From NCBI GenBank assembly GCA_903842985.1, contig CAIMOB010000014.1, positions 14,897 to 78,896 on the forward strand: a stretch of DNA of 64,000 bases, read 5' to 3'. The notes under the pieces are model-generated. The model had not been told where the DNA came from. It ran no database searches and saw nothing but the letters and a program-made list of their open reading frames with translations. Positions within the stretch are counted from its first letter, which is position 1; every line of letters starts with the position of its first letter. Source of the stretch: an uncultured archaeon. Its GTDB lineage: Archaea > Nanobdellota > Nanobdellia > Woesearchaeales > CAIVOO01. Made by a program: the position numbers and the translations under genes. This document shows positions 1 through 64,000 of the stretch, in pieces.

Positions 1-983
1 GAAAGGTTTTCAATCGCCTTTCTCTTTAATTTTTCATCGCCGAGGCATGCGCCTATCCCAAGCGAGGCTTTCTGAAGCCTTCCGCAGGCATTCAGTATTG
101 TCGAGAACTCCCTCACATCCTTGAATGCGCCTTTTTCCCTGACAAGCAGATAATTGTTTGCAAAGATGTCCTCTGGCTTTTCCTCATTCATGCGCTTGAT
201 TATTATTCCCGACGCCAGCTTCTTTTTCTCAGCATCTGTCAGGTCGCAGAGCTTCCTGAATTCATAGCCGTTCCTGTGCGGAATGCCGAGCTCCTGAAGA
301 AACTCGATTGTCCTGAATTCGTCGCCGTAAATCTCGGGGATTTTTGGCTCGCAGTACTGCAGAAGCTTGTGTATGGGCTTTGAGTAGGTGCCGAAGAACT
401 TGAAGCCCCTCTTCACCTCTATCAAATCCCGCTCGATTGCCGTCTGCAGGATTTCGTCGTTCAGCTTTTCAAAGCCGTTGTCCTCCTGGACATCGCCGAT
501 TGCGCCGACAATTGCAATGTGCGCAAGGTCGATGTTTTTTGGGTCAAGCTCGCTTGCAAACAGATAAACAATCCCCGAGCCTGAGATTTCCCTTCCGCCG
601 TCTATGCCGTAAACATTCGGGTTGACGTGCACAACAGCCGGATTTTTTGTCTCCTCTTCAATTCCGTGGTGGTCGAATATGAACACATTCTTGCCTATGA
701 GCCTGTCAGCGATTGTCTTCAGCCTTCCTGAGCCGATGTCAACGAAGAAATAATTCTTGTATTTTTCCTTTGCAAACGAGTCAATCAGCTCAGTCGTCAG
801 CTGGGGAACAATTGATATGGAGTAGCGCATGTTTTCGGAATTAAAAACTTTCACAAGAATTGAGCAGGAAGCAATGCCGTCAGCGTCAAGATGCGCAATG
901 ACTCTTGCGGGCTCCTTCTTGTCCAGCTGCCTGAACCTTGCTACAGCTTCCTTTACACTGTCCTTGAACTTTTGATATTTCAA
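1..983 (-). CDS. DHH-family phosphoesterase (RecJ-like/GAN-like); C-terminus lies beyond the window start
   Basis: My reverse-strand translation from 983 gives (M)KYQKFKDSVKEAVARF...VIAHLDADGIASCSIL (DHH motif I, DxDxDG) and later FIFDHHGIEEE (the DHH signature). The ORF is continuous and runs off at position 1. The only in-frame start after the upstream stop is TTG at 981-983, so the start is uncertain. The ORF track missed it because it is partial and has a non-ATG start. uS15 followed by a RecJ-like gene is a common archaeal gene order. Confidence 0.6.
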   Translation of the reverse strand, partial: MKYQKFKDSVKEAVARFRQLDKKEPARVIAHLDADGIASCSILVKVFNSENMRYSISIVPQLTTELIDSFAKEKYKNYFFVDIGSGRLKTIADRLIGKNVFIFDHHGIEEETKNPAVVHVNPNVYGIDGGREISGSGIVYLFASELDPKNIDLAHIAIVGAIGDVQEDNGFEKLNDEILQTAIERDLIEVKRGFKFFGTYSKPIHKLLQYCEPKIPEIYGDEFRTIEFLQELGIPHRNGYEFRKLCDLTDAEKKKLASGIIIKRMNEEKPEDIFANNYLLVREKGAFKDVREFSTILNACGRLQKASLGIGACLGDEKLKRKAIENL

Positions 984-989
984 TATGAT

Positions 990-1445
990 TTATTCTAAGT
1001 AAAATCTTGCCTGTGACGGATCATAGACCCATTCCTTTGGCAGAACCTTTGACTTTTTGTAATACTTGACAAGCCTTCTGATTTTTGACTCGGCGAGGTG
1101 AAGGCCGCGGATTGCCGCCTTGTCTTTTTTGTTTGTCTCAAGATGCTTTTTGATTGCAATGCTTCTTTTAATCAGTGCTGAGATGTCCTCAGGAAGCTTT
1201 TTTGTAAGTTTCTTTTCCTTGAGTATCTGCGTTATTGTGACGCCTGTTATTAATTTGACATCGGGGATTCCATACCTGTCCCTCAGATGAAGCCCAATCT
1301 GTGATGCTGTCAATCCCTCTTTTGCGAGCTTTGCAATAATAAGTTCAATCTCGTTTTTCTTGTAGCTTATCCAAGTTGGAGTTGTTTTTTGCGCAGGCTT
1401 TGTGCTCCCTGCCTTCCCCTTTGCTCCAGAATGCATTCGTGACAT
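990..1445 (-). CDS. rps15: 30S ribosomal protein uS15 (archaeal S15P/S13e)
   Basis: From the internal Met the protein reads MSRMHSGAKGKAGSTKP...LHLRDRYGIPDVKLITG, which fits the archaeal S13e/S15P N-terminus and is about 150 aa. The 34-aa N-terminal extension in the ORF track is probably not translated. Confidence 0.85.
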   Translation of the reverse strand: MSRMHSGAKGKAGSTKPAQKTTPTWISYKKNEIELIIAKLAKEGLTASQIGLHLRDRYGIPDVKLITGVTITQILKEKKLTKKLPEDISALIKRSIAIKKHLETNKKDKAAIRGLHLAESKIRRLVKYYKKSKVLPKEWVYDPSQARFYLE

Positions 1446-1580
1446 TTTATCCCTCCGGCATAAGCGAGCCTTAACCAGCTTATCCTGCATATAACGAGAA
1501 AGGAGGTGGTTTATAAAGGTATCTCTTGCAACCCAATATTTCAAAAAAATTTATAAAGTCTGTTTGCCACAGAGAGTAAA

Positions 1581-1976
1581 ATGATGTACATCCGAGGCGG
1601 ATTGTCAGCAAAGGACATAAGATTTATCCACGGCAAAATGGATTCTGAAGAGCTAAATGAATACGTGGCTGAGTTGACTTTAAAGATGAAAGAGAATGAG
1701 GAGCAGTTTAGAAAATACTTTGAGAATTTAAAGAAACATGTGCATGAATTGGATGAAGAAGCCCGTCAGCAAAGGTACAGGCACGGCGGACTGAGAAGAT
1801 CTGATTTCGTCCTGGACGGAGTCCCAGCTGAAAAGCAAGATCCGATTTTCAAAAGTCCGGAAGATGTCCGCAGGGTACACGACGCAATTGCAAAGGCATG
1901 CGAGCCTGAATTTGAGAAGTTTGACGCAGCAAGAAGAGCTTCATGGGCAGCTTCAATTGACCGAATTCTGGACTGA
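1581..1976 (+). CDS. hypothetical protein
   Basis: A 131-aa ORF with charged, coding-like composition. No family recognised. Confidence 0.35.
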   Translation: MMYIRGGLSAKDIRFIHGKMDSEELNEYVAELTLKMKENEEQFRKYFENLKKHVHELDEEARQQRYRHGGLRRSDFVLDGVPAEKQDPIFKSPEDVRRVHDAIAKACEPEFEKFDAARRASWAASIDRILD

Positions 1977-2015
1977 ATTTCTTACATTTTTCTTCGACAT
2001 CAGTGACGAAAAACT

Positions 2016-2378
2016 TCAGCGAAGCGAGTCCCTCAGGCTCTTGACTGTAACATTTGTTGTGGACATCAGGTAGTTAAGATACTTCTCAATGCCTTCGTCA
2101 GAAACAAACGCAGCCATTCTCTCGCCGGCAAATACCTTTTTTGCCCTGTCATATATTTTAAATGCAGCTGCATACTTGGGATCATTATTGTCATTATTCA
2201 AAAGAATAATCATGTCAGCAATTTCCCTGTTCAGCAGGCGCTGCAGCGGGCTGTAGTCAGCCTTCAGCGCCTCCTTTAACAGCCTGCAGCCCTTCTTCTC
2301 CCCCAGAGTGTAAAAGAAAAACAAATCCCTGACTAATTCCTCTGAATATTTCCTGCCACCCATTTTTTTGTGTAACAA
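2016..2378 (-). CDS. hypothetical protein
   Basis: A 120-aa ORF convergent with the previous ORF. No motif recognised. Confidence 0.4.
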   Translation of the reverse strand: MLHKKMGGRKYSEELVRDLFFFYTLGEKKGCRLLKEALKADYSPLQRLLNREIADMIILLNNDNNDPKYAAAFKIYDRAKKVFAGERMAAFVSDEGIEKYLNYLMSTTNVTVKSLRDSLR

Positions 2379-2408
2379 TAATGTATATAAATATGTTATC
2401 CCTCAGAA

Positions 2409-3806
2409 ATGGCCATGGGGGAGCAGTATCTTGGAAATATGCAGTTCACGGAGCGTGTTAAAGAAGAGGCAAACATAGTTGAATTAATAGGGCAGTATGT
2501 CAAGCTGAAAAAATCAGGCAAAAGCTATGTCGGGCTTTGCCCTTTCCACGATGAGAAAACACCTTCTTTTCACGTGACTGAAAATCCCAAATTATACTAC
2601 TGCTTCGGCTGCGGCGAAGGCGGAGATGTCATTGGTTTTTTCATGAAGAAAGAAGGCATGATATTTCCCGAAGCAAGGGATTATGTTGCAAGGGAATCTG
2701 GGATACCGGTTCCAGTTTTCAAAAGGCAATACAAGGGCACTGTCTTAAACACCAGGGATGCGCTTGGAATTGCGCAGGAATTTTTTTCAAGAAACATAAA
2801 CAATCATGAAGCAGCAGCGTACTGCATGGAAAGGGAGCTTGACGAGGCAACAATAAAGCAGAGGGGCATTGGCTATGCTCTAAACAACTGGCATGCGTTG
2901 AAAAATAACCTTCTGGGCATTGGATTCAAGCTCGAAGACTTGGTAAGCGCAGGGCTTGTTGGGCAGAAGCGCGACTCGCCAGCAGAGTCAAGGAACCCTG
3001 ATGACTACTATGATTTTTTCAGGAACAGGCTCATGTTCCCGCTGAGGGACAGGTTCGGCCTGCTTGTCGGGTTTGCAGGAAGGGCGATTTCAAGCGAAGA
3101 CGAGATAAAATACCTTAACACAGTTTCGCAGACGAGATTCGGGAAGACATTCTACAACAAGAGCGAAATTTTGTTCGGGCTGTCTGAAGCAAGAAATGCA
3201 ATAAGGGAGACAAAGAAAGTGCTCTACACAGAGGGCTACATTGATGAAGTATCTGCCCGCAAAATCGGGATGGAAAATGTTGTTGCTTCTGGCGGAGTGG
3301 CATTTACGCAGAAGCAGGCAAAGATACTTCGCGATGTCGGCGCTGAAGAAATTATTTTCATCATGGACATGGATGAGGCAGGAATAAGAGCTGCAAAAAA
3401 GGCAGTGCAGGTTGCCTATGCCGTGGGGTTGACCCCGCTTCTGGCGTCGATAAGCAATAAAGATATTCAAAGCAATGAAGAGCTCAGAGGATATGGAAAA
3501 ATAGACCTTGATGTATTGGCAAGGCATTATCGCGATCCTGATATGGTAATGGCTTCGCTGACAATAGGCGACGTTATTGAATTTGTACTGAAAACTTCTG
3601 AAAAACCCAAGGAGCCTGAAGCGCAGAATAAATTACTGGAAGAGATAGTGAGCTACTTTTATCTTTTGCCTGCAGGAAGAAAAATGCTGTGGATAAACAA
3701 GGCAGCAAAAGAGCTTGGGATTCCCGAGGATATTGTGCAGGTAAAATATTTTGAAAGGCTGAAGCAGTCTGTTGTTCCAGAGAGAGGATGTTGCAAGGCG
3801 CGCTGA
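2409..3806 (+). CDS. dnaG: bacterial-type DNA primase DnaG (CHC2 zinc-binding domain plus TOPRIM RNA-polymerase domain)
   Basis: CPFHDEKTPSFHV...YYCFGCGEGGDVIGF is the classic DnaG CHC2 zinc finger. The TOPRIM signatures are YTEGYIDEVS (E-G) and FIMDMDEAG (DxD). The archaeal exosome-associated DnaG lacks this zinc finger. Confidence 0.8.
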   Translation: MAMGEQYLGNMQFTERVKEEANIVELIGQYVKLKKSGKSYVGLCPFHDEKTPSFHVTENPKLYYCFGCGEGGDVIGFFMKKEGMIFPEARDYVARESGIPVPVFKRQYKGTVLNTRDALGIAQEFFSRNINNHEAAAYCMERELDEATIKQRGIGYALNNWHALKNNLLGIGFKLEDLVSAGLVGQKRDSPAESRNPDDYYDFFRNRLMFPLRDRFGLLVGFAGRAISSEDEIKYLNTVSQTRFGKTFYNKSEILFGLSEARNAIRETKKVLYTEGYIDEVSARKIGMENVVASGGVAFTQKQAKILRDVGAEEIIFIMDMDEAGIRAAKKAVQVAYAVGLTPLLASISNKDIQSNEELRGYGKIDLDVLARHYRDPDMVMASLTIGDVIEFVLKTSEKPKEPEAQNKLLEEIVSYFYLLPAGRKMLWINKAAKELGIPEDIVQVKYFERLKQSVVPERGCCKAR

Positions 3807-4263
3807 GTTAAAAATTCTTGCAGAGAATTACATTATCGGCCTCCTGACGCACCCAGTGGAGTATATCAAGCCATTTTTTAGGATAATACCGCCGGAAAGC
3901 TCGTTTTTTTCGCCGGAGCTCAGGGAGGTCTATAAAATAATAATTGAGGAGACACCGCAGGAGTTGCCGCTGAAATCACCGTCAAACCACCAGACAGATT
4001 TTGTGGAGGATGATAAAATCGAGAAAGCGTTCAACCATCTGCGAATGAGGTACAAGGAGAAGAAGCTCAAGGCATTTCCAGCAAACCTGATACGCCGGCT
4101 GATGAATGGGGCGCCGAATGATTTTGAGAAGACAGCAACAACCCTGTTCCATATAGCAAAAGAAGACAGGAGAGCCAGGAAGCTGGAGGAGCTCATAAGG
4201 GCCAGCAGGGAATCAGACACAGAAACAGCTGAAAAAATCTCAACAGAGCTGCTGGAGATGTAG
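3772..4263 (+). CDS. hypothetical protein; possibly the detached C-terminal (helicase-interaction) domain of DnaG
   Basis: A 163-aa ORF that starts 35 nt before the primase stop in another reading frame. Combined with the primase it totals about 628 aa, close to full-length DnaG. A frameshift or split gene is plausible. Confidence 0.4.
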   Translation: MFQREDVARRAELKILAENYIIGLLTHPVEYIKPFFRIIPPESSFFSPELREVYKIIIEETPQELPLKSPSNHQTDFVEDDKIEKAFNHLRMRYKEKKLKAFPANLIRRLMNGAPNDFEKTATTLFHIAKEDRRARKLEELIRASRESDTETAEKISTELLEM

Positions 4264-4264
4264 C

Positions 4265-6313
4265 ATGGCTGAAGAATTTGTTTCTATGATTCGCAATGGC
4301 AAAGAAAGTAAATGCAAAATCCAGTCCCTCGCAACAGTTAAAAAGAGGGTTGAAAAATTTTTAGCTGACAATGAGCTTGGCCCCAAAGACCCGATTAACA
4401 AGGTGCAGCTCAGAAGCGCAGACCAAAATTTGTTTTATCAGCTATGCCTTCACAGTTATCTTCTTTCAGGCAAGATGAACGCAACTCCTGCACTGCTTAA
4501 AATGGGATTCAGCACGCCTGTGAAAAGCGATTATGAAATGTCCACTGTCCAGGTTGAAGAATACATCAGGCAGGCGATACCGAAGGAGACTGCTGAGGAA
4601 ATATACAGCGGACACAGGAGGGTGTACCTGAAAAAGCATTTTAGGAACTGCGGCAAGCTGGTGTGGCAGGCATACCGCGGCTGCACAGCCAACGGCAGGT
4701 CGGATTTCAGGAGAGGGAGGCTGGTGGAAATAATAAACAGTCTGTATCCTGACCTTCAGGAAAAATACAACGGCAAAAAGCTCTATCCGCTTCTTCGGGA
4801 AAGAAGGCTTACAGAAAGCTACCTGCATGACAATCTAAGAAAACTGTATTTTGACGAAAAAAGCATTTCAAATTCAGGGCTGCGCGCCCAGCCAAACGGA
4901 AGAAAAATGGTTTATGCAATTGGATGCTCCTCTGCAGACAGGCAGATGGAGCTTTTCGAGAATGAGGCTAATTTCATGAAAAAGGCAGCCAGGCTGATGG
5001 GCATAAAGGGGCTGTCGCACAGCGACCTGTGCATGGATGGACAGGATGCAACGACCTGCATCGGAAACATAGCAGAAGGGCAGCTTTTGTTTTTGCTGGC
5101 TGCTGTGATGAAGTACGACCCCAAGTGCAGGGCAATGGGCAGTGAGTTCAGGGAAATATTCGGCTCAGAGATACACGAAATCTTTTCAAAAAATGAGATA
5201 GACAGGGTGGCGCTTCCAGGCAGCCCAGACGAGTTCTTTTCTGACGGCAGGCTGATATCAGCCAAAGGGGACCTTCTTCTGGAGGTGAAGGTGCAGCAGT
5301 CGCTTGACCGCCGCGGAGTTCCGAATGTCATAAAGAAATACGAAAAACAGAATTACTGGGCAGACGGCGGGAAAATAGACAGGAAAATCATGCTCATCTA
5401 CACGCCTGACGAGCGTCTCAGGAACAACCTGGCGAACAGCGAGCAGTTCACACTGATTGCAGGAGAGCAATTTTCAGAGTTTTATTCCAAAGCAATAGAA
5501 TTAATCAGGAAAAATGAGCCTGGGTTCTTCTGCTCAGCAAAAATCCCAGTCAGCTCGGACACGCTGCTTCATATTAATGACATTGTCTGCGGAAAGCCCC
5601 ATCTGCTGCTGGAGAGAAACAAAAGATGGATGAGGCAGTGGGCAGCTAAAATGCTCAGCGAGAACTACGAATGCCTGCTCAGCGGAGAGAGGGTTCCCGG
5701 CAGGCAGAAGTTTGACTATGAATACATTGCGCCGTTTGAGGATTTCAGAAATTTTTACGGAAAAAAAGCAGACTTCACACTGGAAGAAGACTGCCTGATT
5801 CTGGACCTGGAAACAGCGGGGCTTAACAAGGCAATTGAGCCGATAATCCTGATAGGAATGGCTTACCAGCAGGATGGGAAAATGCAGACGCATGTGCTTT
5901 TTTCCAGGAACCCGAGCGAGGAAAAAAAGGCGCTGCAGGACTTCAAGCGCATAAGCAGCAGGCATAAAAAAGTTGTGACTTTTAACGGCGAGCCCTTTGA
6001 CATTCCATATCTGAGAAAAAGGATGATTGTCAACAGGGTGCTGCCGGATTTGAACATTGAGAACATAGACCACTATCCTAATTTCAGGAAATACGCCCAG
6101 TCTGAGCAGTTCCCAAAGTCAGGGCTGAAGATTTTTGAAAGAAACCAAATCCATAAAAAAAGGGAGAAGGATGTTGATGGAAGCGAGATTCCTGAGATAT
6201 ACTACAACTTCATCTACGGCAGGGAGGATTATCTTATTCCATCAATGATTTCCCACAACCAGCATGACTTGATAACGCTTGCGATGATGCATAAGCTGCA
6301 GGGGAAATACTGA
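4265..6313 (+). CDS. large nuclease-like protein: central PD-(D/E)xK-like motif plus C-terminal RNase H-like (YprB/DnaQ-like) 3'-5' exonuclease domain
   Basis: The C-terminus carries ILDLETAGL ... VTFNGEPFDIPYL ... H..D, a DEDD/RNase-H-like exonuclease signature. Mid-protein, GDLLLEVKVQ...LIYTPDE resembles the D...E-x-K motif of restriction-endonuclease-fold proteins. No Walker A motif is visible. The start codon directly follows the previous stop. Confidence 0.6.
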   Translation: MAEEFVSMIRNGKESKCKIQSLATVKKRVEKFLADNELGPKDPINKVQLRSADQNLFYQLCLHSYLLSGKMNATPALLKMGFSTPVKSDYEMSTVQVEEYIRQAIPKETAEEIYSGHRRVYLKKHFRNCGKLVWQAYRGCTANGRSDFRRGRLVEIINSLYPDLQEKYNGKKLYPLLRERRLTESYLHDNLRKLYFDEKSISNSGLRAQPNGRKMVYAIGCSSADRQMELFENEANFMKKAARLMGIKGLSHSDLCMDGQDATTCIGNIAEGQLLFLLAAVMKYDPKCRAMGSEFREIFGSEIHEIFSKNEIDRVALPGSPDEFFSDGRLISAKGDLLLEVKVQQSLDRRGVPNVIKKYEKQNYWADGGKIDRKIMLIYTPDERLRNNLANSEQFTLIAGEQFSEFYSKAIELIRKNEPGFFCSAKIPVSSDTLLHINDIVCGKPHLLLERNKRWMRQWAAKMLSENYECLLSGERVPGRQKFDYEYIAPFEDFRNFYGKKADFTLEEDCLILDLETAGLNKAIEPIILIGMAYQQDGKMQTHVLFSRNPSEEKKALQDFKRISSRHKKVVTFNGEPFDIPYLRKRMIVNRVLPDLNIENIDHYPNFRKYAQSEQFPKSGLKIFERNQIHKKREKDVDGSEIPEIYYNFIYGREDYLIPSMISHNQHDLITLAMMHKLQGKY

Positions 6314-6387
6314 CTGAGAATTGCCTGAACACAGCAGTTTTCGTCGGGGCTGGTGACAAAACCTGCAGGAAATATCTCCGTTGACAT

Positions 6388-7269
6388 GTGCATATTAAAT
6401 CCACAAATCTTATATACCACTTCTGCACGAAACCGGCCATGGTTAAAGCACTAATCGATCAGCTTGAAAAAATTTTAAATAATAAAGGCTTGCCCAAAAA
6501 AGAGTATTTTGAGCTTATATTTGACACGCTTCTAAGCATTTACCTAAAGAAGAATTACCTTCCTTACGCAGACCAGGCTAAATCAAAAAAAGAATCAGGA
6601 ACAGAAGACGGGAATTTATTCTCAGCAATTCTTGCTTATCTGCCGGACATAAGGGACCCCAGGTTCATAGATGACAAAATTTATGACAAGATGCCTGTTT
6701 TTGAAAGGCTTGAAGACATTGACTTTGACAAGCATATTGAACGATTGTCATTAAAATCCCACGACGGCGCAATTATTTTTGATGATAATTATATCTCAGA
6801 CAGGTACATTGTTTTCAAAAATTTGTCGAATACTGCAATAAAGGTTATCCAGGACAGGGTTGGAGAAACAGAAGCGAAAAAAATCAGGCTTTTGTACGAC
6901 ATTTTGCCTTATTTTGCTCCAAAAACATTTTCAGACCCAAGCGGAAGAGGGGAAATCCAGGCTGGTGCAAAAAGCGAAACAGCTTTTGAACTGCCTCTTG
7001 CAATAGATGGTGCAGTTAGTTTTATGCTGAAGAGCACTGTCTTCAAAAACAATCTGGGAAAAGTCATAATGTGCGACCATTTTGGCTTAAGTTTGGAGGG
7101 CTATCTTGACAATATCCCAAATCTGGATGAAATTTACTATTTGGACAAGGAAAAAAATATTGTAATAATAAAAGAGCATTATCAGTATGATCCAGAGCTA
7201 AGAATAGTTGTGCCATTCAAAAAAGAGATAATAAAACCAAGTTATTTGAATCTGCCTAAGGCTGCTTAA
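6388..7269 (+). CDS. hypothetical protein
   Basis: A 293-aa ORF. The real start may be the internal MVKALIDQLEK. No family recognised. Confidence 0.45.
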   Translation: MHIKSTNLIYHFCTKPAMVKALIDQLEKILNNKGLPKKEYFELIFDTLLSIYLKKNYLPYADQAKSKKESGTEDGNLFSAILAYLPDIRDPRFIDDKIYDKMPVFERLEDIDFDKHIERLSLKSHDGAIIFDDNYISDRYIVFKNLSNTAIKVIQDRVGETEAKKIRLLYDILPYFAPKTFSDPSGRGEIQAGAKSETAFELPLAIDGAVSFMLKSTVFKNNLGKVIMCDHFGLSLEGYLDNIPNLDEIYYLDKEKNIVIIKEHYQYDPELRIVVPFKKEIIKPSYLNLPKAA

Positions 7270-7277
7270 CTTAAAAA

Positions 7278-7688
7278 TTATTTAATTCTGGAAATATCCC
7301 CGTCAATAACAACCGGCTTTACAGCTTCAATCTCAGTTCTGTAATTCATGTCAGGGATTGGGTTCCAGAGGAATATCTTCTGGTTCAGGACATGGGCAAA
7401 TCCGATTTCCATCAGCGTGTTTCCGCCAATATAATTCTTGACATTGTTCTTGTCCAGATTCATGACAAGAAGCGCATCAGCGCCCTGCATTGCTTTCCAG
7501 AAAACGCGGATTGCGTCCCTGTTGTATTTTTGGTAAAGCTTGATTTTCTCCAGTTCCTCTTCTGTTTTGCCTACCAGCGCCTTGTGCAGGTCTGTTACAA
7601 ACGCATCATGGCCCAGCTTTCTCAGCTTGTCGCGTATTTCAAGAATTTTTTCAACAAACTGCATGGAGCCTGCTATTCCGATTCTCAT
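7278..7688 (-). CDS. nucleoside 2-deoxyribosyltransferase-like / DNPH1 (Rcl)-family protein
   Basis: MRIGIAGSMQF... and ...GGNTLMEIGFAHVLNQKIFLW match the Rossmann-like layout of the deoxyribosyltransferase/Rcl family (conserved E in T-x-x-E-x-G). I trimmed the start to the internal Met (MRIGIAG). Confidence 0.5.
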   Translation of the reverse strand: MRIGIAGSMQFVEKILEIRDKLRKLGHDAFVTDLHKALVGKTEEELEKIKLYQKYNRDAIRVFWKAMQGADALLVMNLDKNNVKNYIGGNTLMEIGFAHVLNQKIFLWNPIPDMNYRTEIEAVKPVVIDGDISRIK

Positions 7689-7689
7689 T

Positions 7690-8037
7690 TTACCTGAACA
7701 CAACCTGCCCTTTTGTGAATTTTGAGACATCTGATTTTGTTATGTTTACAAAAGGACCGACTTCCCTGTTTATCTTGTTGTACAATCCCAGCCCTTTCTG
7801 CGTCAGCCTCAGCTGCCTGCTGCTGTAATTGAGATATTTCTTGTTTTCCAAATCCTCAAGGTTCTTGTACAGTGCCCTGATTGATTTGTCGCAGATTTTC
7901 GCCTTCTTCGCCATTTCAATGAAGCTTATTTTCGAGACAGACATTGAAAGCGGAGCATCAGAAAATCTTTTGTTGCACTCCTGCAGGTAGTGGCACAGGG
8001 CATAGAGAACTATTTTGTGCTTTTTGCTGACCCCCAT
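7690..8037 (-). CDS. putative winged-helix DNA-binding protein
   Basis: A small 115-aa protein with an HTH-like segment (SVSKISFIEMAKKAKICDKSIRALYKNLEDLENKKYL). It sits divergent from an intergenic region rich in palindromes. Confidence 0.45.
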   Translation of the reverse strand: MGVSKKHKIVLYALCHYLQECNKRFSDAPLSMSVSKISFIEMAKKAKICDKSIRALYKNLEDLENKKYLNYSSRQLRLTQKGLGLYNKINREVGPFVNITKSDVSKFTKGQVVFR

Positions 8038-8228
8038 TTTACATAGTTAATTATTTGGATTTTTTAAAGGTTTCCCTAGAACACGTTTCCAGCTTTGCTG
8101 GAAACTAGTCAATTATGACACTTGTAAAATAGTCTCTATCCGATCAAACGCTTTCTCTTCTAGAGAAAGGGTTTGTTTTAAAGGTTTCTTTGGAAATATT
8201 TATATACAAAGACGCCCTAAATATATGT

Positions 8229-8522
8229 ATGAAAAGGTTAATTCTGCTGGTTCTTGTGGTTTCGCTAGTCCTGACAGGCTGCGCGAATACAAGCAATAAT
8301 ATAACTGGCGCAGCAGTTGGCGCGCCATGCGAATGCTCTGATTCAGATGGATTGAATCCAAACACAGCAGGAATAACAATCATTAATTCTGATGGCAAGA
8401 CAATCACCAGGCATGACCAATGCATTGCAAATTTTGTCACAGAATATTACTGCGAAGACTGCCAGCTCCTGAGCAAGAACTTCAGGTGCGAGAACGGATG
8501 CAATGAAGGCGCTTGCCAGTAA
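8229..8522 (+). CDS. small Cys-rich secreted lipoprotein (lipobox LTGC)
   Basis: MKRLILLVLVVSLVLTGC signal peptide with a lipobox, followed by a Cys-rich domain. TATA-like TTTATATA at 8199-8206 sits about 25 bp upstream, suggesting a leaderless transcript. The ORF-track start at 8190 is probably too early. Confidence 0.55.
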   Translation: MKRLILLVLVVSLVLTGCANTSNNITGAAVGAPCECSDSDGLNPNTAGITIINSDGKTITRHDQCIANFVTEYYCEDCQLLSKNFRCENGCNEGACQ

Positions 8523-8525
8523 TTA

Positions 8526-9284
8526 CTATTTTCTCATCTGCACAATGCCATCATATCTTTTATAAAACACAATTACAAGAACAGCTGCAAGCGTTCTTAT
8601 AAAACTAAATTTAAACAGTCTCCTTATTAAAAAATTAAGCCTGGGGATTTTATTGGGTTTATCATACAATGCAAAATTTATGTATTCTGCGCGGGGGTAT
8701 ACTCTAAATTCCCTAAAACCTGCCTTCTTTGCAACTTTAACAATCTTTTTAGGAGGCATATCCTTCTCAGTAACACCAAACCTTTTAACAGCATTAACTG
8801 CGTTTATAGTCTTTGAATGGCCCGCGCCAGGTTCAGATACAATGCAAATCCCATTAGGTTTAAGCGAGTTATAAGCTGTTCTTAATGCCTTTTCTTCATT
8901 TACTGCATGATGCAAAGAATCTATAAACACAACACAGTCAAAGTTTGAATAAGAATTAATATTTTTTTCATAATCCCATTGAACAAATCTCAGATTTTTA
9001 AGTTTCTCCTGTGTTTTTTTTGCGGCAGCATGCTTAATTGATTCAGATGATATATCCACCCCAACAACATCATAGCCTCTCTTTGCAAAAAATATGCTTG
9101 TCCACCCTGTTCCGCAGCCCATATCTAATACTTTTGCAGGAGGATTCGGCAATAGAGACATAATTGCGCCCATCTCTGCCATTAATGCTCCGCATGCATC
9201 ATCGGAAAACGGCTTGTTTATTGAGTGCATGACTCCGCATTTTCCAATATTTTTCAGATAATCTATTTCTCCCTGCTTTGTCAT
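8526..9284 (-). CDS. class I SAM-dependent methyltransferase
   Basis: Motif I VLDMGCGTGWTSIFFAKRGYDVVGVDIS. I trimmed the start to Met55 (MTKQGEIDYL) because the longer ORF-track version would read through the tRNA gene. Confidence 0.7.
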   Translation of the reverse strand: MTKQGEIDYLKNIGKCGVMHSINKPFSDDACGALMAEMGAIMSLLPNPPAKVLDMGCGTGWTSIFFAKRGYDVVGVDISSESIKHAAAKKTQEKLKNLRFVQWDYEKNINSYSNFDCVVFIDSLHHAVNEEKALRTAYNSLKPNGICIVSEPGAGHSKTINAVNAVKRFGVTEKDMPPKKIVKVAKKAGFREFRVYPRAEYINFALYDKPNKIPRLNFLIRRLFKFSFIRTLAAVLVIVFYKRYDGIVQMRK

Positions 9285-9329
9285 TTTAAAATACTTCTGC
9301 CCCCAAAATGTTATATGATTTAAGTATGA

Positions 9330-9403
9330 TAGCCCCGGGCGGATTCGAACCGCCGTCCCGAGATCCAAAGTCTCGGATGATTGACCGGCTACACTACGGG
9401 GCT
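9330..9403 (-). tRNA. tRNA-Gln (anticodon UUG)
   Basis: I folded it by hand: AGCCCCG acceptor stem with an A1-U72 pair typical of archaeal tRNA-Gln, anticodon stem CGAGA/UCUCG with loop CUUUGGA (U33, anticodon UUG), T-arm GGCGG-TTCGAAT-CCGCC, discriminator A. CCA is not encoded. Confidence 0.8.
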
Positions 9404-9472
9404 GTATAAAAGACAGATATTGCCTTATTTTTATAAATTTTCGCAATATTTATATATTAATGCTATTTAAGC

Positions 9473-10321
9473 GTGTATATGTCTCATAAACTTATTCAGA
9501 GGAATTTCATAGTTATCTGGATCATTGTATTGCTTTCTCTGGCGCTGGTTTTCACGCTGATTCTTACAGGCTGCCAAAAAACAAAGGTAATAAGCGCAAA
9601 AGAAATCCCAAAGGAAACTGAGAAGCCTGCTGCGCCGGCGCAGCCGAATACAACAGTAAGCACTAAAAACGCAAGCACTGCAAAAAATGTTTCTGCAGAA
9701 GCGAAGCCAGCGGTGACTGCCACAGCTGATTCGTCATCAAAAAAAGACCTGAATCTTGCAGGTGTTTTAGCAGATACTATTTATCCAAAATCCAATGAAA
9801 TTTTTGAAGTGACACTCACTGTTGAAAATGCCGGGCTTGAAAAAATAGATTCGTTCGAATATCTGGTCAATATAATGAAAGACGGCGTGCTTCAAAAATT
9901 TGACAGGGGGGAGAGGAATGAAGGGCTGGTTGCTGGCGGAAAAGTAAAGCTAAGAAGCGAATTTTCACTTTCATCAGCTGGCAAATATACAATTGAAGCC
10001 AGTGTAGACCCCAGCAATGCTGTGAAGGAGTTCGATGAGTCGAACAACGGCAAAACAACTACAATTACTATTGTTGCGCCTTCTGCAGAAACAACGCAGG
10101 AAAATGAAGCGCCTGCACCTGCGCCGTCTGGAACATGCACAGACACTGACAACGGAAAGATTTACACATTGAAGGGAAAGTGCACAGACAGCGGGGCATA
10201 CAGCGCAGGCTTCAATGACTTTTGCATTTCAGCCACAAGGCTGGTTGAAATGTACTGCAAGTCAGGCGAGTGCGTTCAGGAGGAACATGCCTGCAGCTGC
10301 AGTGAAGGTAAATGTAGTTAA
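9473..10321 (+). CDS. secreted lipoprotein with CARDB-like domain and C-terminal Cys-rich module
   Basis: Signal peptide ending LILTGC (lipobox), then an S/T/A/P-rich linker. A CARDB-like segment follows (TLTVENAGLEKIDSFEY...ESNNGKTTTITI). The C-terminal Cys-rich module is paralogous to the one at 8229-8522. TATA box about 30 bp upstream. Confidence 0.6.
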   Translation: MYMSHKLIQRNFIVIWIIVLLSLALVFTLILTGCQKTKVISAKEIPKETEKPAAPAQPNTTVSTKNASTAKNVSAEAKPAVTATADSSSKKDLNLAGVLADTIYPKSNEIFEVTLTVENAGLEKIDSFEYLVNIMKDGVLQKFDRGERNEGLVAGGKVKLRSEFSLSSAGKYTIEASVDPSNAVKEFDESNNGKTTTITIVAPSAETTQENEAPAPAPSGTCTDTDNGKIYTLKGKCTDSGAYSAGFNDFCISATRLVEMYCKSGECVQEEHACSCSEGKCS

Positions 10322-10351
10322 CTTTCAAAAATAAAAAAAGGAGGTGAAAAA

Positions 10352-10735
10352 ATGGCAAGAAAAGACAGACTGAAACTGATTGGAAAGATTGCATTTATAC
10401 TGGGCTTGGTGCTTGCGGTTGTTACACCGATTGTTGCTAAGATTTTCAATGTGCCGGTTGCAAGTTATTATCCCGTTGTGGCAGGCATATTGGTTGTCGT
10501 CGGCCTAATCGTCGGCTTGGTAAACATATCCATCAAGGAGTCAATGTCGTTTTTGGTGGCAGCAGTTGTGCTTGTGCTTATTGCAGGTTACGGCGCCGGC
10601 CAGTTGTTCAGCGCATTGGGCAACTTTGTTGGAGAGATATTGTCGAATATTTTGGGCATGCTGATAACAATGGTTGTGCCTTCAGCAATAATTGTTGCAC
10701 TGAAAGAGATATACATGTTTGCTGAGAAAAAGTGA
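10352..10735 (+). CDS. small integral membrane protein
   Basis: 127 aa with three to four hydrophobic helices. A strong SD (AAAGGAGGTGAAAAA) precedes the ATG. Confidence 0.5.
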   Translation: MARKDRLKLIGKIAFILGLVLAVVTPIVAKIFNVPVASYYPVVAGILVVVGLIVGLVNISIKESMSFLVAAVVLVLIAGYGAGQLFSALGNFVGEILSNILGMLITMVVPSAIIVALKEIYMFAEKK

Positions 10736-10758
10736 ACATTTTTTCTTTTTTTTAAATT

Positions 10759-11718
10759 ATGTGGCATAAAATGTATGATATAATATCTGTGGGAAGCGCA
10801 ACAAGGGACATTTTTGTCTGGACAGCCACAGCAGCAAAGAAGAACATGTTCTGCTATCCTGTCGGCGAGAAGATTCTGGTGGACAGCATTGACTTTCATT
10901 CAGGGGGCGGCGGGACAAATACAGCTGTCTCATTTGCAAAGAAAGGCCTGAAAACAGCATATCTCGGGATGCTTGGCAGGGACAGCAATGGCATTTACAT
11001 CAGGACTTTGCTTGACGCCTTTGGCGTTGATTTCATAGGGAGCATCGGCAAAGAGATGACCGGCGTCTCGATAATCCTTGACAGCAGGGCAAAGAAGGAC
11101 AGGACAATTCTCGCTTATAAGGGAGTGAACAACCAGCTTAAGTTCTCCCAAATAAATCTTTCTAAGCTAAAGACAAAATGGTTTTATTTCTGCGCAATGG
11201 AGGGCGAGTCATTCAGGACACTGGAAAAGCTGGCTGATTACGCAAAAAGAAAAAAAATCAAGGTGATGTTCAATCCAAGCTCGTACCTCGCAAAGGAAGG
11301 GATGAGCCACCTGAAAAAAATAATCGCTGCAACAGACATCCTTGTGCTGAACAAGGAGGAAGCGGAATATTTGGCTGGCAGGGGCAGCATGAACGAGCTT
11401 CTCAAAAGGCTCCAGAGGCATGTGAAAATCGTGATTATCACGGACGGAAGCAACGGCGCATTCGCCTACAACGGGCTGCATAGATATTTTGTGAAAAGAA
11501 AAGTAAAAGTTGTGGAGGCAACAGGCGCAGGCGACGCATTCGGCTCCGGATTTTTGGCAGGCATTATTTTGAAGAAGGACATTGAGTTCGCGATGAAGCT
11601 TGCGCAGGCAAATGCCGAGTCTGTTCTGAAATACGTCGGTGCAAAGGACAATCTTCTGGCGACAAACGAGATAAAGAAAGCAATTAAGGAACTGAGAGTT
11701 AAGATTGAAAAACTGTAA
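10759..11718 (+). CDS. PfkB-family carbohydrate/nucleoside kinase (ribokinase-like)
   Basis: GGGGTNTAVSFAKKG (Gly-rich motif) and TGAGDAFGSGFLAGI (PfkB signature 2). Confidence 0.8.
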   Translation: MWHKMYDIISVGSATRDIFVWTATAAKKNMFCYPVGEKILVDSIDFHSGGGGTNTAVSFAKKGLKTAYLGMLGRDSNGIYIRTLLDAFGVDFIGSIGKEMTGVSIILDSRAKKDRTILAYKGVNNQLKFSQINLSKLKTKWFYFCAMEGESFRTLEKLADYAKRKKIKVMFNPSSYLAKEGMSHLKKIIAATDILVLNKEEAEYLAGRGSMNELLKRLQRHVKIVIITDGSNGAFAYNGLHRYFVKRKVKVVEATGAGDAFGSGFLAGIILKKDIEFAMKLAQANAESVLKYVGAKDNLLATNEIKKAIKELRVKIEKL

Positions 11719-11731
11719 GCTTCTAAAACCA
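11717..11731. repeat. 15-bp direct repeat AAGCTTCTAAAACCA (left copy; overlaps the PfkB stop codon)
   Basis: Identical to 12865-12879. I checked this by direct string comparison. Confidence 0.7.
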
Positions 11732-11858
11732 GGCTTATTAAGATGAAACTAAAAGAAGGAGTTAAATTAGGTGCACTTGTGCATGATCTTGAATTAGTTT
11801 ATCAGAGTATACAAAGACACAGATAATTTTATATAATACCTATACTTAATTCTCATTA

Positions 11859-12197
11859 ATGAACTGGATTGAATTATTTGATAAATTAGTTATAGGAATT
11901 GCAACAGAATTGAAATTAAAGTTTTTTAAAACTAGTAGTGGTTATTTGTTATCTCATGAAAATGTTTTTATTGGAGGGGTTTCTTATATTATCGGTAGAA
12001 ACGAAAAATTAAGGATATTGGTTAATCCTGCTCCTGCCAGATTTAAAGGAATGCCTATAGAAAGTATTCCTAAAGTTTCTATATTCTTAGGAAGACCAAT
12101 TGATTTAGGTGATTATACAATGGAAGAGTTACAAGGAAAAAATTCAAAGGCAAAAATAGCCATAATTTCAGCCATAATAAAGCAAATAGGAAAATGA
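11859..12197 (+). CDS. hypothetical protein (AT-rich island)
   Basis: A 112-aa ORF inside the low-GC segment. Confidence 0.35.
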   Translation: MNWIELFDKLVIGIATELKLKFFKTSSGYLLSHENVFIGGVSYIIGRNEKLRILVNPAPARFKGMPIESIPKVSIFLGRPIDLGDYTMEELQGKNSKAKIAIISAIIKQIGK

Positions 12198-12236
12198 TTG
12201 TCTTTCTATCCTCAGCAGATTCGCTAACTTATAGAA

Positions 12237-12818
12237 ATGTTTATAAATTTCATTATACTATTAAATTTAATGAAACGTGAATTAGTATTAGAAAAAGAGG
12301 ATTATGAAGTTTTAAATCCCATTTTAGATATTCAGGAAAAATTCAAAACAGATGGCTGGAAGCCCGAATATGCCCAAGTAATTAAACAATGTGTTTCTAA
12401 TCTTAATAAGATACTTGAAGAAGTAAATAAAGAAGTAAAATACAGAAATGAAAATAAAATGATGATAGGCAGTTCTTTTATAGAATTTTATACTTCGGTA
12501 TATCAAGTATTCAATCTTTGGGAAGATATTCAAACTAGGGATGAAAGTTTTTTAGAATTATTAATTAAGGAAGCACCCGAACTTGTAGAAGTTATCATTC
12601 CTAAAGCAAACAATCTTTGGGATGAAATAAAATTAAACTGTAAGACTATAACTAGTGATCCCATATGGCCAAAGGGTCCAAACTTTATAAGATCACCAAA
12701 AGAACTTGCTAATGGAACTTATGAAGGGATTCCAATTGATGAAATAATAAAGGATGCAGTAGATATTGGTGAATACTTAGATGGATTTGCAAAAGAACAT
12801 TCTGATGTATTGAAATAA
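12237..12818 (+). CDS. hypothetical protein (AT-rich island)
   Basis: A 193-aa acidic ORF inside the low-GC segment. Confidence 0.4.
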   Translation: MFINFIILLNLMKRELVLEKEDYEVLNPILDIQEKFKTDGWKPEYAQVIKQCVSNLNKILEEVNKEVKYRNENKMMIGSSFIEFYTSVYQVFNLWEDIQTRDESFLELLIKEAPELVEVIIPKANNLWDEIKLNCKTITSDPIWPKGPNFIRSPKELANGTYEGIPIDEIIKDAVDIGEYLDGFAKEHSDVLK

Positions 12819-12864
12819 TTACTTTTCGTTCTTTCTCGACTTTGTCAAGAAGAATTTTTGTGCA

Positions 12865-12879
12865 AAGCTTCTAAAACCA
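12865..12879. repeat. 15-bp direct repeat AAGCTTCTAAAACCA (right copy)
   Basis: Identical to 11717-11731. The two copies bracket a low-GC 1.13-kb segment. Confidence 0.7.
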
Positions 12880-13063
12880 AAATGCTTATAAACAGAGGGT
12901 TTCATAATCCAGTACTTCGAGGGTTGATAAGTATTGATTAACTACGACAGAAGACTCGTACACAGAGAAAAAGAGAAAGAAACTGATCCAATTTTGAAAA
13001 ATCTAATCTGGATCATGGCAATCCTTGTGCTGATTTTAATAGTCCTGTAAAAAAGGAGGCGAA

Positions 13064-13831
13064 ATGGCAAAGCTCAGGGTTGAAAAGATTTTAACTAATG
13101 GGAAGAGCCTGCTTCTGGCAATGGACCAGGGGCTTGAGCACGGTCCAAAGGATTTTACAATAAAGACAATCGACCCTGAATATGTTCTCGATATCGCAAG
13201 AAAAGGCGGATACAACGGCATGATTCTTCAGAAAGGGATTGCTGAGAAATATTTTGAAAATTACAAGCAGGACATTCCTTTAATCATAAAAGTCAACGGA
13301 AAGGCTTCGATTGCGCAGATTGACCCTTATGCCAGCCAGCTCTGCTCTGTGAAAAGGGCTGTCCAGCTTGGCGCATCTGCTGTCGGCTACACTATTTATC
13401 TCGGAAGCCCGCAGGAGCCGCATATTTTCAGGGAGTTCTCCAAAATACAGGAGGAGGCGCACCAGTTTGGCCTGCCGATAATTGCCTGGATGTATCCCCG
13501 CGGACCTTTTGTTAAGAATGACATTGATACTGACATTCTTGCCTATGCAGCAAGAGTCGGGCTTGAGCTCGGCGCTGATTTCGTGAAGATGAAGTACAAC
13601 AACGACCCGAAAGGGTATGAGTGGGTTGTGAAATGCGCCGGAAAGACAAAGCTGCTTGTGGCTGGCGGAGAGAAGAAGACAGAAGCACAGCTTTACAAGG
13701 ATGTTCATGAAGTGATGCAGGCAGGAGCCACTGGCATGGCAATCGGCAGGAATGTCTGGCAGTCTGACAAGCCACTGGAAATAACAAAGAACCTGAAGAA
13801 GATTATTTTCGAAGGGAAGAGAATTTTATAA
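13064..13831 (+). CDS. class I aldolase of the DhnA/FbaB family (archaeal fructose-bisphosphate aldolase or AroA'-type)
   Basis: LLLAMDQGLEHGP...VKMKY... is the DeoC/FbaB-family Schiff-base aldolase pattern. SD AAAAGGAGGCGAAATGGC. Confidence 0.75.
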   Translation: MAKLRVEKILTNGKSLLLAMDQGLEHGPKDFTIKTIDPEYVLDIARKGGYNGMILQKGIAEKYFENYKQDIPLIIKVNGKASIAQIDPYASQLCSVKRAVQLGASAVGYTIYLGSPQEPHIFREFSKIQEEAHQFGLPIIAWMYPRGPFVKNDIDTDILAYAARVGLELGADFVKMKYNNDPKGYEWVVKCAGKTKLLVAGGEKKTEAQLYKDVHEVMQAGATGMAIGRNVWQSDKPLEITKNLKKIIFEGKRIL

Positions 13832-14935
13832 TTTTTCTGCGATAACCGCCCTGTCAAACACAAACAGATGAACTTCTTTGTCGCCTAAAAGACTTCTTTC
13901 GTACTTGTTCCTTTCTGTCCAGTAATCTTTTGGCGAGACAGTCATCCTCAGCACAACCTTGCCTGCCTTCTGCCTCTGCAGTGCTTCAAGAATCTTGTCA
14001 AAGTCATCTTCGACAACTTCAAGAACTTTGTAGGCTTTCACAAAATCATTTTTAAGAAGCTTGCCTGAAGTCAGGTAAATATCATTGTCCTGCTCGTAAA
14101 CATAAGCGTTCTTCATCGTCAGCAGAAGCTCTGCAGTCAATTCAGCCTTTTCAACTGCCGGATCAACTTCATAGAAGAAATCCATTATCTTCGGCGCCTT
14201 CTGCTCCTCTGCTATTATGTTTCTCACAACAGATGCGCGGATTACAGCGCCCTGCGGAAGAACAACAGCAGATGCCCTGCATTTTCTCAGCTCGCTAAAA
14301 TAAAGATTCAGCCTGTTAAGCTCGCCATTAAGCGAAAGATACTCTTTTTCGCATTCAAATGGTATATTTTTAATCATCGGCGGGAATTCAATGCAGATTT
14401 TTGGATACAATTTCAGCAGTTTCTCAATGTCAGGCCTCATTGTCTTTATTGTCCTTGCTGTTTCAGACGGCAGGCGTTCAGGGTCGCAGAAGAAGGCATC
14501 AGCATCCTTTAATTTGTCTGCCACTTTCTTGCTCAGTATGTCACCTTCAATGAATTCAATGTTTTTTATTCCAAGCGCCTCAGCATTTAGCTTCGCAAAT
14601 TCAATCTTTCTCCTGTCAATGTCAACTGCGACAACACTTTTGCAGTGCTTTGCAAATGAAAAGCTTTGGAAGCCGACACCGCAGCCCAGGTCAGCTATTT
14701 TATTGCAGCTTAATCTTTTTGCGCGGTACTCGGCAACTTCATAGGGCGTCGCCCACCTCAAGTCATCAAGAAGCATGAATAGTTTGTCAGCCTTCGGATG
14801 CTTTTCCTTTCCCTTTATCCTCGCCTTTGCCAGCTCAAATGTCTCGTTGTCAAACTTCTCAAGAATTATGTCCCTTGAAGCATTCAGCTTCAGCAGTGCC
14901 ATAGCTTCCCTTATGCTTTTATCATTCATAGCCAT
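13826..14935 (-). CDS. class I SAM-dependent methyltransferase (Tgs1/RNA-guanine-N2-MTase-like)
   Basis: Motif I IADLGCGVGFQSFSFA...VVAVDID. Followed by a C-terminal domain of about 200 aa. Confidence 0.55.
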   Translation of the reverse strand: MAMNDKSIREAMALLKLNASRDIILEKFDNETFELAKARIKGKEKHPKADKLFMLLDDLRWATPYEVAEYRAKRLSCNKIADLGCGVGFQSFSFAKHCKSVVAVDIDRRKIEFAKLNAEALGIKNIEFIEGDILSKKVADKLKDADAFFCDPERLPSETARTIKTMRPDIEKLLKLYPKICIEFPPMIKNIPFECEKEYLSLNGELNRLNLYFSELRKCRASAVVLPQGAVIRASVVRNIIAEEQKAPKIMDFFYEVDPAVEKAELTAELLLTMKNAYVYEQDNDIYLTSGKLLKNDFVKAYKVLEVVEDDFDKILEALQRQKAGKVVLRMTVSPKDYWTERNKYERSLLGDKEVHLFVFDRAVIAEKL

Positions 14936-15557
14936 ACCTTCCTTTCAATGGCACGAACATGAAGTTGCCAAGTGTCTTTATTTCTATTTTCCCCTTTATT
15001 TTTCTCATCTGAATCATCTCCTGCGCATGCACAGGGCCCACTGGCGCGACAATTATCCCGTTGCTTTTGAGCTGGTCAATCCACGGCTCAGGTATCTCAG
15101 GGCAGGCGCATGTTGCGATAATCCTGTCAAAAGGCGATTTCCCCCTCAAGCCGAAGCTTCCATCTGCGTGTATGATTTCAACATTTGTTATCTTTTCCTT
15201 CTTCAGGTTTTTTTTCGCGAACGGAATCAATTCCTCAACAACCTCTGTTGAATAAACAAATCCCCTGCTGCATACGGTCGCAATAAGCGCAGCATTGTAG
15301 CCTGAGCCTGCGCCGACCTCCAGAACTTTGTCTGTTTCCTTCAGCTCAAGCGCCTCCAGCATCGTCATTATTGTTGTTGGCTGGGAAATTGTCTGCCCGC
15401 CGAGAATAGGAAGAGGATAATCATTGTAGACATGCGACAAATCCTTCTTGAGAATGAAGTTTTCCCTTTTTATTTTCCTAAACGCGCCAATCAGCCGTTC
15501 GTCTTTGACAATACCATCTTTTTTCCACTTCTCAATCAGCTCTTCTTTGATGTTCAT
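14922..15557 (-). CDS. pcm: protein-L-isoaspartate O-methyltransferase
   Basis: GQTISQPTTIMTMLEAL and VLEVGAGSGYNAALIA are the PIMT signatures. Confidence 0.85.
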   Translation of the reverse strand: MNIKEELIEKWKKDGIVKDERLIGAFRKIKRENFILKKDLSHVYNDYPLPILGGQTISQPTTIMTMLEALELKETDKVLEVGAGSGYNAALIATVCSRGFVYSTEVVEELIPFAKKNLKKEKITNVEIIHADGSFGLRGKSPFDRIIATCACPEIPEPWIDQLKSNGIIVAPVGPVHAQEMIQMRKIKGKIEIKTLGNFMFVPLKGRYGYE

Positions 15558-16489
15558 CTTAGCACAGTAATCTTTTTTGTAAGGCTCTTGTGAATATAAT
15601 AGTTGAATTCCTTTTCTATTTTTAAACCTGCGCCTTTTACCAGCTTCCTGTAATTGACATTGTCAGGGAAGACAACAACTGCCTTGTTTCTCAGCGCTTT
15701 CTTCAGGTTCTTCAGGAATTTTGAGTAAAGCGTCTCGATTTTTTCAGATATTTTGCTGCTTCTTCCATAAGGCAAATCAGTCACAACATAATCTGCCTTC
15801 GGGATTTTCGTGCCGTCTCCTTTGATTAATTTATATCCCTTTACTTTGTAATAGGAAAGATTCTTGTCAGCCATTTTGAGCATTATCTTGTCAATGTCAT
15901 AGCCGACTGCCTTCAGCCCCATCAAGCCTGTTTCCATTAAAATTCCTCCTGAGCCGCAGAAAGGGTCAACAACCTCGCCTTTAACAGCGCCTGACAGATT
16001 AACAAGCGCTTTTGCAAGCTTCGGATGCAGGGAAGTAGGATGGGGCATTGGCCTGAGATGGGTTTTTCTAAGCAGATAATCTTTTTTTGATTCATGAAGC
16101 AGAAGGCAGCAGTAGATTTTTTTGCCAGCAATGATTTCGATTCTTGTGCCTGGCTTTTCCAGGTCAACTTTCGGATTCTTCAGCTTTTTCCAGACAAAGC
16201 CTGCAAGCTGAGCTTCATTTTTTAAAAGCTCTCCTTCAATCCTTAAGCAGAAGCTTTTTTTGTAAATTGAATTCCAGTCAAATTTCTGCAAATCCTTTTC
16301 AAGATTTTTCTTGTCTGTCACAAACAATAATCTGCAGACTTTGTTTGCAAATGCAAGACGCTTCATCAGATTTAAGTCTTCATTTGCTGTGAACAGGATA
16401 TTATCTTCGACTTTTACCTTGCCAAGCAATGCCTCTGCTTCTGCCTTTGCCAAGTCTAATTTTTCTTTGGATAAAAGGAGGAGGTTCAT
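15554..16489 (-). CDS. THUMP-domain tRNA (guanine-N2)-methyltransferase (Trm11/Trm-G10-like)
   Basis: DPFCGSGGILMETGL (motif I) and VTDLPYG (D/NPPY-type motif IV), with an N-terminal THUMP-like region. Confidence 0.7.
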   Translation of the reverse strand: MNLLLLSKEKLDLAKAEAEALLGKVKVEDNILFTANEDLNLMKRLAFANKVCRLLFVTDKKNLEKDLQKFDWNSIYKKSFCLRIEGELLKNEAQLAGFVWKKLKNPKVDLEKPGTRIEIIAGKKIYCCLLLHESKKDYLLRKTHLRPMPHPTSLHPKLAKALVNLSGAVKGEVVDPFCGSGGILMETGLMGLKAVGYDIDKIMLKMADKNLSYYKVKGYKLIKGDGTKIPKADYVVTDLPYGRSSKISEKIETLYSKFLKNLKKALRNKAVVVFPDNVNYRKLVKGAGLKIEKEFNYYIHKSLTKKITVLR

Positions 16490-16917
16490 TTTAATTTATT
16501 CAGCGCTTCAATTGCCCATTCCTTAACATTTGGCAGCAATGCCTCTTTTTCCAAGTCATCTTTAGAAAACCATTTCAAGGGAGTCTGCTCATCGCTTTCT
16601 TTTAGCAGTTCACCGCCTTTTACAATTCCAAAATATATCAGATTAATGTGCTTGTGGTCTTCTTTTATGTGATCCAGATGCAGGTGAACTGGCTGGACAA
16701 TATTTGAAGTTTTTGACCTGTCATAAGGCGAGATTAGTTCAATGTCAAGGCCTGATTCCTCTTTTGCTTCCCTGATAACTGAAGCGCACGGAAGCTCGTT
16801 TGGCTCAATATGCCCGCCAACAGGAATCCAGGTATTTATTTTCTTGTTCCAAGTCAATAGAACTTTGCTGTCTCTGACAACGAAAACAGTTGATAAAAAT
16901 TCGCGGACAATGTTCAT
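16486..16917 (-). CDS. NUDIX hydrolase
   Basis: Nudix box GGHIEPNELPCASVIREAKEESGL. Confidence 0.75.
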   Translation of the reverse strand: MNIVREFLSTVFVVRDSKVLLTWNKKINTWIPVGGHIEPNELPCASVIREAKEESGLDIELISPYDRSKTSNIVQPVHLHLDHIKEDHKHINLIYFGIVKGGELLKESDEQTPLKWFSKDDLEKEALLPNVKEWAIEALNKLK

Positions 16918-16970
16918 TTTTTAGTTAAATCAACGCGTTTTTATATACTTTACCCTTATATCTTTACAAT

Positions 16971-17327
16971 ATGGAAACATTTAAAAACCTTTACCCCTTA
17001 CTAACTGCCATGAAGCGGGGTAGACCAGTTAAATCAGCCATTAGGCAGAATATTGTTGAGATTCTTTACTACCTTGGAGAGGGCTACGGCTATGTCATTT
17101 ACAAGATTTACAGGACTGTGTTCCCAGCCTGCACCCAGAAATCTATCTACTATCACTTGAAAAAAGGAGTGATGACCGGAGAGTTTGTTGAAGCGAAAAG
17201 AGAGAAGGAAAAGGGTGACTTTTCCTGGGGCTCAGAGGTTGAGAAGGTCTATTACAAGCTTGGCCCAAAGGCCCAGGCAAAAGGAGAGCCAAGGGTTAAG
17301 GAATACGTTTCAAAACTAAAGAAGTAA
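16971..17327 (+). CDS. hypothetical protein, possible winged-helix fold
   Basis: A 118-aa basic protein. No clear family. Confidence 0.4.
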   Translation: METFKNLYPLLTAMKRGRPVKSAIRQNIVEILYYLGEGYGYVIYKIYRTVFPACTQKSIYYHLKKGVMTGEFVEAKREKEKGDFSWGSEVEKVYYKLGPKAQAKGEPRVKEYVSKLKK

Positions 17328-17331
17328 AACC

Positions 17332-17940
17332 ATGTCCAAGTACGTTTCAAAAACAGACAAGTTCCTGAGAGTTTTAGGTTTTTCAGCAGGAATTTCATTT
17401 CTTCTTGCGATTCTTGCCGGGATTTTCATCGACACAAGCACAGCTGTCTACATATTCATATTTTCATTCATTTATTTTCTTCTTATTTTCCTTTACCTTT
17501 ACAAGACAAAAAACCTGCATTTCAACATACTGATAAAGGCGCATCACATAAAAAACGTGGTTTACAAAATAGAGCACCACATTGTTGACCTGCCTGCTTC
17601 AAAAACATCTTTTTGGGTCGGAACAGCGATACTTGCGCTGGCAATAATATTCTTCACATTAAAAAATAATTTTATTTTTGTGTTCATGCTGATTGTTTTG
17701 CTTATTTTCAACCATTTTTATTTCTTCAGGCACACAGTATACCTATATTTCACAAAGACTGGTCTTGCCATTGATTATGGGCATTTCATAACTATGACAA
17801 GATGGAATGAGTTTGACAGGGTCGAGATAAAAGGCAGGTACGCAAGATTTTATCTAAAGGAGAAGAAAGTGCATAGGACAATCCCTGTTGACAATGTGAA
17901 AGAGTTCAAGAAGGTTGTAAAGAAGTTTATTAAGGGTTAG
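17332..17940 (+). CDS. hypothetical membrane protein
   Basis: Multiple hydrophobic helices followed by a C-terminal soluble domain. Confidence 0.45.
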   Translation: MSKYVSKTDKFLRVLGFSAGISFLLAILAGIFIDTSTAVYIFIFSFIYFLLIFLYLYKTKNLHFNILIKAHHIKNVVYKIEHHIVDLPASKTSFWVGTAILALAIIFFTLKNNFIFVFMLIVLLIFNHFYFFRHTVYLYFTKTGLAIDYGHFITMTRWNEFDRVEIKGRYARFYLKEKKVHRTIPVDNVKEFKKVVKKFIKG

Positions 17941-18290
17941 TTCAATAGCATTTTTTCAACTGTCATATTATAATCATTAATGCGAACAGTTTCATTTATT
18001 TCTTTCAATTTAAATTCAACCATCAATAGTTTGGCCAGTTCCTCAAGGCATATTTTCATCTTCTTTTTCTTTTTAACGCCTTTTCCGTCATCGAGAATCA
18101 TTGCAACAGAAACTTCCCTATCATTCCGCTTCTTTTTTATGCAGTAGACGATCGTTTCGCCTTTTACATTTTTGAATGAAGCGCCGAAATATCTGTCTTC
18201 CCAGTTGTATACATATCCATTTGTGCATCTTATAACAGAATCCACATAATAGCCGCCACTCCTTACACCGCCGCCAGGTAAAGACTTCAT
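17937..18290 (-). CDS. hypothetical protein
   Basis: A 117-aa ORF. No motif recognised. Confidence 0.35.
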   Translation of the reverse strand: MKSLPGGGVRSGGYYVDSVIRCTNGYVYNWEDRYFGASFKNVKGETIVYCIKKKRNDREVSVAMILDDGKGVKKKKKMKICLEELAKLLMVEFKLKEINETVRINDYNMTVEKMLLN

Positions 18291-18335
18291 GTTTTTTAAT
18301 AAGCCTGTGTTCTTTATAAATTTTATCTAAAATAA

Positions 18336-19040
18336 TCACTTAATCTTCTTCAGGAATCCAAACAAAGCATTCAACTCCCTCTTCGTCAGCATTGCCTTGC
18401 CAATCATGCGCTTCCAGAGTGTTTTCTGCGTCTGCTTCTTTTCCTTGGTTGAGAACTCCATCTTGTCAAGCACTTTGCTGACATTCTTCAGGAAAGCCTC
18501 TTTTTCCCTTTTGCCTGCAAACAGAATCTTTTCCTTTACCCTGTCACTTCCTCTTTTCTTGTAAATCTCATACAGGACAATTGCAGCTGCATGCGAGACA
18601 TTCATTGTCTCGTAATTCTTTGATGTCGGAATTGTTACAATAAAATCGCAGATTTCAATCTCCCTGTTCCTCAGTCCAATGCCCTCCCTGCCGAATATCA
18701 ACCCGATTTTCTTGTTTATCTTAACCTTGTCAGCCAGCTCTTCCGGGCTTAGAGGCGAGCGGGGGATGTTGTAGTCAGTGCCTATCTTGGCTGTTGTACC
18801 AATTAAATAATCAAACTGCTTCAGATAGCTGAAATCCTTGACTTTTGCATTCTTTAGAATCTTCAATGCAGAGTGCTTCGCCCTGAGAATAGCGTCTTTA
18901 TCCAGATGATTGCACTTCGGATTAATAAGAACAAGCTCAGCAAAGTCGAAATTTGCCATGGCCCTTGCAACTGCACCGACATTGGATGAATGCTCCGGCT
19001 CTATTAATATGACTGAAATCATATACAAAAGTAATACCAA
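18336..19040 (-). CDS. SpoU/TrmH-class RNA 2'-O-methyltransferase (TrmJ-like)
   Basis: N-terminal ISVILIEPEHSSNVGAVARAMANFDFAELVLINP matches the SPOUT TrmJ/TrmH family. Confidence 0.75.
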   Translation of the reverse strand: MVLLLYMISVILIEPEHSSNVGAVARAMANFDFAELVLINPKCNHLDKDAILRAKHSALKILKNAKVKDFSYLKQFDYLIGTTAKIGTDYNIPRSPLSPEELADKVKINKKIGLIFGREGIGLRNREIEICDFIVTIPTSKNYETMNVSHAAAIVLYEIYKKRGSDRVKEKILFAGKREKEAFLKNVSKVLDKMEFSTKEKKQTQKTLWKRMIGKAMLTKRELNALFGFLKKIK

Positions 19041-19064
19041 AACATTTAAAAATCCTCTTATCCT

Positions 19065-20090
19065 ATGCGGAGTTGTATGTCACCGCTAAAACAAATCTTA
19101 CTAAAAGAAGACCTGTTTTCAGATATTCTGGGGCAGGACAACGCAAAGAAACAGCTGAAATCAGCCCTGCTTGCAGGCAGGCACGTTCTTATTCTCGGCC
19201 CGCCAGGCATAGGAAAGACAACCCTGGCAAAGAACCTTGCAAAGATTCTGCCGGACTTGACAGTCAATGACTGCAGCTTCAACTGCCTTCCGGACAATCC
19301 AGTCTGCCCTGAGTGCAAGTCAAAGAAGCAGAAGACAAAGAAAACAAAGGGCATTGAAAGGTTTGTAAGGATTCAGGGAAGCCCTGACCTAACAGCAGAG
19401 GATTTGATAGGCGACATTGACCCGATAAAGGCAATGAAATTTGGGCCTTTGTCATTAGAAGCATTTTCGCCGGGAAAAATATTCAGGGCAAACAACGGAG
19501 TTCTCTTTTTTGACGAGCTGAACAGATGCCCTGAAAAGCTTCAGAACGCGCTTCTGCAGGTTCTTCAGGAAGGAAAGGCAACAATCGGAAGCTATGATGT
19601 TGACATCGAGTCAAGCTTCATCTTCATCGGAACAATGAATCCCAAGGACACAAGCACAGAAAGGCTGTCAGATGTTTTAATGGACAGGTTTGACGTTGTC
19701 TATATGAATTATCCGGAGACAGCTGAGACAGAGAAGGAGATAGTGAAGAGGCACGGCAAAAGCTTCAAAGAAATTGAATTCCCAAACAACATCTTGAACT
19801 TGACAGTCGGGTTTGTAAGAAACTTGAGGGATGACAGCAAGCTTGAAAAAGTTCCAAGTGTCAGGGCAACATTGGGATTGTACGAGAGAGCGCAGGCAAA
19901 TGCATTAATGAAAAACAAAAAAGTAGTCAGCTTCGCAGATGTTGAAGAGGCAATGCTTTCTGTCATTTCACATAGGATAAGATTAAAGCCAACTGCAGAA
20001 TATCTTCAAAGCCCTGCTGAATACATAAAAGACGAGTTCAAGAAGTTTGCAGAGCACAATAAAATAACTGAAAAGGGTGATTATCCGTAG
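19065..20090 (+). CDS. MoxR-like AAA+ ATPase with a Cys-rich (zinc-ribbon-like) insertion
   Basis: Walker A LILGPPGIGKTTLAK and Walker B/sensor VLFFDELNRCPEKLQNALLQVLQEG. Between them is the insert CSFNCLPDNPVCPECKSKK. Confidence 0.7.
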   Translation: MRSCMSPLKQILLKEDLFSDILGQDNAKKQLKSALLAGRHVLILGPPGIGKTTLAKNLAKILPDLTVNDCSFNCLPDNPVCPECKSKKQKTKKTKGIERFVRIQGSPDLTAEDLIGDIDPIKAMKFGPLSLEAFSPGKIFRANNGVLFFDELNRCPEKLQNALLQVLQEGKATIGSYDVDIESSFIFIGTMNPKDTSTERLSDVLMDRFDVVYMNYPETAETEKEIVKRHGKSFKEIEFPNNILNLTVGFVRNLRDDSKLEKVPSVRATLGLYERAQANALMKNKKVVSFADVEEAMLSVISHRIRLKPTAEYLQSPAEYIKDEFKKFAEHNKITEKGDYP

Positions 20091-21282
20091 CAGAGAGGAA
20101 ACTGAGCAGGCAGCTGCTAAATTAGGCAACCTTGAAGAGATTGAGGAGATGTCAGGCAAGCTTGAGATGCAGAATCTTGAGCCTAAGCTGATGCATTCTG
20201 TTATTGAAAACGACAAGGAAATAATTGATGAAGGCAAATTAATCAAGGAAGCATACAACCAGGGGCTTTCAAACTTTATCCCTGACATTATGTTTGAGCA
20301 GCTGGTAAAGAATTTCTCAATGGCAAAGCAGATTTACGGCGAGACAATCATTAAGCTTACAACAGGCTATGACGCAGATTATATTGAAAAAAATATCAAG
20401 ATTCCTGAGTTTCAGAAGGTGATAAAGAAGGCAATAGAGGAAAAGGTAAAAAAGCTGAAAAAAGATAAGGTGCTGGATAATGAAAATTCATTAAATGACG
20501 CTTCTTTGGAGCTCGCTTCAATGATAATGTATCTTGAGGAGCTTGATAATATAACACCGAAAGGCATTTACGGCGAAAAAATACACAAGAAAATCTCGCT
20601 TTACGGCGACAAGGAGGATTACAGGAATTTCACAAAAGATACAAGATACAGGGACATTGCAGTCAAGCATTCTGTCAAGACAGCAATAAGAAGAGGGCAC
20701 GAAAAGCTTGAGATGGTTGATTTGAAGGCATTTGAAAGAGGAAGCAAGGGAAAGGCAGTCATAATCTATGCAATGGATTCATCAGGCTCGATGAAAGGCA
20801 AGAAAATTGATTCGTCAAAAAAAGCAGGCATTGCTTTGGCATTCAAGGCGCTGAAGGAGAAGGACGAAGTTGGCCTGATTATATTCGGAGACGAGCTAAA
20901 GGCAGTCATCCCGCCGACACAGGACTTCGCAAGACTGCTCAAGGAAATCACAAGGATAAAGGCTTCAAAGGAGACAAACATTGCGCTGCCGCTGAAGAAA
21001 TGCATTGAGCTGTTCCCTTCAGAGGATGTTACAAAGCATTTGATTCTACTCACAGATGCAATCCCAACTGTAGGCGAAGAGCCTGAGAAAGAAACAATAA
21101 ACGCAGCAATCGAAGCAAGGGAGAAAGGGATTACAATTTCCCTGATTGGCATAAACTTAGATAAGAAAGGAAAGGAGCTGGCAAAGAAGATTGTCGATAT
21201 CGGGCAAGGAAAACTGTACATTGCGAAGAAATTGGATGAGATTGACAAAATAGTATTGGAAGACTATTATAATATTGTATAG
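20077..21282 (+). CDS. von Willebrand factor A domain protein (MoxR partner)
   Basis: MIDAS-like [13 protein letters not shown]...HLILLTDA. The MoxR-VWA pairing is a well-known arrangement. Confidence 0.7.
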
Positions 21283-21317
21283 ATAAATTTATAAAACAAC
21301 TAATCTGGTTAGAAAAT

Positions 21318-22256
21318 ATGAAGACTATTTTAGTGACTGGCGGGGCAGGGTTCATAGGAAGCCATTTGTGCGAATACCTTCTTCATAAAGGTGATTTTGT
21401 AATCTGCGTTGACAATCTTTTTACAGGAAGCAAAGAAAACATAAGACATCTTCTGCAGAACAGCAATTTCAAGTTCATAGAACATGACATAATAGACCCT
21501 TTGCACATTGAAGACAGGAAAATAGACCAAATCTATAATCTTGCCTGCCCAGCCTCACCTGTTCATTACCAGTTCAATCCAATAAGAACAATAAAGGCAA
21601 ATACACTTGGCGTCATAAATGTGCTTGGGCTTGCAAAAAAACACAAAGCAAGGATTCTTCAGGCGTCAACCTCAGAGGTTTATGGAGACCCGACAGAGCA
21701 TCCGCAGACAGAGAGCTACAGGGGCAATGTGAACACAATCGGGCCGAGGGCATGCTATGATGAGGGCAAGCGGGTTGCTGAAACATTATTTTTTGATTAC
21801 CACAGGGCGCATAAGCTTGAAATAAGGGTTGCGAGAATATTTAATACATACGGCCCGAGAATGGCAAAGAATGACGGAAGAGTTGTCTCAAACTTCATTG
21901 TGCAGGCATTGAACAATGATGACATAACAATTTATGGCAGTGGAAAGCAGACAAGGTCATTTTGTTTTGTTTCTGATTTAGTTCTTGCGCTTCACAAACT
22001 GATGAATGCAGAGAATTTCACAGGGCCGGTAAATCTTGGAAATCCAGAGGAGCTGACTATGACCGAAATTGCAGAGAAAATAATAAATCTGTCTGGCTCA
22101 AGGTCTAAAATGGTTTTTAGGCCGCTGCCTGAAGACGACCCTAAACAAAGAAGGCCCGACATATCGCTTGCAAAAGCGAAGCTTGGCTGGCAGCCGTCTG
22201 TGAAGGTTGATGACGGCCTGAAGAAGACAATTGATTATTTCAGGACAGTATGCTGA
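21318..22256 (+). CDS. NAD-dependent epimerase/dehydratase, UDP-glucuronate decarboxylase (UXS)-like
   Basis: [10 protein letters not shown] Rossmann motif and YDEGKRVAE catalytic region typical of UXS/dTDP-glucose dehydratase-type SDR enzymes. Confidence 0.8.
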
Positions 22257-25200
22257 TTATTTCCTCTCCTCAAATGGATTAACAAACTTGATTTTCTTGA
22301 ACTCCTTTTCATAAATCTCAGGCATCTTCTCCATTGTGAGTATTCTTTTCTTCCATACCTTGTGTGTGTAATGCGTGAGCGCGAATGTGATGTCCTTGCA
22401 TAGCTCCATAGGCAGATTGTATGTACCTTGTATCAGCTCAGCCTTCCACTCAAATTTTTTCTCAAGCTCGAATGCAACAAGATTTTTCAGCTCTTTGTAT
22501 TTTTCGCAGTTCTCCCTTAGAGTGTAAATCTTCCTGTATTCCCTTATCTTGTTCTCGCTGATTAATTTTTCAATTGTTTTGCTGTCTGCTACCAATACTT
22601 TTTTTGGCCAGAAAAGTATGAATAATGAAATCAACAAAGTAATTAATTTGATAATGATTAATGTGATGAAAATTATTTTAATTGTTTCGCTTCCGCCAGA
22701 ATTTGGAGCTGGGCTCTCTTTTTCTGGCGCTTTCTCAGGAGATTTTTCCTCTGTTTTTGCTTCAGCTAATTTTTTCTCCTCTTTTGCAGGTGTTCTTATG
22801 CCAGTTTCGTTTTCCTTTGGTCTTGTTATCAGTGGCGCAACGCCTCCGCCTTTCTTTTCTGTTGTTCCGCCGCTTGGCGCAGGCGTGCTGCTTGGCACAG
22901 CAACTGTTAAATTGTAAATCAAAGAAGCGCCTGTATTTCCAAGCTCATCTGTGCAGTTTACGCTCCAGTTGTACTTTCCATTGGTCAGTGTTCTTGTGAA
23001 GCTCTGCGCCATGCCTTTTGTTATTGTTGTGCCTGTTAAGATTATTGCTTTATTTATTATTAACGAGCAGTTCGAGATGCTGCTTGCATCGCTTACATTG
23101 TAATTGAATGTTGTCGATGCAGTTGTCCTTTTTGTGTTGTTTGCAGGCGACTCAAGCGAAACATCCGGCGCAGTTGTGTCCCTTATTGTTATGTTTATTA
23201 TTATTGAGCGCCTGTTATTCAGCGTGTCATTGACAGAGATGTTCAGCCATTTTGTTCCTATTGGCACTGATGTGCTCTCTTCTATTACGCCCGATGTTTT
23301 GTTTATCTTGAAGTAACCAGTGTCATTAATCCAGTACTGGCTTATGCCACTTGGGTCTGTCGCATTTACTTCATAGTAAAATATATCTCCTGCCTCAAGC
23401 GTCTTGTTTTTAGGCGTCTCTACCCATACGGGAGGGGTTGTGTCAACAATAAAGAATATCTGCTCTGAAGCGATGTTTTTTGAAGTGTCATTTGCATAGA
23501 TGGTTATGTTATTCAATCCTTCCTGACCTAAGAATGTTATGTTCTGGCACGAAGGAAGGTCCAGCCTGCTTCCTGTCACATTCACATACCAGCACTGCGA
23601 GACAGCTGTCTCGTCGCTGACAGTGTAGTTGAGAGTTATTACATTTGAATTGTGAAGCGAGTTGTTCTGCGGCAGAGAGACATCCAGAATAGGCGCTGTT
23701 GCATCAAGTGTGAAGACGATTGGGGTATCTGTATTTGCAGCGATGCTCTGCTTTGGGTTAACTGAGATGTTGTATACCTTATTATAATTTGCCGGAGTGA
23801 AATTCAGTTTTGCATTCACGAAACCATAGATATTAGTGTAGCCATACCATATGCTTTTGCTCCCGTTTGTCACATTCACCAGCCTGTTCACAGCAAAGCT
23901 TCCGTTTGTGTAGTTTACAATGACAGGATAGTACCTTAATAATTTGCCAGTGTACACCCTTACATTGCTTGGCATGTCAACATAGCCATAAATTTTTGGT
24001 GTATTGTTATATACTCTTACAGAGTTTGTGATGTTTGATTTTGGAAGCGTAAAATTAACTACCGAATTTCCCATAATATATGTAAGGTCATTAAAAATAC
24101 AATTCTTGAATTCGTTCTTTGAATAATTCAGTGTGTACATTCTGTTTTTGAAAGTAGAATTCTCAACGAAGTTGATGGAAGAATCTTTGAAATATGCATA
24201 ATAGAGTGCAGTAGAATTAATTATGGTGTTTACTGAATAACCCCCAAAATGCAATTGATCATATGTTTTAATATTTTTGATTAGGTGATTCTTGTTTCCT
24301 GACATATGCAGCTCAGACCCATTCAACAGGCTGTTTGTCAAGTTTAGATTGCCATAGACCCAAATTTTAAAATAGAATAATATATTGCTTCTGATAACAG
24401 AATCTTTTATATTTAGGCTGGCATTTTCACTGACATATATATTTTGATTGCCCGGCGCCTGAATTAGTGTGAATGTTGTGTTTTCAAGCGTCAAGGTGCT
24501 TGTATTTTCCAAGATCAGCGTCTGGTTTTTGAAATATAATATAGTATTGTTGCATATAACATCTGCATTCTCAATTGTCCAATTCGTGCCTGGCGGAGGC
24601 AGCCCGCAGCCAGGAAGAACATAAATATCGTCAGAAGTTTTGAAATATTCATAATTCGTTTCATTGCAGCTTATATTGTAATAGTAAGGTCCTGCGATTG
24701 TGAAGTTTCTTCTGAACTCAAACAATTTTGTTGATGCATTGTAATTCATCTGATTATTTAGGTCAGAGAAGCTTATGTTGCAGCTTCCTGCTGTTACTGG
24801 CGCTCCTGAAGTTCTGTTTGAGTAGTTTGCATAGAATGTTATTTCTTCGTGCGTTGTTCTGTTCATCCAGCCGCCTTCTGGGTCGTTTTCGTCAAATATT
24901 TTTAATTCTGAATTCGTTCCTGCGCTGTAATTCGAGAAACCGGCAACTTCAAATGTGAAATTCTCGCTATCATATCCTCTGCTTTTGCAGTTGGCGCAGA
25001 CAGCCCCGTTCTTTAGGGCAATAGGCGTTTTCTTGAAACTTAGGCTGTAGATTGTCAGATTCGCAGGCTTGTTAAATTCAGAATATTTGCTTGCGTTCAT
25101 ATAAACTGAATTAGCTCCAATCCTGAACGCCTCCGAAGCCCTTGTCAGGTCAGTTGTGCTTCCGAACTTTACCTTGCCATTCTCGGATTTCACTGAATCT

Positions 25201-26957
25201 TCTGTTGAATTTACCTGCAGGACAGCATTAACTGCCTGAAGAACATCTATTCGCGGGAATGTCAGGCCGGTTCTTGAAATGAAAACATTGGTTCTTGTCT
25301 TCAGCAGCTCTCTTACAACACTTGGAGTCGCATTTTTATGGTTAAGCAGCTTTTCCTTCTGATAAATCAATGCAGCAGCGCCTGCGACATGAGGAGTTGC
25401 CATGGATGTTCCGTGTTCTGTACGATAACCAGAGGCGCTGCAAAAAGTGCAGCTGCCTTTTGGCACAGTTGAATTTATCAAGTTTCCCGGCGCAAGCAGG
25501 TCGAGTATTCCTGCAGTTTTTGTGAAAAAGGAAATTGTGTCTACTGTTGCATTTATCGTAGAGCCGTCATTGGAAGAACCAACAGAAGTTGCATTTGGAG
25601 CACAGGCAGGGTATATAATTCCATTATTTCCTGAATCATCAACCACATTGTTTCCAGAAGCAGCCACAACAAAAATATTATTTGCAACAGCAAAATCAAT
25701 ATCATCTGCTATCAGCCCCCCATCAGGCGCTCCAGTGCCATGGCATTGTGTGTAACGATTGGTGTAATCTCCGTTGTCCCCCAGACTCATCGTTATTATG
25801 GAAATATTGTATCTGCTTTGGTTGTTAATGCACCAGTCAATGGCTGCAGCAGTAACTGACAGCGAGCCAGTCCCGTTTGAGTTCAATGCTTTGACCGCAA
25901 TAATCTTTGCATCAGGTGCAACACCTTTTAATTTACCATTTGCAGCAACAATCCCTGCAACGTGTGTTCCGTGGCCGTTGTTATCATAGGGATTATTGTT
26001 TTCAGAAGTGCAGTTTTCATCTGCGCAGAAATTATGCCCGCCAATTATTTTTGAATTGGGGAAGCTGTTTGAGCCGCCGAAATCAGAGTGATTGTATGCA
26101 ATTCCTGTATCAATGACACAGACGCCAACGCCTTTTCCTGTCAGGTTTATCCCGTTTACTTTCTCGCCCCACACCTGGTTTGCCTTTATCAGCGGAACAC
26201 TTTCGCTTAAGCTTATATGAACTGGCTTGTCCTCAACTATTTTTTTGATATCCTTATTTTCCTCTAATTTTTTAAGCTCGTCTTCAGTGACGCTCAATGC
26301 AAGCGCATTGACATTTGAGTATTTTTGCTTGATTTTCGTTTCATTTTTATTAAATGTCTTCTCAATCTCCTTCTGCGCAATGCCTATGTTTTCCCTTCTT
26401 AGTTTATTTTTGTCGCCTGAAACAGCAAACTTCTTTCCTTTCGGCTCGTTTAGTACGACAATAACATTAAACCTTTTCTCTTTCCTGGTTTCGCTCAGAT
26501 TCTTTTCAATCTCTGGCTTCCTTTTTTTCTCAATCCATGTTAAGTTCTGCACAACATAGCTTGCCTTTTTCAGCTCAAGTGTTCCATTTAATTTTATGAT
26601 TAATTCAAAGCTTGTCTGGTTGAATTCGTCGATTGAGCAGGTTTCTTTGCATTTGTCTGCAAAATTTTCAGAACTGCTGGCTATCAAATATGTTCTGTTT
26701 GCAGATTTAAGATAAATCTCAGCACTTCCGTTAACATTTCCAGTCAGCTTGAAGCTTGTCAATCTTGGAACTCTTGGCGATTCAAGGTTAACTGTCAAAT
26801 TCATTGAGGAATTCAATGTCAAATTAATGTCTTTTTCATAGCTTAAATCATTGACATTCTGCCAGAACAATCCAGTTATATTTGGATTAGAGAATGCAAA
26901 GACTAGCGCAACTATCAAGACAATGCCTATGCCCACTTCTTTTAGCTTTAGCCTCAT
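22257..26957 (-). CDS. giant cell-surface subtilisin-like (S8) serine protease/adhesin with C-terminal transmembrane anchor and cytoplasmic tail
   Basis: Signal peptide. The S8 catalytic triad motifs are VIDTGIAYNHSDF (Asp), HGTHVAGIVAAN (His) and GTSMATPHVAGAAALI (Ser). Long N-glycosylation-sequon-rich beta domains follow, then a T/P/E/K-rich linker, one hydrophobic helix (IIFITLIIIKLITLLISLFILFW) and a charged cytoplasmic domain of about 110 aa. Confidence 0.8.
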   Translation of the reverse strand: MRLKLKEVGIGIVLIVALVFAFSNPNITGLFWQNVNDLSYEKDINLTLNSSMNLTVNLESPRVPRLTSFKLTGNVNGSAEIYLKSANRTYLIASSSENFADKCKETCSIDEFNQTSFELIIKLNGTLELKKASYVVQNLTWIEKKRKPEIEKNLSETRKEKRFNVIVVLNEPKGKKFAVSGDKNKLRRENIGIAQKEIEKTFNKNETKIKQKYSNVNALALSVTEDELKKLEENKDIKKIVEDKPVHISLSESVPLIKANQVWGEKVNGINLTGKGVGVCVIDTGIAYNHSDFGGSNSFPNSKIIGGHNFCADENCTSENNNPYDNNGHGTHVAGIVAANGKLKGVAPDAKIIAVKALNSNGTGSLSVTAAAIDWCINNQSRYNISIITMSLGDNGDYTNRYTQCHGTGAPDGGLIADDIDFAVANNIFVVAASGNNVVDDSGNNGIIYPACAPNATSVGSSNDGSTINATVDTISFFTKTAGILDLLAPGNLINSTVPKGSCTFCSASGYRTEHGTSMATPHVAGAAALIYQKEKLLNHKNATPSVVRELLKTRTNVFISRTGLTFPRIDVLQAVNAVLQVNSTEDSVKSENGKVKFGSTTDLTRASEAFRIGANSVYMNASKYSEFNKPANLTIYSLSFKKTPIALKNGAVCANCKSRGYDSENFTFEVAGFSNYSAGTNSELKIFDENDPEGGWMNRTTHEEITFYANYSNRTSGAPVTAGSCNISFSDLNNQMNYNASTKLFEFRRNFTIAGPYYYNISCNETNYEYFKTSDDIYVLPGCGLPPPGTNWTIENADVICNNTILYFKNQTLILENTSTLTLENTTFTLIQAPGNQNIYVSENASLNIKDSVIRSNILFYFKIWVYGNLNLTNSLLNGSELHMSGNKNHLIKNIKTYDQLHFGGYSVNTIINSTALYYAYFKDSSINFVENSTFKNRMYTLNYSKNEFKNCIFNDLTYIMGNSVVNFTLPKSNITNSVRVYNNTPKIYGYVDMPSNVRVYTGKLLRYYPVIVNYTNGSFAVNRLVNVTNGSKSIWYGYTNIYGFVNAKLNFTPANYNKVYNISVNPKQSIAANTDTPIVFTLDATAPILDVSLPQNNSLHNSNVITLNYTVSDETAVSQCWYVNVTGSRLDLPSCQNITFLGQEGLNNITIYANDTSKNIASEQIFFIVDTTPPVWVETPKNKTLEAGDIFYYEVNATDPSGISQYWINDTGYFKINKTSGVIEESTSVPIGTKWLNISVNDTLNNRRSIIINITIRDTTAPDVSLESPANNTKRTTASTTFNYNVSDASSISNCSLIINKAIILTGTTITKGMAQSFTRTLTNGKYNWSVNCTDELGNTGASLIYNLTVAVPSSTPAPSGGTTEKKGGGVAPLITRPKENETGIRTPAKEEKKLAEAKTEEKSPEKAPEKESPAPNSGGSETIKIIFITLIIIKLITLLISLFILFWPKKVLVADSKTIEKLISENKIREYRKIYTLRENCEKYKELKNLVAFELEKKFEWKAELIQGTYNLPMELCKDITFALTHYTHKVWKKRILTMEKMPEIYEKEFKKIKFVNPFEERK

Positions 26958-26958
26958 T

Positions 26959-27228
26959 TTATCCTACATAATCTATTTTGTGCGTTTCTCCTAACAGCTC
27001 AACTGAGTACTTGTCAAACTTGACATTCCAATGGTTAAAAAATTCCTCTATGTCCTGTGATTTACTATCCAAGACAATGAAACAGCCAGGAACAAGAAAA
27101 CGGCCTCTATGTTCGCCAACAACTCCTTCATGGCCATTCCTTCCTTTAAGGGCCTGTACAAATTTGACTTTTGTAAGATTATCTAGCTGAGAAATATTGT
27201 AAACATATATTACCTCTTTTTTGTGCAT
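26959..27228 (-). CDS. hypothetical protein (translationally coupled upstream of the S8 protease gene)
   Basis: An 89-aa ORF whose stop lies 2 nt before the protease start. Confidence 0.4.
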   Translation of the reverse strand: MHKKEVIYVYNISQLDNLTKVKFVQALKGRNGHEGVVGEHRGRFLVPGCFIVLDSKSQDIEEFFNHWNVKFDKYSVELLGETHKIDYVG

Positions 27229-27328
27229 ATCAGTTAACCTATTAACTTAAAACTAATATTTAAATCTTTCGGTTAATAAGTTAACAAATTAAAAAGAATT
27301 TGATGTTTTTTGTTAATGAATTAACAAA

Positions 27329-30300
27329 TCAACAAGCTGGTCCGCCCACTAACCAAGAATCATGGCAGACGCATTTTAAATGGCGGAGATAGCTTTTAAT
27401 TGTGTCATTAAACTCCGCTGCAGTTGACAGCGGAATTGTTTTTACGTATGTCCCTCCAGATGTTTCTTGACAATAGTCAACGTTGTAATTCAATGCATCA
27501 ACCTGCGCTTTTGTAGAAATGTTATTTCCTGGCGTCATATATTCATCCCCTATCTGGGTATTAAGGTCGTCATAGCGGTCCCATACAGCATTGATAGCTA
27601 TTGGCACTATAATCAATGTTGTATTGACATCATACCATGGATCACCCCAGTCAGTTGGCAAAAACTGGAAATAATCCCTGTAAATTGGATCAGCAATTAC
27701 ATCAGCTTCATTTTCTGTCATGTAAACAGTTACATTTTCGTATCGAACAGCTTTGTTCCCTGCCTTGTCTGTTGCAGTTGCTTTTGTAACATAATGCCCG
27801 CTTACATTATATCTAATATTTATCTCTCCCATATCGCTGCCAGGCCCTGAGTAATCAACATCATTGTCTTTTATGCCGTCTCCGCTGGAGTCTGTGTTTA
27901 TGTCTTTGTCTAAGGTAACGTTTATGCTGGCGTCTGTTCTGCCTTCTATGTACACCATCTGCGCAGCAAGTGTTCCTGGCTGCGGCGGATCAAGCGCACT
28001 ATAATAAAACTTATATGGTCCTTCCATTCCTTTGTACTCAGTTAAGTAGCCTCCAATATAACCATAGATCATTTGACCAAAATTAGGCGGTGTTGTGTCC
28101 CTTATGATAAAGAAATCTCCAAGCTTATGCATCTTCCCCCATCTCAAATTATCATATGCATGAATTTCATATCTTCCAGGCCCCCAGTTGCAGGGTATGT
28201 AAACCTTGTAGTTCTTGTTGTGCTGTTTATTGTCGTTTGGCAGGAACAGGTTCTCAGAGGATTTGCTCTGGTTTCCGCAGTAGACAGTTTTTCCGTTTAC
28301 AGCACAGGGAATTGGAGCGCTTTCAACACCGCTTATTGCTGTATGGTTCTCTACAATAAACGTGACAGTTGTGTCATTGTAGCCGTTGTTTATGCCGAAC
28401 ATGTTGAAATTAACATATTCGTTGCAAGTGTAGTTATTATTTCCTTCATACCTTCCTGAATAGATTATGTGCCCATCAACATTCAGGTTCTTGTAGTATG
28501 TTGAGTTCTGGTCAACATCTGAATTGTGCGAACCTGTGTCGCACCAGTCATCATCAAAGTCATTCCAGTTCTTTATGCCGTCATGGTCGCAGTCATCTGT
28601 GTAGGGAGTTGTGTTCTGCGGAGGCCAGGTGTAATTGTACAATTCAACAAGTATGACAGCATCGTTGTAGTCAAAGTCAGGCATGATGCTCTTTTTCACG
28701 TCAAGGTCCTCGAAATAAATTCTCCAGGTGTCATAGTCAAGCCTGTCAACTATTGCATAGCTCGAGTTTGAATAATGGTCATAATCCATTTTCGTTGGGC
28801 AGTATCCTTGCAGGCAGTGCACCCTAATGTACAGCAAAATCTCTGTCAGCGCATTTATCTTCTGCCCATTGTTGAGCACAACAGACTTTCCTGTTGAGGT
28901 GTTCGCGACAAGCATGGCACTGTAGGGCTTTGCAAGGCGAAGGTCTGATTTCAGGCCAGCCTCTGCTTTTTCAAAAAGGACTCTTACGTTGCCTGTTTCA
29001 GGCAGTATTATCAGTTTGTCCGCTGTTGGCTGAGTGCTCATCTTGTGGTCAAAATCCTTTTCATCGGTTCCCTCAATGACAATATTTACATACTTCGTGC
29101 TTGCTGTTGAGAATCCATAATAAGCGCCGTTTGCGTCTGTCACAGCGTCAGGAATAGGCTTCGGCTGCAGTGCAGAGTAATTTCCTGTCATGTTCTCAGC
29201 ATTCCATACTGTGTTGTTGTAAAAGGATATGTTTTCTCCTGCAATTGGCAGGCCGGTGTCTGTGTCAAACACCCTTCCATAGACATTCGGAATCCAGTTT
29301 GAGCAGCTTGGGTAAGTGCCATTCCAGTCAAGGCTGTGAAAGTTGCATACATCCACTGTGCTGTTGCTTCCGTCATAGCATTCGGAATTTACATGGCATG
29401 ACTGATGTGCATGAAGGATTATTGACTTTGAAACATTTTCAATGCCGTCGTTTGCATTCAAAGTTATGTTATAATCTCCGTATTGCGTTGAATTAGGCAT
29501 CCAAATGATTGTTTTATTTATGAAAACAGCTCCAGCAGGAAGGTTCTGCACAGAAATGTTGACTGTCCCATTATCGGGGTCGCTGACATTTATATGTATA
29601 TTCGCGTTGTACGTGCTCCAGGCTTCGCTGTCGCCCGTGAGTATTACAGGAGGAGCGTTCATGTATGTGTTGTTTGCGTAGACATTATTTGAGCTGTTTG
29701 CCCTGTATCCGCCGAAATTGAGCAGGTTTTTTGTTATAGAATTTCCTATTGAATTATAGCCAAGCAAAATTGCAGTTGCACTGTTGTGCGTAACATTGTT
29801 TTTGTAGACTATGTTGTTCTTGTTTCCAATCCCTCTTGATGGAACAATGTCATTCATCAGCAGAACGCCCTCAAATGCATTATTCTTCACGTTGTTGCTT
29901 CTTATCTCGTTGCTGCTTGAGTTGAAAAGCGCGATTCCAGGACCTAAATTGTTCAGGACATTGTTATTAACAATATAATTTAGCCCTGCGCTTCCGACGT
30001 AGATTCCTGAATAAAATCCTCTTTTGCTTTCAGTCACATCAAATCCGCCGTTTCCTGTCAGGTTGTTGCCAACAACATAGTTGTGCACTGCATTGTTGTT
30101 ATTGTTTCCAGTAATCTGTATTCCTGCATTTGAATTGTAGTTCACAATGTTGTTTGTGACATTGTTATAGTCATTGCCGTTCTGGAGCGTGATTCCGTAT
30201 TGCTGGCTTTCAATAATATTATTCTTTATTACATTGTATTTGCAGCTTGTTGCATCATCCAATATCTCTGATGGAACAAGATTAATTCCTCTTTTGGTAT

Positions 30301-31369
30301 TGAATCTTAAGGTATTTCCTGAGATTGTGTTATGAGAAGCATCAACAAGCTCGATGCCAGCAGTTGTGCTGTTTGTTATGATATTATTGGTTAATATATT
30401 GCTGTTGGAATTTTCAAGATAGATTCCTTTGCTGTACTTCTTAATATTGCAGTTCTTTATTGTGTTGCCATTGTAGCCGTTGCTGTAAATTCCATACCCA
30501 GCGCCATTGCCGACAATTACTGAATTATTACAGTCCAACACAATATTGTTTGCTCCAATCTTCAGTATTCCGTCGCCATTCGCGTCGTTTGTGTTGTATG
30601 TTCCTGCGCAGAGAACTGCGCTTACATTAACAACTAAGTCATCAACAACATGCGCGCACGGCTTCCCGCTTTCCTGTGAAGTGTAATTCGTGAAATGCTG
30701 GACAGTGAATGTCAAATCCCCGTTTGTATAGCTGATAATATTGCAGTCAGTGCATTTGCTGTCGTCTTGTAAGATAACAGGATTGCTGAAAGACAAGCCA
30801 TACAATGTTAATGTTGCCGGCTTGTTCAGCTCCGGCAGATTATTTGAGTCAACTGAAATAAAATTATTGGATATCTGGACATAAGCATCAAGGTTTGTAT
30901 TTGAAATATCAACAGACTGCCCGCTGAAATCGATTTTTCCACTGTTCGGGACTTCAAGCACCAAATCATTGACAGAAGTTAAATCGCTTTCCTGCGAAAA
31001 ATCAGTTGTGTCGCCTGAAAACTCTGTCGCGTCAGGAATGTTTGAGCTTGAACCTGAATTGCTTGAACCGCCTGAACTGCCTCCTGAAGAGGTTTTCTTG
31101 CTTGTACTTGAGCCTGCGAGAATATTATACGTAAACTTTGTTTGGTTTTGGGTTACAGCTGTCTGATTTTTGCTTGGCTCTTGAACTTTATTCTGTGAAC
31201 TTTCATTTACAACCGCAGGAGTCTCATTCGCTTCTGCTGCCTTCAATTCCGAAGAAGCTGTTCTGTCATAAATCACATTCCCTGTAATCACACCTTTGCT
31301 GCAGCCGTAGAGAAATATAGTTAAGACTGCCAGAATCAATACGCCCCATTTTTTATTTTTCTGGTTCAT
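27329..31369 (-). CDS. giant secreted lipoprotein with right-handed parallel beta-helix (NosD/PbH1-type) repeats
   Basis: Signal peptide ending LYGC (lipobox). Repeated N-x-I-x-x-N/beta-helix segments follow (NNIITNSTTAGIELVDASHNTISGNTLRFNTKRGINLV and many more). C-terminal Cys-rich end. Confidence 0.7.
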   Translation of the reverse strand: MNQKNKKWGVLILAVLTIFLYGCSKGVITGNVIYDRTASSELKAAEANETPAVVNESSQNKVQEPSKNQTAVTQNQTKFTYNILAGSSTSKKTSSGGSSGGSSNSGSSSNIPDATEFSGDTTDFSQESDLTSVNDLVLEVPNSGKIDFSGQSVDISNTNLDAYVQISNNFISVDSNNLPELNKPATLTLYGLSFSNPVILQDDSKCTDCNIISYTNGDLTFTVQHFTNYTSQESGKPCAHVVDDLVVNVSAVLCAGTYNTNDANGDGILKIGANNIVLDCNNSVIVGNGAGYGIYSNGYNGNTIKNCNIKKYSKGIYLENSNSNILTNNIITNSTTAGIELVDASHNTISGNTLRFNTKRGINLVPSEILDDATSCKYNVIKNNIIESQQYGITLQNGNDYNNVTNNIVNYNSNAGIQITGNNNNNAVHNYVVGNNLTGNGGFDVTESKRGFYSGIYVGSAGLNYIVNNNVLNNLGPGIALFNSSSNEIRSNNVKNNAFEGVLLMNDIVPSRGIGNKNNIVYKNNVTHNSATAILLGYNSIGNSITKNLLNFGGYRANSSNNVYANNTYMNAPPVILTGDSEAWSTYNANIHINVSDPDNGTVNISVQNLPAGAVFINKTIIWMPNSTQYGDYNITLNANDGIENVSKSIILHAHQSCHVNSECYDGSNSTVDVCNFHSLDWNGTYPSCSNWIPNVYGRVFDTDTGLPIAGENISFYNNTVWNAENMTGNYSALQPKPIPDAVTDANGAYYGFSTASTKYVNIVIEGTDEKDFDHKMSTQPTADKLIILPETGNVRVLFEKAEAGLKSDLRLAKPYSAMLVANTSTGKSVVLNNGQKINALTEILLYIRVHCLQGYCPTKMDYDHYSNSSYAIVDRLDYDTWRIYFEDLDVKKSIMPDFDYNDAVILVELYNYTWPPQNTTPYTDDCDHDGIKNWNDFDDDWCDTGSHNSDVDQNSTYYKNLNVDGHIIYSGRYEGNNNYTCNEYVNFNMFGINNGYNDTTVTFIVENHTAISGVESAPIPCAVNGKTVYCGNQSKSSENLFLPNDNKQHNKNYKVYIPCNWGPGRYEIHAYDNLRWGKMHKLGDFFIIRDTTPPNFGQMIYGYIGGYLTEYKGMEGPYKFYYSALDPPQPGTLAAQMVYIEGRTDASINVTLDKDINTDSSGDGIKDNDVDYSGPGSDMGEINIRYNVSGHYVTKATATDKAGNKAVRYENVTVYMTENEADVIADPIYRDYFQFLPTDWGDPWYDVNTTLIIVPIAINAVWDRYDDLNTQIGDEYMTPGNNISTKAQVDALNYNVDYCQETSGGTYVKTIPLSTAAEFNDTIKSYLRHLKCVCHDSWLVGGPAC

Positions 31370-32031
31370 TTTTTGTTGTACCAGTTAAGCTTTACTACGA
31401 ACGAAGTATTTTCTAAACTATCATCGGCTTGAACTGTTCTTGTCACAGGATTTTTATATGGAAGATCGCCTGAAACAAAATAAGGGCATCCAGCTTCACA
31501 GCCAGTTGATGTCACAGTTGTTGGATAATTTAAGATTACAGACGCATTAGGCATTTCAATTACAGCAATTACATCATTGAGAACAATGCCGTCTGTCAGA
31601 TTTTTGATTCCGAAATTTACATTCACAATGCTTTCTGGAGTTGATGTGCAGTTTGCATCTGTGCTTATGCTGTAATCAGCGCTTACTGTATTAGGGTCAA
31701 TTGGCGAAACAATGCATGCATTAGGGTCATCAGAATTAATTTGCCATGTATGTGTTTCAAGAAGGTAATGCTGCTGCGCAGGAGGCTGCTGCTGCGCAGG
31801 CGGAGAACTGTAGCTTTGCTGCCCGCAGGAAAACGCAGGCTGCGATTGCGTTGTTATTGCCTGATAATCCTTAAAACTAAGGCCATATGCTGATGACACG
31901 CACTCTTCTAATGCGCTTCCCTGCTTTCCTTCGCATACATCCTTGAAATTAGAATCTATACTGCAACCTAGACCAATAAGTGTTGCAGCAATTAAAACAG
32001 GCTTGATTAAAATAGACTTTAATGAATGCAT
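31366..32031 (-). CDS. secreted hypothetical protein (Cys- and Q/P-rich)
   Basis: N-terminal hydrophobic segment ending LIGLGCS (lipobox-like). Overlaps the start of the downstream beta-helix gene by 4 nt, suggesting an operon. Confidence 0.5.
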   Translation of the reverse strand: MHSLKSILIKPVLIAATLIGLGCSIDSNFKDVCEGKQGSALEECVSSAYGLSFKDYQAITTQSQPAFSCGQQSYSSPPAQQQPPAQQHYLLETHTWQINSDDPNACIVSPIDPNTVSADYSISTDANCTSTPESIVNVNFGIKNLTDGIVLNDVIAVIEMPNASVILNYPTTVTSTGCEAGCPYFVSGDLPYKNPVTRTVQADDSLENTSFVVKLNWYNKK

Positions 32032-32123
32032 ATATACCACCCTTAAATGACTAATGTATATACTGCAATATATAAATCTTTCTAGAAATTGGCCTTAACT
32101 ACTTATTTTTCAGTTATAAGAAA

Positions 32124-33638
32124 TTATGAAACAGGCAAATAAATATTAAAAATTGCGCCTTTTCCCGGCTCTGATTCCACATCAATCTGTCCGTTATGCC
32201 TCTTAATTATGGAATATGCAGTTGAAAGCCCAATTCCTGTTCTTCCTTCTTTGGTTGAGAAAAAAGGGTCAAATATCTTAGACAATTTATCTTTGGGAAT
32301 GCCAACTCCATGGTCTTTAACAGCGATTTTTATGTACCTTCCTTCTTGTAAATCTGAATATTCTCTGTTTTTAAATAAAATGTTTTCAGCCTGAATATTA
32401 ATCACACCTCCGTCGGGCATTGCCTGGTTCGCATTCTCCACAAGATTGGCAATAACCTTGCTTATCTGCCCTTCATCTATGTTAACCAGGCCAAGATTAT
32501 CAGCAATATTAAACTCATACTTGACATTAGAGCTGCTCAGTGCAAAATTGGCAGAGTCTTTAATTAGCTTCTCGATTGACACAATCTTTTTGATCGGCGC
32601 TCCTCCGCTTGCAAATGTGACTAATTGGCTGGCCAGATTTTTCCCCCGCAGGGACGCTTTTTCTACATCCTCTATTATTTCATATAATTCCTTATCATCA
32701 CTGTATTGCTCTTTAATGCAGGAAATATTTCCCAGAATGCCTGCCAGCACATTATTGAAATTATGGGCTATGCCTGCTGCAAGATTGCCAATGGCTTCAA
32801 GTTTCTGCATTTTAAGCTTCTGCTCTTCAGCTTTCCTGTGTTCAGTGACATCCCTAAAGAGACCTAAGAGATATGTTTTTCCAGCCAGTGTTATCGGAGT
32901 CGAGTTTATGTCTGAATAAAAAACACTGCCATCTTTTCTTTTTACCGGAATATCTTTAGCCACTGCAATCTCTCTTCTTGCCTGTTTCTCAAACTGCTCT
33001 ATAACATAGGGCAAATCTTCCTTGGGATGAATATCAGCAACTCCTAAATTTTTAATCTCTTCAAGACTATAACCTAACATTTGACAGATTGCATTATTGC
33101 AGTCATCAAATTTTTTGGTCTCATTATCTACCAGGATTATTCCGTCGTTTGCATTATCAAAAATAGTTTTAAATCTTCCCTCGGAATCCCGCAGCGCCTC
33201 CTCCGCCTGCCTGCGTTCGGTGATGTCACGGCACAGCGTAAGAATCTTTGTTACTTCATCTACTTTTATGACAGTCGCATTAATCTCAATTGGAGTAATC
33301 TTGCCTTGAGCATTTATGTAGTCAATATTCAAATTTCTGATTTGGCCCTCTCTAAAACATTTATCGACAGCTTCGGCATTCTTTTCTTTTTCGTAATCAG
33401 CTGTCCATTCAACTACGCTTCTGCCATATATCTGGCTGAGATTCTTATGCCCAGAAAGACGGACATATTCCTGATTTGCATCAATGACCTTGCCTTCTTG
33501 GTCAAGAATTACAAAACCTGTATTAGTTGTTTCAATAAGCCCATTATATAGTGTCAGATTTTTCTGCAATGCCTTTTCAGCTTCCTCCAGCTCCTGAATC
33601 CTTTTTTCCAGTTCTGAATAAGTTAGTTTTTTATTCAT
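32124..33638 (-). CDS. PAS-domain sensor histidine kinase
   Basis: Two PAS-like segments, the H-box AHNFNNVLAGILGN, and the HATPase_c motifs GVGIPKDKLSKIFDPFFSTK...GIGLS. Confidence 0.8.
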   Translation of the reverse strand: MNKKLTYSELEKRIQELEEAEKALQKNLTLYNGLIETTNTGFVILDQEGKVIDANQEYVRLSGHKNLSQIYGRSVVEWTADYEKEKNAEAVDKCFREGQIRNLNIDYINAQGKITPIEINATVIKVDEVTKILTLCRDITERRQAEEALRDSEGRFKTIFDNANDGIILVDNETKKFDDCNNAICQMLGYSLEEIKNLGVADIHPKEDLPYVIEQFEKQARREIAVAKDIPVKRKDGSVFYSDINSTPITLAGKTYLLGLFRDVTEHRKAEEQKLKMQKLEAIGNLAAGIAHNFNNVLAGILGNISCIKEQYSDDKELYEIIEDVEKASLRGKNLASQLVTFASGGAPIKKIVSIEKLIKDSANFALSSSNVKYEFNIADNLGLVNIDEGQISKVIANLVENANQAMPDGGVINIQAENILFKNREYSDLQEGRYIKIAVKDHGVGIPKDKLSKIFDPFFSTKEGRTGIGLSTAYSIIKRHNGQIDVESEPGKGAIFNIYLPVS

Positions 33639-34056
33639 TTTTTCCTTCCAATATCAGGGTGATTGCCTCCTCCATCTCGTTTAATGTGTAGGGTTTGACA
33701 AGAGCGCCTTTAAAATGATATTTTTTAAAATCAGTCATTACTGGATTTTCAGAATAACCGCTTGAAACCATCACTTTGACACCAGGGTCTATTTCAATCA
33801 GTTTTTCTAATGTTTTCTCGCCACCCATGCCGCCTGGGACAGTTAAGTCCAGTATGACAAGGTCAAAAGGCTTGTCTGATTTCCTGGCTTCTTTATACAA
33901 TTCTATTGCTTCAGCGCCGTTTGATGTAAATTCCCCGAGATATCCCAAATTTTTAAGTATCCTTCCAATAGCTTTTATGATTATTTCATCATCATCCATT
34001 ACAAGTATCTTTGCTTTATAATCTGTTTTTTTATCCATTTTAGTGAAAAAACACAC
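33631..34056 (-). CDS. response regulator receiver domain protein (CheY-like, stand-alone)
   Basis: ILVMDDDEIII...DLVILDLTVPGGMGG...VSSGY matches the receiver-domain pattern. It overlaps the kinase start, suggesting an operon. Confidence 0.75.
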   Translation of the reverse strand: MCFFTKMDKKTDYKAKILVMDDDEIIIKAIGRILKNLGYLGEFTSNGAEAIELYKEARKSDKPFDLVILDLTVPGGMGGEKTLEKLIEIDPGVKVMVSSGYSENPVMTDFKKYHFKGALVKPYTLNEMEEAITLILEGKNE

Positions 34057-34127
34057 TACTATTATACCTGAATCAAGTTTATAAACCTTTTGGTATTTAC
34101 CACTACTTAGTTAATATATAACAATGG

Positions 34128-34772
34128 TTAAAAGCTAGAAAATCTCAAAAGCTCATCAGCAGACTCCAGAAGCATACCTATGCCTTCCTTCTTCAGCTTC
34201 TGGACAAACTTATCCTCAATCCTCTTTCTCACATTAGGGTCAAGCATAGCCTTGAATACATTAACATGATTTTTCTCCATCTCCCTTTTTACAATATCAA
34301 AGCAGGACAGCCTATTGCCTGAAATTTCAATGCCTGTATTGAAATATGCCCCATATTTTGCAGTGCCTTCGCAGATTAATTTGCAGCAGACATTCTTTTC
34401 AGCTTCAACAAAATGCCAGACCTCTTCAACTATTACGCTTTTTCTGAAGCCAGGGTCAATGTTTTTGAATGGTTGATAGAAAATGATATCTTCTGTATAG
34501 ACCTCTTTTGGAAGTTTGAGCTCGGAAATCTTTTTTTCAAGCTTTTGCATGTTTTGTTCACCATATATCTCCCTGAGCTGTTCGTCAACACCCTTTGTCA
34601 GAATTTTTTTTAGATTTTGGTTTAGCCTTGCGTAAAACCCCGGATTGTACGGGCACAGCTCATCAACAAAAACAAATGTCGGTGTCAGCAGGGATTTAAC
34701 CCCCCTTCTGCCAAGATATTCAATTGTGTTTTGAATTTCGTCTCCTATTTGCATTTTAAAACCCCAAGCCAA
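34128..34772 (-). CDS. hypothetical protein
   Basis: A 214-aa ORF. No family recognised. Confidence 0.45.
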   Translation of the reverse strand: MAWGFKMQIGDEIQNTIEYLGRRGVKSLLTPTFVFVDELCPYNPGFYARLNQNLKKILTKGVDEQLREIYGEQNMQKLEKKISELKLPKEVYTEDIIFYQPFKNIDPGFRKSVIVEEVWHFVEAEKNVCCKLICEGTAKYGAYFNTGIEISGNRLSCFDIVKREMEKNHVNVFKAMLDPNVRKRIEDKFVQKLKKEGIGMLLESADELLRFSSF

Positions 34773-34856
34773 AAGGTAATTGGCTTGGTTATATAAATTT
34801 TACTATTTAATGGTGGTATCGTTTTATTTATATTTAAGTGATTTTTCCATTACCCT

Positions 34857-35447
34857 ATGAAGATTTTAGGATTCGTTGATGTCCATGGAAACATGTCTGC
34901 GCTGAAAAGCGTGATTAAAAAATCAAAGAAGGCAGATGTGCTGGTGTGCGCAGGTGATTTGTCGATTTTCCAGGAAGGCCTCGAGATATTAATCGCAAAG
35001 CTGAGCAAGGCAAACAAATTAGTCCTGATAATCCCAGGCAACCACGAGGATGAGGGCCTTCTGGCTGATGTGTGCTCTGCCTTTAGCAATGTTCTTTACA
35101 TGCACGAGCGCTCATACCATTTTGGAAAGTATGTCTTCTTTGGCTATGGCGGCGGCGGATTCTCGCAGAAGGACGAAAGGCTCGAGAGGCTGGCGAAGCG
35201 GTTCAAGAAGCACCTGAAAAAGAATGACAAGGTAATTTTGTTCACGCACGCGCCGCCCTATGGGACAAAGCTGGATAAGGTATGGCATGATTATGTTGGG
35301 AATGAGTCAATCAATAAATTCATCAAAATAATAAAGCCAAAACTGCTTATCTGCGGGCACATACACGAAACAGCTGGAAAAAGCGATAAAATTAGCTCAA
35401 CAAAAATAATTAATCCAGGGCCAGAGGGCAAGATAATAGAGATATGA
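34857..35447 (+). CDS. calcineurin-like metallophosphoesterase
   Basis: GFVDVHGN, CAGDLS, IPGNHED and GHIH are the phosphoesterase motifs. Confidence 0.7.
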   Translation: MKILGFVDVHGNMSALKSVIKKSKKADVLVCAGDLSIFQEGLEILIAKLSKANKLVLIIPGNHEDEGLLADVCSAFSNVLYMHERSYHFGKYVFFGYGGGGFSQKDERLERLAKRFKKHLKKNDKVILFTHAPPYGTKLDKVWHDYVGNESINKFIKIIKPKLLICGHIHETAGKSDKISSTKIINPGPEGKIIEI

Positions 35448-36736
35448 AATACAACAAAAACCAGAAAAATCTTTTTGTTAACGGGGCGCTCTGGGCAGTC
35501 TATAACGGGCTGACAAGCGCATTCCTGATTGCGTTTGCTTTTGCGCTGGGCGCTTCGAATGTTGTTATCGGGCTTTTGTCTGCGATTCCATACATCTCAA
35601 TAGTGCTGTCAGAATTCATCGGCGCAAAGCTTGTGGAGTTCTATTCAAGGAAAGGAATATGCGTCACTGCGCACATCCTGGCGAAATTCCTCTGGCTTCC
35701 AATCACGCTGATTCCGATTTTCTTCAAGCAGCATCCGATATTTGTTACAGTCATATTCTACTTTCTAATAGAGTTTTCAGAATACCTTACAGACCCTGCC
35801 TGGACATCGCTTGCAGCTGACATTGTTCCTGAAAAATTAAGGGGAAAGTTCTTTGCAAAAAGAAATATGATTATATGGATTGCAATGATGATTACAAGCA
35901 TTGTTGCGGCTTTTTACCTTGACTTGTTCCCGAAAAACAATTTGTTCGGCTTTGCGTCAATATTCTTTGTAGGCCTTGTTTTCGGGCTGGCTGCAGCGGC
36001 AGTGTTCTGGAGAATAAAAGAGCCGAGCTACAGCGACAATGCACACTATACACTCAGAGAATTTTTTTCAATTGAAGGCGATTTTAGAAAGTTTGTCTTC
36101 ATTGTTTCGTTCTTCTATTTTGCAATAATGATAGCATCGCCTTTCTTTACTGTCTACATGCTTGACAATCTTGGCATGAGCTACACGTTTTTCATGGTTG
36201 CCACTGCAATCTCCATACTTGCAAGGATAGTGATTCAGACGCAGTATGGCAGAATAAGCGATAAATACGGCGACAAGCCCGTTGCAATATTATCAATGTT
36301 CGGCACAGCGCTTATCCCATTAATCTATCTGTTCATAACAAGGCAGAATCTCTGGCTTATTGTTCCTGCGCAAATACTGTCAGGGCTTGTCTGGGCAGGC
36401 GCTGACTTGGCAATTTTTAATCTGCTTCTTGACCTTTCACCGCAGAAGCGGGCAGTTAACGTGGCTGTTTATTCGACAATTACATCAATCCCAATGATTG
36501 TCGCGCCTTTAATCGGCGGTTTCATTGCAGACAATGCATCATTCTTCCTTTCAGGAATTCCATTTGTGTTCACAATCGCTGTTTTCCTGAGGTCAATATC
36601 CTCGCTTTTCATGTTTTCAATAAAAGAGCCAAGGGCAAAGAAGGAGCACCAGGTTGGAGAGGTTTTCCTGAAGCTGATATCTATACATCCGATAAAGGGA
36701 ATTGAGAACAGGATTAGGTCTGTCAGGAGGAAATAG
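35444..36736 (+). CDS. MFS transporter
   Basis: About 12 predicted transmembrane helices, and 430 aa is a typical MFS size. Confidence 0.7.
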   Translation: MKYNKNQKNLFVNGALWAVYNGLTSAFLIAFAFALGASNVVIGLLSAIPYISIVLSEFIGAKLVEFYSRKGICVTAHILAKFLWLPITLIPIFFKQHPIFVTVIFYFLIEFSEYLTDPAWTSLAADIVPEKLRGKFFAKRNMIIWIAMMITSIVAAFYLDLFPKNNLFGFASIFFVGLVFGLAAAAVFWRIKEPSYSDNAHYTLREFFSIEGDFRKFVFIVSFFYFAIMIASPFFTVYMLDNLGMSYTFFMVATAISILARIVIQTQYGRISDKYGDKPVAILSMFGTALIPLIYLFITRQNLWLIVPAQILSGLVWAGADLAIFNLLLDLSPQKRAVNVAVYSTITSIPMIVAPLIGGFIADNASFFLSGIPFVFTIAVFLRSISSLFMFSIKEPRAKKEHQVGEVFLKLISIHPIKGIENRIRSVRRK

Positions 36737-37292
36737 CCAGCAATTCGTCAAGCGCAGATTTTAATTCAGTGATGTTATCGCTTCCGCTGAAATGTTTTTT
36801 GTTTTTCTCAATGATTATCTTTGCCCCGAGCCTGCTCCTGAAGATTTTTGAGTCACTGAGCGGGATTAAAGGGTCATCGTCAGAGAATATTGCAGCAAAC
36901 CTGTGCTTCTTTATTGCATTCCAGTCAATTGGCGTTTCCAGCCAGGGCTTTGCGATTTTCCTGTCTTCATCAGTTTCAAGCGCTGCATCTGTCAGATGAA
37001 CCCAGCCTGCAACGAGGACAGCGCCTCCGATTTTTTTATTTTTGATTGTTTCCAGATATCTCATAATTGTCTGGCAGCCGATGCTGTGCCCCACAAAGAA
37101 AGTTTCTTCATCAGCAGCTCCTACGATTTTCTTTAAATGAGAAACCCAGGTGTTTATTTTGGGATAAGCTGTTTCAGGCATTGCCGGAATCTCAACCTTA
37201 AAGCCTTTTTTCTCAAGCTCCTTCTTCAGCCAGGGAAACCACCCTTCTTTAGGATAACCTCCCCAGCCATGGACTATAAAGACGCGTTTCAT
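36723..37292 (-). CDS. alpha/beta hydrolase of the YdeN/RBBP9 serine-hydrolase family
   Basis: VFIVHGWGGYP... nucleophile elbow GHSIGC. Small, about 190 aa. Confidence 0.6.
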   Translation of the reverse strand: MKRVFIVHGWGGYPKEGWFPWLKKELEKKGFKVEIPAMPETAYPKINTWVSHLKKIVGAADEETFFVGHSIGCQTIMRYLETIKNKKIGGAVLVAGWVHLTDAALETDEDRKIAKPWLETPIDWNAIKKHRFAAIFSDDDPLIPLSDSKIFRSRLGAKIIIEKNKKHFSGSDNITELKSALDELLAISS

Positions 37293-37294
37293 TT

Positions 37295-38218
37295 TTAGAA
37301 TTTAATTTTGCGGGTTTTTAAATCTTTCGTCATCAGCAGCACAACCCTGCTTTCTTTTTTCTCGTCAAAAATTTTATAGCCGCAGTGTTTTCCGATTTTT
37401 TTTGCGAATTCTTTTACTTCATTGTGCAATGGCATGTTTTTTATGTTTAATCTTTTCTGCGATGCGCCCACCCACATGTAGGATTTAACCTCGACAAAGT
37501 CAGGCGCTGCAATTTTTATTAATTTGGCATAGTTCTCCGGCTCAATCATGTTTAGGTTTTTAATCAGCGTAATCCTCAATGTTCTCCTTGTTTTCAGCCC
37601 CTTCATCACCTTCAGGCTTTTCAGCAGCCTTTTCCAGCAGTCCTTAAAGACAGGCGCGCAGATTTTTTTGTATAATTTTTTATTCGGCGCATTGATTGAA
37701 ATGTAAAGCTGTGTAGGATTAAGCCCTTTCAGCTTGTTTGGGAACATTCCGTTTGTCACAACAAAAGAGGTCATTCCTCTTTTGTTAATCTCTTTTATCA
37801 GCTCTTTTAATTTTGAATAGACTGTCGGCTCCCCGCTCAATGAAATCGCGAAATGCATTGGCTTCTTGCTTTCTGCCAGCTTTTTCTTGTCTGATTTGTC
37901 TGTTCCGCCGAAGCCGGCAAGCTTCCAGACCTGCGCCTCGATGCATTTGTCAACAATTTTCTTCGGGCTGTCCTCTTTCTTGATTTTGATGCCGTAGTTG
38001 TACTCAAGTGGGCGCCAGCAGAAGATGCAGGAATTTGAGCAGTAATTCAATGCAGGCGTCATCTGAATGCATCTGTGGGAATTGATGCCGTAGAACTTCT
38101 GCTTGTAGCAGAATCCTTCATTCCTCATTGACTGCTTTGTCCATTCACAGATTTTGACAGCAGAATGCCTGCCCACAAGCTCGTAATGCTGTCTCTCAAG
38201 CAGTTTTTTGAGGTTCAT
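37295..38218 (-). CDS. radical SAM enzyme, tRNA 4-demethylwyosine synthase (Taw1/TYW1)-like
   Basis: CSNSCIFCWRP (CxxxCxxC radical-SAM cluster motif in the Taw1 context). 307 aa. Confidence 0.6.
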   Translation of the reverse strand: MNLKKLLERQHYELVGRHSAVKICEWTKQSMRNEGFCYKQKFYGINSHRCIQMTPALNYCSNSCIFCWRPLEYNYGIKIKKEDSPKKIVDKCIEAQVWKLAGFGGTDKSDKKKLAESKKPMHFAISLSGEPTVYSKLKELIKEINKRGMTSFVVTNGMFPNKLKGLNPTQLYISINAPNKKLYKKICAPVFKDCWKRLLKSLKVMKGLKTRRTLRITLIKNLNMIEPENYAKLIKIAAPDFVEVKSYMWVGASQKRLNIKNMPLHNEVKEFAKKIGKHCGYKIFDEKKESRVVLLMTKDLKTRKIKF

Positions 38219-38270
38219 AGTTTATTAACTAAAAGATAGGTTTAAATATTTTTCTGCCTTTCTCTTTTGT

Positions 38271-38678
38271 ATGTCAATTGACGAAATAGCAAAATTAACT
38301 ACCATTAAACTGCCTGAGCCATTGGAGCTAAAGGAAGCAGAAGAATTAATCAATTATATTGCAAAAAACATGCCTGCAAATATATCTTATAGTGTATTAG
38401 AACATACGCAGTTGTATCACGAACGAGAAACCAAAGGGATTTCAAGTCAGAAAGGATCAATAAGCATCAACGGGCATATAGCCGACCTTCTCGAAGCAGG
38501 GGCTTTTGACACATTTTACTCTGAATCTTCATTTTTTGATGACATTCCTAAGTTAACTGCAATAAAATTCATGCAGGTTCCTGGCTGGGAAATAGAGGAT
38601 TATAGGCCAGAGAACAGAAGAATCTGGGCCAGTGTAAGGACAGCTGTGGTAAAATATTTTTCTGAAAAGAAGAGATAA
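38271..38678 (+). CDS. hypothetical protein
   Basis: A 135-aa ORF. Confidence 0.4.
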   Translation: MSIDEIAKLTTIKLPEPLELKEAEELINYIAKNMPANISYSVLEHTQLYHERETKGISSQKGSISINGHIADLLEAGAFDTFYSESSFFDDIPKLTAIKFMQVPGWEIEDYRPENRRIWASVRTAVVKYFSEKKR

Positions 38679-39602
38679 TCAGACAAACTCCTCTTCCAAG
38701 TCAGAGTCAATGAAGTGGCCGAAATCATACGCTTTCCTGAAAGCCAGCATCACAACCCTGATTTTCTTGTCGTCGTACCTCGGCCTCAGCTTTTTGATTA
38801 TGCCATACATGATTTCGTCGTCTTTCATAATCGCTTCCATCTTTTCAATTGCTTCGGAAACATCCTCTTCCTTCGGAAGCGGCGCGCCAGCCAGCTGTGC
38901 AAGTTCGCTGTAGATGTCTTTCGCAAGCGCACTGTACCTGCGCCTTGTTTCGTCCTGCTGCATCTGTTTTGCCATCTGCTTGGCGAATATTTCTTCATCT
39001 GTTTCAATCGCTTCCTTAAGCTCCTCTTCCAGCAGTATGGCCCTTACAAGATTTGAAATTTTTTGGTGGTTGGATGTATCGTAGAAATACTGCTCCTGGA
39101 AATTCTTGTAGAGCAGGGCTTCATTGAATAATATGAGATTGAAAAGCGCCAGCAAAAGCTCCTTTGCATTTGAAGGCTTCATTTTTATTTTTCTTATCAA
39201 ATGCAGCTCTGCCTCGAGAACATCATGGATTTCATGAAAAATGCCGAGCAGCTTTTCCTGCGTGATGATTTCAGTTTTCCATTTCTCGCTGATTGCGCGG
39301 ATTTCGTCCCTTGTCTTGAGCTTTTTTATGTCATTGAATATTTCTTTGTCAAGCTTCTCTTCCTCTCCTATGCTTATTATCTCTGATGAGACCAATGATT
39401 CTACCTGCTCCAGCGTTTTAATGGTAGAATTCCAATTTGACACTGCTTCATCAACATTCTTGAAATTGAACAGCTTGGACAATTCCTCTTTCCTGGTGAA
39501 ATCAGACAGGTGCTTGTTCCATAAAGGAATGCGCTTGTTCTTGGCAACAATAAATCCCCTTGCAGCGCCCTCCTTTCTCCTGATATGGTTTAGCAGACCC
39601 AT
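38679..39602 (-). CDS. hypothetical protein (helical)
   Basis: A 307-aa ORF. Confidence 0.45.
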   Translation of the reverse strand: MGLLNHIRRKEGAARGFIVAKNKRIPLWNKHLSDFTRKEELSKLFNFKNVDEAVSNWNSTIKTLEQVESLVSSEIISIGEEEKLDKEIFNDIKKLKTRDEIRAISEKWKTEIITQEKLLGIFHEIHDVLEAELHLIRKIKMKPSNAKELLLALFNLILFNEALLYKNFQEQYFYDTSNHQKISNLVRAILLEEELKEAIETDEEIFAKQMAKQMQQDETRRRYSALAKDIYSELAQLAGAPLPKEEDVSEAIEKMEAIMKDDEIMYGIIKKLRPRYDDKKIRVVMLAFRKAYDFGHFIDSDLEEEFV

Positions 39603-39702
39603 ATTCTAACGTAACAGAATGTAATTAATAAATATTTGGGTTTATAGTTTTGATTCAACGCAACATTTTTAAACTCCCTTATTCTTATACATAAAAACGA
39701 GG

Positions 39703-40149
39703 TTGAAAATGGCATTCAAATTAAGGGAAACAGACAGGCACTTTCTTCTGTCATTAGTTGCTGCAACAGGAGTCATTCTTTTTTGGAAGGGGCTTTGGGA
39801 TGGTGTTGGCTCTTTGTGGATACTTCAAAGCCCATGGGTTGACCTCTTTGTTGGGCTTGCGATACTTACATTCTCAGGGCTGATATTCGCGCAGTTTGAT
39901 CCTTTAGGAGGCATAGAAGGGGGAGTAATGAGCGCTGTTCAGAAAATTGCAGTCCATCCGAGGAAACACGAATTTATCATAAAATATTATGATAATATAC
40001 AGAAGAAAGACATAGAGATAAGCGCCAAAAACATAAGGCAGATAGAAAAGAACATTCTGTCGCTGCACGAGAAAGGAAAGGAAATATTCATACCTCTGCA
40101 CAGGGTCAAGTCAATCCACAGATTTGGAAAAACAATTTGGAGGCTGTGA
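39703..40149 (+). CDS. membrane-anchored protein with UPF0248/DUF504-like C-terminal domain
   Basis: N-terminal transmembrane helices. The C-terminal ...IPLHRVKSIHRFGKTIWRL resembles the small archaeal UPF0248 family. Confidence 0.4.
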   Translation: MKMAFKLRETDRHFLLSLVAATGVILFWKGLWDGVGSLWILQSPWVDLFVGLAILTFSGLIFAQFDPLGGIEGGVMSAVQKIAVHPRKHEFIIKYYDNIQKKDIEISAKNIRQIEKNILSLHEKGKEIFIPLHRVKSIHRFGKTIWRL

Positions 40150-40191
40150 TTTTTCAAAACTTTTTTAAATCCATCTCTTTTTTCATTCTAA

Positions 40192-40677
40192 ATGCTCAAA
40201 GAACAAATAGAAAGTGTAGAGAAGAGTCCAGAGTTCAAGAAGCACAAGAATCTTTACCTGGCGCACGTCTTCTTCATGCTGGATGAACCGAATAAGGATA
40301 TTGTGCAGGTAGGCTACTGCACGCCCGAGCAGAAAATAGTCACATTTGTGATAGACGGGAAAAAAATCACAGCAATCCCCGAGGCAATGCCATACAAAAA
40401 CCCGAAGGCAAAAATAAGGAAGCTTGAGATGTCAAATGTGAAAGTCGGGCTTGACGATGCGCTGAAAGCGGCAAAAGAAATTCAGGAGAAGAAGTACAGG
40501 CAGCACGTTCCTTTCAAGCAGATAATCATCCTGCAGAACATTGACGAGGGGCAGGTTTGGAATATTACCTTCATAACTCAGTCATTCAATACACTTAACA
40601 TCAAAATCAGCACAGAAACAGGGAAAGTCGTTAAAGATGAGCTTATATCTTTGGTTGATTTTGACCATTCTTCTTAG
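40192..40677 (+). CDS. hypothetical protein
   Basis: A 161-aa ORF. Confidence 0.4.
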   Translation: MLKEQIESVEKSPEFKKHKNLYLAHVFFMLDEPNKDIVQVGYCTPEQKIVTFVIDGKKITAIPEAMPYKNPKAKIRKLEMSNVKVGLDDALKAAKEIQEKKYRQHVPFKQIIILQNIDEGQVWNITFITQSFNTLNIKISTETGKVVKDELISLVDFDHSS

Positions 40678-41389
40678 AAATCAAATGCAGAATTATTCCT
40701 ACGGCAGCCAGCACAGCTCCGCTAATGAGAAGCTTCAGGAAAATTGATGTGAACGAGCTGAATATTATCTCAGACACCTGTTCAGGGACGTCTCCCATCT
40801 GCGTCTTGAAATAGTTCAGGAAGAAATAATTCAATCCAACAATAACCATGCAGATGCCCGGGTTAATTAGCTTTGACCATCTTCTTGAGGAGATTACGAG
40901 GATAGCCAAAGACATGACAATGCCGGCAAGAAGATAGCACGCAAGCCTAAAATAGAAATCATGCGCTTTTTTTGAAATCAGAAGGAAAAATTTTTCCTGA
41001 CCTTCTGCCTTGTTAAGGCAGTTCATGAAATTGCAGTTGTATACCTTGTAATAAATATTTTCAAACATCGCAACTCCGACAAGCGAAGGCAGTTCAGAAG
41101 CATTTGTTTCCTTTACCTTGGCGCAGTCAATAACTATCTCCTGGTTTTCAAGCGGAAACTCCACTCTGTTAACCAATTTGCATGAGATAAGAAGTGCTGA
41201 CCTGATAAGCGCCAGCTGGTCTGCACTAACCTTGTCGCCCATCTGCTCTTTTACCACATCAGCAAAGAACGGAGCCAGATGGTCATAGTCAGTGAACTTG
41301 TAAAGCCCGTATGGGATGACAGCAAGCGCTAGAAAAATGCAGAAAAATATACATCCGAGATATTTTCCAACGCCTCTTAGTGCGCTCAT
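40643..41389 (-). CDS. hypothetical membrane protein
   Basis: 248 aa with several hydrophobic helices. Confidence 0.45.
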   Translation of the reverse strand: MSALRGVGKYLGCIFFCIFLALAVIPYGLYKFTDYDHLAPFFADVVKEQMGDKVSADQLALIRSALLISCKLVNRVEFPLENQEIVIDCAKVKETNASELPSLVGVAMFENIYYKVYNCNFMNCLNKAEGQEKFFLLISKKAHDFYFRLACYLLAGIVMSLAILVISSRRWSKLINPGICMVIVGLNYFFLNYFKTQMGDVPEQVSEIIFSSFTSIFLKLLISGAVLAAVGIILHLISKKNGQNQPKI

Positions 41390-41598
41390 TTAACATGGAT
41401 GCAGTGCACAGGGCAGACAGCTTCAGCTTCCTTGCAGCAGCCCGCGTCTTTCAGTTCAAGCTCGAAGTTCTCGCCTTTCTGGACCGCGCCCTTCAGCATG
41501 GACTTGCCGTCGTCACCCATCTCAAAAAAGTCAGAGCAGACTCCTGTGCAGGCGCCGCAGCCTATGCATTTCTCTCTTTCGTGTATCACTTTTGCCAT
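41386..41598 (-). CDS. small ferredoxin-like iron-sulfur protein
   Basis: CIGCGACTGVC ... CCKEAEAVCP Cys clusters. Confidence 0.55.
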   Translation of the reverse strand: MAKVIHEREKCIGCGACTGVCSDFFEMGDDGKSMLKGAVQKGENFELELKDAGCCKEAEAVCPVHCIHVK

Positions 41599-42293
41599 TA
41601 GGCTCCTCTTATCCTAACATCTTTTATAAATCTTTTCAGGATTTCAGCAAGCTCCTGCAACTCCTCAAGAGTGTAGGATTTAGCGTCCCTTAATTTTTTG
41701 TCCATGGCGTTCTCCGGCCTGAACCGCTGCAGGCACACCTTCTTTGCGCCCTTCAGCAGCTGACTGATTTTTTCAATTGTTTCGCTGTTGACGAATTTTG
41801 GCACAGCAGTTATCCTGAATTCATATTGAATCTTCCCATTCATCAGGAAACTGGCGCTTTCCCTTAATTTTTTAATGTCAACATCGGCATTTGTTATCTT
41901 GGGATAATCCTCAAAAAGACCTTTTATGTCCATTGCAATGTAATCAACAAGGTTTTCCTCTGCAAGTTTTTTCAGAACGCCGGGAAATGAGCCGTTTGTG
42001 TCAACTTTTACAAAGAGCCCGAGCTTCTTGAATTTTCTGCAAAGCTCCGCAAGCTCAGGATGCATGCATGGCTCTCCGCCCGTGATTACAACAGCGTCAA
42101 CAAAATCAGAATGGCTCTTCAGGTACTCTTCGATTTTCTCTAACCTGACTGTCTCAAGCGTCTCCGGCTCAAGCACAAGCTTCTGGTTGAAGCAGAAGCC
42201 GCACCTGAAGTTGCAGTTAGGCAGGAATACGACAGCGCTTATTTTCCCGTCGTAATCTACAAGAGAATTTTCAATGAAGCCCTTTATTTCCAT
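41598..42293 (-). CDS. nrdG: anaerobic ribonucleoside-triphosphate reductase activating protein (radical SAM)
   Basis: PNCNFRCGFCFN (CxxxCxxC). It sits in the nrdD operon. Confidence 0.75.
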   Translation of the reverse strand: MEIKGFIENSLVDYDGKISAVVFLPNCNFRCGFCFNQKLVLEPETLETVRLEKIEEYLKSHSDFVDAVVITGGEPCMHPELAELCRKFKKLGLFVKVDTNGSFPGVLKKLAEENLVDYIAMDIKGLFEDYPKITNADVDIKKLRESASFLMNGKIQYEFRITAVPKFVNSETIEKISQLLKGAKKVCLQRFRPENAMDKKLRDAKSYTLEELQELAEILKRFIKDVRIRGA

Positions 42294-42540
42294 TATTCAG
42301 TACGACCAAGATGTCTTCCTTTTTCGGCACTTCACCCCTGAAGCCCATCACTTCGTGCTCGTCATTCACAATTATTATTGACGGAGTGCTCATCACAGTG
42401 TAAAAGCTTGCCTCTGCAAGCCCGTCCCTTTCCTCAATATCAAAATATTCAATGGGGCACTGGTCCTTCAGGTCATCGCAGAGTACCTTTGCAGCAGGGC
42501 ATTTTGGGCAGTTTTTTTTCGTGAACAGCTTTATTTTCAT
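42271..42540 (-). CDS. glutaredoxin-like small redox protein
   Basis: The CPKCP active-site motif near the N-terminus. 89 aa. Confidence 0.6.
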   Translation of the reverse strand: MKIKLFTKKNCPKCPAAKVLCDDLKDQCPIEYFDIEERDGLAEASFYTVMSTPSIIIVNDEHEVMGFRGEVPKKEDILVVLNNGNKGLH

Positions 42541-44621
42541 GTGAAAAACCCCTGGTTCCTGTACCTGTCCTTCAGCTCAGCTATCTTTCCCTGGTTCCAG
42601 CCGCTTGTCTTTGAGAAATAACCGGTAACCCTTGTGATGCCGTCGACATTTACGGAGCCGCAGTAGCTGCATTTTTCCTTTATCCCTCTTGCTGTCCTGC
42701 CGCAGTCAAGGCAGTTCGTGAACTCGGGGCTGAATGCTATCTGCGAATTCTGCGTATTCTTGAATGACTTTACAACAAAATTTGCAATTGATTCTGTGCT
42801 TGGCCTGGATTCGCCAAGCCAAATGTGCGATATTGCGCCTGCTTCTATGAGCGGATGGAACAGCCCCTCATCCCTGACCCTGTCAATTGGGTTTATCGGC
42901 TCTGAGATGTTAAGCAGCGTCGAATTTGTGTAGTAAATGCTGTTTGTGCTTATGTCCCCCTTGATTACCTGGCTTGTCTGCAGTGCATAGCTTTTGTAGT
43001 CAAGCTTTGCCATCCTGTATGCAGTTGATTCAGCAGGGGTCTGTTCAAGCACGAACTTGAGCCCAAACTCATCTTTCAGCTTCTCGCATTCCCTGTTCAT
43101 GTGCGCTATAACTTTCAGGCCGAACTTCATCGCCTTGACTGACTGATGAAGCTCTTCGCCTGTCATGTACTGCACAAGTTCGTTCAGGCCCAGCATCCCA
43201 ATCAGGAATGTTGCCCTGTTCAGCCTGTAATAAGGCTCGCCGTCAAGCTCCATTGCAAGAAGATTAAGCGGGCCTTTGCTGCCCAGGTTAAGGATAGAGG
43301 CAATAAATTTCTTTTTCTGCTGATGCGCTTTTGCAACAAGCTTCATCCTGTCTGTGATAATCTCAAACATCCTTGTCTCATCCCTTGATGATTCATAGCC
43401 TATTCTTGGAAGGTTTATTGTGACGTTCTGCATTGCGCTGTATCTCATTTTCCACGGCTGCTTTGCATCCTCCAGGTCAGACGCCTCCAGCTTGAATGCG
43501 AGCCTGCAGCACTCGCTTATCTTTGCAGTGTCGCCTCTGTCCATGACAAAATAGCTGTTTCCCTTCACAGCCGCGACCTCGCATATCTTGTTCAGAATTT
43601 CCTCATTTCCGTCTGTCTTGAAGAATTTGTCTGTGATGTGGATGTCCGGCTTCGGGAAAAAGAACGGCCTTCCTGTCTTGTCTCCTTCAAGGTAGACATC
43701 CATCAGCGTGCTCATGAACCGCTGTGATTCATCAATGTAATCAGAATATGTATTCCCGGTGTAAACGCCGCCGGGGCCTATTGCCTTTACATCTGCAAAG
43801 TGCTTCGGAATCTCCCAGTAAAGGTTTATGTCAGAAAATATTGACTGCCCCCCTCTTGCAACTGCCTGCTGGGCAAACTCAAAAATAAGATTCTGCGAAA
43901 GCTGCTTCAGCTCACTGTCGCCGATGCCTTTAAGGTAAGGCGCGACAAAAATATTCAGGGCGTCCCAGCCGATTGCACCTGCAAAGCTTCCCTGCAGGCA
44001 TGCGCTCATCTTTAGCAGATGCCCAAGCAGTACAAAAGGATGTTTTGCAGGGCCTGCAATTGAGATTGCATTAGGAAGGTTAAGCCCGAATTTCTTGACG
44101 TATTCTATCGAGTTGCCTGAGCAGTAAGGCCTGTCAATCATGCCGAGGTCGTGGAGATGAATCTGCCCCAGCATGTGCGCCTCTGCAACATCCAGCGAGA
44201 AAACATTAAGCAATGCATATTCCTGCTTTATCCCCTCTGCCAGCGTCATGTTCGTGGCTTCTGGCCCGTGCGGGACATTCGCGTTTGCCTTGTTCTGCGC
44301 AGTTATTATGTTTTCAACGTCGTAAACAGGAAATCCCAGCCTTGAGTGCTTTCTTCTTACGTCTTCAAACCCGTATTCGAAAAGCTTTGCGTTTGTCAGC
44401 TCCCTGATCAAGGGCGCAGTGATGTTTCTTATCTTTGTGTTGGCAATCATATTCTCGACTTCTTTGGCAATTATGTGCGCAATCCTCGGGTCTATGCCTG
44501 TCTCCCTCACAAGCGCATCAACAATCCTCTGCGGGTCCCATTTCAGGATGCGCTGGTCAGAAGTCTGTACAAAAAGAATAGAGTCTGTGCTTTCTTTCTT
44601 TGTCGTTATCTGTTCCATCAT
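42537..44621 (-). CDS. nrdD: anaerobic ribonucleoside-triphosphate reductase (class III RNR)
   Basis: C-terminal zinc ribbon CLDCGRTARGIKEKCSYCGS, then the glycyl-radical motif RVTGYFS. Confidence 0.85.
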   Translation of the reverse strand: MMEQITTKKESTDSILFVQTSDQRILKWDPQRIVDALVRETGIDPRIAHIIAKEVENMIANTKIRNITAPLIRELTNAKLFEYGFEDVRRKHSRLGFPVYDVENIITAQNKANANVPHGPEATNMTLAEGIKQEYALLNVFSLDVAEAHMLGQIHLHDLGMIDRPYCSGNSIEYVKKFGLNLPNAISIAGPAKHPFVLLGHLLKMSACLQGSFAGAIGWDALNIFVAPYLKGIGDSELKQLSQNLIFEFAQQAVARGGQSIFSDINLYWEIPKHFADVKAIGPGGVYTGNTYSDYIDESQRFMSTLMDVYLEGDKTGRPFFFPKPDIHITDKFFKTDGNEEILNKICEVAAVKGNSYFVMDRGDTAKISECCRLAFKLEASDLEDAKQPWKMRYSAMQNVTINLPRIGYESSRDETRMFEIITDRMKLVAKAHQQKKKFIASILNLGSKGPLNLLAMELDGEPYYRLNRATFLIGMLGLNELVQYMTGEELHQSVKAMKFGLKVIAHMNRECEKLKDEFGLKFVLEQTPAESTAYRMAKLDYKSYALQTSQVIKGDISTNSIYYTNSTLLNISEPINPIDRVRDEGLFHPLIEAGAISHIWLGESRPSTESIANFVVKSFKNTQNSQIAFSPEFTNCLDCGRTARGIKEKCSYCGSVNVDGITRVTGYFSKTSGWNQGKIAELKDRYRNQGFFT

Positions 44622-44637
44622 AAAACACCTCTTAATT

Positions 44638-45081
44638 TTATTTTTTTAATAATTTAATTTCCTGCTCAAATTCCTTTGGATTGTCAAATGACTTGCAGAC
44701 AGAAGCGAAGCGCATGTAGGCAACCTGGTCAAGCGCCATGAGCTTTTTCATGACCATGTCCCCGATTATGCTGCTTTTTATTTCCGTGCCTTTCCTTTTC
44801 CTTATGCTCGCTTCGATGCAGTCAGCAATCAGATTTATCTTTTCAGCTGTCACAGGCCTTTTTTCGCAGGCAAGCTGCATGCCCTTGATTATTTTCTCCC
44901 TGCTGTAGGGCTCTTTCGCGCCATCGCGCTTCATTACGCAGATGTCGAGCCACTTCACCCTTTCCTGCGTTGTGAATCTTTTTGCGCAGCTCAGGCACTC
45001 CCTCCTGCGCCTTATCTCATTCTCGGAATTTCTCTTGTCGACGACCTTTGTTTCGCTTTTTCGGCAGTAGGGGCATTGCAT
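44638..45081 (-). CDS. nrdR: transcriptional repressor NrdR (Zn ribbon plus ATP-cone)
   Basis: MQCPYCRKSETKVVDKRNSENEIRRRRECLSCAKRFTTQERV is the NrdR N-terminus. I trimmed the start to the Met of MQCPYC. Confidence 0.85.
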   Translation of the reverse strand: MQCPYCRKSETKVVDKRNSENEIRRRRECLSCAKRFTTQERVKWLDICVMKRDGAKEPYSREKIIKGMQLACEKRPVTAEKINLIADCIEASIRKRKGTEIKSSIIGDMVMKKLMALDQVAYMRFASVCKSFDNPKEFEQEIKLLKK

Positions 45082-45087
45082 CTTAAA

Positions 45088-45135
45088 CCACAATATCTTG
45101 TGGTTGTTTTCGTTGAAATACACAAGATATAGTTA
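45088..45135. promoter_or_regulatory. two NrdR-box-like 16-bp elements (CCACAATATCTTGTGG and ACACAAGATATAGTTA), centres 32 bp apart, directly upstream of nrdR
   Basis: The first element is dyad-symmetric (CCACAA/TTGTGG arms). Both approximate the bacterial NrdR-box consensus acaCwAtATaTwGTgt, and the spacing matches the tandem-box arrangement. Confidence 0.5.
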
Positions 45136-45468
45136 TATTAAGTAATAACCTCCCCTATTTAAACATTTATATTTTTTAAAATATCTAGTGCAAAATATAT
45201 GATAGAAAAAGCCACCATACACAAGTAAAAAAAATTTAAATCAACATTATTTTTATTATAGTTATAGCATACACTCTTCAAAATATACTTTTAAGCTTAA
45301 TGATGCTTAAATACTAACTTGAATTACAGCCAATAGATGGCTTTAATGACAAAAAGAGAGGCGGCAGTTGGCAACAAGCCAAAGGACATAAGCTACGAGA
45401 CAATAAAGAACAACAAATCTCTTTCTGAGTTTCTTGAAGAAAAGCAGGAATAAGTCTCAATAGAGAAA

Positions 45469-46098
45469 TTAATGTATCAATCCGACATAGGTCTTTATCT
45501 GGCTGTGAACATCTTCAACAGACTGCATTCCATCAGCATAAAGAATGTTTTCATCTTCCCAGTCGCATCTCAGCCCGCCATAGTTCTTGGCAACCTTTTC
45601 AAGGAATTCGCGCTTTTTTTCAAACATGTCAGCAGTAATATTTCTTCCTGCGCTTTCGCGCCTTCTCATTGACTCTTCAACTGTTATCTGCATTATTACA
45701 ACTAGATCAGGCAAAAGGAGACCTTTGTGGGCTTCGATTATTCTGTTCTCGTTAATTCCCTGCGCAGCCTGGTAGCAGCGGGTTGCGTATTTTCCCCTGT
45801 CCTGTATGACAGAAATTCCTTCATTTAATTTTGGAATAACCCTTTTTTCAGTGTTTACTTTTCTGTCTTTGAGATAAAGGTCAAAGCACAATTCAGCGCT
45901 CTTGTAAATGTCATTTTCTGTTTCAAGAATTTCATATATTCTTTTTCCGTATTCACCCTCGCGGTCAGGCTCCTTCAGGCAAACAACCCTGTGCCCGATG
46001 GATTTAAGGTACGACTCGAGAAGACGAACCTGCGTGCTTTTCCCGCAATAGTCTATTCCGTCGAGGATGATGTAAAGCGGTCGTGGAGTCATTTTCAA
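45469..46098 (-). CDS. tmk: thymidylate (dTMP) kinase
   Basis: P-loop LDGIDYCGKSTQ (GxDGxGKST type) plus LID-like basic residues. Confidence 0.75.
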   Translation of the reverse strand: MKMTPRPLYIILDGIDYCGKSTQVRLLESYLKSIGHRVVCLKEPDREGEYGKRIYEILETENDIYKSAELCFDLYLKDRKVNTEKRVIPKLNEGISVIQDRGKYATRCYQAAQGINENRIIEAHKGLLLPDLVVIMQITVEESMRRRESAGRNITADMFEKKREFLEKVAKNYGGLRCDWEDENILYADGMQSVEDVHSQIKTYVGLIH

Positions 46099-46868
46099 TG
46101 CATTGTCAGCAGCCTGGCTTCAAGCTCCGGATTGTTGTTGCTTCTTTTAAGAACGCTCTCACTGAATTCCTTCCAGTCCATTTTTGTTGTCGCGACAGCA
46201 GTTGTCCAGGTGGGGTCGTAGAGGTGCAGGCCTTTGCTTGATGCAGCCAATCTCCCGTTTTTAACACCAATCTCATTGGCCATATACTGCTTTAGAAGTT
46301 CAAGTCCTCCAAGATTCACAGGGAATCCGCCCCACAAATCCCAGGACCTGAAGTAGACAAAAAAATGCAACGCACCATCTTTGACTCTTGTATCAATCAT
46401 CCTCAGACACGGAGGGTCAGGAAGCAGGATGTCACTTGGTATTCCAACTTCCATTGTTGCCTGGTTTGTTCCAAATCCGCTGTTTCTATACATGTTAATA
46501 ACATTCTGAACTTGATTGACACCATTCCAATTTACAAGCCTTTGGCCATATGTGTACTGTTCATTTTCCTTCTTTATGTCGCTGAACAGGTAATTTGAAA
46601 AATATTCGTCTATGTCAGCCTTGTCTGTTGGAGGAGGAAGAGTTGAGTTTTCAGGTATGGTGGCCACCATGTCCTGATCAGGATGTTTTATGTAAATATA
46701 CACTGGAGGGAATAATATTTCCAGCCTAAACTGGTCTTTGAAACTGCCCCGCGTCACTTTGTAAGTGCTGCCATTCTTCAGAATTCCATGCAGGCACTGG
46801 TGCCATGCGTCATTTATTGTTGTTGCGTTGACAATCAGTTCATCATCATCAATTTCTATTTTTTTCAT
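46095..46868 (-). CDS. thyA: thymidylate synthase, archaeal ThyA type
   Basis: PPCL...FFVYFRSWDLWGGFPVNLGG resembles the ThyA active-site Cys and the RS.D...G.PFN region. The start is uncertain (MKKIEID). Confidence 0.6.
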   Translation of the reverse strand: MKKIEIDDDELIVNATTINDAWHQCLHGILKNGSTYKVTRGSFKDQFRLEILFPPVYIYIKHPDQDMVATIPENSTLPPPTDKADIDEYFSNYLFSDIKKENEQYTYGQRLVNWNGVNQVQNVINMYRNSGFGTNQATMEVGIPSDILLPDPPCLRMIDTRVKDGALHFFVYFRSWDLWGGFPVNLGGLELLKQYMANEIGVKNGRLAASSKGLHLYDPTWTTAVATTKMDWKEFSESVLKRSNNNPELEARLLTMH

Positions 46869-46999
46869 CCAAAACACCACCCAATCTGCACTGGAATTTT
46901 TAATCCAATTATTTAAGCATTTATATCCTGCAGAATAACTATTTTAAAATAGTAAAACATAAATACAGAGTTAAAATAAGATTTTATTGGGGTGTTTAG

Positions 47000-48034
47000 A
47001 TGATTATTGGTCTTACGGGAACTCTTGGCTCTGGAAAAGGAACAGTTGCAGAATTCTTCAGGAAAAAAGGATTTGGCTACCTGTCGCTTTCAGACGAATT
47101 AAGGGATGAGGCGAGAAAAAGAAAGATTGAGATTACAAGGGACAGCCTGCAGGCTCTGGGCAACAAATTAAGGGAGGAGCAGGGTCCAGGTGTGCTTGCG
47201 AAGCTCGTTCTGGAGAGGATAAACAAATACAACTTAATGGATGCTGTGGTTGACGGAATCAGGAACCCTGCTGAGATTGCTGAGCTGAAAAAACTGCCTC
47301 ATTTCTTTCTTGTTGCTGTCGATGCGCCTGAAAAAACAAGATTCGAGAGGATGAAGTCAAGGAACAGGGAGAATGACCCGAAGACATTTGACGCCTTCAA
47401 AAAAGTTGATGCAAGGGACAGGGGAAAGGGAGAAAACGCATCTGGCCAGCAGGTTGGGAAATGCCTGAAGCTGGCTCCTGTTTTAATCAGGAATGACAGT
47501 ACAGTGAACGAGCTCAACAGCAAGGCAGAACTTCTTCTTAAAAAACTTAAGGAAATCGAGATAAAAAGGCCAAGCATAGATGAATATTTTCTTAAAATCG
47601 CTTCTGTTGTCGCAGAGCGCTCAACCTGCAGAAGGCATCACATCGGCGCAGTTATCGCCAGGGACAAGCACCTTCTTACAACAGGTTACAACGGCGCAGC
47701 AGCAGGAATCAAGGACTGCCTTGAGCGCGGCTGCATAAAAGATGAGCTGAAGCTCGCATCCGGCACAAGGCATGAGATATGCAGGGCGATTCACGCAGAG
47801 CAGAATGCAATAATTCAGGCGGGGCTGCACAATGCAGATACAAAAGGCGCAACAATCTACTGCACGCATTCGCCGTGCAATGTCTGCGCAAAGATGATTG
47901 TGAACGCAAAAATAAAAAGATATGTGACCTACGGAACTTATGCTGACAAATCGTTCCTTCCATTATTCAGAGAGGCGAAAATAGAATATGTTGAGATGAA
48001 AGAGCCGAACATGAAGATAAACAAGCTCAAATAA
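47000..48034 (+). CDS. fusion protein: N-terminal P-loop nucleotide/nucleoside kinase plus C-terminal dCMP deaminase (zinc-dependent)
   Basis: N-terminal IIGLTGTLGSGKGTVAEFF (P-loop). C-terminal HAEQNAIIQA ... PCNVCAKMI (H-A-E / PCxxC zinc-binding deaminase motifs). Confidence 0.75.
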   Translation: MIIGLTGTLGSGKGTVAEFFRKKGFGYLSLSDELRDEARKRKIEITRDSLQALGNKLREEQGPGVLAKLVLERINKYNLMDAVVDGIRNPAEIAELKKLPHFFLVAVDAPEKTRFERMKSRNRENDPKTFDAFKKVDARDRGKGENASGQQVGKCLKLAPVLIRNDSTVNELNSKAELLLKKLKEIEIKRPSIDEYFLKIASVVAERSTCRRHHIGAVIARDKHLLTTGYNGAAAGIKDCLERGCIKDELKLASGTRHEICRAIHAEQNAIIQAGLHNADTKGATIYCTHSPCNVCAKMIVNAKIKRYVTYGTYADKSFLPLFREAKIEYVEMKEPNMKINKLK

Positions 48035-48296
48035 GCTCAAGAACCTTTTCTTTTGACCTCAATCCAGACGCAATCCTCACCTGCTTTCCAATAAGCTTTG
48101 AGAAGAACTTGATGACTTCCTTGTTTGCCTTGTCCTTGTCAGCAGGCGCTGCAATGTCAACCCTTATTTCTTCGTCATCGAATCCGGTTATTGCATTGAA
48201 ATTGCAGTCCGGCTTTACCTTTACCTTCAGCCTTCCGTCCTTTTCAATACGCTTAATTAAGAATACTCTCTCCATGTGTGTCCGCACTTCACGCAC
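48027..48296 (-). CDS. DUF167/YggU-family protein
   Basis: 89 aa. The ...AAPADKDKANKEVIKFFSKLIGKQVRIASGLRSKEKVLEL pattern is typical of UPF0235. Confidence 0.55.
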   Translation of the reverse strand: MREVRTHMERVFLIKRIEKDGRLKVKVKPDCNFNAITGFDDEEIRVDIAAPADKDKANKEVIKFFSKLIGKQVRIASGLRSKEKVLELI

Positions 48297-48565
48297 TTGT
48301 AAAACCTTGTTTCCGGCTCGTCAGCTGCCCTTGTCTGCTTTGTCCAGAAATAGGATTTTTCATTGCCGCATTTTGGGCACTGCTCTTCTGTAATTGGCAA
48401 TCTTTCCGCCTTTTCCTCGACAATTTCAATATCTTTCTTCGGCTTTATCTTCTCGCTTATCTCTATCTTGCCGTCTGTTGTCCTGTATCCGCAGGAGCAT
48501 ACCCACATAATTCTTGCGCCTTCTTTCAAAGGCTTCAGCATTGAACCGCATTTCGGGCAGAACAT
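48257..48565 (-). CDS. tfs: transcription factor S / RNA polymerase subunit M (zinc ribbons)
   Basis: N-terminal ribbon FCPKCG...CSCG. C-terminal CPKCGNEKSYFWTKQTRAADEPETRFYKCVKCGHTW (TFIIS-type ribbon with the acidic DE hairpin). Confidence 0.85.
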   Translation of the reverse strand: MFCPKCGSMLKPLKEGARIMWVCSCGYRTTDGKIEISEKIKPKKDIEIVEEKAERLPITEEQCPKCGNEKSYFWTKQTRAADEPETRFYKCVKCGHTWREYS

Positions 48566-49155
48566 CATGGTATCAGCCCCAAAAGTTGTACAAACAGTAT
48601 CTTCACCCAGCCAAGCAATGGAATTCTCAAAACTGCTTTGCCAACTGCTGCACTTTCAGGAACAGCTGTTTCATCAAGCCAGTAGCTTTTTATCTGGTCA
48701 AGGTTATGGTCGCCTTTTGTCTGGAAAACATAAAACCCATTATCATTCTTCTTTGCAACAATCCTGTGGATTATCGGGTCTGGCTTGCCTGCCTTGTAAA
48801 CAAGAATGTCTCCGACTGCGAGCTTCTCAGGCTTTTTCCCGATAAGGATCATTATGTCACCCTTGTTGAAGCCGTTCTTAAAATTAAACCCTGCAAATTC
48901 TTCTTTTGTTATGTTGAAATTTGCATACAGCTCTTTCTGCGATTCCCACCAGCCGTTGAAATTTGAGTCATGCTCCATGCTTGTCGAGACAACTGCAACA
49001 ATCGGGAACGATGTGCCGAACAAAAGCCCGAGTCCCGGATAAACTAGATATTTAATCAATACAAATGCAAGAACTATGTTTACCAGCCAGCTCCATATGG
49101 AATTGTCTTCCCAGATGAAATGCCAGGTCTTTTTCAATAGCTTTATAAATTCCAT
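48565..49155 (-). CDS. signal peptidase I, archaeal/eukaryotic Sec11 type
   Basis: N-terminal transmembrane helix, then catalytic-Ser region VVSTSMEH and the conserved GDIL/HR motifs. Confidence 0.7.
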   Translation of the reverse strand: MEFIKLLKKTWHFIWEDNSIWSWLVNIVLAFVLIKYLVYPGLGLLFGTSFPIVAVVSTSMEHDSNFNGWWESQKELYANFNITKEEFAGFNFKNGFNKGDIMILIGKKPEKLAVGDILVYKAGKPDPIIHRIVAKKNDNGFYVFQTKGDHNLDQIKSYWLDETAVPESAAVGKAVLRIPLLGWVKILFVQLLGLIP

Positions 49156-49194
49156 ATACGATTCAAGATATATAGTCTCTTAAAAAGCTTTCGA

Positions 49195-49800
49195 TTGAAA
49201 ATGAAAAAAACAAACAAAATGCAATCTGAATACTTCGAAGCAACACTCCAGCTGAGGAACCTTAGCGAGGAAATGCTAAACTTAGTCATAGATACACTTG
49301 TAAAGAATAAGATAAACATTGCAAATGAAAAGAAGCACAAGGACGGCATCGACCTTTACATTTCTTCAAACAAATTTGCACTTAGGATTGGAAATGAACT
49401 CAAGAAGAAGTTTGGCGGAACACTGAAGAAAAGCAGGCAGCTGTTCAGCTATGACAAGAGCGCAGGAAAAGATCTTTACCGAGTTACTGTTTTTTTCAAG
49501 GCGCTGGATTTCAAGCCAGGTGACATAGTTAGGTTTGACACCACCATTGTAAGGATAAGACACCTTGGGAAACGGCTGGTTGGAAGGGATGTGAGGACAG
49601 GCAGGGGCGTGAATGTGGAGCTGAAAGGCATAAATCCCGAAAAGCTTCAGATACTGGAGGCAACTGTTTCAAAAAGCTATCCTTGGCTTGAAGTGATTCA
49701 TCCGGAGACGTTCCAGTCAGTCAAGATAGAGAATCCGAAGAAGACGACAAAGGGCAATCTTCATGTGGTTCTTGATGAAGATAAAGTTTATATGGTCTGA
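49195..49800 (+). CDS. hypothetical protein (possible NMD3-like ribosome-biogenesis protein)
   Basis: A 201-aa basic protein. The family assignment is uncertain. Confidence 0.35.
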   Translation: MKMKKTNKMQSEYFEATLQLRNLSEEMLNLVIDTLVKNKINIANEKKHKDGIDLYISSNKFALRIGNELKKKFGGTLKKSRQLFSYDKSAGKDLYRVTVFFKALDFKPGDIVRFDTTIVRIRHLGKRLVGRDVRTGRGVNVELKGINPEKLQILEATVSKSYPWLEVIHPETFQSVKIENPKKTTKGNLHVVLDEDKVYMV

Positions 49801-49983
49801 TAGTTAATTTTATATATGCCAATACATTTCTAAGCTGCATGAAAAAAGGGTTGCTGGTGTTTCTGGCTGTTCTGCTTGCTGTTCCTGTCGTGTTTGCTGC
49901 AACTTATACTGTCTGTTGCATTTTGGTCTGATGTTTGGTTTACAGCAACGCTTTCATTCTCTGCAATTGCAAATGAAAGAGAA

Positions 49984-51216
49984 CTAATTGTCATTACTAT
50001 TGCCATAAAAAAAACTAATATCTCTTTTTTCATCTTTTTGACCTCCCTCTTCTTTTTTCTGGCCTTTATCATCAAGTTCTACTACATTGTACACAAACTG
50101 CTTATCTAGTTTCAGCTTATTTATCCAAGCAGTTGTTGTTAAATCCCCTTTTTCACGCTTAAGAATATCCTCAAACTTTTTTATGGTTTCAAGAGGAGTA
50201 GTAATATCATCATTAATCTTTGCCATGATGGTTTCACCAATCTTCTCTCTTATTTCTTTCAGCCCCTTTTCTTCTTTTTCCAAACTTGCTGCCTGCTGGT
50301 AATCATTTATTAAATTATCCAAATACTCGTTCTTTATTTTCCCTGGGTCGCACACTTCTTTTCTTGAAGAATCATTATTTATTTTATCTGAAATTCTGCT
50401 GCTAATTTCTTTTCCTAAATTTGCTATTTCTTCTATTTTGCTCCTGTCTCCTTCATAACAATTTTCGGCATTCAAAACATCCCGGTAGGCAATCAGCGCG
50501 CTTTTTAATTTAATGGCACCTTTTTCAAGCTCGCCAAGCCAAATCTGGGAAATGTACCCCAGCAAAAGCTCAGGGTCAGTTAGGATTTTTTCCTTTGTAA
50601 TCTGTTTTGCTGACCTCTGCTCTTCAAACTTGACTATGCACCCCCCTAAAAAAGAACCGGCGTATGATGACAGTTCGCGCTTTAACTGCGGAGACAGGTT
50701 CTGCGGTTTTCTGCGATCATCAAGTACAATTACCTGCGCTGATTTTTCTGCTTTCTCTATTTTCCTTCTTTGCATTCCAAGTATTGTGCCATCAATGCTT
50801 GCTGGTTTTTCTTTCAAGCCAGCGGGAATAGTGAATTTTGATGTTTCTGTTGCAGGCTCTTCTGTTCCCATACTAAGCTCTTCAAAATCAGGTTTTCTTG
50901 TTGGCTTAACCTCTTCATAATGTGGCTTTCGGGCTGAATCAGTGTAGGCAATCAGAGTGAAAAGATAGTCCAGTCTTTTTTCAAGTTCGCTTTTGATCTT
51001 TTCAAAAATCTCCGGATGCTCCTTGAAAGTTTTTTCTATCCTGCACATGTACAGAGGGTCCCGCCATAATCTGTCAAACCAATCATAGTCTTCCTTTGTT
51101 GAGTCTTTTATTTCCCCCAGAACAAATGATTTTTTGTTTTCTGCGCCTATTTTTGCTTCTATACCTTCTAGGAATTGCTTTATTCTCTCTTCAGCTACCA
51201 ATTCTTTTACTGCCAT
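49984..51216 (-). CDS. hypothetical protein
   Basis: 410 aa, charged and helical. Confidence 0.45.
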   Translation of the reverse strand: MAVKELVAEERIKQFLEGIEAKIGAENKKSFVLGEIKDSTKEDYDWFDRLWRDPLYMCRIEKTFKEHPEIFEKIKSELEKRLDYLFTLIAYTDSARKPHYEEVKPTRKPDFEELSMGTEEPATETSKFTIPAGLKEKPASIDGTILGMQRRKIEKAEKSAQVIVLDDRRKPQNLSPQLKRELSSYAGSFLGGCIVKFEEQRSAKQITKEKILTDPELLLGYISQIWLGELEKGAIKLKSALIAYRDVLNAENCYEGDRSKIEEIANLGKEISSRISDKINNDSSRKEVCDPGKIKNEYLDNLINDYQQAASLEKEEKGLKEIREKIGETIMAKINDDITTPLETIKKFEDILKREKGDLTTTAWINKLKLDKQFVYNVVELDDKGQKKEEGGQKDEKRDISFFYGNSNDN

Positions 51217-51269
51217 GCTCCCAATAAGAGATATAAAAATTTATAAAGTTAATGTTTTTTAGTTTATAT

Positions 51270-52349
51270 ATGATAAAGCTTGACGGAGCATATATGGAAG
51301 GCGGAGGGCAGATTGTAAGGAATGCGCTGGCGCTCTCTGCAATAACTGGAAAAGGGTTCGAAGTTGACAATATAAGGAAAGGAAGATGTGATTCTGGATT
51401 GAAGCACCAGCATCTTTACTGCGTTAAAGCTGTTTCTGAGCTGTGCGATGCAGAGATTGAAGATGTTGAAATAGGATCAACGCACATAAAATTTATTCCG
51501 AGAAAGATAAAGGCAAAAAATCTTGAGATTGACATCGGCACAGCAGGCTCTGTGACCCTGCTTCTGCAGTCAATTTTAATTCCGGCAATGTTCTCAAACG
51601 CAACAACACACATCCAGATAAGGGGCGGGACAGATGTGAACTGGTCAATGCCTGTTGATTACCTTTACAATATCTTCCTTCCGCATCTGCAAAAATATGC
51701 AGGCATCGATTACAAGCTTGTGAGAAGAGGATACCATCCGAAAGGCAGCGGATTGCTGGAATTGACAATAAGGCCGAAGTACAAATTAAAGGATTTTGAT
51801 TCATTTGAGGATTTTCATAAGTATCTCAAACAGCAGAAAAAGATAAATCTACTTGAACAGGGAAAGCTTCAGCAGATAAAAGGTGTTTCGCATGCATCAA
51901 AACTGCTGGAGAAAGCCAAAGTAGCTGAGAGGCAGGCAGAGGCAGCTAAGCTTGGGCTTTCGAAATACAATGTTCCGGTTGAAATAATCTCAGAATACTG
52001 CGAAACACTCTCGCCTGGCTCAGGCATAACTCTTTGGGCAGTATTCGCTGACAATGAAATCGACTTTGACAACCCAATAAGAATTGGGGCAGATGCATTG
52101 GGCGAGAAAGGCAAGCCGTCTGAAGAGATTGGCAAGGAAGCTGTTGATAACTTGGCGAAGGAAATCAAGTCAGGCGCACCTGTCGACAGCCACCTTGAGG
52201 ATAATTTGATTCCGTTTCTGGGGTTGTTCGGCGGCAGAATCAAGGTGCCGGAGATAACCAGGCACACGCTGACAAACATCTACGTAACAGAGCAGTTCCT
52301 GAATGTGAAATTCAATGTGGATGAGGAGAATAAGATAATAAGTGTTTGA
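51270..52349 (+). CDS. rtcA: RNA 3'-terminal phosphate cyclase
   Basis: MIKLDGAYMEGGGQIVRNALALSAITGK is the RtcA N-terminal signature. I moved the start to this Met. Confidence 0.8.
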   Translation: MIKLDGAYMEGGGQIVRNALALSAITGKGFEVDNIRKGRCDSGLKHQHLYCVKAVSELCDAEIEDVEIGSTHIKFIPRKIKAKNLEIDIGTAGSVTLLLQSILIPAMFSNATTHIQIRGGTDVNWSMPVDYLYNIFLPHLQKYAGIDYKLVRRGYHPKGSGLLELTIRPKYKLKDFDSFEDFHKYLKQQKKINLLEQGKLQQIKGVSHASKLLEKAKVAERQAEAAKLGLSKYNVPVEIISEYCETLSPGSGITLWAVFADNEIDFDNPIRIGADALGEKGKPSEEIGKEAVDNLAKEIKSGAPVDSHLEDNLIPFLGLFGGRIKVPEITRHTLTNIYVTEQFLNVKFNVDEENKIISV

Positions 52350-52396
52350 AAATGTTTTGGGCTTTCGATACTTTTATATAACATAATAATTCTTAT

Positions 52397-53179
52397 ATGC
52401 TCATGAATGTTGAAAAGCACACAAAAAATATGTACAATAAGTTCGGCAGAGAATACCAAAGGACAAGAGAAGAGAGGCATAAAAGCAGGGTGTACAATGA
52501 ATTTCTTGAAGTTCCTTGCATGGTAAAAGCTGTTGGAAACATCAAAGGCAAAAAATTGCTTGATGTTGGCTGCGGCGCAGGGGTTCATATTAAGCATTAT
52601 ATTTCCAAAGGCGCCAAATGCTGCGGCATCGATCTTAGTCAGACTATGATTGAAATGGCGAAACAAAATTGCCCCAATGTCAAGTTTAAGGTTGGTTCTA
52701 TGACAAAATTGCCTTATAAAAATTCTTCATTTGATATAGTTACTGCAAGCCTTAGTATAGATTATATTAAAGACTTGATCCCTATTTTAAAAGAAATTTC
52801 AAGAGTTCTGAAGAAAGGCGGAGTTTTCTATTATTCCAATGAAAGTCCTATTGCTTCAGCAAGAGAAGTATACGAAGATAAAAACTTCAAAATTGTAGGA
52901 ATAGGAAAATTTGTAGATAAGAAAACAGGAAAACAGATAGCTCTTGGCAGAGGATGGGACGAACGGCTTGCAGAATGGGAAATGGTTCCGGGAATGTTGA
53001 TGAAAACATATAATAAAACATTCAGAACGCAATTAAAAAATTTAAGGAAGGCAGGATTTGAATTGATAGATTTTATTGACTGCAAACCTACTCCGGCATT
53101 TAAAAAATACGATTCAAAAGCTTATGAAGTATTCTCAAAATTTCCGCTATTCAGCATTTATGTTTCTCAAAAGAAATAA
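52397..53179 (+). CDS. class I SAM-dependent methyltransferase
   Basis: Motif I LLDVGCGAGVH. 260 aa. Confidence 0.7.
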   Translation: MLMNVEKHTKNMYNKFGREYQRTREERHKSRVYNEFLEVPCMVKAVGNIKGKKLLDVGCGAGVHIKHYISKGAKCCGIDLSQTMIEMAKQNCPNVKFKVGSMTKLPYKNSSFDIVTASLSIDYIKDLIPILKEISRVLKKGGVFYYSNESPIASAREVYEDKNFKIVGIGKFVDKKTGKQIALGRGWDERLAEWEMVPGMLMKTYNKTFRTQLKNLRKAGFELIDFIDCKPTPAFKKYDSKAYEVFSKFPLFSIYVSQKK

Positions 53180-53180
53180 T

Positions 53181-53441
53181 CTATCTAAACCCAATCACCT
53201 GAAGCCCGTATTTCTCAATGTCCTTCTTGGGCCAGAACTTAAGTTCTTTTGTCTTCAGCACATAAGTCACTTTCTTCTTCATGCTTCTGCCTGTGTACTT
53301 CTTCGTCTTAGGATTCCACTCCCTCAGAACTAAAACATCTCCAGAAGCGCATTTAAAATCAGCCAGCCTTATCTCAAATGTCTTTTTTCCTTCTTTTATC
53401 TTCCTGAAATATTCAGGCCAAACCTTTTTTTCTATTCTCAT
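53181..53441 (-). CDS. ASCH/PUA-like domain protein
   Basis: 86 aa. WPEYFRKIKEGKKTFEIRL...GDVLVLRE pattern. Confidence 0.5.
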   Translation of the reverse strand: MRIEKKVWPEYFRKIKEGKKTFEIRLADFKCASGDVLVLREWNPKTKKYTGRSMKKKVTYVLKTKELKFWPKKDIEKYGLQVIGFR

Positions 53442-53451
53442 GTTAGAATTC

Positions 53452-55011
53452 TCAAGCCAGCCCAGCTAACTCAATGTCTGTCTTTAATCCAATGACGTCG
53501 TAATAAATCTTCTTCTTCTGCTCCGCATCAATTCCTCTAAGAAGGGAATATGCGCTCTTTATCTGGTCGTAAATCTGCTTAGCTTCCTTCACATTCCTGA
53601 CTTTCATAGCCTCCCTTGCCCTGTCCATTAATTCATAAATCTCAACGCCTTCAGGCGACTCCTCTTCGACAAGCCTTTCTGCAAAGCTGATGTCCCCGTC
53701 AATTCCCTTCTCCTCTGTAAGATCTGTCTCATATCTCTTTAACTCATTTTTCAAGTATGACCTAAAGCTCAGTTCGTCAACCTTTTCCTTTTCCTTCTCA
53801 ACGCCCTGCATTATGCCTTCAATCTTTCCTTCCTTTTCCTTTATCACGCGTTCCCTCTGCATAATGTCGCCTGCCCTATTGACTATTTTCTGCTTCTTCT
53901 GCACTTCACTCATCAGTTGCCTGTATTTCTTCTCAAGCAGCGGAAGGTTTGCCTTCAATTCCTTGGCTTTCTTCACCTTTTCCTCTCTTTTGCTGACTTC
54001 TTTTTCCCTATTGTTAAGCATCTTCTGCGCTGTTTCAAACTTTGTGAACATTCCTGTTATCTCATCCTCTTTTTCATCAAGCTCTTTCTTGTCTTTTTCA
54101 ATCCTTGAAATGTCAGCAACAAGCTTTTTTTCAGTGGAGTCAATCCTTTTCCTGTCGCTTTCTATTTCATTGAACTTCTTTACAATCTCATCCTCTTTTT
54201 CATCAAGAATCTGCTGGTTTGTTTTGAGAACATTAAGCTTTGTTTCATACTCTATCTTGAGCTTTTCAAGCTCGTTGCTGGTGACAAACACATTGTGCTC
54301 AACATTTCTTTTGTCTGCGCTGAGCTTTATGACATCATTCATCAAATCCTTCTGCTTCTGCTCGAGAAGCCTGACGTTGTCAGTTGCTTCCTTCCTTGTT
54401 CTTTCAAACTCTTTTTCAGCGAGCTGGACAGCATTTTCCCTTGCCTTGAAGCCCATTTCAATTTCTTTATCCTTTAAGTCAGTCCTTGTTATCTTTACTT
54501 CCTTATTGGCAATCTCCTCTGCCTTTTTTCCAATCTGCCTTTCCTTTTCCCTGAAAAGCGTCTCCTTGTCTTCAAGCTCGCGCTTCAGTTTCTTCGCCCA
54601 CTGCTCTGTTTCATAGACAGTTGCCCTCAGGGCATCTCTTTTCTTTTCAAGAGTTTCTATTTCCCTTACAAGCCCCGCCTTATCCTTGTCCAGGTCTTTC
54701 ACCTGTCTTGAAAGCTCTTTGTTAAGGTCGGCAAGCTCGTTTTCCTTTTCATTCAGCGCCTTTTCCTTGTTGTCAGTCGCCTCTTTTTTTGTAAGAATGT
54801 AATCTTCCTGCTCATTCAGCTTTATTTTTTTTGAAGCTATCTCTTTCTCGATTTTTGCAAGAATCTTTTCCTTTTCAGCCAAAGCCTTTTCTTTTTCCTT
54901 CAGCTGGATTTCATTTGAATCTTTCTTTGAGAAGAATCCTTTTTTCTCTGGTTTTTCTGCAATCAATGGAGGTGCCGGTATCTCTGCCTCTTTTTGAGAA
55001 ACTTCTGTCAT
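53452..55011 (-). CDS. long K/E-rich coiled-coil protein
   Basis: 519 aa of heptad-like K/E/L repeats. The 308-aa S/F/L-rich ORF on the opposite strand (53690-54616) is the antisense artefact of this gene. Confidence 0.5.
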   Translation of the reverse strand: MTEVSQKEAEIPAPPLIAEKPEKKGFFSKKDSNEIQLKEKEKALAEKEKILAKIEKEIASKKIKLNEQEDYILTKKEATDNKEKALNEKENELADLNKELSRQVKDLDKDKAGLVREIETLEKKRDALRATVYETEQWAKKLKRELEDKETLFREKERQIGKKAEEIANKEVKITRTDLKDKEIEMGFKARENAVQLAEKEFERTRKEATDNVRLLEQKQKDLMNDVIKLSADKRNVEHNVFVTSNELEKLKIEYETKLNVLKTNQQILDEKEDEIVKKFNEIESDRKRIDSTEKKLVADISRIEKDKKELDEKEDEITGMFTKFETAQKMLNNREKEVSKREEKVKKAKELKANLPLLEKKYRQLMSEVQKKQKIVNRAGDIMQRERVIKEKEGKIEGIMQGVEKEKEKVDELSFRSYLKNELKRYETDLTEEKGIDGDISFAERLVEEESPEGVEIYELMDRAREAMKVRNVKEAKQIYDQIKSAYSLLRGIDAEQKKKIYYDVIGLKTDIELAGLA

Positions 55012-55134
55012 TATTTTACCCCCTCTTAAGTATTAAATTAGTATTTGGTTTATATATTTTTATCACTATCATAAAATGAATACAACAGATATTCTGCAGA
55101 AACCTTTATAAACCACCCCCTTTCCCAAGATACC

Positions 55135-55308
55135 ATGGAAAAGCCATTAGCATGTATATCCTGCAAGAAAAGGATAACAAATGATTCTGGAGCAGTTAGA
55201 TTCATGTGCCCCAAATGCGGGAAATATGAAATAACAAGATGCGGGCACTGCAGAGCAATTGCTGCAAAATACAAATGCCCTGAATGCGGATTTGAAGGTC
55301 CGAATTAA
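55135..55308 (+). CDS. small zinc-ribbon protein (COG2888-like, usually found upstream of aEF-1beta)
   Basis: A 57-aa ORF below the ORF-track size cutoff: MEKPLACISCKKRITNDSGAVRFMCPKCGKYEITRCGHCRAIAAKYKCPECGFEGPN. It has four CxxC pairs, and its stop abuts the ef1b start. Confidence 0.6.
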   Translation: MEKPLACISCKKRITNDSGAVRFMCPKCGKYEITRCGHCRAIAAKYKCPECGFEGPN

Positions 55309-55309
55309 G

Positions 55310-55585
55310 ATGGCCCGCGTTGTAATAACTCTTAACATAATGCCTGAGAGCCCCGATGTGGACTTGGGCGAAGTTCTTTCAGCTGCAAAAAAAGATTTGG
55401 AGAAATTCAATGCAGTTTTCATGCGCTTTGAAGAGGAGCCTGTTGCATTTGGATTAAAAGCATTGAAGCTGACTTTTTCTGTTGATGAAAAAGGCGGGGA
55501 CACAGAGCCCCTTGAAGAAAAAATAAAAACAATTGAAGGCGTCCAGTCAGTTGAAGTTATAAGCGCTTCTAGAGGGCTTGGTTAA
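55310..55585 (+). CDS. ef1b: translation elongation factor aEF-1 beta
   Basis: MARVVITLNIMPESPDVDLGEVL...EEEPVAFGLKALKL. I trimmed the start to this Met. Confidence 0.8.
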   Translation: MARVVITLNIMPESPDVDLGEVLSAAKKDLEKFNAVFMRFEEEPVAFGLKALKLTFSVDEKGGDTEPLEEKIKTIEGVQSVEVISASRGLG

Positions 55586-55966
55586 ATAAGTTATGCTTGG
55601 CTCGTCAACTTTTACACATCCTGTCTTTGCATCAAGTGTCACATAGCCTTCTGAAGGAAACACGTAATCAACCTTAATTCCAATTCCTACAAGATATTTT
55701 CTTGCCTCTTCAACACTTTTTTCCGGCCCGATTATTTTAGCGCTTCCCTGTATCTGCCTTATCAGCTCGCCAATCTCAGCAACATTGTTTATGTTTGCAA
55801 GGCCTATTCCCCTGCTGCTGGCAATCCCGACAACAGCGTTCCCAAGAGTTTCAGAACAGAGCTTTCCTCTCCAGGCAACTGCCTGCTCGCCTCTTGAAAC
55901 ATAATCTGTAATTTCTTTTTCTTTTGCGCCAAAATAAACATTTATGACATTTGTTTCGCTGCTCAT
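55547..55966 (-). CDS. hypothetical protein
   Basis: 139 aa with a Gly-rich segment VVGIASSRGIGLANI. Family not recognised. Confidence 0.4.
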   Translation of the reverse strand: MSSETNVINVYFGAKEKEITDYVSRGEQAVAWRGKLCSETLGNAVVGIASSRGIGLANINNVAEIGELIRQIQGSAKIIGPEKSVEEARKYLVGIGIKVDYVFPSEGYVTLDAKTGCVKVDEPSITYLTKPSRSAYNFN

Positions 55967-56308
55967 TTTTCCTTCACCACCACAAATGGCCTTTTCTTGA
56001 CCCTGAAAAATACCTTTCCGCCCTCAACCTCAACCTGCTTCCAGCTGAAGACGCCATTTTTTACACCCATAAAATTAAATTTCATGAAGCACCCCCCATC
56101 CATGTCCTAAAACCGAAAGCAAAAGCGAACTGATTGCGACGAACGCAAACAGCTTCATGTCAAACACCTTCAAATAATTGAAAATTAAAAACCAGTAAAA
56201 GGGCACTGAGGTGAAAAAGAGTGCCCTCTTACTGACATTGGCAATTCCTTGGCAGGAGCATAAGCCTACTTTATTTCTGATATTTTCTTGTGCGTACATA
56301 TTAAAAAA

Positions 56309-56332
56309 CTGCCCGCCCTCAAGGACGGGCAG
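56309..56332 (-). terminator. intrinsic-terminator-like hairpin with a T-tract, downstream of the HD-GYP gene
   Basis: CTGCCCG-(CCCTCAAGGA)-CGGGCAG is a 7-bp GC-rich stem. On the minus strand it is followed by TTTTTTAA. Confidence 0.4.
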
Positions 56333-56374
56333 CCACCCCCAACAAAACTCCTTAGAGTTTTGAGCATTAAATTT

Positions 56375-57175
56375 TTAGTTCGTCCCTCTGTTCAGTATTT
56401 CATGAAGATTAACTGAATAATTTGTCCCATTCGTGGCGTCGTATCCCTTGGTCAGTATCTGCACAAGCCTTGGATCATATTTTATTCCCGAGTTCATAAT
56501 CAAGTCTTGGATAGCCTCTTCGCAATTTTTCATTTTTTTGTAAGGCCTGTTGTTTGTGGTGATTGCCTCCAGGGAATCCGCAATCCTTATCACCCTTGAC
56601 TCTTCAGGCGGGTTTTTGTAACCCGGATACCCAAATCCGTTAAAATCGGTATGGTGGTAAATAATGCCGTCGATGACGCTAATTGCAGTTCTTTCCGGCA
56701 GAATTTTCAATGAATCTGCAACCAGAATATAGCTGTCCCATGGATGCTTTTTCTTTATCTCGCATTCTTCTGGCGTGAATTTTCCATGCTTCCTGTACAT
56801 TTCAAGGTTCATGTACTTTCCGATATCGTGGAATATTGCGGCAAGCGAGAGTGCAGCCAGATCGTTCCTTCCCATGCCAGAAGCTTGTCCGAGCAGAATG
56901 CTGCATATAGCAACGTCTTCAAAATGACCGCCGCTGTAAAGTTCAGGATTCCATATCTCTTTTGCCGGTTCAAAAATATAACTTAACGCATAATCTACGA
57001 CAAACCTAACTTTTCTTTCAACATTTTCAAGCTCTTTAGCTTCCAGCGGTCTTGATTTTAGCTCGAGTTTGCTGAAAATATCTTCTAGTGTATCCCTTAA
57101 TCCGGTGCCCCTTACTGCTGTTAATGGCTTTCTGTTGTACGATTCATCCAGTCTTAAGTTAAACATTTCGTTCAC
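56375..57175 (-). CDS. HD-GYP domain phosphohydrolase
   Basis: AAIFHDIGK (HD) and IIYHHTDFNGFGYPGY (HHxxDGxGYP). Confidence 0.75.
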   Translation of the reverse strand: MNEMFNLRLDESYNRKPLTAVRGTGLRDTLEDIFSKLELKSRPLEAKELENVERKVRFVVDYALSYIFEPAKEIWNPELYSGGHFEDVAICSILLGQASGMGRNDLAALSLAAIFHDIGKYMNLEMYRKHGKFTPEECEIKKKHPWDSYILVADSLKILPERTAISVIDGIIYHHTDFNGFGYPGYKNPPEESRVIRIADSLEAITTNNRPYKKMKNCEEAIQDLIMNSGIKYDPRLVQILTKGYDATNGTNYSVNLHEILNRGTN

Positions 57176-57189
57176 CTCTTTTTTAACAG

Positions 57190-57249
57190 AGCTATCGCTA
57201 GTTCTGTATCATCATTTTGACAAAGCTATCGCTAGTTCTGTATGATCAT
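57190..57249. repeat. two copies of a 26-bp direct repeat AGCTATCGCTAGTTCTGTAT(C/G)ATCAT, spaced 34 bp
   Basis: Copy 1 is 57190-57215 and copy 2 is 57224-57249, with one mismatch. They lie between the orc1 stop and the HD-GYP start. Confidence 0.65.
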
Positions 57250-57259
57250 GACTTCCCGA

Positions 57260-58447
57260 TTAAATGCTGTCTCTCAACAGCTTCACTGCCTTTGTCTTCA
57301 ATGCCTTGTCAAGCGGAACAGATACTTTCCTGCTCTTCTTTTCCAGGCTTTTCAGCCAGCCAACTTCTGCGCTTATCAATGATGATTCACTTAGGTTCAC
57401 CAAAAATGACCTTATCCTTCTCTCTGTCAGCGGCTCGACATTGTACGACGGGCAGAGCTCCAGGTATTTCCTGTAAATCTCCACGCCGTCCATCTCAAGC
57501 CCTTCTTTTTCGTTCTTCAATATTGCATAATACAATATTTTCTGGTGCTTTGGAAGGCTTGCAATCACATTCAAGACAGAGTTCTCCTCTAGGCTCTTGT
57601 CTGCAGAGTCCACAAGATCAATTGTTATCTTGGTTCTCTTCCTTGCGATTGCCGCCTTTGCGCAGGCATCAACAAGCTCCAGGGCTCTTCGAGCGTCACC
57701 GCCCCGTTGAGCTTCGATTTCCGCTATTTTCCTGATAACTGAATCTGAAACTGTATCTTTCTTCAAAGCCAGCTTGACTCTTTCGTTTATTATGTCGAAA
57801 AGCTCGTCAGCATTGTACGGCGAGAATATTACCTTGACCCTGCCGAACGCTGACTGCGTCTTTGGCTTTATGTAATCTGAAACCCTTACATCATTTGAGA
57901 TTATGATTGTTGATGTATTTGCGCTCACCTGGTTGTTTATCCTGCTCAGCCTGTAAAGTATGTCATCGCCTGATTCTCTCAAGGCGTAATCAACTTCATC
58001 CAGGATAACAAGTACGTTCTTGTTCTCCTTCTTGTTCAGCACCTTGCTGAACTCGTCAACTGTCTTAGCCCTGTTCCACCCCATCTTTGGATATTTTCCT
58101 TCAGGGTCAACTTGACTTAATGTGCTCAGCAGAATAGATGTTTCTGTCCTGTTCTCTGAGCAATTCACGTAAGCCTTTTTCAGTTCAATGTTGCGTTTCC
58201 TTGCCTCCCCCTCTAGCTCATCCAGCAAATCCAGCAAAAGCGCTGTCTTTCCTGTTCCAGGCGGTCCGTAAACGAACACGCACGAAACAGCGGATTTCAT
58301 CAGTATAGGCGCAAGCTCCATAACCAGCTCGTTTTTCTGCTTTGTTCTGTGCAGGAAGCCTGTTGGAGGCCTCAGCGAGAACAAAACATCCCTGTCCTTG
58401 TAGATGGGATTTTCGAGCACGCTTGCGAATGTTATCTCTTTTTCCAT
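57260..58447 (-). CDS. orc1: Orc1/Cdc6 replication initiator
   Basis: Walker A VFVYGPPGTGKTAL and Walker B VLVILDEVDYAL, with a C-terminal winged-helix region. Confidence 0.85.
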   Translation of the reverse strand: MEKEITFASVLENPIYKDRDVLFSLRPPTGFLHRTKQKNELVMELAPILMKSAVSCVFVYGPPGTGKTALLLDLLDELEGEARKRNIELKKAYVNCSENRTETSILLSTLSQVDPEGKYPKMGWNRAKTVDEFSKVLNKKENKNVLVILDEVDYALRESGDDILYRLSRINNQVSANTSTIIISNDVRVSDYIKPKTQSAFGRVKVIFSPYNADELFDIINERVKLALKKDTVSDSVIRKIAEIEAQRGGDARRALELVDACAKAAIARKRTKITIDLVDSADKSLEENSVLNVIASLPKHQKILYYAILKNEKEGLEMDGVEIYRKYLELCPSYNVEPLTERRIRSFLVNLSESSLISAEVGWLKSLEKKSRKVSVPLDKALKTKAVKLLRDSI

Positions 58448-58619
58448 TGTTTTTTGTCACCGTTTATGGCCGTTTCCTTGCCTTTCCAGAGGTGGAGCAC
58501 GACCAAATATATAAATCTTCCGATTTTACCAATAGTCATTAGATTTCCGATTGTTCCGATTGTCGTTTAAGCGCCTGTGGAGGCAAAATTTTAAATATAA
58601 GCACCCACTTGATTTTGGC
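58448..58619. promoter_or_regulatory. candidate replication origin (ORB-like dyads, tandem TTCCGATTG repeats, AT-rich stretch) upstream of orc1
   Basis: TCCAGAGGTGGA dyad at 58485-58496, whose reverse complement contains CTCCAC. CCTGTGGAGG at 58574-58583, whose reverse complement CCTCCACAGG matches the ORB core CTCCACAGG as I recall it. TTCCGATT at 58518, 58545 and 58554. AAATATATAAAT and AAAATTTTAAATATAA are AT-rich stretches. Confidence 0.4.
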
Positions 58620-59192
58620 ATGGCATATGAGATTTTAAAAGACAGGGGTGCCGTGCGCATATTGAAGCTACTGTATGACAACGAGGTCATAAGCAAGAAA
58701 TCATATTCTCTAGAGCTTTCATTTATAAACGAGGCGCTTGGGCCAGTCCAGCTGAATTCAGTCAATGTGCTTATAAAATACGGGCTGATTGTCTCAGATG
58801 ACGGCGAGAACGGAAAAATACTGAGCATAACAGAAAAAGGCAAGCAGTTCATCACAATCCTTGACCAGATTATATTCCTGCTGAACAAGAAGGAAGTTAA
58901 GAAGGAGGCAAGCATCGCAGTGACTTATGATCTGACAGACACAGAGGAGAAGATTCTGCTTGTGCTTTCCAAGATGCAGAAGGAAACAGGCGACTTGGTC
59001 CAGCTGAAGAGCCTGACGCAGGAGATAGGACATTACAAAAAATCAATTTCGCTGTCGAAGCCAATTGCAAGATTGGAGCAGATTGGCCTTGTGTATAAAA
59101 TCAAGAAAGACAAGGCAGTTCTTCTCAGCGTCACAGAATCAGGGGAAAAGGTTATAAACAGGCAGATAGTGAAGGAAATTTCATGGAAATAA
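58620..59192 (+). CDS. tandem winged-helix protein, putative transcription regulator
   Basis: MAYEILKDRGAVRILKLL... looks like two wH-like halves. I trimmed the start to this Met. The longer ORF-track version would run through the candidate origin. Confidence 0.5.
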   Translation: MAYEILKDRGAVRILKLLYDNEVISKKSYSLELSFINEALGPVQLNSVNVLIKYGLIVSDDGENGKILSITEKGKQFITILDQIIFLLNKKEVKKEASIAVTYDLTDTEEKILLVLSKMQKETGDLVQLKSLTQEIGHYKKSISLSKPIARLEQIGLVYKIKKDKAVLLSVTESGEKVINRQIVKEISWK

Positions 59193-59392
59193 ACAAGAAA
59201 ATGACATTCAGGGAAATATTGATGAAGAATCCAAATGCAGCTGAAACTCTGCTTAAGCACGGGCTGCACTGCGTTGGCTGTCCAGTTGCGCAGATGGAAA
59301 CTCTTGAGATGGGCTGCAAGGCGCACGGGATGAACGCGAAAGATATTGATGCTTTGGTCAAAGAGTTGAATAAAACAAAATCTAAGAAATAA
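59183..59392 (+). CDS. DUF1858-like small redox-disulfide protein
   Basis: LHCVGCPVAQMETLEMGCKAHG is a CxGCP-type motif. 69 aa. Confidence 0.5.
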   Translation: MEINKKMTFREILMKNPNAAETLLKHGLHCVGCPVAQMETLEMGCKAHGMNAKDIDALVKELNKTKSKK

Positions 59393-59790
59393 ATACTAAA
59401 TTGCCTCTTTTTTATTCAAAATCACCTTTCTCCCATCCGTGCATGAATCCCGCTTCTTCAGGCGTTATCTCGTCTTCGTCCAAAAGGCGTTCCCTTTCCT
59501 TGTCAGAGTAGAAGTTCAGCTCATTTGTGCTTCCCCTCCTGAACATTTTTGTTATTCTCATGTTATTCCCACCAAGCAGACTATAGTATTTTCGGGCATT
59601 TAAAAGCGATGTATATACATTATATATTTATATCAAAAAAGAATTTTTTAAAGAATGGACAGCCTTGAAAAGATATGCAAAGCGAAATGCAAGGATTACA
59701 GGAAGAACTGCCATTATTCAACAATAAAAGAATGCAGCGCCTACAGGGGTTACGAATTCCAGTGCGCAGAAACAATCTACAAATTTTTAT

Positions 59791-60759
59791 CTAAATATAT
59801 TCTGCCGTTTTAGTGCAGTTTGTCCTGACTCCGTCTCCAAGAAAATGAGTTCTCGATGCTTTGTAGCCTTTCTTCCTAAGATTCTCAATCACTTCGTCTA
59901 TCTTCGGCGTCTGGCTTCTTTTCAGCTTCTTGCAGAGCGAATGTATTGAAAAGAAGCCGACTGCATCTATCTTCGCCTCTTCGTTAATCATCTCCAGGAA
60001 TTTTCTTGTGTCATATGAAGAAAAATCAAGCATCCTCTCTGTCAGCTTCGGGTCCCAGAGATTGCCAAGCCACATCGGGCCTGCCTTCTCAAACATTCCG
60101 TGCTTCTTCAGCACTTCATCAACTTTCTTCTTGCCTTTCTCATTCTTTAAGAAAACTCTCAAATAATGCTCTTTTGAAAATGAAAATATCGGAATCAGCG
60201 CTTTGTCGTACTGTGCGCCAATCAACTGAATCTTCCTTATTAGAATCCTGAGCGCAGCTTCGTGCATCATATGATTATGCAACGGCTCTGCCCAGTATTT
60301 TCTCCTACAGGAATTTGGATATGTGCCTGTAAGCGCAGCAGGGTCTGTTGAAGTCACTGCAAGAACACCCTCTCTCGAAAGCTTCTTAACAGCTGAATCA
60401 AGAAAAGGATTCGGCGTGCCGAACGGGTCAATGTCAATGTAATCAAATCCTTTGTTTTTCAGCAGGAAAAGACTTGCTTCTTCGTTTGAAACAGTTGCCT
60501 TGACTTTGTTCAGCTTCAGATTTTGCTTTATCAGCTTTACAGCTTCCTTTGAATTGTCATTGATGAAAACCTTGACGCCTTTCACTTCCTTCAGAAATCG
60601 AATGCTTCTGACACCTGTCGCAGCCATTATGTCAGCAATTGTCATTTTCCTGCCCAGCGCATTCAATAAAACAACAGAAATGTCCCTGTTCAGCTTCATG
60701 ACTGGATTGTAAAACACGTTCTTTGATGTTTTTATCTTGGCAAGCCCTTCGGTTATCAT
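59791..60759 (-). CDS. trm1: tRNA (guanine26-N2)-dimethyltransferase
   Basis: NPVMKLNRDISVVLL...IADIMAATGVRSIRF matches the Trm1 N-terminus and SAM-binding region. Confidence 0.7.
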   Translation of the reverse strand: MITEGLAKIKTSKNVFYNPVMKLNRDISVVLLNALGRKMTIADIMAATGVRSIRFLKEVKGVKVFINDNSKEAVKLIKQNLKLNKVKATVSNEEASLFLLKNKGFDYIDIDPFGTPNPFLDSAVKKLSREGVLAVTSTDPAALTGTYPNSCRRKYWAEPLHNHMMHEAALRILIRKIQLIGAQYDKALIPIFSFSKEHYLRVFLKNEKGKKKVDEVLKKHGMFEKAGPMWLGNLWDPKLTERMLDFSSYDTRKFLEMINEEAKIDAVGFFSIHSLCKKLKRSQTPKIDEVIENLRKKGYKASRTHFLGDGVRTNCTKTAEYI

Positions 60760-60808
60760 TCCAATAAGAAATTCAATAATTTGTATATAAAACTATCTGG
60801 TTAATACT

Positions 60809-61138
60809 TTAACTATTATTTTGTGTTTGTTGTTCAACGCAGTCATCTAGGAATCCTTTAGGATCTATGGCTCCTTTAGGTCCCCAAAGTGGCTGCAAAC
60901 CAAATTCTAAAAGAAGTCGCTTGTCTTGAGGAGTTAACTCCTTCTTCTCAATTTTATAATCCCATCTGTCCTGGTTCTTAACTTTAGCCTGGTACCCAAT
61001 AGTGCAATTCAAACCCCTGGCCAGAGCTAACATCTGTTCATCAGTCAACTCTCGGCTAGATTTGCAGGTGTACATTTTAATAAATTGAGAGGTATGTGAA
61101 ATATATAAATATTGTTTTGTCATCTGCCCCAAACACAA
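60809..61138 (-). CDS. hypothetical protein
   Basis: A 109-aa ORF. Confidence 0.35.
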   Translation of the reverse strand: MCLGQMTKQYLYISHTSQFIKMYTCKSSRELTDEQMLALARGLNCTIGYQAKVKNQDRWDYKIEKKELTPQDKRLLLEFGLQPLWGPKGAIDPKGFLDDCVEQQTQNNS

Positions 61139-61173
61139 AAAGCTTTAAAAAACAACTCATTTTCTGATATCCT

Positions 61174-62928
61174 ATGGAACGAATAAGAAGCCCAATATGT
61201 GCTGTGCTTGGGCATGTTGACCACGGAAAGACGAAACTTTTAGACCAGATTAGAGGAAGCGCTGTTGTTGCTGGCGAAGCAGGCGGGATAACGCAGGCAA
61301 TCGGGGCTTCAATAATCCCATTAGATACAATCAAAAAAATCTGCGGGCCTCTGCTTGAGAAGCTGAATATAAAATTCACAATCCCAGGGCTATTATTCAT
61401 AGACACGCCAGGGCATGAGGCGTTCACAAGCCTGAGGAAAAGAGGCGGAAACCTGGCAGACATTGCAATCCTTGTTGTTGACATGAATGAGGGATTCATG
61501 CCACAGACAATTGAGTCAGTTGAGATACTGAAGACTTACAAAACTCCTTTCATAATCGCTGCAAACAAGATTGACTTAATCAAGGGCTGGCGGTCTTCAG
61601 GCAATCCAGTGCTGCAGAGCATACAGGGGCAGACAGAAAGCGTGATAACAGAGGTTGAGACAAAGCTTTACAAGATTGTCGAGAAGCTTGCAGAGCTCGG
61701 CCTTAATTCAGAAAGATTTGACAGGGTTGATGATTATACAAAAACAATTGCAATTGTCCCCACTTCAGCAAAGATAGGCGAAGGTGTTCCTGAGCTTCTC
61801 ATGGTAATAACAGGATTGGCGCAGAAATATCTCGGCGAAAGGCTGAAATGCAAGTCAGAGACTGCAAAAGGCACAATCCTTGAAGTGAAGGAGGAGAAGG
61901 GCCTTGGAAAGACAATGGACACAATCATTTACGACGGCTGCCTGAAAGTGAATGACCAGATTGTTGTAGGCGGGCTTCAGGAGCCGATTGTGACAAAAGT
62001 AAGGGCGCTGTTCGAGCCGATGCCTCTTGCAGAGATGCGCGAGAAAAAGACAAGGTTCGAGTCAGTAAGGGAAGTGACAGCTGCAACAGGAGTCAAGATT
62101 TCAGCGCCGAACATTGAAGGGGTTGTAGCAGGAATGCCGCTCATTTCAGTTGGAAAGCAAAACCTTGAAAAAATAAAGGAAGAGGTGCAGAAGGAAGTCA
62201 GCGAAGTCCTTGTCGAGGTTGAGCAGGATGGAATTGTTATCAAAGCAGATACGCTTGGAAGCCTTGAGGCATTGTCAAACCTGCTAAAAGCGAAAAACAT
62301 TCCAGTCAAGAGAGCGATGATTGGCAACATAAGCAAGAAGGATGTTTCAGAGGCAGAGGCGAACCATGAGAAAAATCCGCTTGATGCGGTTGTGCTCGGG
62401 TTCAATGTAGAAATTGAGGCAGAGCAGTCTCCAAAAGTCATGATTCTTACAAACAAAATCATCTACAGGCTGATTGAGGAGTTTGAGAAATGGCAGTTGG
62501 ACGAGAGAAAGAGAATAGAGGCAGGCACAGTTGAATTGCTGACAAGGCCGTGCAAGATACAGGTGCTTTCAGGATATGTTTTCAGGCAGAGCAATCCGGC
62601 GATTGTCGGCTGCGAGATACTTGAAGGGACAGCCACAACGGGGATGCAGCTGATGAAGAACGGCGAGAAAATATCTTCAATAAAGGAGATTCAGGTTGAG
62701 AAGGAAAATGTTTCAAGCGCTGCAAAAGGCCAGAGAATTGCGCTTGCAATGCCTGGCGTGACAATCGGAAGGCAGGTCAAGGAAGGCGATATTTTGTATT
62801 CAATGATTCCAGAGGAGCATTTCAGGAAGCTGAAGGACCTGAGGGAATATCTTTCAGAAGATGAAGTCAGGGCAATAAAGGAAATCGCAGAAATAATGAG
62901 GAAAAAGAATCCTGTCTGGGGAATATGA
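61174..62928 (+). CDS. infB: translation initiation factor aIF-2 (eIF5B homolog)
   Basis: AVLGHVDHGKTKLLD (G1) and DTPGH (G3), with collinear GTPase and beta-barrel domains. 584 aa. Confidence 0.9.
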   Translation: MERIRSPICAVLGHVDHGKTKLLDQIRGSAVVAGEAGGITQAIGASIIPLDTIKKICGPLLEKLNIKFTIPGLLFIDTPGHEAFTSLRKRGGNLADIAILVVDMNEGFMPQTIESVEILKTYKTPFIIAANKIDLIKGWRSSGNPVLQSIQGQTESVITEVETKLYKIVEKLAELGLNSERFDRVDDYTKTIAIVPTSAKIGEGVPELLMVITGLAQKYLGERLKCKSETAKGTILEVKEEKGLGKTMDTIIYDGCLKVNDQIVVGGLQEPIVTKVRALFEPMPLAEMREKKTRFESVREVTAATGVKISAPNIEGVVAGMPLISVGKQNLEKIKEEVQKEVSEVLVEVEQDGIVIKADTLGSLEALSNLLKAKNIPVKRAMIGNISKKDVSEAEANHEKNPLDAVVLGFNVEIEAEQSPKVMILTNKIIYRLIEEFEKWQLDERKRIEAGTVELLTRPCKIQVLSGYVFRQSNPAIVGCEILEGTATTGMQLMKNGEKISSIKEIQVEKENVSSAAKGQRIALAMPGVTIGRQVKEGDILYSMIPEEHFRKLKDLREYLSEDEVRAIKEIAEIMRKKNPVWGI

Positions 62929-63374
62929 AGCTCAAAATTCTTAATTCAAAGGAAATAAAAGAGATAAAGGAGATTATAAAGAATCAGTGGGGCTGCGATT
63001 TCAAAACTGATTTGGCGTTTCTTCTTTCATCAAACAACAGGATTTATGTCGTGAGCAGGGACATTGCGAAATTAGATCTGTCAAAATTGAATACTGAAGT
63101 GATTGGGATGTATTTCGGCGAACTGAAGGACGAGCAGGTGAGGCTTTCGATTGAGGGAAGCCAGCTGATTGGCCCGATTGCGAAGAAGAATGTTGTTGAG
63201 ATAAATGAGAAGGAATACAGGACCTGGCTGAAAGGATATGATCTGGAAAAAGAGACAGATGCAGAAGGCTATGCAATAGTCAGATTCAAGAGTGACTTCA
63301 TCGGCGCAGCAAGGATAAAAGACGGGAAGGTCTTGAACTTTGTGCCGAAGAATCGGCGGATCCTGGCAGATTAA
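62925..63374 (+). CDS. PUA-like domain protein (possibly a Nip7-type ribosome-biogenesis factor)
   Basis: 149 aa. The C-terminal IVRFKSDFIGAARIKDGKVLNFVPKNRRI is PUA-like. It is coupled to infB by a 4-nt overlap. Confidence 0.4.
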   Translation: MKLKILNSKEIKEIKEIIKNQWGCDFKTDLAFLLSSNNRIYVVSRDIAKLDLSKLNTEVIGMYFGELKDEQVRLSIEGSQLIGPIAKKNVVEINEKEYRTWLKGYDLEKETDAEGYAIVRFKSDFIGAARIKDGKVLNFVPKNRRILAD

Positions 63375-63966
63375 GGAAGTTGAATATATCTAAAATCCTT
63401 GTTTCAATGCTCCTGTTTATTTCATAGAGTAGACCGTTGTACATGCAGTTTTTAATTGCATTTTTGATATTTGCCGGCCTTCTGTTGACATAATGGATGT
63501 GGCTGTCTGCAAGTATGTAATAGTCAAGCAGCTCCCTGCTCAGCGAATTGAACATCAGCCTGATTGGCAAGTCTTCATAATCTTTTATTACAAGCTTTTT
63601 CTTTGATATTGTCTTTACCTTTCGTTGTTCCTTTTTACTTTCGTCCTTGAATTCAACAATCTTGAGATTCCCCGCGTAACTCAGTGTTTTTTGGAACCTT
63701 CCTTCAGCAGTTTCGCAGATCTTATGCGGATCTTCAGCATGTCCTTTATTTTTGATGCAGTCTGGGCAGATTTGTTTTATGCCAAAAATGTCGCCGACAA
63801 TTGTGTACTTTTTCTTTGAAGTATGGTCTGCCAGTTTTTGGGCAAATGCTTTTTCATTCCTTTTTCCGTGCTCGCGTTTAACCTCCTCCTCAAGCGTTCT
63901 GTAATCCTCAAATATCTCCCAGGTAATCTTTTGTATAGTTCTTGGTATTGACTTTACCCTTGACAT
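63298..63966 (-). CDS. hypothetical protein (Cys pair CPDC; window end prevents a full view)
   Basis: A 222-aa ORF that overlaps the previous gene by 77 nt, so the start or frame is doubtful. Confidence 0.3.
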   Translation of the reverse strand: MSRVKSIPRTIQKITWEIFEDYRTLEEEVKREHGKRNEKAFAQKLADHTSKKKYTIVGDIFGIKQICPDCIKNKGHAEDPHKICETAEGRFQKTLSYAGNLKIVEFKDESKKEQRKVKTISKKKLVIKDYEDLPIRLMFNSLSRELLDYYILADSHIHYVNRRPANIKNAIKNCMYNGLLYEINRSIETRILDIFNFLNLPGSADSSAQSSRPSRLLSLLRR

Positions 63967-64000
63967 TACAAAATACCTATTTTTTTCGCCAGTGAGGCTC

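What the first reader, a model, noticed from the sequence alone, without database searches (positions are those of the whole stretch)
1545..9403. Bacterial-type DnaG primase module with novel nuclease partners abutting the tRNA-Gln 3' end: possible integrated element or replicon
An archaeon normally primes with PriSL, and its own DnaG homolog lacks a zinc finger. Here a full bacterial-style DnaG (CHC2 zinc finger plus TOPRIM) is followed by a possible detached C-terminal domain. Next come a 682-aa protein with a PD-(D/E)xK-like motif and an RNase-H-like 3'-5' exonuclease domain, an unknown 293-aa protein, and a deoxyribosyltransferase/Rcl-like gene. That family is common in phage nucleotide-salvage modules. 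An HTH gene, two lipoproteins and a methyltransferase complete the block. It ends exactly at the 3' end of tRNA-Gln, the classic integration position. No integrase is seen, so it could be a degraded provirus or plasmid, or a previously undescribed primase-nuclease replication or defence module.
Basis: partly seen in the sequence, partly recalled or inferred. Interest (0 to 1): 0.65.

Follow-up and report, generated by a model that had tools for sequence, protein, structure and literature searches.

The report
Bacterial-type primase paired with dual nuclease
An archaeon of the tiny-celled DPANN type carries a complete bacterial-style DNA primase coupled to a previously undescribed double nuclease and a small partner gene. 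This trio recurs in distant relatives but is missing at this spot in a close one, so it is a conserved accessory DNA-handling module and not a virus or plasmid inserted at the tRNA gene.

Summary
DnaG (2409-3806) is a true bacterial-type primase, scoring above NCBIfam's curated cut-off. orf163 (3772-4263) is its detached C-terminal domain, split at an (AG)4 tract. The 682-aa protein has an invariant PD-(D/E)xK site and a PolB/MrfB-like DEDDh 3'-5' exonuclease.

The tRNA-integration reading fails. There is no copy of the tRNA-Gln 3' end, no integrase and no compositional anomaly. Three genes lying between the module and the tRNA are conserved in a close relative.

What is there instead is a conserved three-gene module: a small divergent ORF (2016-2363), DnaG with a lineage-specific C-terminal domain, and the dual nuclease. 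DnaG sits immediately upstream of the nuclease in 11 of 12 independent archaeal contexts, several of them labelled Woesearchaeota. The twelfth keeps only the C-terminal-domain protein. Flanking genes are different housekeeping genes each time.

A close relative (87-90% nt identity) lacks 1521-7270 at the same locus, so the module is accessory.

Function is inferred: a primase-nuclease complex for DNA repair or repriming, with anti-invader defence as the main rival. I found no published description.

The parts
2016..2363 (-). Small divergently transcribed ORF (orf120 family, about 115 aa from ATG 2363). It is the third conserved component of the module. Motifs: (D)LFFFY near the N-terminus and Y..YL near the C-terminus.
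   Evidence: jackhmmer from this ORF against 908 six-frame ORFs of all loci retrieves only the ORFs lying divergently just upstream of DnaG in L005, L022, L008/9, L001, L021, L002 and L023 (E 5e-39 to 2e-13), with no decoys. No Pfam or PDB match.
2364..2408 (.). 45-bp divergent intergenic region with a palindromic TATA-like box (TATATAAATA, 2384-2393) about 25 nt from both start codons. Inferred shared promoter for near-leaderless transcripts.
   Evidence: Read directly from the sequence. Promoter function is inferred and was not tested.
2409..3806 (+). Bacterial-type DnaG primase core. Zinc-binding domain about 2442-2714 (C44, H47, C65, C68). DNAG_N about 2799-3194. Toprim about 3225-3464, with EGYxD and DxD motifs.
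   Evidence: Pfam. TIGR01391 314.1 bits against cut-off 283.6. Catalytic motifs aligned with bacterial and archaeal DnaGs.
3779..3786 (+). (AG)4 tract where the reading frame changes (+1) between the DnaG core and its C-terminal domain. This could be a real split, a frameshift mutation or an assembly error.
   Evidence: Sequence. The two parts are fused in L001, L003, L005, L008, L010, L021-L023.
3772..4263 (+). orf163: the detached, lineage-specific C-terminal domain of DnaG. Proposed adaptor to the nuclease.
   Evidence: jackhmmer retrieves only the C-terminal parts of DnaGs in all module loci, plus the stand-alone 216-aa protein upstream of the nuclease in L006/L007. No DnaB_bind Pfam hit. 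hhalign against bacterial C-termini gives probability 1-4%.
4265..6313 (+). p682 dual nuclease. N-terminal beta-hairpin plus helical region (4265-5029). PD-(D/E)xK endonuclease-like core (5030-5464; E271, D327, E340, K342). Helical linker (5465-5719). DEDDh 3'-5' exonuclease (5720-6310; D514, E516, D579, H664, D668).
1521..7270 (.). Islet A: a segment present in the window but absent at the orthologous locus of close relative L025. It contains orf131, the three-gene module and p293.
   Evidence: blastn of window against L025. Junction sequences show no flanking repeats.
1581..1976 (+). orf131: an unknown coiled-coil-like ORF inside islet A. Not part of the conserved module.
   Evidence: No homologue in any related locus. 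Only sub-threshold Pfam hits.
6388..7269 (+). p293: an ORFan inside islet A, with lower GC (0.365). Not part of the conserved module.
   Evidence: No Pfam, NCBIfam, PHROG, PADLOC, PDB, phage or related-locus match.
7278..8037 (-). Neighbour genes conserved in the close relative, so they belong to the local chromosomal backbone and not to the module. HTH-like 115 aa (7690-8037) followed by an NDT-like 136 aa (7278-7688).
   Evidence: 91-95% aa identity to L025 2549-3308. The family assignments are weak.
8524..9328 (-). Islet B: a class I SAM methyltransferase (8526-9284) that abuts the tRNA-Gln 3' end. In L025 it is replaced by three small unrelated ORFs.
9330..9403 (-). tRNA-Gln(TTG), conserved in place in L025.

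Best explanation
Window 2016-6313 is a conserved, chromosomally encoded, accessory three-gene module of Woesearchaeota-type DPANN archaea. It consists of a small divergent gene, a bacterial-type DnaG primase, and a tightly coupled dual nuclease.

Shown:
- The primase keeps its zinc finger and Toprim catalytic residues.
- Its C-terminal domain has diverged beyond recognition from the bacterial helicase-binding domain. That domain always accompanies the nuclease, even where the primase core is missing.
- Both nuclease active sites are invariant.
- Primase and nuclease co-evolve.
- Flanking genes are ordinary archaeal housekeeping genes that differ from genome to genome.
- A congener lacks the module at this locus.

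Inferred mechanism:
- The three proteins form a complex in which the DnaG C-terminal domain docks onto the helical N-terminus of the nuclease.
- The PD-(D/E)xK domain cuts a damaged or branched DNA structure.
- The DEDDh domain resects the 3' end, as MrfB does in mitomycin repair.
- DnaG then lays an RNA primer on the exposed single strand so that a polymerase can refill the gap. This would be a repair or replication-restart pathway working alongside the fused PriS-PriL primase that the literature reports for this clade.

The gene was probably acquired once from bacteria and then inherited, lost and reshuffled within the lineage. It is not an element integrated at tRNA-Gln.

My confidence is about 0.85 that the module is real and conserved, about 0.85 that it is not a tRNA-integrated mobile element, and about 0.35 that its role is repair or repriming.
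For: - Domain and active-site assignments.
- DnaG lies immediately upstream of a p682 homologue, with start and stop overlapping or at most 20 nt apart, in the window, L001, L002, L003, L005, the P0154 contig, L008, L010, L021, L022 and L023. These span 21-37% p682 identity. L006/L007 keeps only a C-terminal-domain-like protein upstream.
- The small divergent ORF family is conserved.
- Pairwise identities of DnaG and p682 correlate (r = 0.81, Mantel p = 2e-4).
- Flanks are L15e, PCNA, ProRS, AspRS, RNase J, and S15 with RecJ.
- Source labels say Candidatus Woesearchaeota.
- In a CPR bacterium, dnaG is followed by rpoD, not by a nuclease.
- No att repeat, no integrase and normal codon usage. 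No tRNA near the module elsewhere.
- Close relative L025 lacks 1521-7270. No p682 orthologue from that organism is in the protein collection.
- DPANN cluster 2 has a fused PriS-PriL (PMC7414124).
- There is precedent for a bacterial-derived PolB inherited within Woese- and Pacearchaeota (PMC7544198).
- MrfB is a 3'-5' exonuclease in DNA repair (10.1101/2025.09.15.676423).
Against: - No direct evidence of a physical complex or of any activity.
- The repair role rests on analogy with MrfB and on domain logic.
- Absence from a congener, and presence in varied contexts, are equally typical of defence systems.
- In L006 the nuclease sits near PIN, Bro-N and Fic genes.
- The window copy of DnaG is split by a frameshift, so it might be decaying here.
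- The NJ tree does not resolve the archaeal DnaGs as a single clade, and some are no closer to each other than to bacterial DnaGs. A single acquisition is therefore not proven.
- Whether this genome has PriS-PriL, an archaeal DnaG or a DnaB could not be checked.
- The literature search was limited to open-access text.
Confidence: 0.55

Rival explanations
1. The module is an anti-virus or anti-plasmid defence system. The primase-like protein senses or primes on invading single-stranded or replicating DNA, and the dual nuclease destroys it. The small divergent gene acts as regulator or inhibitor.
Against: No PADLOC system-level match, only domain-level hits. Neighbours in most loci are housekeeping genes, not defence genes. 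These two congeners differ by at least six indel or replacement islets in 23 kb, so variability here is not specific to this module. The primase catalytic residues are maintained, which a pure sensor would not need.
Confidence: 0.25
2. One reading: the 1.5-9.4 kb block is a mobile element (a degraded provirus or plasmid) integrated at the 3' end of tRNA-Gln.
For: The block abuts the tRNA 3' end. Parts of it (1521-7270 and 8524-9328) are variable relative to a close relative. Several ORFs have no known function.
Against: No copy of the tRNA 3' half in 64 kb. No integrase, capsid or replication-initiator gene. Composition and codon usage are typical. Genes 7271-8523, between the module and the tRNA, are conserved in the relative. 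There are no repeats at the islet A junctions. No viral or phage relatives of p682 or p293 were found beyond the generic exonuclease domain. In other genomes the module never lies near a tRNA.
Confidence: 0.05
3. The bacterial-type DnaG has become the essential replicative primase of this lineage, replacing or sharing work with PriS-PriL. The nuclease would be a replisome accessory, for example for primer processing.
For: The gene is intact, with catalytic residues kept across deep divergence. It sits next to replication-linked genes in some genomes: RecJ/GAN with S15 here, and PCNA in L008. Broad surveys list 'DnaG' as retained in all DPANN phyla (PMC8407392).
Against: A congener lacks the module at the locus, and no orthologue from it is in the protein collection, which is hard to reconcile with an essential role. 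The window copy is frameshifted. L006 has lost the primase core. The literature reports a fused PriS-PriL in all DPANN cluster 2 genomes (PMC7414124). The 'DnaG' of the surveys is probably the archaeal exosome-associated type.
Confidence: 0.07
4. Artefact: bacterial (CPR) DNA mis-assembled or mis-binned into an archaeal contig.
For: The best DnaG database hits are CPR and Firmicutes primases at about 40% identity.
Against: The gene is flanked on both sides, on one contig, by archaeal genes with the same codon usage. The same gene pair recurs in at least 11 independent assemblies, including a 1.56-Mb scaffold. CPR dnaG has a different neighbour.
Confidence: 0.02

Closest known systems
Bacterial replicative primase DnaG (TIGR01391 / COG0358)
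   Same: It has the CHC2 zinc-binding domain, the DNAG_N and Toprim RNA-polymerase core with the EGYxD and DxD acidic residues, and the KYLNS motif. It scores above the curated equivalog-domain cut-off.
   Different: The host is an archaeon. The C-terminal domain is not recognisable as the DnaB-binding domain. The downstream partner is a dual nuclease instead of rpoD. Most archaeal copies share an insertion after KYLNS. The gene is dispensable in a congener.
MrfB (YprB) 3'-5' DEDDh exonuclease of the Bacillus subtilis MrfAB mitomycin-repair pair (PDB 8un9; Pfam PF13482)
   Same: The C-terminal 190 residues share the fold and the DxE / NGxxFD / HNxxD catalytic motifs.
   Different: p682 adds about 485 N-terminal residues that include a PD-(D/E)xK nuclease. 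Its partner is a primase, not the MrfA/YprA helicase. No helicase is in the neighbourhood.
Exonuclease domain of family B DNA polymerases
   Different: There is no polymerase (palm, fingers, thumb) domain. It is a stand-alone exonuclease fused to an endonuclease-fold domain.
Archaeal DnaG (exosome-associated Toprim protein)
   Same: It has a Toprim core and occurs in archaea.
   Different: The archaeal type lacks the CHC2 zinc finger and the DNAG_N architecture and acts in RNA metabolism (PMC3914693). The window protein is of the bacterial type by every test.
Bacterial-derived PolB group B7 of Woesearchaeota and Pacearchaeota (Kazlauskas et al. 2020, PMC7544198)
   Same: It is a precedent for a bacterial DNA-synthesis gene acquired by this DPANN clade and then inherited within it.
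   Different: It is a different enzyme, and no linkage to the present module was seen.
tRNA-targeting integrative elements of archaea
   Same: The block lies next to a tRNA 3' end, and part of it is variably present.
   Different: There is no integrase and no att duplication. The module is separated from the tRNA by conserved backbone genes.

Membership tests
Bacterial DnaG primase (TIGR01391) | N-terminal CHC2 zinc-binding domain | tested here: met
   PF01807 E 2.2e-34. C44, H47, C65 and C68 are present.
Bacterial DnaG primase (TIGR01391) | RNA-polymerase core (DNAG_N plus Toprim) with catalytic Glu and DxD | tested here: met
   PF08275 2.6e-27 and PF13155 7e-16. The TEGYID and MDMDEAG motifs align with bacterial DnaGs.
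Bacterial DnaG primase (TIGR01391) | Score above the curated family cut-off | tested here: met
   314.1 bits against a cut-off of 283.6.
Bacterial DnaG primase (TIGR01391) | C-terminal DnaB-helicase-binding domain | tested here: inconclusive
   A C-terminal domain exists (orf163), but it gives no PF10410 or PF08278 hit, hhalign probability 1-4% against bacterial C-termini, and no PDB profile hit. Its fold was not modelled.
Bacterial DnaG primase (TIGR01391) | Works with a DnaB-type replicative helicase; usual dnaG-rpoD context | tested here: not met
   The downstream gene is the dual nuclease in 11 of 12 contexts, while rpoD follows dnaG in the CPR control. No DnaB was found among the annotated ORFs of the 64-kb window. 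The whole genome cannot be tested.
MrfB/YprB-type exonuclease (PF13482) | RNase_H_2 domain above the Pfam threshold, with DEDDh residues | tested here: met
MrfB/YprB-type exonuclease (PF13482) | Operon partner is a MrfA/YprA helicase | tested here: not met
   No helicase is adjacent in any of the 12 contexts. The partner is DnaG.
PD-(D/E)xK nuclease superfamily | E...D...(D/E)xK catalytic motif on an alpha-beta-beta-beta-alpha-beta core | tested here: met
PD-(D/E)xK nuclease superfamily | Metal-dependent DNA cleavage | not testable with these tools
   Needs biochemistry.
tRNA-integrated mobile element | Integrase gene | tested here: not met
   None among the ORFs of 1-20 kb scanned with Pfam, PHROGs and NCBIfam.
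tRNA-integrated mobile element | Direct repeat of the tRNA 3' part (attL/attR) | tested here: not met
   Two 22-nt probes with up to 3 mismatches match only the tRNA itself. The repeat finder found nothing.
tRNA-integrated mobile element | Contiguous foreign segment reaching the tRNA, with atypical composition | tested here: not met
   7271-8523 is conserved in relative L025. Codon-usage z-scores are within about 1.5.
tRNA-integrated mobile element | Variable presence among close relatives | tested here: met
   1521-7270 and 8524-9328 are replaced in L025. At least four further small indel or replacement islets occur in the same 23 kb.
Known anti-phage defence systems (PADLOC-DB 2.0) | Match of the gene set to a described system | tested here: not met
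   Only domain-level hits were found: the DnaG-like parts of the DRT UG29 models, and DEDDh at E 0.008.
Archaeal exosome-associated DnaG | Toprim protein without a zinc finger | tested here: not met
   The window protein has the CHC2 finger and the bacterial architecture.

The most novel reading that the evidence does not exclude
The trio (small protein, bacterial-origin DnaG with a re-purposed C-terminal adaptor, and a PD-(D/E)xK plus DEDDh dual nuclease) is a previously unrecognised kind of primase-nuclease machine specific to DPANN archaea. In it, a bacterial replicative primase has been uncoupled from its helicase and rewired to a nuclease. It would serve either as a repriming and repair pathway or as a new class of genome defence.
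Probability: 0.35. Interest if true: 0.75.

Novelty: new variant of a known kind. Interest (0 to 1): 0.6.

Why it matters
Archaea are textbook users of the eukaryote-like PriS-PriL primase, and their own 'DnaG' is an RNA-exosome subunit without a zinc finger. A complete bacterial-type DnaG kept with intact catalytic residues across deeply divergent Woesearchaeota-type genomes is unexpected. It is always coupled to the same dual nuclease through a C-terminal domain that no longer resembles the helicase-binding domain.

This would be a natural experiment in rewiring a replication enzyme to a new partner. It also adds to the evidence, alongside PolB group B7, that DPANN archaea imported bacterial DNA-metabolism genes. 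Finally, it defines three uncharacterised protein families (the orf120 family, the DnaG C-terminal domain family and the p682 family) with a clear and testable interaction hypothesis. If the module turns out to be a defence system, it would be a new type.

Tried and rejected
- The word-indexed homologue search with p682 found only a 100%-identical fragment. The exhaustive representative search recovered the family.
- Alignment A1 was too divergent for the search for related loci, so the narrower A2 was used.
- The metagenome scan added only duplicates and truncated loci.
- Viral scans found nothing: IMG/VR for the p682 family and p293, phage GenBank by tblastn (only the generic exonuclease domain at 25% identity), and BFVD fold search (best E 1e-3, generic PD-(D/E)xK).
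- The afdb50 fold library was unavailable.
- I tried to show that orf163 is the bacterial helicase-binding domain. Pfam on 9 members, a PDB profile search and hhalign were all negative.
- I looked for clues from domain fusions in longer family members (805-1094 aa). They carry no extra known domain.
- The NJ tree of DnaGs was too long-branched to decide between one and several acquisitions.
- Six searches of the literature library, followed up in several papers, gave no description of a bacterial-type DnaG or of this gene pair in DPANN archaea (searches; papers read). The mentions of 'DnaG' in DPANN surveys do not say which type is meant.
- I looked for origin-recognition-box repeats next to orc1/cdc6 and found nothing convincing.
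Gain versus loss of islet A therefore remains unpolarised.

Full report
**Setting.** The window is archaeal chromosome.
- The block is flanked on the left by a RecJ/GAN-type DHH-CID nuclease (3-986, minus) and ribosomal protein S15P/S13e (990-1544, minus).
- Further along lie Orc1/Cdc6, aIF5B, Trm1, a TYW1-like wyosine enzyme, RNA cyclase, NrdD, PCMT and a Trm-G10-type methyltransferase.
- The only RNA gene is tRNA-Gln(TTG) at 9330-9403 on the minus strand.
- Exact look-ups place the window on a 106,762-nt contig held by NCBI and ENA.

**Checking the observation.**
- DnaG (2409-3806) has the CHC2 zinc ribbon, DNAG_N and Toprim. It passes NCBIfam's curated cut-off for TIGR01391 (314.1 against 283.6 bits).
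- An alignment with bacterial primases shows the zinc ligands, the EGYxD glutamate and the DxD motif in place.
- The 163-aa ORF overlaps the DnaG stop in the +1 frame. The frame change falls in an (AG)4 tract at 3779-3786.
- In relatives the two parts form one 564-717-aa protein. An iterative search from orf163 retrieves only those C-terminal regions.
- So 'detached C-terminal domain' is right. Whether the split is real, a mutation or an assembly error cannot be told without reads.

**The 682-aa protein.**
- The centre carries E271...D327...E340-x-K342.
- In a 49-sequence family alignment D327, K342, D514, E516, D579 and D668 are invariant, and E271, E340 and H664 are at least 90% conserved.
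- A high-confidence AF2 model (pLDDT 90.9) puts the central motif on an alpha-beta-beta-beta-alpha-beta core.
- The N-terminal 250 residues are helical and have no informative match.

**The remaining genes of the block.**
- The 293-aa ORF matches nothing.
- The 'deoxyribosyltransferase' and 'HTH' calls are sub-threshold.
- The methyltransferase is solid.
- Only one of the two lipoproteins lies inside the block.

**Testing integration at the tRNA.**
- Two probes covering the 3' half of tRNA-Gln, with up to three mismatches, match only the tRNA in the 64 kb. The repeat finder shows nothing involving it.
- No integrase or other mobile-element hallmark was found.
- GC, GC3 and a codon-usage likelihood put every block gene within about 1.5 SD of the window's genes. 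The only outliers are two ORFs at 11859-12818, outside the block.

**Relatives of the nuclease.**
- An exhaustive HMMER search of 1.84 billion representatives found 41 proteins at E < 1e-30, and about 60 that share the full architecture.
- Their genomic contexts came from GTDB genomes and from encoding-contig look-ups.
- A bacterial-type DnaG lies immediately upstream, usually with overlapping stop and start, in L001, L002, L003, L005, the P0154 contig, L008/L009, L010, L021, L022 and L023. Nuclease identity to the window protein is 21-37%.
- Where records are named, they are Candidatus Woesearchaeota.
- The exception, L006/L007, has a 216-aa protein upstream that matches only the DnaG C-terminal domain. 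The C-terminal domain, not the primase core, is therefore the constant companion of the nuclease.
- A small ORF transcribed divergently from DnaG is also conserved. jackhmmer from the window's orf120 against 908 six-frame ORFs finds only the ORFs in that position in seven other independent loci, with no decoys.
- DnaG and nuclease identities are correlated across eight loci (r = 0.81, Mantel p = 2e-4).
- Flanking genes differ between genomes and are ordinary archaeal genes: L15e, PCNA, ProRS, AspRS, RNase J.
- No locus has a tRNA nearby.
- In a CPR bacterium whose DnaG is among the best matches, dnaG is followed by rpoD as usual.

**A close relative.**
- Cluster look-ups revealed a congener whose proteins are 88-95% identical. 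Its 78.6-kb contig (L025) is colinear with the window at 87-90% nucleotide identity.
- RecJ-S15, the p150-HTH pair, the lipoprotein, tRNA-Gln and everything from the CARDB lipoprotein onward are in place.
- Window 1521-7270 (orf131, orf120, DnaG, orf163, p682, p293) is replaced by 1.3 kb encoding a NUDIX protein and a 111-aa ORF.
- The methyltransferase next to the tRNA is replaced by three small ORFs.
- The junctions of the large segment carry no repeats.
- The two genomes differ by at least six such indel or replacement islets in 23 kb. Gene flux is generally high here.
- No p682 orthologue from the relative is in the 5.8-billion-cluster collection, although that contig's other proteins are. 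The module is probably absent from that organism, though an incomplete assembly cannot be excluded.
- The module is therefore accessory, and the tRNA-adjacent variable spot is a separate and much smaller one.

**Interpretation.**
- What is shown is a conserved, co-evolving, tightly coupled trio with intact primase and nuclease active sites. It is chromosomal, dispensable and not tRNA-integrated.
- The C-terminal domain of these DnaGs gives no signal for the bacterial DnaB-binding domain.
- From this I infer that it has been re-purposed as the adaptor to the nuclease.
- The literature reports that DPANN cluster 2, which includes Woesearchaeota, has a fused PriS-PriL (PMC7414124). The bacterial-type DnaG is therefore an extra primase.
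- It also reports that this clade inherited a bacterial-derived PolB (PMC7544198), which is a precedent.
- MrfB, the nearest characterised relative of the exonuclease domain, works in DNA repair.
- My preferred mechanism is cut, resect and reprime at damaged or stalled DNA.
- Defence against invading DNA is the serious rival, given the accessory distribution and the nuclease types.
- An essential replicative role is unlikely. An assembly artefact is excluded by recurrence in independent assemblies.

**Novelty.** Searches of the open-access library and follow-up reading of the relevant papers found no description of a bacterial-type DnaG, or of this gene pair, in DPANN archaea. That search is not exhaustive. 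The components belong to known superfamilies, but the combination and the two unannotated families are not described. I therefore rate it a new variant of a known kind, with a moderate chance of being a new type of system.

Noticed in passing
window 11859-12818: Two adjacent ORFs (112 and 193 aa) have much lower GC (0.285; GC3 0.18) and outlying codon usage (z = -2.5 and -1.8). Neither has a Pfam match. They are nevertheless conserved in the close relative L025 (94% and 77% aa identity).
   Followed up: partly
window 8112-8175 (and L025 1254-1317): A 64-nt element contains a near-perfect hairpin (GCTTTCTCT-TCTAGA-GAGAAAGG) followed by a T-rich run. In the relative it lies downstream of the NUDIX operon next to S15. 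In the window it is inverted and sits between the HTH gene and the lipoprotein gene. There it is bracketed by a 20-nt direct repeat (8062-8081 and 8176-8195, TTTTAAAGGTTTC...). It is single-copy in the window. This looks like a trace of a past rearrangement or a small mobile terminator-like element.
   Followed up: partly
window 8524-9328 versus L025 3687-5157: A second small variable islet lies directly at the tRNA-Gln 3' end. The window has a class I methyltransferase there, while the relative has three unrelated small ORFs, one with a lipobox. No integrase or repeat is present in either.
   Followed up: partly
window 57260-58447 (minus) and 58448-59790: An Orc1/Cdc6 initiator gene is followed by about 1.3 kb holding only doubtful ORFs. 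GC drops to 0.31-0.33 at 59500-59800. This may be the replication origin, but no clear ORB-type repeats were found.
   Followed up: partly
window 8190-8522 and 9473-10321: Two secreted proteins have a lipobox (LTGC). Both end in a similar Cys-rich motif (YYCEDC...CENGCNEGAC and MYCKSGEC...CSCSEGKC). The longer one has a CARDB domain. This suggests a shared C-terminal module in surface proteins of this organism.
   Followed up: no
window 22257-31369 (minus): Two giant predicted surface proteins lie back to back: a 1566-aa subtilase (S8 with I9 inhibitor and Ig domains) and a 1346-aa beta-helix/NosD-like protein with a Nup98-type autopeptidase (S59) hit. This is typical of DPANN cell-surface arsenals. 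The S59 hit is unusual.
   Followed up: no
window 42537-48034: A nucleotide-metabolism cluster holds an anaerobic ribonucleotide reductase NrdD with an ATP-cone, a divergent thymidylate-synthase-like ORF (46095-46880), and a fusion of a P-loop kinase with dCMP deaminase (47000-48034).
   Followed up: no
L001 12121-13287, L002 10255-11460, L003 4856-6019: In three of the related genomes a conserved CBS-domain protein of about 390 aa follows the nuclease, directly in L001 and L002. It is absent from the window and from the other loci, so it may be a lineage-specific neighbour or a fourth component in that subclade.
   Followed up: partly
L002 5892-7795: The DnaG of this relative is also split into two ORFs, but at a different place, between the zinc finger and the catalytic core. 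So there are splits in two assemblies at different sites. They may be assembly indels, or a real tendency of this gene to fragment.
   Followed up: no
L025 7500-8688: The close relative carries two T2SSF-like (type IV pilus/archaellum platform) ORFs between pfkB and the low-GC ORFs. The window lacks them. This is another example of the dense gene-content differences between these congeners.
   Followed up: no

Follow-up and report, generated by a model that had tools for sequence, protein, structure and literature searches.

What does a 682-residue protein do when its gene begins a single base behind that of a primase, and when only its C-terminal quarter is recognised by profile libraries? 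This question is raised by a gene, here called gene X (its product, X), in a 64,000-nucleotide stretch of DNA from an uncultured archaeon, which we refer to as the window. The window is archaeal, carrying ribosomal protein S15 of the archaeal/eukaryotic form, Cdc6/Orc1, a GTPase of the aIF5B type and an anaerobic ribonucleotide reductase. The features that matter for the argument are as follows.

990-1544: ribosomal protein S15, archaeal/eukaryotic form (NF006331, E=1.9e-58)
2016-2378, minus strand: small "FFFY-motif" protein, divergent from dnaG, 120 aa when read from TTG 2378
2409-3806, plus strand: N-terminal 465 aa of a bacterial-type DnaG, with CHC2 zinc ribbon, RNA-polymerase core and Toprim
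3772-4263, plus strand: C-terminal 163 aa of the same DnaG in the +1 frame, placed by alignment to the L001 DnaG
4254-4267, plus strand: junction read directly from the sequence, with GGAG at 4254-4257, the dnaG stop TAG at 4261-4263 and the X ATG at 4265-4267
4265-6313, plus strand: gene X, predicted dual nuclease, 682 aa, ATG start, open reading frame read from the sequence

The open reading frame that the initial annotation had placed at 4265-6313 is present exactly as described, on the plus strand and with an ATG start. An identical 682-residue sequence is on record in NCBI and ENA (106,762-nt contig), and there is no sign that the frame at 4265-6313 is an artefact.

Domain layout of protein X

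An AlphaFold2 model of X, built from an alignment of 54 sequences, had a pLDDT of 91.6 and a pTM of 0.82. Together with profile and structure searches it gave the following division of the gene.

4265-5029, plus strand: N-terminal domain, aa 1-255, a beta-hairpin and helices, no known relative
5030-5524, plus strand: PD-(D/E)xK (restriction-endonuclease-like) domain, aa ~256-420
5075-5077, 5243-5245, 5282-5284 and 5288-5290, plus strand: PD-(D/E)xK catalytic codons E271, D327, E340 and K342
5525-5779, plus strand: helical bridge between the two nuclease domains, aa 421-505, from the full model
5780-6310, plus strand: DEDDh 3'-5' exonuclease domain (RNase_H_2, YprB/MrfB type), from PF13482 and MrfB 8un9
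5804-5806, 5810-5812 and 5999-6001, plus strand: DEDDh catalytic codons D514, E516 and D579
6254-6256 and 6266-6268, plus strand: the remaining DEDDh catalytic codons, H664 and D668

The C-terminus had been read earlier as an exonuclease of the YprB/PolB-exo type, and profile, structure and conservation all bear this out. PF13482 (RNase_H_2) matched residues 511-676 with 88.9 bits against a cut-off of 22 (E=4.7e-25) and spanned model positions 1-161 of 165; DNA_pol_B_exo2 and exo1 were weaker Pfam matches in the same part of the protein. The best solved relative is MrfB (YprB) of Bacillus subtilis (8un9), which was found with an E-value of 4.6e-9 from the single sequence and 5.8e-33 from the family profile. 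In the model this region adopts an RNase H-like fold with pLDDT above 90, and a Foldseek search returned MrfB 8un9 at the top, followed by the exonuclease domains of PolB, Pol epsilon, TREX and RNase T. Residues D514, E516, D579, H664 and D668 are kept in every one of the 52-53 sequences having a residue at the respective column. The C-terminus of X is a predicted DEDDh exonuclease of the YprB/PolB-exo type, and the polypeptide stops about six residues past this domain. MrfB itself has been shown experimentally to be a Mg-dependent 3'-5' DNA exonuclease that serves repair (PMC11194089).

Residues 1-500 of X were recognised by none of the profile libraries searched. When the full model was compared with the PDB by Foldseek, the exonuclease domain alone was matched, and the N-terminal region needed a model of its own (residues 1-505, pLDDT 86). 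The alpha-beta-beta-beta-alpha-beta core of the PD-(D/E)xK superfamily is present in the modelled protein, and the catalytic residues fall where the superfamily normally has them: core helix 1 carries E271, strand 2 opens with D327, and strand 3 holds E340-x-K342. Mean column identity in the 54-homologue alignment is 14%; D327 and K342 are each found in 54 of 54 homologues, E340 is Glu in 51 and Asp in three, and the upstream E271 is Glu in 51 and Gln in three. The mid-protein D...EVK pattern that had suggested a second nuclease fold corresponds to the conserved D327...E340-V-K342, and, as modelled, the middle of X has a genuine PD-(D/E)xK fold whose catalytic motif is conserved. Cas4-type nucleases carry four conserved cysteines that belong to an Fe-S cluster. 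X is not an iron-sulphur nuclease of the Cas4/RecB type, because no cysteines are conserved (no column of the 54-homologue alignment exceeds 30% Cys).

The two nuclease domains are joined by a bridge that was modelled with pLDDT above 90 and consists of helices 431-443 and 451-473 and a strand at 486-490. For residues 1-255 no relative was detectable, and hhalign gave no internal repeats. A profile of the N-terminal region was also compared with the PDDEXK_1 protein of a bacterial locus (L014) and with the DnaB encoded at locus L011, and no relation to either emerged. A secreted, DNA-scavenging nuclease was considered and rejected, as X appears to have no obvious N-terminal signal peptide. An alignment of homologues and a structure prediction of the 682-residue protein, which the initial annotation had proposed as checks, agree: the acidic residues of both nuclease sites are conserved among the 54 homologues, and PD-(D/E)xK and RNase H-like folds were both modelled (at the overall pLDDT given above). 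According to the model, X is two nuclease folds in one rigid multidomain protein, with both catalytic constellations fully conserved.

The family is small. When residues 1-500 were searched exhaustively with HMMER against 1.84 billion representatives, 57 clusters were retrieved, most of whose proteins have 650-800 aa, and this search was the sole source of X homologues; word-index searches with the single sequence or with the 54-sequence profile returned only a fragment of X itself. In 53 of the 54 aligned members the N-terminal region is followed by RNase_H_2, and no other Pfam domain recurs. The source annotation of family members is "hypothetical" or "ribonuclease H-like domain-containing". 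All five clusters with an organism name (P0005/P0060, P0010, P0015, P0016 and P0022) are Candidatus Woesearchaeota, as are two loci from a genome collection; a third locus from that collection lies on a 9.8-kb contig of a MAG labelled Methanosarcinales. The genome scan for loci used an 11-sequence alignment and a single peptide pattern, and therefore few loci were returned.

Linkage to a bacterial-type primase and a small FFFY-motif protein

Whether homologues of X co-occur with DnaG-like genes elsewhere, a further check proposed at the outset, received a strongly positive answer. A bacterial-type DnaG adjoins X in 13/13 independent loci (the window, L001, L002 (identical to L004), L003, the P0003 locus, L008, L010-L013, L015, L016 and L017), and the X relatives at the twelve loci beyond the window share 19-36% identity with X. 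The dnaG gene is on the same strand and directly upstream of X in 12 of the 13, with spacing that ranges from a 17-nt overlap to a 19-nt gap. The exception is L016, where the nuclease is split into an 806-aa N-terminal plus restriction-endonuclease-like gene and a separate 256-aa RNase_H_2 gene, and where dnaG is inverted to a convergent orientation yet still abuts the split nuclease genes. That this fission and rearrangement left the neighbourhood intact argues for function. The pairwise identities of DnaG vary together with those of X (11 loci; Mantel r=0.55, p=0.001), and both proteins have diverged, in step, to about 22-24% mean identity. X is present as a single copy per contig. The flanks vary by locus and include core archaeal genes such as those for ribosomal proteins S15, L15e and S8e, EF-1alpha, RNA polymerase subunits, PCNA, SMC, an aminoacyl-tRNA synthetase and diphthamide synthase.

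The statement that the start codon of X directly follows a primase stop was correct with one nuance. A single base does separate TAG 4261-4263 from the X ATG, and GGAG lies 7 nt upstream of that ATG; the stop, however, is that of the C-terminal fragment of a frameshifted DnaG. The 465-aa open reading frame matched Pfam Zn_ribbon_DnaG, DNAG_N and Toprim_2, scored 314.1 bits with TIGR01391 (dnaG) against an equivalog cut-off of 283.6, and aligns with residues 1-453 of the intact 611-aa DnaG of L001. The 163-aa open reading frame aligns with residues 465-606 of that same protein and also with the DnaG C-termini of L002, L004 and L003. The reading frame shifts somewhere in 3780-3806, beside an (AG)4 run at 3779-3786, and dnaG is also frameshifted in L002/L004. 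These frameshifts could mean that the module is dispensable in some strains, or they could be assembly errors. Judged by its sequence, the dnaG-X junction at 4254-4267 is of the translational-coupling type. A scan for bacterial-type promoters and terminators gave counts at chance level, with models that are bacterial and do not apply to archaea.

No Pfam match to a DnaB-binding domain (PF10410 or PF08278) was found in the 163-aa C-terminal fragment of the window's DnaG. For X-linked DnaGs elsewhere Pfam lists the zinc ribbon, DNAG_N and Toprim only, whereas many bacterial relatives list PF10410. In a word-index search of a large protein collection, the window's DnaG came closest to bacterial relatives (35-42% identity), many of them from Patescibacteria (Paceibacterota, Kaiserbacteria, Minisyncoccia) and Clostridia; two bacterial dnaG loci among the relatives show the usual rpoC-dnaG-rpoD order. 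In a neighbour-joining distance tree the X-linked DnaGs were not resolved as one clade (bootstrap 11/100), and we therefore make no claim of a single acquisition. Transfer of a replication gene into these lineages has a precedent, as Woesearchaeota and Pacearchaeota took PolB (group B7) from bacteria (PMC7544198). DnaG is kept in all DPANN phyla, and the two-subunit PriS/PriL is limited to some (PMC8407392; PMC7414124).

A third gene belongs to the arrangement. In 10/10 loci where it was extracted (the window and L001, L002, L008, L010, L011, L012, L013, L016 and L017), a small gene lies on the opposite strand directly upstream of dnaG, and at L016 it is still divergent from dnaG though X has moved. 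Its products are 110-190 aa long and mutually related, with an N-terminal FFFY motif and a C-terminal Y..YL motif, and the protein has no Pfam or PDB relative. In the window its start is more likely ATG 2363 than TTG 2378. X is obligately linked to a bacterial-type primase gene and to this small FFFY-motif gene. A literature search, within the searchable library, found no description of the X family, of the FFFY protein or of an archaeal DnaG-nuclease operon.

Proposed role and alternatives

These observations suggest an undescribed primase-nuclease partnership in DNA replication or repair. With moderate confidence, we read X as a primase-coupled nuclease that processes DNA ends or primers in housekeeping replication or fork repair and not in restriction or defence. 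X would be the dedicated partner of a horizontally acquired bacterial-type DnaG in Woesearchaeota-like DPANN archaea, with dnaG and X sharing a transcript and probably coupled in translation, and with the small FFFY protein encoded divergently. The primase would recruit X, probably by contact of its own atypical C-terminal domain with the N-domain of X, and X would process the DNA or RNA-DNA ends that accompany priming. In this scheme the PD-(D/E)xK site may make structure-specific cuts at flaps or primer-template junctions and the DEDDh site may trim 3' ends, so that X could act while the lagging strand matures, or else at forks that have stalled or broken. It is not obvious that these archaea need a nuclease dedicated to primer removal, since DPANN genomes reportedly keep Fen1 and RNase H, and the frameshifted dnaG of two assemblies likewise counts against the proposal. 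A more ambitious proposal, which we put forward tentatively and think rather unlikely, is a hybrid replisome in Woesearchaeota-type DPANN, in which the bacterial-type DnaG without a DnaB-binding domain primes the lagging strand together with X and an FFFY adaptor. Here X would handle primers, flaps and 3' ends, the FFFY protein would link DnaG to, for example, PCNA or MCM, and both would be lineage-specific partners invented for the acquired DnaG.

The same locus could be read differently. If a plasmid or virus, domesticated or still mobile, had the DnaG-X pair (sometimes with DnaB) as its replication module, X would serve that element and not the chromosome, for instance in end processing or in recombination-dependent replication of the element. 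The bacterial type of the DnaG, with its relatives in Patescibacteria and Clostridia at 35-42% identity, is consistent with such an origin, as are the many phage relatives of the exonuclease fold and the position of the pair, which differs in every genome. A DnaB helicase gene adjoins the module at L011, but at L011 only: tblastn found no DnaB in the 64-kb window or in the other loci. Base composition points both ways, because GC is 0.476 at 4001-6000 against roughly 0.40 across most of the window, whereas the nrdD region of the window is raised equally. Moreover, the flanking genes that were annotated include no integrase, transposase, capsid or terminase gene, conservation extends to just two or three genes with ribosomal, translation or RNA-polymerase genes immediately beside them, and the in-step divergence of DnaG and X fits long vertical residence. 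We regard a mobile module as unlikely. Less likely again, in our view, is an anti-virus or anti-plasmid conflict system, with a Toprim/primase-like protein as sensor or effector and a nuclease as the effector by which invading DNA is destroyed. The primase is a complete DnaG above the TIGR01391 equivalog cut-off and not a bare Toprim nuclease, and the module is without a methylase, ATPase or sensor domain. X also gave no significant PADLOC match, the sole one being to a generic DEDDh model over 30 residues (E=0.008), and the neighbours are housekeeping genes, not defence islands. Against both the mobile-element and the defence explanations stand the tightness of the operon, its housekeeping surroundings, the presence of one copy on each contig and the co-divergence of DnaG and X.

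It is also conceivable, if highly improbable, that X acts on RNA, with the DnaG-like protein and a DEDDh RNase forming a unit that offsets the reduced exosome of cluster-2 DPANN. The exosome of archaea has DnaG among its subunits (PMC4227792), cluster-2 DPANN are without the exosome subunit Csl4 (PMC7414124), and RNase T, RNase D and oligoribonuclease, all of the DEDDh superfamily, were among the Foldseek structural matches. However, the DnaG beside X is of the bacterial primase type with a zinc ribbon and not of the archaeal exosome type, the exonuclease domain has its nearest relatives in the DNA exonuclease MrfB and the PolB proofreading domain, and DNA is what PD-(D/E)xK domains mostly cut. 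Both the bacterial type of the primase and the kinship with DNA exonucleases thus argue against RNA processing, and a primase-coupled nuclease for DNA ends or primers is the reading we prefer.

The accepted view is that archaea replicate their DNA with the eukaryote-like PriS/PriL primase, and their DnaG has been assigned to the RNA exosome. The present finding differs, in that a complete bacterial-type DnaG is fixed in a DPANN lineage and locked to a nuclease with two predicted active sites and to a small FFFY protein. If the three genes work together, they constitute an undescribed primase-nuclease machine, and genome-reduced symbiotic archaea would then have rebuilt core DNA metabolism from bacterial parts; should the hybrid replisome be true, its primosome architecture would be one not known so far from cellular life. 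A concrete domain assignment can now replace the label "hypothetical protein" for about 500 residues, and database curation gains two new families, namely the N-domain plus restriction-endonuclease-like region and the FFFY protein. Each of the three proteins is of a size that allows expression, which makes the proposal directly testable.

Comparison with known systems

The C-terminal domain of X and MrfB/YprB (PF13482, COG3359) belong to the same family, with common DEDDh residues and an RNase H-like fold, and each protein is encoded beside a partner gene of DNA metabolism. The two differ in that MrfB has a C-terminal TPR domain and works with the helicase MrfA (PMC11194089), whereas X is without a TPR domain, has a primase as its partner gene and carries 500 extra N-terminal residues that include the predicted second nuclease. 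No TPR domain was matched by Pfam in X or in any of the 54 members. Among the annotated flanking genes there is no MrfA/YprA-type helicase (DEAD/DUF1998), while DnaG is there in 13/13 loci. X as an orthologue of MrfB, from an MrfAB pair, was accordingly rejected, there being no TPR domain and no MrfA helicase neighbour.

The domain order of X had been described as unfamiliar from characterised families. It is indeed absent from any characterised family, but the combination has a precedent in COG2251 (PMC3985635). Majorek et al. (2014) reported PF13482 with a DUF83/Cas4-like PD-(D/E)xK domain in this uncharacterised group, a "predicted nuclease (RecB family)" (PMC3985635). COG2251 and X both hold the two superfamilies in one polypeptide, in the order PD-(D/E)xK then PF13482 (COG2251 composition: PMC3985635). 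Searches for the Cas4/DUF83 profile gave no PF01930 or PF12705 in X (E<=0.1) or in family members (E<=0.001), and NCBIfam models of the RecB/Cas4 family did not match X. Membership of X in COG2251 was rejected on the lack of a Cas4-type profile match and of conserved cysteines. One giant-virus "RNase_H superfamily protein" aligns over 519 columns and thus beyond the extent of the exonuclease domain.

With the PD-(D/E)xK endonucleases of the restriction, XPF-ERCC1, NucS and Can2 types, X has in common the core fold and the canonical E...D...ExK motif. In mitochondria, TWINKLE (of the DnaG lineage), the POLG exonuclease (DEDD, 3'-5') and MGME1 (PD-(D/E)xK) jointly process flaps and primers and remove linear DNA. 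These are separate proteins of a eukaryotic organelle, and their likeness to X and its primase would be at the superfamily level only. X is a new family made from known nuclease folds, newly found to be strictly conserved with a bacterial-type primase in DPANN.

A small gene divergent from dnaG

In every case, in the window and in nine other loci that pair dnaG with a homologue of the 682-aa double nuclease, a small gene is divergent from the bacterial-type dnaG. The encoded protein (110-190 aa) had no earlier annotation and carries the N-terminal motif FFFY, after which we named it. Relatives of the FFFY protein were sought in Pfam and PDB, and none were found. Speculatively, FFFY could act as a PCNA-interacting type of short peptide-binding motif.

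Positions of the FFFY gene
Window 2016-2378, minus strand
L001 5723-6055, minus strand
L002 5338-5784, minus strand
L008 2607-2969, minus strand
L010 1812-2141, minus strand
L011 1692-2168, minus strand
L012 1440-1982, minus strand
L013 1425-1991, minus strand
L017 1425-1880, minus strand
L016 9081-9506, plus strand

Interrupted dnaG genes and variants of the double nuclease

The window dnaG is divided by a +1 frameshift (window 3772-3806) into ORFs of 465 aa and 163 aa, which in an alignment jointly match the intact 611-aa DnaG of L001 end to end. The 465-aa product was likewise called by the source annotation (P0189). The break could reflect a mistake in the assembly, a pseudogene at the strain level or programmed frameshifting. 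A second broken dnaG, from a Woesearchaeota archaeon, is represented by L002 and L004; it is interrupted at residue ~170 in both assemblies, which are 99.45% identical.

Sites of dnaG interruption
Window 3772-3806, with an (AG)4 run at 3779-3786
L002 ~6340-6345, NN at the site
L004 ~4320-4345, sequence reads through and the frameshift remains

The double nuclease itself also varies. At L016 4001-9017 it is encoded by two adjacent genes, one for the N-terminal and REase domains (806 aa) and one for the RNase_H_2 exonuclease (256 aa); dnaG is convergent to this split pair, sharing 4 nt with the end of the exonuclease gene. The L002 homologue P0010 (7722-10139, 805 aa) is extended at its N-terminus, and alignment revealed the pattern LETYL..GLTREDII..IR....LYNDLGALAL twice in this protein. 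By sequence, the extension looks like a duplicate of the family's first ~90-residue module.

Other features of the window

The cumulative GC skew of the window reaches its minimum at ~60-62 kb. A Cdc6/Orc1 gene lies at 57260-58447 (minus strand), and a replication origin may therefore be nearby. Elsewhere, a class-I methyltransferase ORF, taken at its longest (8526-9446, minus strand; TTG start), overlaps tRNA-Gln(UUG) (9330-9403, minus strand) at its 5' end. The true methyltransferase start must be downstream of the tRNA. Two very large genes side by side (22257-26957 and 27329-31369, both minus strand) encode, respectively, a protein of 1566 aa with a subtilase domain and a beta-helix/NosD-like protein of 1346 aa; both are probably surface proteins.

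DnaB and a bacterial dnaG locus

In L011, a gene for a bacterial DnaB-family helicase (135-1649, minus strand; DnaB and DnaB_C domains) lies just past the FFFY gene, adjoining the dnaG-double nuclease pair. DnaB was also searched for in the 64-kb window and the flanks of the other loci, and was not found.

Among the closest relatives of the window DnaG is that of L014, a bacterial rpoC-dnaG-rpoD locus, where stand-alone PDDEXK_1 and RNase_H_2 genes lie less than 4 kb downstream of dnaG.

Stand-alone nuclease genes of L014
7054-7827, plus strand, PDDEXK_1
~9503-9665, minus strand, RNase_H_2

Comparison of the PDDEXK_1 protein with the double nuclease by hhalign gave no specific relation, and the presence of both genes near this bacterial dnaG may be a coincidence.

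Follow-up and report, generated by a model that had tools for sequence, protein, structure and literature searches.

In the 64-kb stretch of DNA from a DPANN (Woesearchaeota-like) archaeon analysed here (the window), a PfkB-family kinase gene is followed by AT-rich DNA that begins and ends with the same 15 bases, and beyond it lies an aldolase gene. How did this DNA come to lie between the two, and is the repeat a trace of its arrival? A preliminary description of the locus had likened it to a target-site duplication (TSD) or an att-site pair around a small mobile or hitchhiking element that lacks its own recombinase. Our data show a well-supported, small genomic islet with functionally anonymous cargo. 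Its parts and native flanks are listed here, with L numbers as our labels for the genomes and contigs compared.

10771..11718, + strand: PfkB-family sugar/nucleoside kinase, 315 aa in public assemblies (Pfam PF00294, E 8e-43); its TAA stop codon (11716-11718) overlaps the left repeat
11717..11731, unstranded: left direct-repeat copy, AAGCTTCTAAAACCA; attL or left target duplication
11732..12864, + strand: inserted foreign DNA, 1133 bp, 28.8% GC; absent from L011, present in L003
11732..11820, + strand: left end of the cassette, origin untraced, with a doubtful 27-codon ORF at 11743-11826
11828..11835, + strand: TATA-like octamer TTTATATA, at -31 from the ORF112 ATG, a spacing as in native leaderless genes of the window
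11859..12197, + strand: ORF112, a basic (pI 9.7), small alpha/beta protein; small family in ~29%-GC archaeal contigs
12240..12247, + strand: TATA-like octamer TTTATAAA, at -30 from the ATG at 12270
12270..12818, + strand: ORF182 (earlier a 193-aa ORF from 12237), acidic (pI 4.7), predicted helical, fast-evolving
12865..12879, unstranded: right direct-repeat copy; attR or right target duplication, immediately 5' of the native promoter
12885..12892, + strand: native TATA-like box CTTATAAA of the small-ORF/aldolase unit, conserved in L003, L011 and L013
12934..13050, + strand: 38-codon TTG-start ORF with a hydrophobic tail, 5' of the aldolase; native flank, conserved in L003, L011, L012 and L013
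13064..13831, + strand: DeoC/LacD-family (class I) aldolase, native right flank (Pfam PF01791, E 4e-44)

The repeat and the DNA between its copies

We located both copies of the perfect 15-bp repeat that had been described as overlapping the kinase stop codon. The exact 15-mer occurs twice in the window, the first bases of its left copy being the last two of the TAA, and no third copy was found in the 64 kb, even with up to 2 mismatches. Imperfect similarity runs past the 15-mer (CCA-GG-CTTATTAAG versus CCA-AAATG-CTTATAAAC). By itself the repeat is weak evidence, because first-order Markov simulations of the window give a chance expectation of 0.46 local exact 15-mer repeats (copies at most 3 kb apart) per 64 kb, and the window actually holds three such loci. 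The preliminary description had raised the prospect of chance repeats with no compositional shift; the two copies here sit exactly on the GC boundaries, and also on the breakpoints of an insertion polymorphism in related genomes, and we therefore consider the repeat non-random.

A GC scan bore out the claim that the DNA between the repeats is AT-rich: at 28.8% GC, against a window mean of about 41.5% (SD 3.2%, 1133-bp windows), it is the lowest-GC stretch of the entire 64 kb. The inserted unit measures 1148 bp, comprising the 1133 bp of AT-rich DNA and a second copy of the 15-bp site, and it stands as a single cassette between two housekeeping genes, with no array.

As the preliminary description had supposed, the element lacks its own recombinase; none was found in the cassette with Pfam, PHROGs or PADLOC. 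A Pfam scan of ~56 window ORFs of at least 110 aa likewise gave no recombinase domain, and neither these ORFs nor those of the cassette contain a Cas1 or PolB domain. No Y1_Tnp, tyrosine recombinase or intI/attI was found in the window. The cassette has no terminal inverted repeats (TIRs), its first 60 nt scoring 13 against the reverse complement of its last 60 nt (shuffle mean 13.1). Single-stranded DNA folds of both ends and both strands revealed no significant attC-like or terminator hairpins (z = -0.7, -1.45, +0.6 and +0.3), and the RNA fold gave z = 0.09. No tRNA or known RNA lies at the site, the sole match in the window being a tRNA-Gln 2.3 kb away (9330-9403).

Empty and occupied sites in related genomes

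An empty site carrying a single 15-mer had been predicted, and alignment to relatives uncovered one in L011 (GCA_964489005.1), whose kinase shares 91% protein identity with that of the window. In this genome the kinase stop codon, one copy of AAGCTTCTAAAACCA and the aldolase promoter follow one another in unbroken order, and the junction reads ...GAAAAACTGTAAGCTTCTAAAACCAAAATGCTTATAAAT.... When 11732-12879 is removed from the window, L011 aligns to it without gaps, at 94.5% identity in the final 181 nt of the kinase gene and 92.9% in the nearest 85 nt on the right. The cassette is also missing from the more distant L013 (70% kinase identity) and L005 (48%).

In L003 the site is occupied by the same cassette, but the gene on its left is T2SSF-like and homology with the window starts exactly at 11717. 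The two occupied sites belong to lineages about 12% diverged. Relatives holding the two ORFs without any repeat had been raised as a counter-case; L003 holds both ORFs together with a repeat pair, of which the left copy matches the 15-mer at 15/15 positions and the right copy, AAGCCCCTAAAACCA, at 13/15. The L003 copies are thus unequal, with TT in the left and CC in the right. A search for further copies of the two ORFs between the same repeats had also been proposed; this one, at the same site, is the only other copy known.

These alignments show an insertion polymorphism with exact boundaries. The insertion point lies between the upstream stop codon and the BRE/TATA region of the small-ORF/aldolase promoter. 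In L003 and L013 the T2SSF-like gene still lies between the kinase and the site. The site was at first the 3' end of this gene, which the lineage of the window has since lost by deletion, and the overlap with the kinase stop codon is therefore secondary. A by-eye search resolved no microhomology behind the deletion of the T2SSF pair.

Ancestry of the cargo genes

The cargo consists of two leaderless genes, each with its own promoter, one encoding the basic ORF112 and the other the acidic ORF182. Both had been called orphans, of 112 and 193 aa. ORF112 kept its length but proved not to be an orphan, as it belongs to a family of 11 clusters among 1.84 billion representative proteins; its AF2 model has a pLDDT of 89. 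Together with its promoter (11821-12167) it shows 92.5-93% DNA identity to L014 and L019, and ORF112 dS between the window and L014 is 0.20. The matching locus is chromosomal, beside rps9-rpl13-rpl18e-rpoD, in ~29%-GC contigs (L014, L019 and others). To the left of 11821, no homology to the ~29%-GC loci was detected. Because gene and promoter so closely match a gene on the chromosome of a ~29%-GC archaeon, we conclude that the cargo was recently transferred; ORF112, at least, is a recent arrival from that lineage or has a common source with it.

Homologues of ORF112 have no conserved partner, their neighbours differing in every context, and the neighbouring ORF126 and ORF71 are unrelated to ORF182. 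Separately, we observed that an IS200-type element splits the ORF112 homologue in L015 and L020 and is active in the homologue-carrying lineage.

For the second gene, the most likely start is at 12270, giving 182 aa rather than 193, since public assemblies call this start and a TATA-like octamer lies at -30, as in native leaderless genes. The product is acidic and predicted helical, in keeping with the preliminary description. Its only homologue among 5.8 billion proteins is in L003. Neither ORF gave a significant family match in Pfam, PHROGs or PADLOC, in which no known toxin, antitoxin or defence family matched the cargo, and fold matches were generic.

Age of the cassette

Between the window and L003, dS is 0.125 for ORF112 and 0.30 for ORF182, against 0.52-0.75 for the flanking genes (kinase, aldolase, MT369 and PIMT). 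The cassette ends are 98.4% (11732-11858) and 97.8% identical and the adjoining promoter region ~89%, so that divergence jumps at the right repeat. Judged by these comparisons, the cassette is younger than the DNA around it. Divergence could also have been lowered by gene conversion between cassette copies already in place, which 51 bp of left-end identity would permit.

A model for integration

We propose, as the most likely route, that a small circle entered the 15-bp site by a single reciprocal crossover which an enzyme acting in trans would have catalysed, a reading to which we assign a probability of about 0.5. The starting point would be a small circular DNA bearing the 15-bp sequence, with the junction ...TTTTTGTGCA-AAGCTTCTAAAACCA-GGCTTATTAAG.... 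One reciprocal crossover between this circle and the chromosomal 15-mer, a Campbell-type integration carried out by a site-specific recombinase encoded elsewhere or by host short-homology recombination, would place the cassette between two copies of the site, and the cassette would later have come to occupy the same site in a second lineage, that of L003. Duplication of the site preserves both the stop codon on one side and the promoter on the other, so that the neighbouring genes are unaffected by the insertion. Putative parts of this scheme are the circular intermediate, the crossover itself and the enzyme acting in trans.

The data lean weakly towards a crossover product over a target duplication. 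The TT/CC mismatch in L003 favours a crossover, because non-identical sites give unequal copies and a fresh target duplication does not; a later double substitution could instead have produced it. The imperfect similarity beyond the 15-mer also favours a crossover. The cassette is known from two genomes, both times at the same site, and from the divergence patterns, though not from direct sight of it, we infer repeated independent integration. There is no sign of multiple copies or present-day mobility, with one copy in the window. A circular form or attP junction was sought by comparing both ends with viral contigs and the exact left-end 30-mer with JGI metagenome contigs, and in phage and plasmid records, and none was found. 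Nor did the cassette turn up elsewhere in viral contigs (by protein or DNA ends), in JGI metagenome contigs (by the left-end 30-mer) or in phage and plasmid records, and the viral, phage and plasmid collections held no related larger element. The earlier likening to a TSD or att pair is supported by the empty site, the lack of a recombinase in the cassette, its foreign composition and the foreign ancestry of ORF112.

Alternative explanations

Under a transposition-type mechanism, linear DNA would enter a 15-bp staggered cut and gap fill-in would create a true TSD, with an enzyme such as a casposase (Cas1-solo) acting in trans. The duplication of exactly 15 bp and the site abutting a gene 3' end would suit such an enzyme: casposons leave 14-15-bp TSDs and target 3'-distal regions of tRNA genes or aEF-2 (PMC5137440, PMC4779613), and a 1-kb mini-casposon with TIRs only integrates in vitro (PMC5137440, PMC4779613). 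Casposase integration needs TIR ends, however (PMC5137440), and the cassette ends have none, just as Cas1 and PolB are absent from all window ORFs scanned. The L003 copies differ, though those of a TSD start identical, and the cassette occurs in a single copy. We consider this mechanism unlikely.

Alternatively, the cassette could be old and vertically inherited in the clade of the window and L003, the repeat being a relic or a coincidence and the empty allele a deletion between the repeats, by slippage or recombination, that spread by homologous recombination. Parsimony cannot separate one gain and one loss from two gains, and local 15-mer repeats are, as noted, not rare by chance. Moreover, L011 is a mosaic that resembles L003 except for a window-like junction tract, which shows that homologous recombination does move alleles at the locus. 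What speaks against long vertical descent is that synonymous and non-coding divergence in the cassette is 2-10 times below the flank values and changes abruptly at the right repeat, that L013 and L005 lack the cassette, and that ORF112 is nearer to the ~29%-GC lineage than the core genes of the window and L003 are to each other. Even here the repeats would be the points of recombination. This account has a low probability in our view.

Double homologous recombination from a cassette-bearing close relative, with the 15-mer as the sole homology on the left, would draw on the inter-lineage recombination tracts that are visible at the locus and on a right flank that is ~88-90% identical among the lineages. 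Such an exchange accounts for spread of the cassette, not for the original duplication. Co-transfer of donor flank would be expected, yet divergence rises directly outside the right repeat, and, since the ends of the kinase and T2SSF genes share no homology, the left crossover would have been confined to at most 15 bp. We regard it as quite improbable.

A metagenome assembly chimera, in which DNA of a low-GC organism was joined at a shared short word, was rejected as extremely improbable: another organism from similar environments does have a genome that matches part of the cassette at 93% identity, and short public contigs tend to end near the region, but independent assemblies agree on the joins (an ENA contig has the kinase, ORF112 and the next ORF in order), L003, from a separate project, holds a diverged whole cassette at the same site, and a 15-bp overlap is shorter than usual assembly k-mer sizes.

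Comparison with known mobile elements

Phage lambda att sites share a 15-bp common core, and the cassette resembles core integration by temperate elements in having identical 15-bp sequences at both junctions and one in the empty site. It differs from these elements in having no integrase, arm-type sites or phage or plasmid genes, and its putative circle would be only 1148 bp. Like IS200/IS605 elements and PATEs, which are non-autonomous derivatives of them, the cassette is small and has no TIRs. IS200/IS605 elements make no target duplication and require subterminal hairpins, whereas the cassette shows a duplication of 15 bp and lacks both significant hairpins and a Y1 transposase. A MITE or other non-autonomous DNA transposon is a poor match, given one copy in the window and no TIRs.

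CIMEs (cis-mobilizable elements), known from the bacterial ICE/IME literature, are remnants of integrative elements that keep flanking att sites but have no integrase (PMC5704250). The cassette shares with CIMEs the attL/attR-type direct repeats at a gene 3' end, with one copy in the empty site, and the absence of integration and transfer genes, which would make it movable only by an enzyme supplied in trans. Unlike a CIME, it is archaeal (DPANN), 1.1 kb long and without an integrase, relaxase or ICE/IME remnant, and no cognate element is known. Similarity to casposons or mini-casposons lies in the 15-bp duplication, the gene-3'-end site and the archaeal host, but casposons span 8-20 kb (PMC5137440, PMC4779613), and the cassette has 1.1 kb, no TIRs, no casposase or PolB, and unequal copies in L003. 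Finally, integron cassettes and archaeal CALINs offer a parallel in a ~1-kb unit with one or two uncharacterised genes, variable presence at a fixed site and no internal recombinase (PMC9668308). In contrast to integron cassettes, this unit has no attC fold at either end and no intI, attI or array, its genes are self-promoted, and a 15-bp direct duplication is not an integron junction type.

Implications for gene gain in DPANN archaea

The locus is a real but fairly ordinary gene-transfer scar. A bolder reading, which we think doubtful, would make it an undescribed minimal archaeal mobile unit with no recombinase, inverted repeats or attC, which an unknown integrase, or a Cas1-like enzyme independent of TIRs, would move in trans by recognising the 15-bp stop/promoter site; such units would carry self-promoted leaderless genes back and forth between DPANN archaea that differ widely in base composition.

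DPANN archaea have small genomes, and their routes of gene gain are little documented. This locus offers a cleanly resolved case, with an empty site, two occupied sites and a cargo gene traced at ~93% DNA identity to a ~29%-GC lineage. The resolved sites and the traced gene therefore show recent gene flow between distinct archaeal lineages, at a specific insertion point that spares both neighbours. Were an enzyme acting in trans linked to the 15-bp site, this group, which lacks genetic tools, would gain a defined integration system.

A low-GC cassette between two copies of a 15-bp sequence

The 15-mer AAGCTTCTAAAACCA occurs twice in the window under a search tolerating two mismatches, and no third copy was found in the 64 kb even at that tolerance. 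Both copies are exact, and the first two bases of the left copy are the final two of the TAA stop codon of a PfkB-family kinase gene (Pfam PF00294), as the preliminary description had reported. The 1133 bp between them, which it had called AT-rich relative to the flanks, are indeed 28.8% GC, versus a mean of 41.5% (SD 3.2%) for 1133-bp windows; GC reaches its minimum for the 64 kb here.

Features of the insertion locus (window positions)
11717-11731, left copy of the 15-bp repeat (the site)
11732-12864, cassette
11859-12197, plus strand, ORF112
12270-12818, plus strand, ORF182
12865-12879, right copy of the repeat
12934-13050, 38-codon ORF with a TTG start, right of the insertion site and ahead of the aldolase gene

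A local 15-mer repeat is unremarkable by itself (three such loci in the window, versus 0.46 per 64 kb in first-order Markov simulations); its weight comes from comparisons with relatives. The window also carries an exact 24-bp direct repeat (54059-54082 and 54185-54208, 126 bp apart) within a 519-aa ORF on the minus strand (53452-55011) that matches no Pfam family; the encoded protein presumably contains an internal repeat. An intergenic direct repeat of ~26 bp at 57187-57246 (ACAGAGCTATCGCTAGTTCTGTATCATCAT and ACAAAGCTATCGCTAGTTCTGTATGATCAT, 34-bp spacing) adjoins the 3' end of an orc1/cdc6 gene (57260-58447, minus strand) and may have a role in regulation or be associated with an origin.

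In both cassette genes, a TATA-like octamer begins at -31 or -30 relative to the start codon, a spacing shared by at least eight native window genes (for example those starting at 1581, 6439, 9479, 16971, 21318, 38271, 58620 and 61174, with the octamer 30-31 nt upstream). Given the usual layout of archaeal promoters, such spacing implies that most of the organism's transcripts are leaderless. The better start of the second gene, first described as 193 aa, is therefore 12270 (182 aa), where public gene calls also place it. Elsewhere, a tRNA-Gln(TTG) gene (9330-9403, minus strand) overlaps a mechanically called 306-aa ORF (8526-9446); the methyltransferase gene within that interval must start further downstream.

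ORF112 is basic (pI 9.7) and ORF182 acidic (pI 4.7), the latter as anticipated; the alpha-helical fold proposed for ORF182 was predicted with low confidence only. The left repeat provides the stop codon of the upstream gene and the right repeat ends 5 nt short of a native TATA box (12885); with the site duplicated, both neighboring genes stay intact. We detected no terminal inverted repeats (TIRs) and no significant hairpins at either cassette end, no known RNA at the site, and no recombinase domain in the cassette or in the ~56 window ORFs of at least 110 aa.

Site occupancy among relatives

The window represents ordinary DPANN archaeal chromosome: the nearest named kinase homologs are in Woesearchaeota/Nanoarchaeia MAGs, and encoded housekeeping functions include Orc1/Cdc6, DnaG primase, ribosomal protein S15, an aIF5B-like GTPase and tRNA methyltransferases. 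We compared these 64 kb of host sequence with short contigs from relatives.

Gene order at the locus, with kinase amino acid identity to the window
Window: kinase, site, cassette, site, small ORF, aldolase
L011 (GCA_964489005.1), 91%: kinase, single site, small ORF, aldolase
L003 (MAG MFD03726.bin.2.37), 88%: kinase, T2SSF-like pair (176 + 221 aa), site, cassette, AAGCCCCTAAAACCA, small ORF, aldolase
L013, 70%: kinase, T2SSF-like pair, aldolase; without cassette

In the distant L005 locus (kinase identity 48%), a DeoC-family aldolase gene directly follows the kinase gene, and kinase-aldolase adjacency is the old state. The empty site predicted for a relative was found in L011, which carries one 15-mer in the junction ...ATTGAAAAACTGTAAGCTTCTAAAACCAAAATGCTTATAAAT...; the window minus 11732-12879 aligns to it without gaps, perfectly for ~35 nt on each side of the junction, with identities of 94.5% in the kinase gene's final 181 nt and 92.9% in the 85 nt that follow. 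The cassette of L003 contains ORF112 and a 185-aa ORF182 homolog, and the T2SSF-like pair of L013 terminates in ...GAAGCGTTTTGAAAACCAAAATGCTTATAAAT, a diverged form of the site. On these arrangements, the 15-mer thus started out as the 3' end of a T2SSF-like gene (..S F stop) together with the sequence immediately preceding the aldolase-unit promoter. The window/L011 allele has lost the pair by deletion, and its kinase stop now abuts the site.

The T2SSF-like pair consists of split FlaJ/TadC-type membrane protein genes of 176 and 221-222 aa (L003 6945-8133; L013 8936-10127). It is precisely missing from the window and L011, where the kinase stop is joined to the lost gene's last codons, and has no homolog elsewhere in the 64-kb window. 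The 38-codon ORF (LINYDRRLVHREKEKETDPILKNLIWIMAILVLILIVL) has a hydrophobic tail and is conserved in L003, L011, L013 and L012, in the last of which it is followed not by the aldolase gene but by one for a bPH_2 protein. It probably encodes a genuine small membrane protein that annotation has missed.

Set against window 10736-13860 and L003, the L011 locus is recombinant. L003 and L011 share 93.4% DNA identity in the aldolase gene (versus 89% to the window) and 80% in the CARDB/membrane-protein region (versus 71%), whereas over the kinase gene's last ~200 nt and the ~100 nt that follow the site on its right L011 groups with the window (informative sites: 35 L011+window, 6 L003+L011, 7 window+L003). 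L011 thus combines a junction tract of window type, lacking the cassette, with surroundings that resemble L003. From this mosaic it follows that the window-type allele once existed without the cassette and that homologous recombination exchanges alleles here; it indicates such exchange between lineages ~12% diverged.

Insertion at the 15-bp site

We estimate a probability of roughly 90% that the cassette inserted with both junctions inside a duplicated 15-bp host sequence. The L011 empty site and the recombinase-free cassette support the earlier proposal of a target-site duplication or att-site pair around an element without its own recombinase. Two classes of process yield such a structure: reciprocal crossover between a circle and the chromosome, or integration at a staggered cut followed by fill-in. 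In the first, circular DNA and chromosome would share the 15-bp sequence, and a reciprocal crossover there would integrate the circle, the catalyst being either a dedicated trans-acting recombinase or the host's own recombination machinery using the short identity. We favor crossover, sub-variants included, at about even odds. At repeat positions 5-6, L003 has TT in the left copy, which matches the cassette lineage, and CC in the right copy, which shows flank-like divergence; this difference is expected from a crossover between non-identical sites, not from a fresh duplication. The similarity of the cassette's left end to the target's right flank also runs on imperfectly past the 15-mer (GGCTTATTAAG versus AAATGCTTATAAAC), as expected if the incoming DNA bore a related site. 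By our own arithmetic, a random 1.1-kb circle and a 1-Mb genome should share about two exact 15-mers, so chance identity would be available for crossover. Casposase-like integration at a 15-bp staggered cut is unlikely, since the known 15-bp-duplicating enzymes, casposases, depend on TIRs (PMC5137440), absent here, and since the L003 copies are unequal.

Divergence of cassette and flanks

Divergence between window and L003
kinase: dS 0.54
aldolase: dS 0.52
MT369: dS 0.75
PIMT: dS 0.55
ORF112: dS 0.125
ORF182: dS 0.30
non-coding left end, 11732-11858: DNA identity 98.4%
cassette's last 46 nt: DNA identity 97.8%
85 nt directly outside right repeat: DNA identity 89%

By these values the cassette is younger than the sequence around it. 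Left of the left repeat, nothing is homologous between window and L003, since the kinase gene ends there in the former and the T2SSF-like gene in the latter; with the drop in identity on the right, the divergence step thus falls on the repeats at both sides. Such a step is hard to square with simple vertical inheritance, and ancestral presence of the cassette with secondary loss is as doubtful as casposase-like integration. Transfer by homologous recombination alone draws on the allele exchange seen in L011, but a step at the repeats is hard to reconcile with transfer via long flanking homology, and we consider it slightly less probable still. The cassette lies between site copies in both window and L003, and an assembly artifact is extremely improbable. 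The step fits a cassette that arrived directly at the 15-bp site in one or both of these lineages.

The middle of ORF182 (window 12417-12716) is only 73-82% identical to L003, with several indels, compared to ~98% at the cassette ends, and dN/dS is ~0.4. The gene therefore evolves fast; its central divergence could reflect local diversifying selection or a recombined allele.

Origin of the cargo

Both ORFs had been described as orphans. For ORF182 a single homolog, that of L003, was found among 5.8 billion proteins; ORF112 is no orphan, belonging to a family of small, roughly 95-aa proteins (11 clusters among 1.84 billion representatives). Its nearest relatives lie on contigs of ~29% GC (L014-L017, L019 and L020; mutually 99.7-99.9% identical) beside rps9-rpl13-rpl18e-rpoD genes and two GTPase genes, a locus that is native chromosome of another archaeon. 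These contigs match the window at 92.5-93% DNA identity, confined to 11821-12167 (promoter and ORF112), and the window-L014 dS of 0.20 is below that of window-L003 core genes; at least this segment was therefore exchanged recently between compositionally very different lineages. Base composition points to the 42%-GC lineage as the recipient. No source was found for 11732-11820 and 12198-12864.

The ~29%-GC lineage can dispense with its ORF112 homolog: an IS200-type insertion interrupts the gene in L015 and L020, and in L019 it has a TAG nonsense codon. The 612-bp insertion (L015 1954-2565) encodes a 160-aa IS200-type Y1 transposase (PF01797); L014 and L019, otherwise 99.9% identical to L015, lack it. 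The pairing of a basic with an acidic gene product on an islet that moves laterally suggests a function of accessory, conflict or addiction type, to which our tests give no support.

Comparison with known systems

Closest in behavior is the cis-mobilizable element (CIME) of the bacterial ICE/IME literature (PMC5704250), an integrase-less, att-flanked remnant; the cassette has this structure, and descent from a larger element is putative. Casposons (PMC4779613, PMC5137440) share the 15-bp duplication and the gene-3'-end target, but the cassette lacks TIRs and a casposase. Integrons are present in Nanoarchaeota (PMC9668308); we rejected an integron cassette (no attC, intI or array, and the genes own their promoters), as well as a MITE and an IS200/IS605 derivative. 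The cassette is a small horizontally acquired islet with a duplicated insertion site and without its own recombinase. Such islets are a known kind, and the value of this one lies mainly in how cleanly the empty state, the occupied state and a donor-like state can be told apart in a DPANN lineage that is uncultivated.
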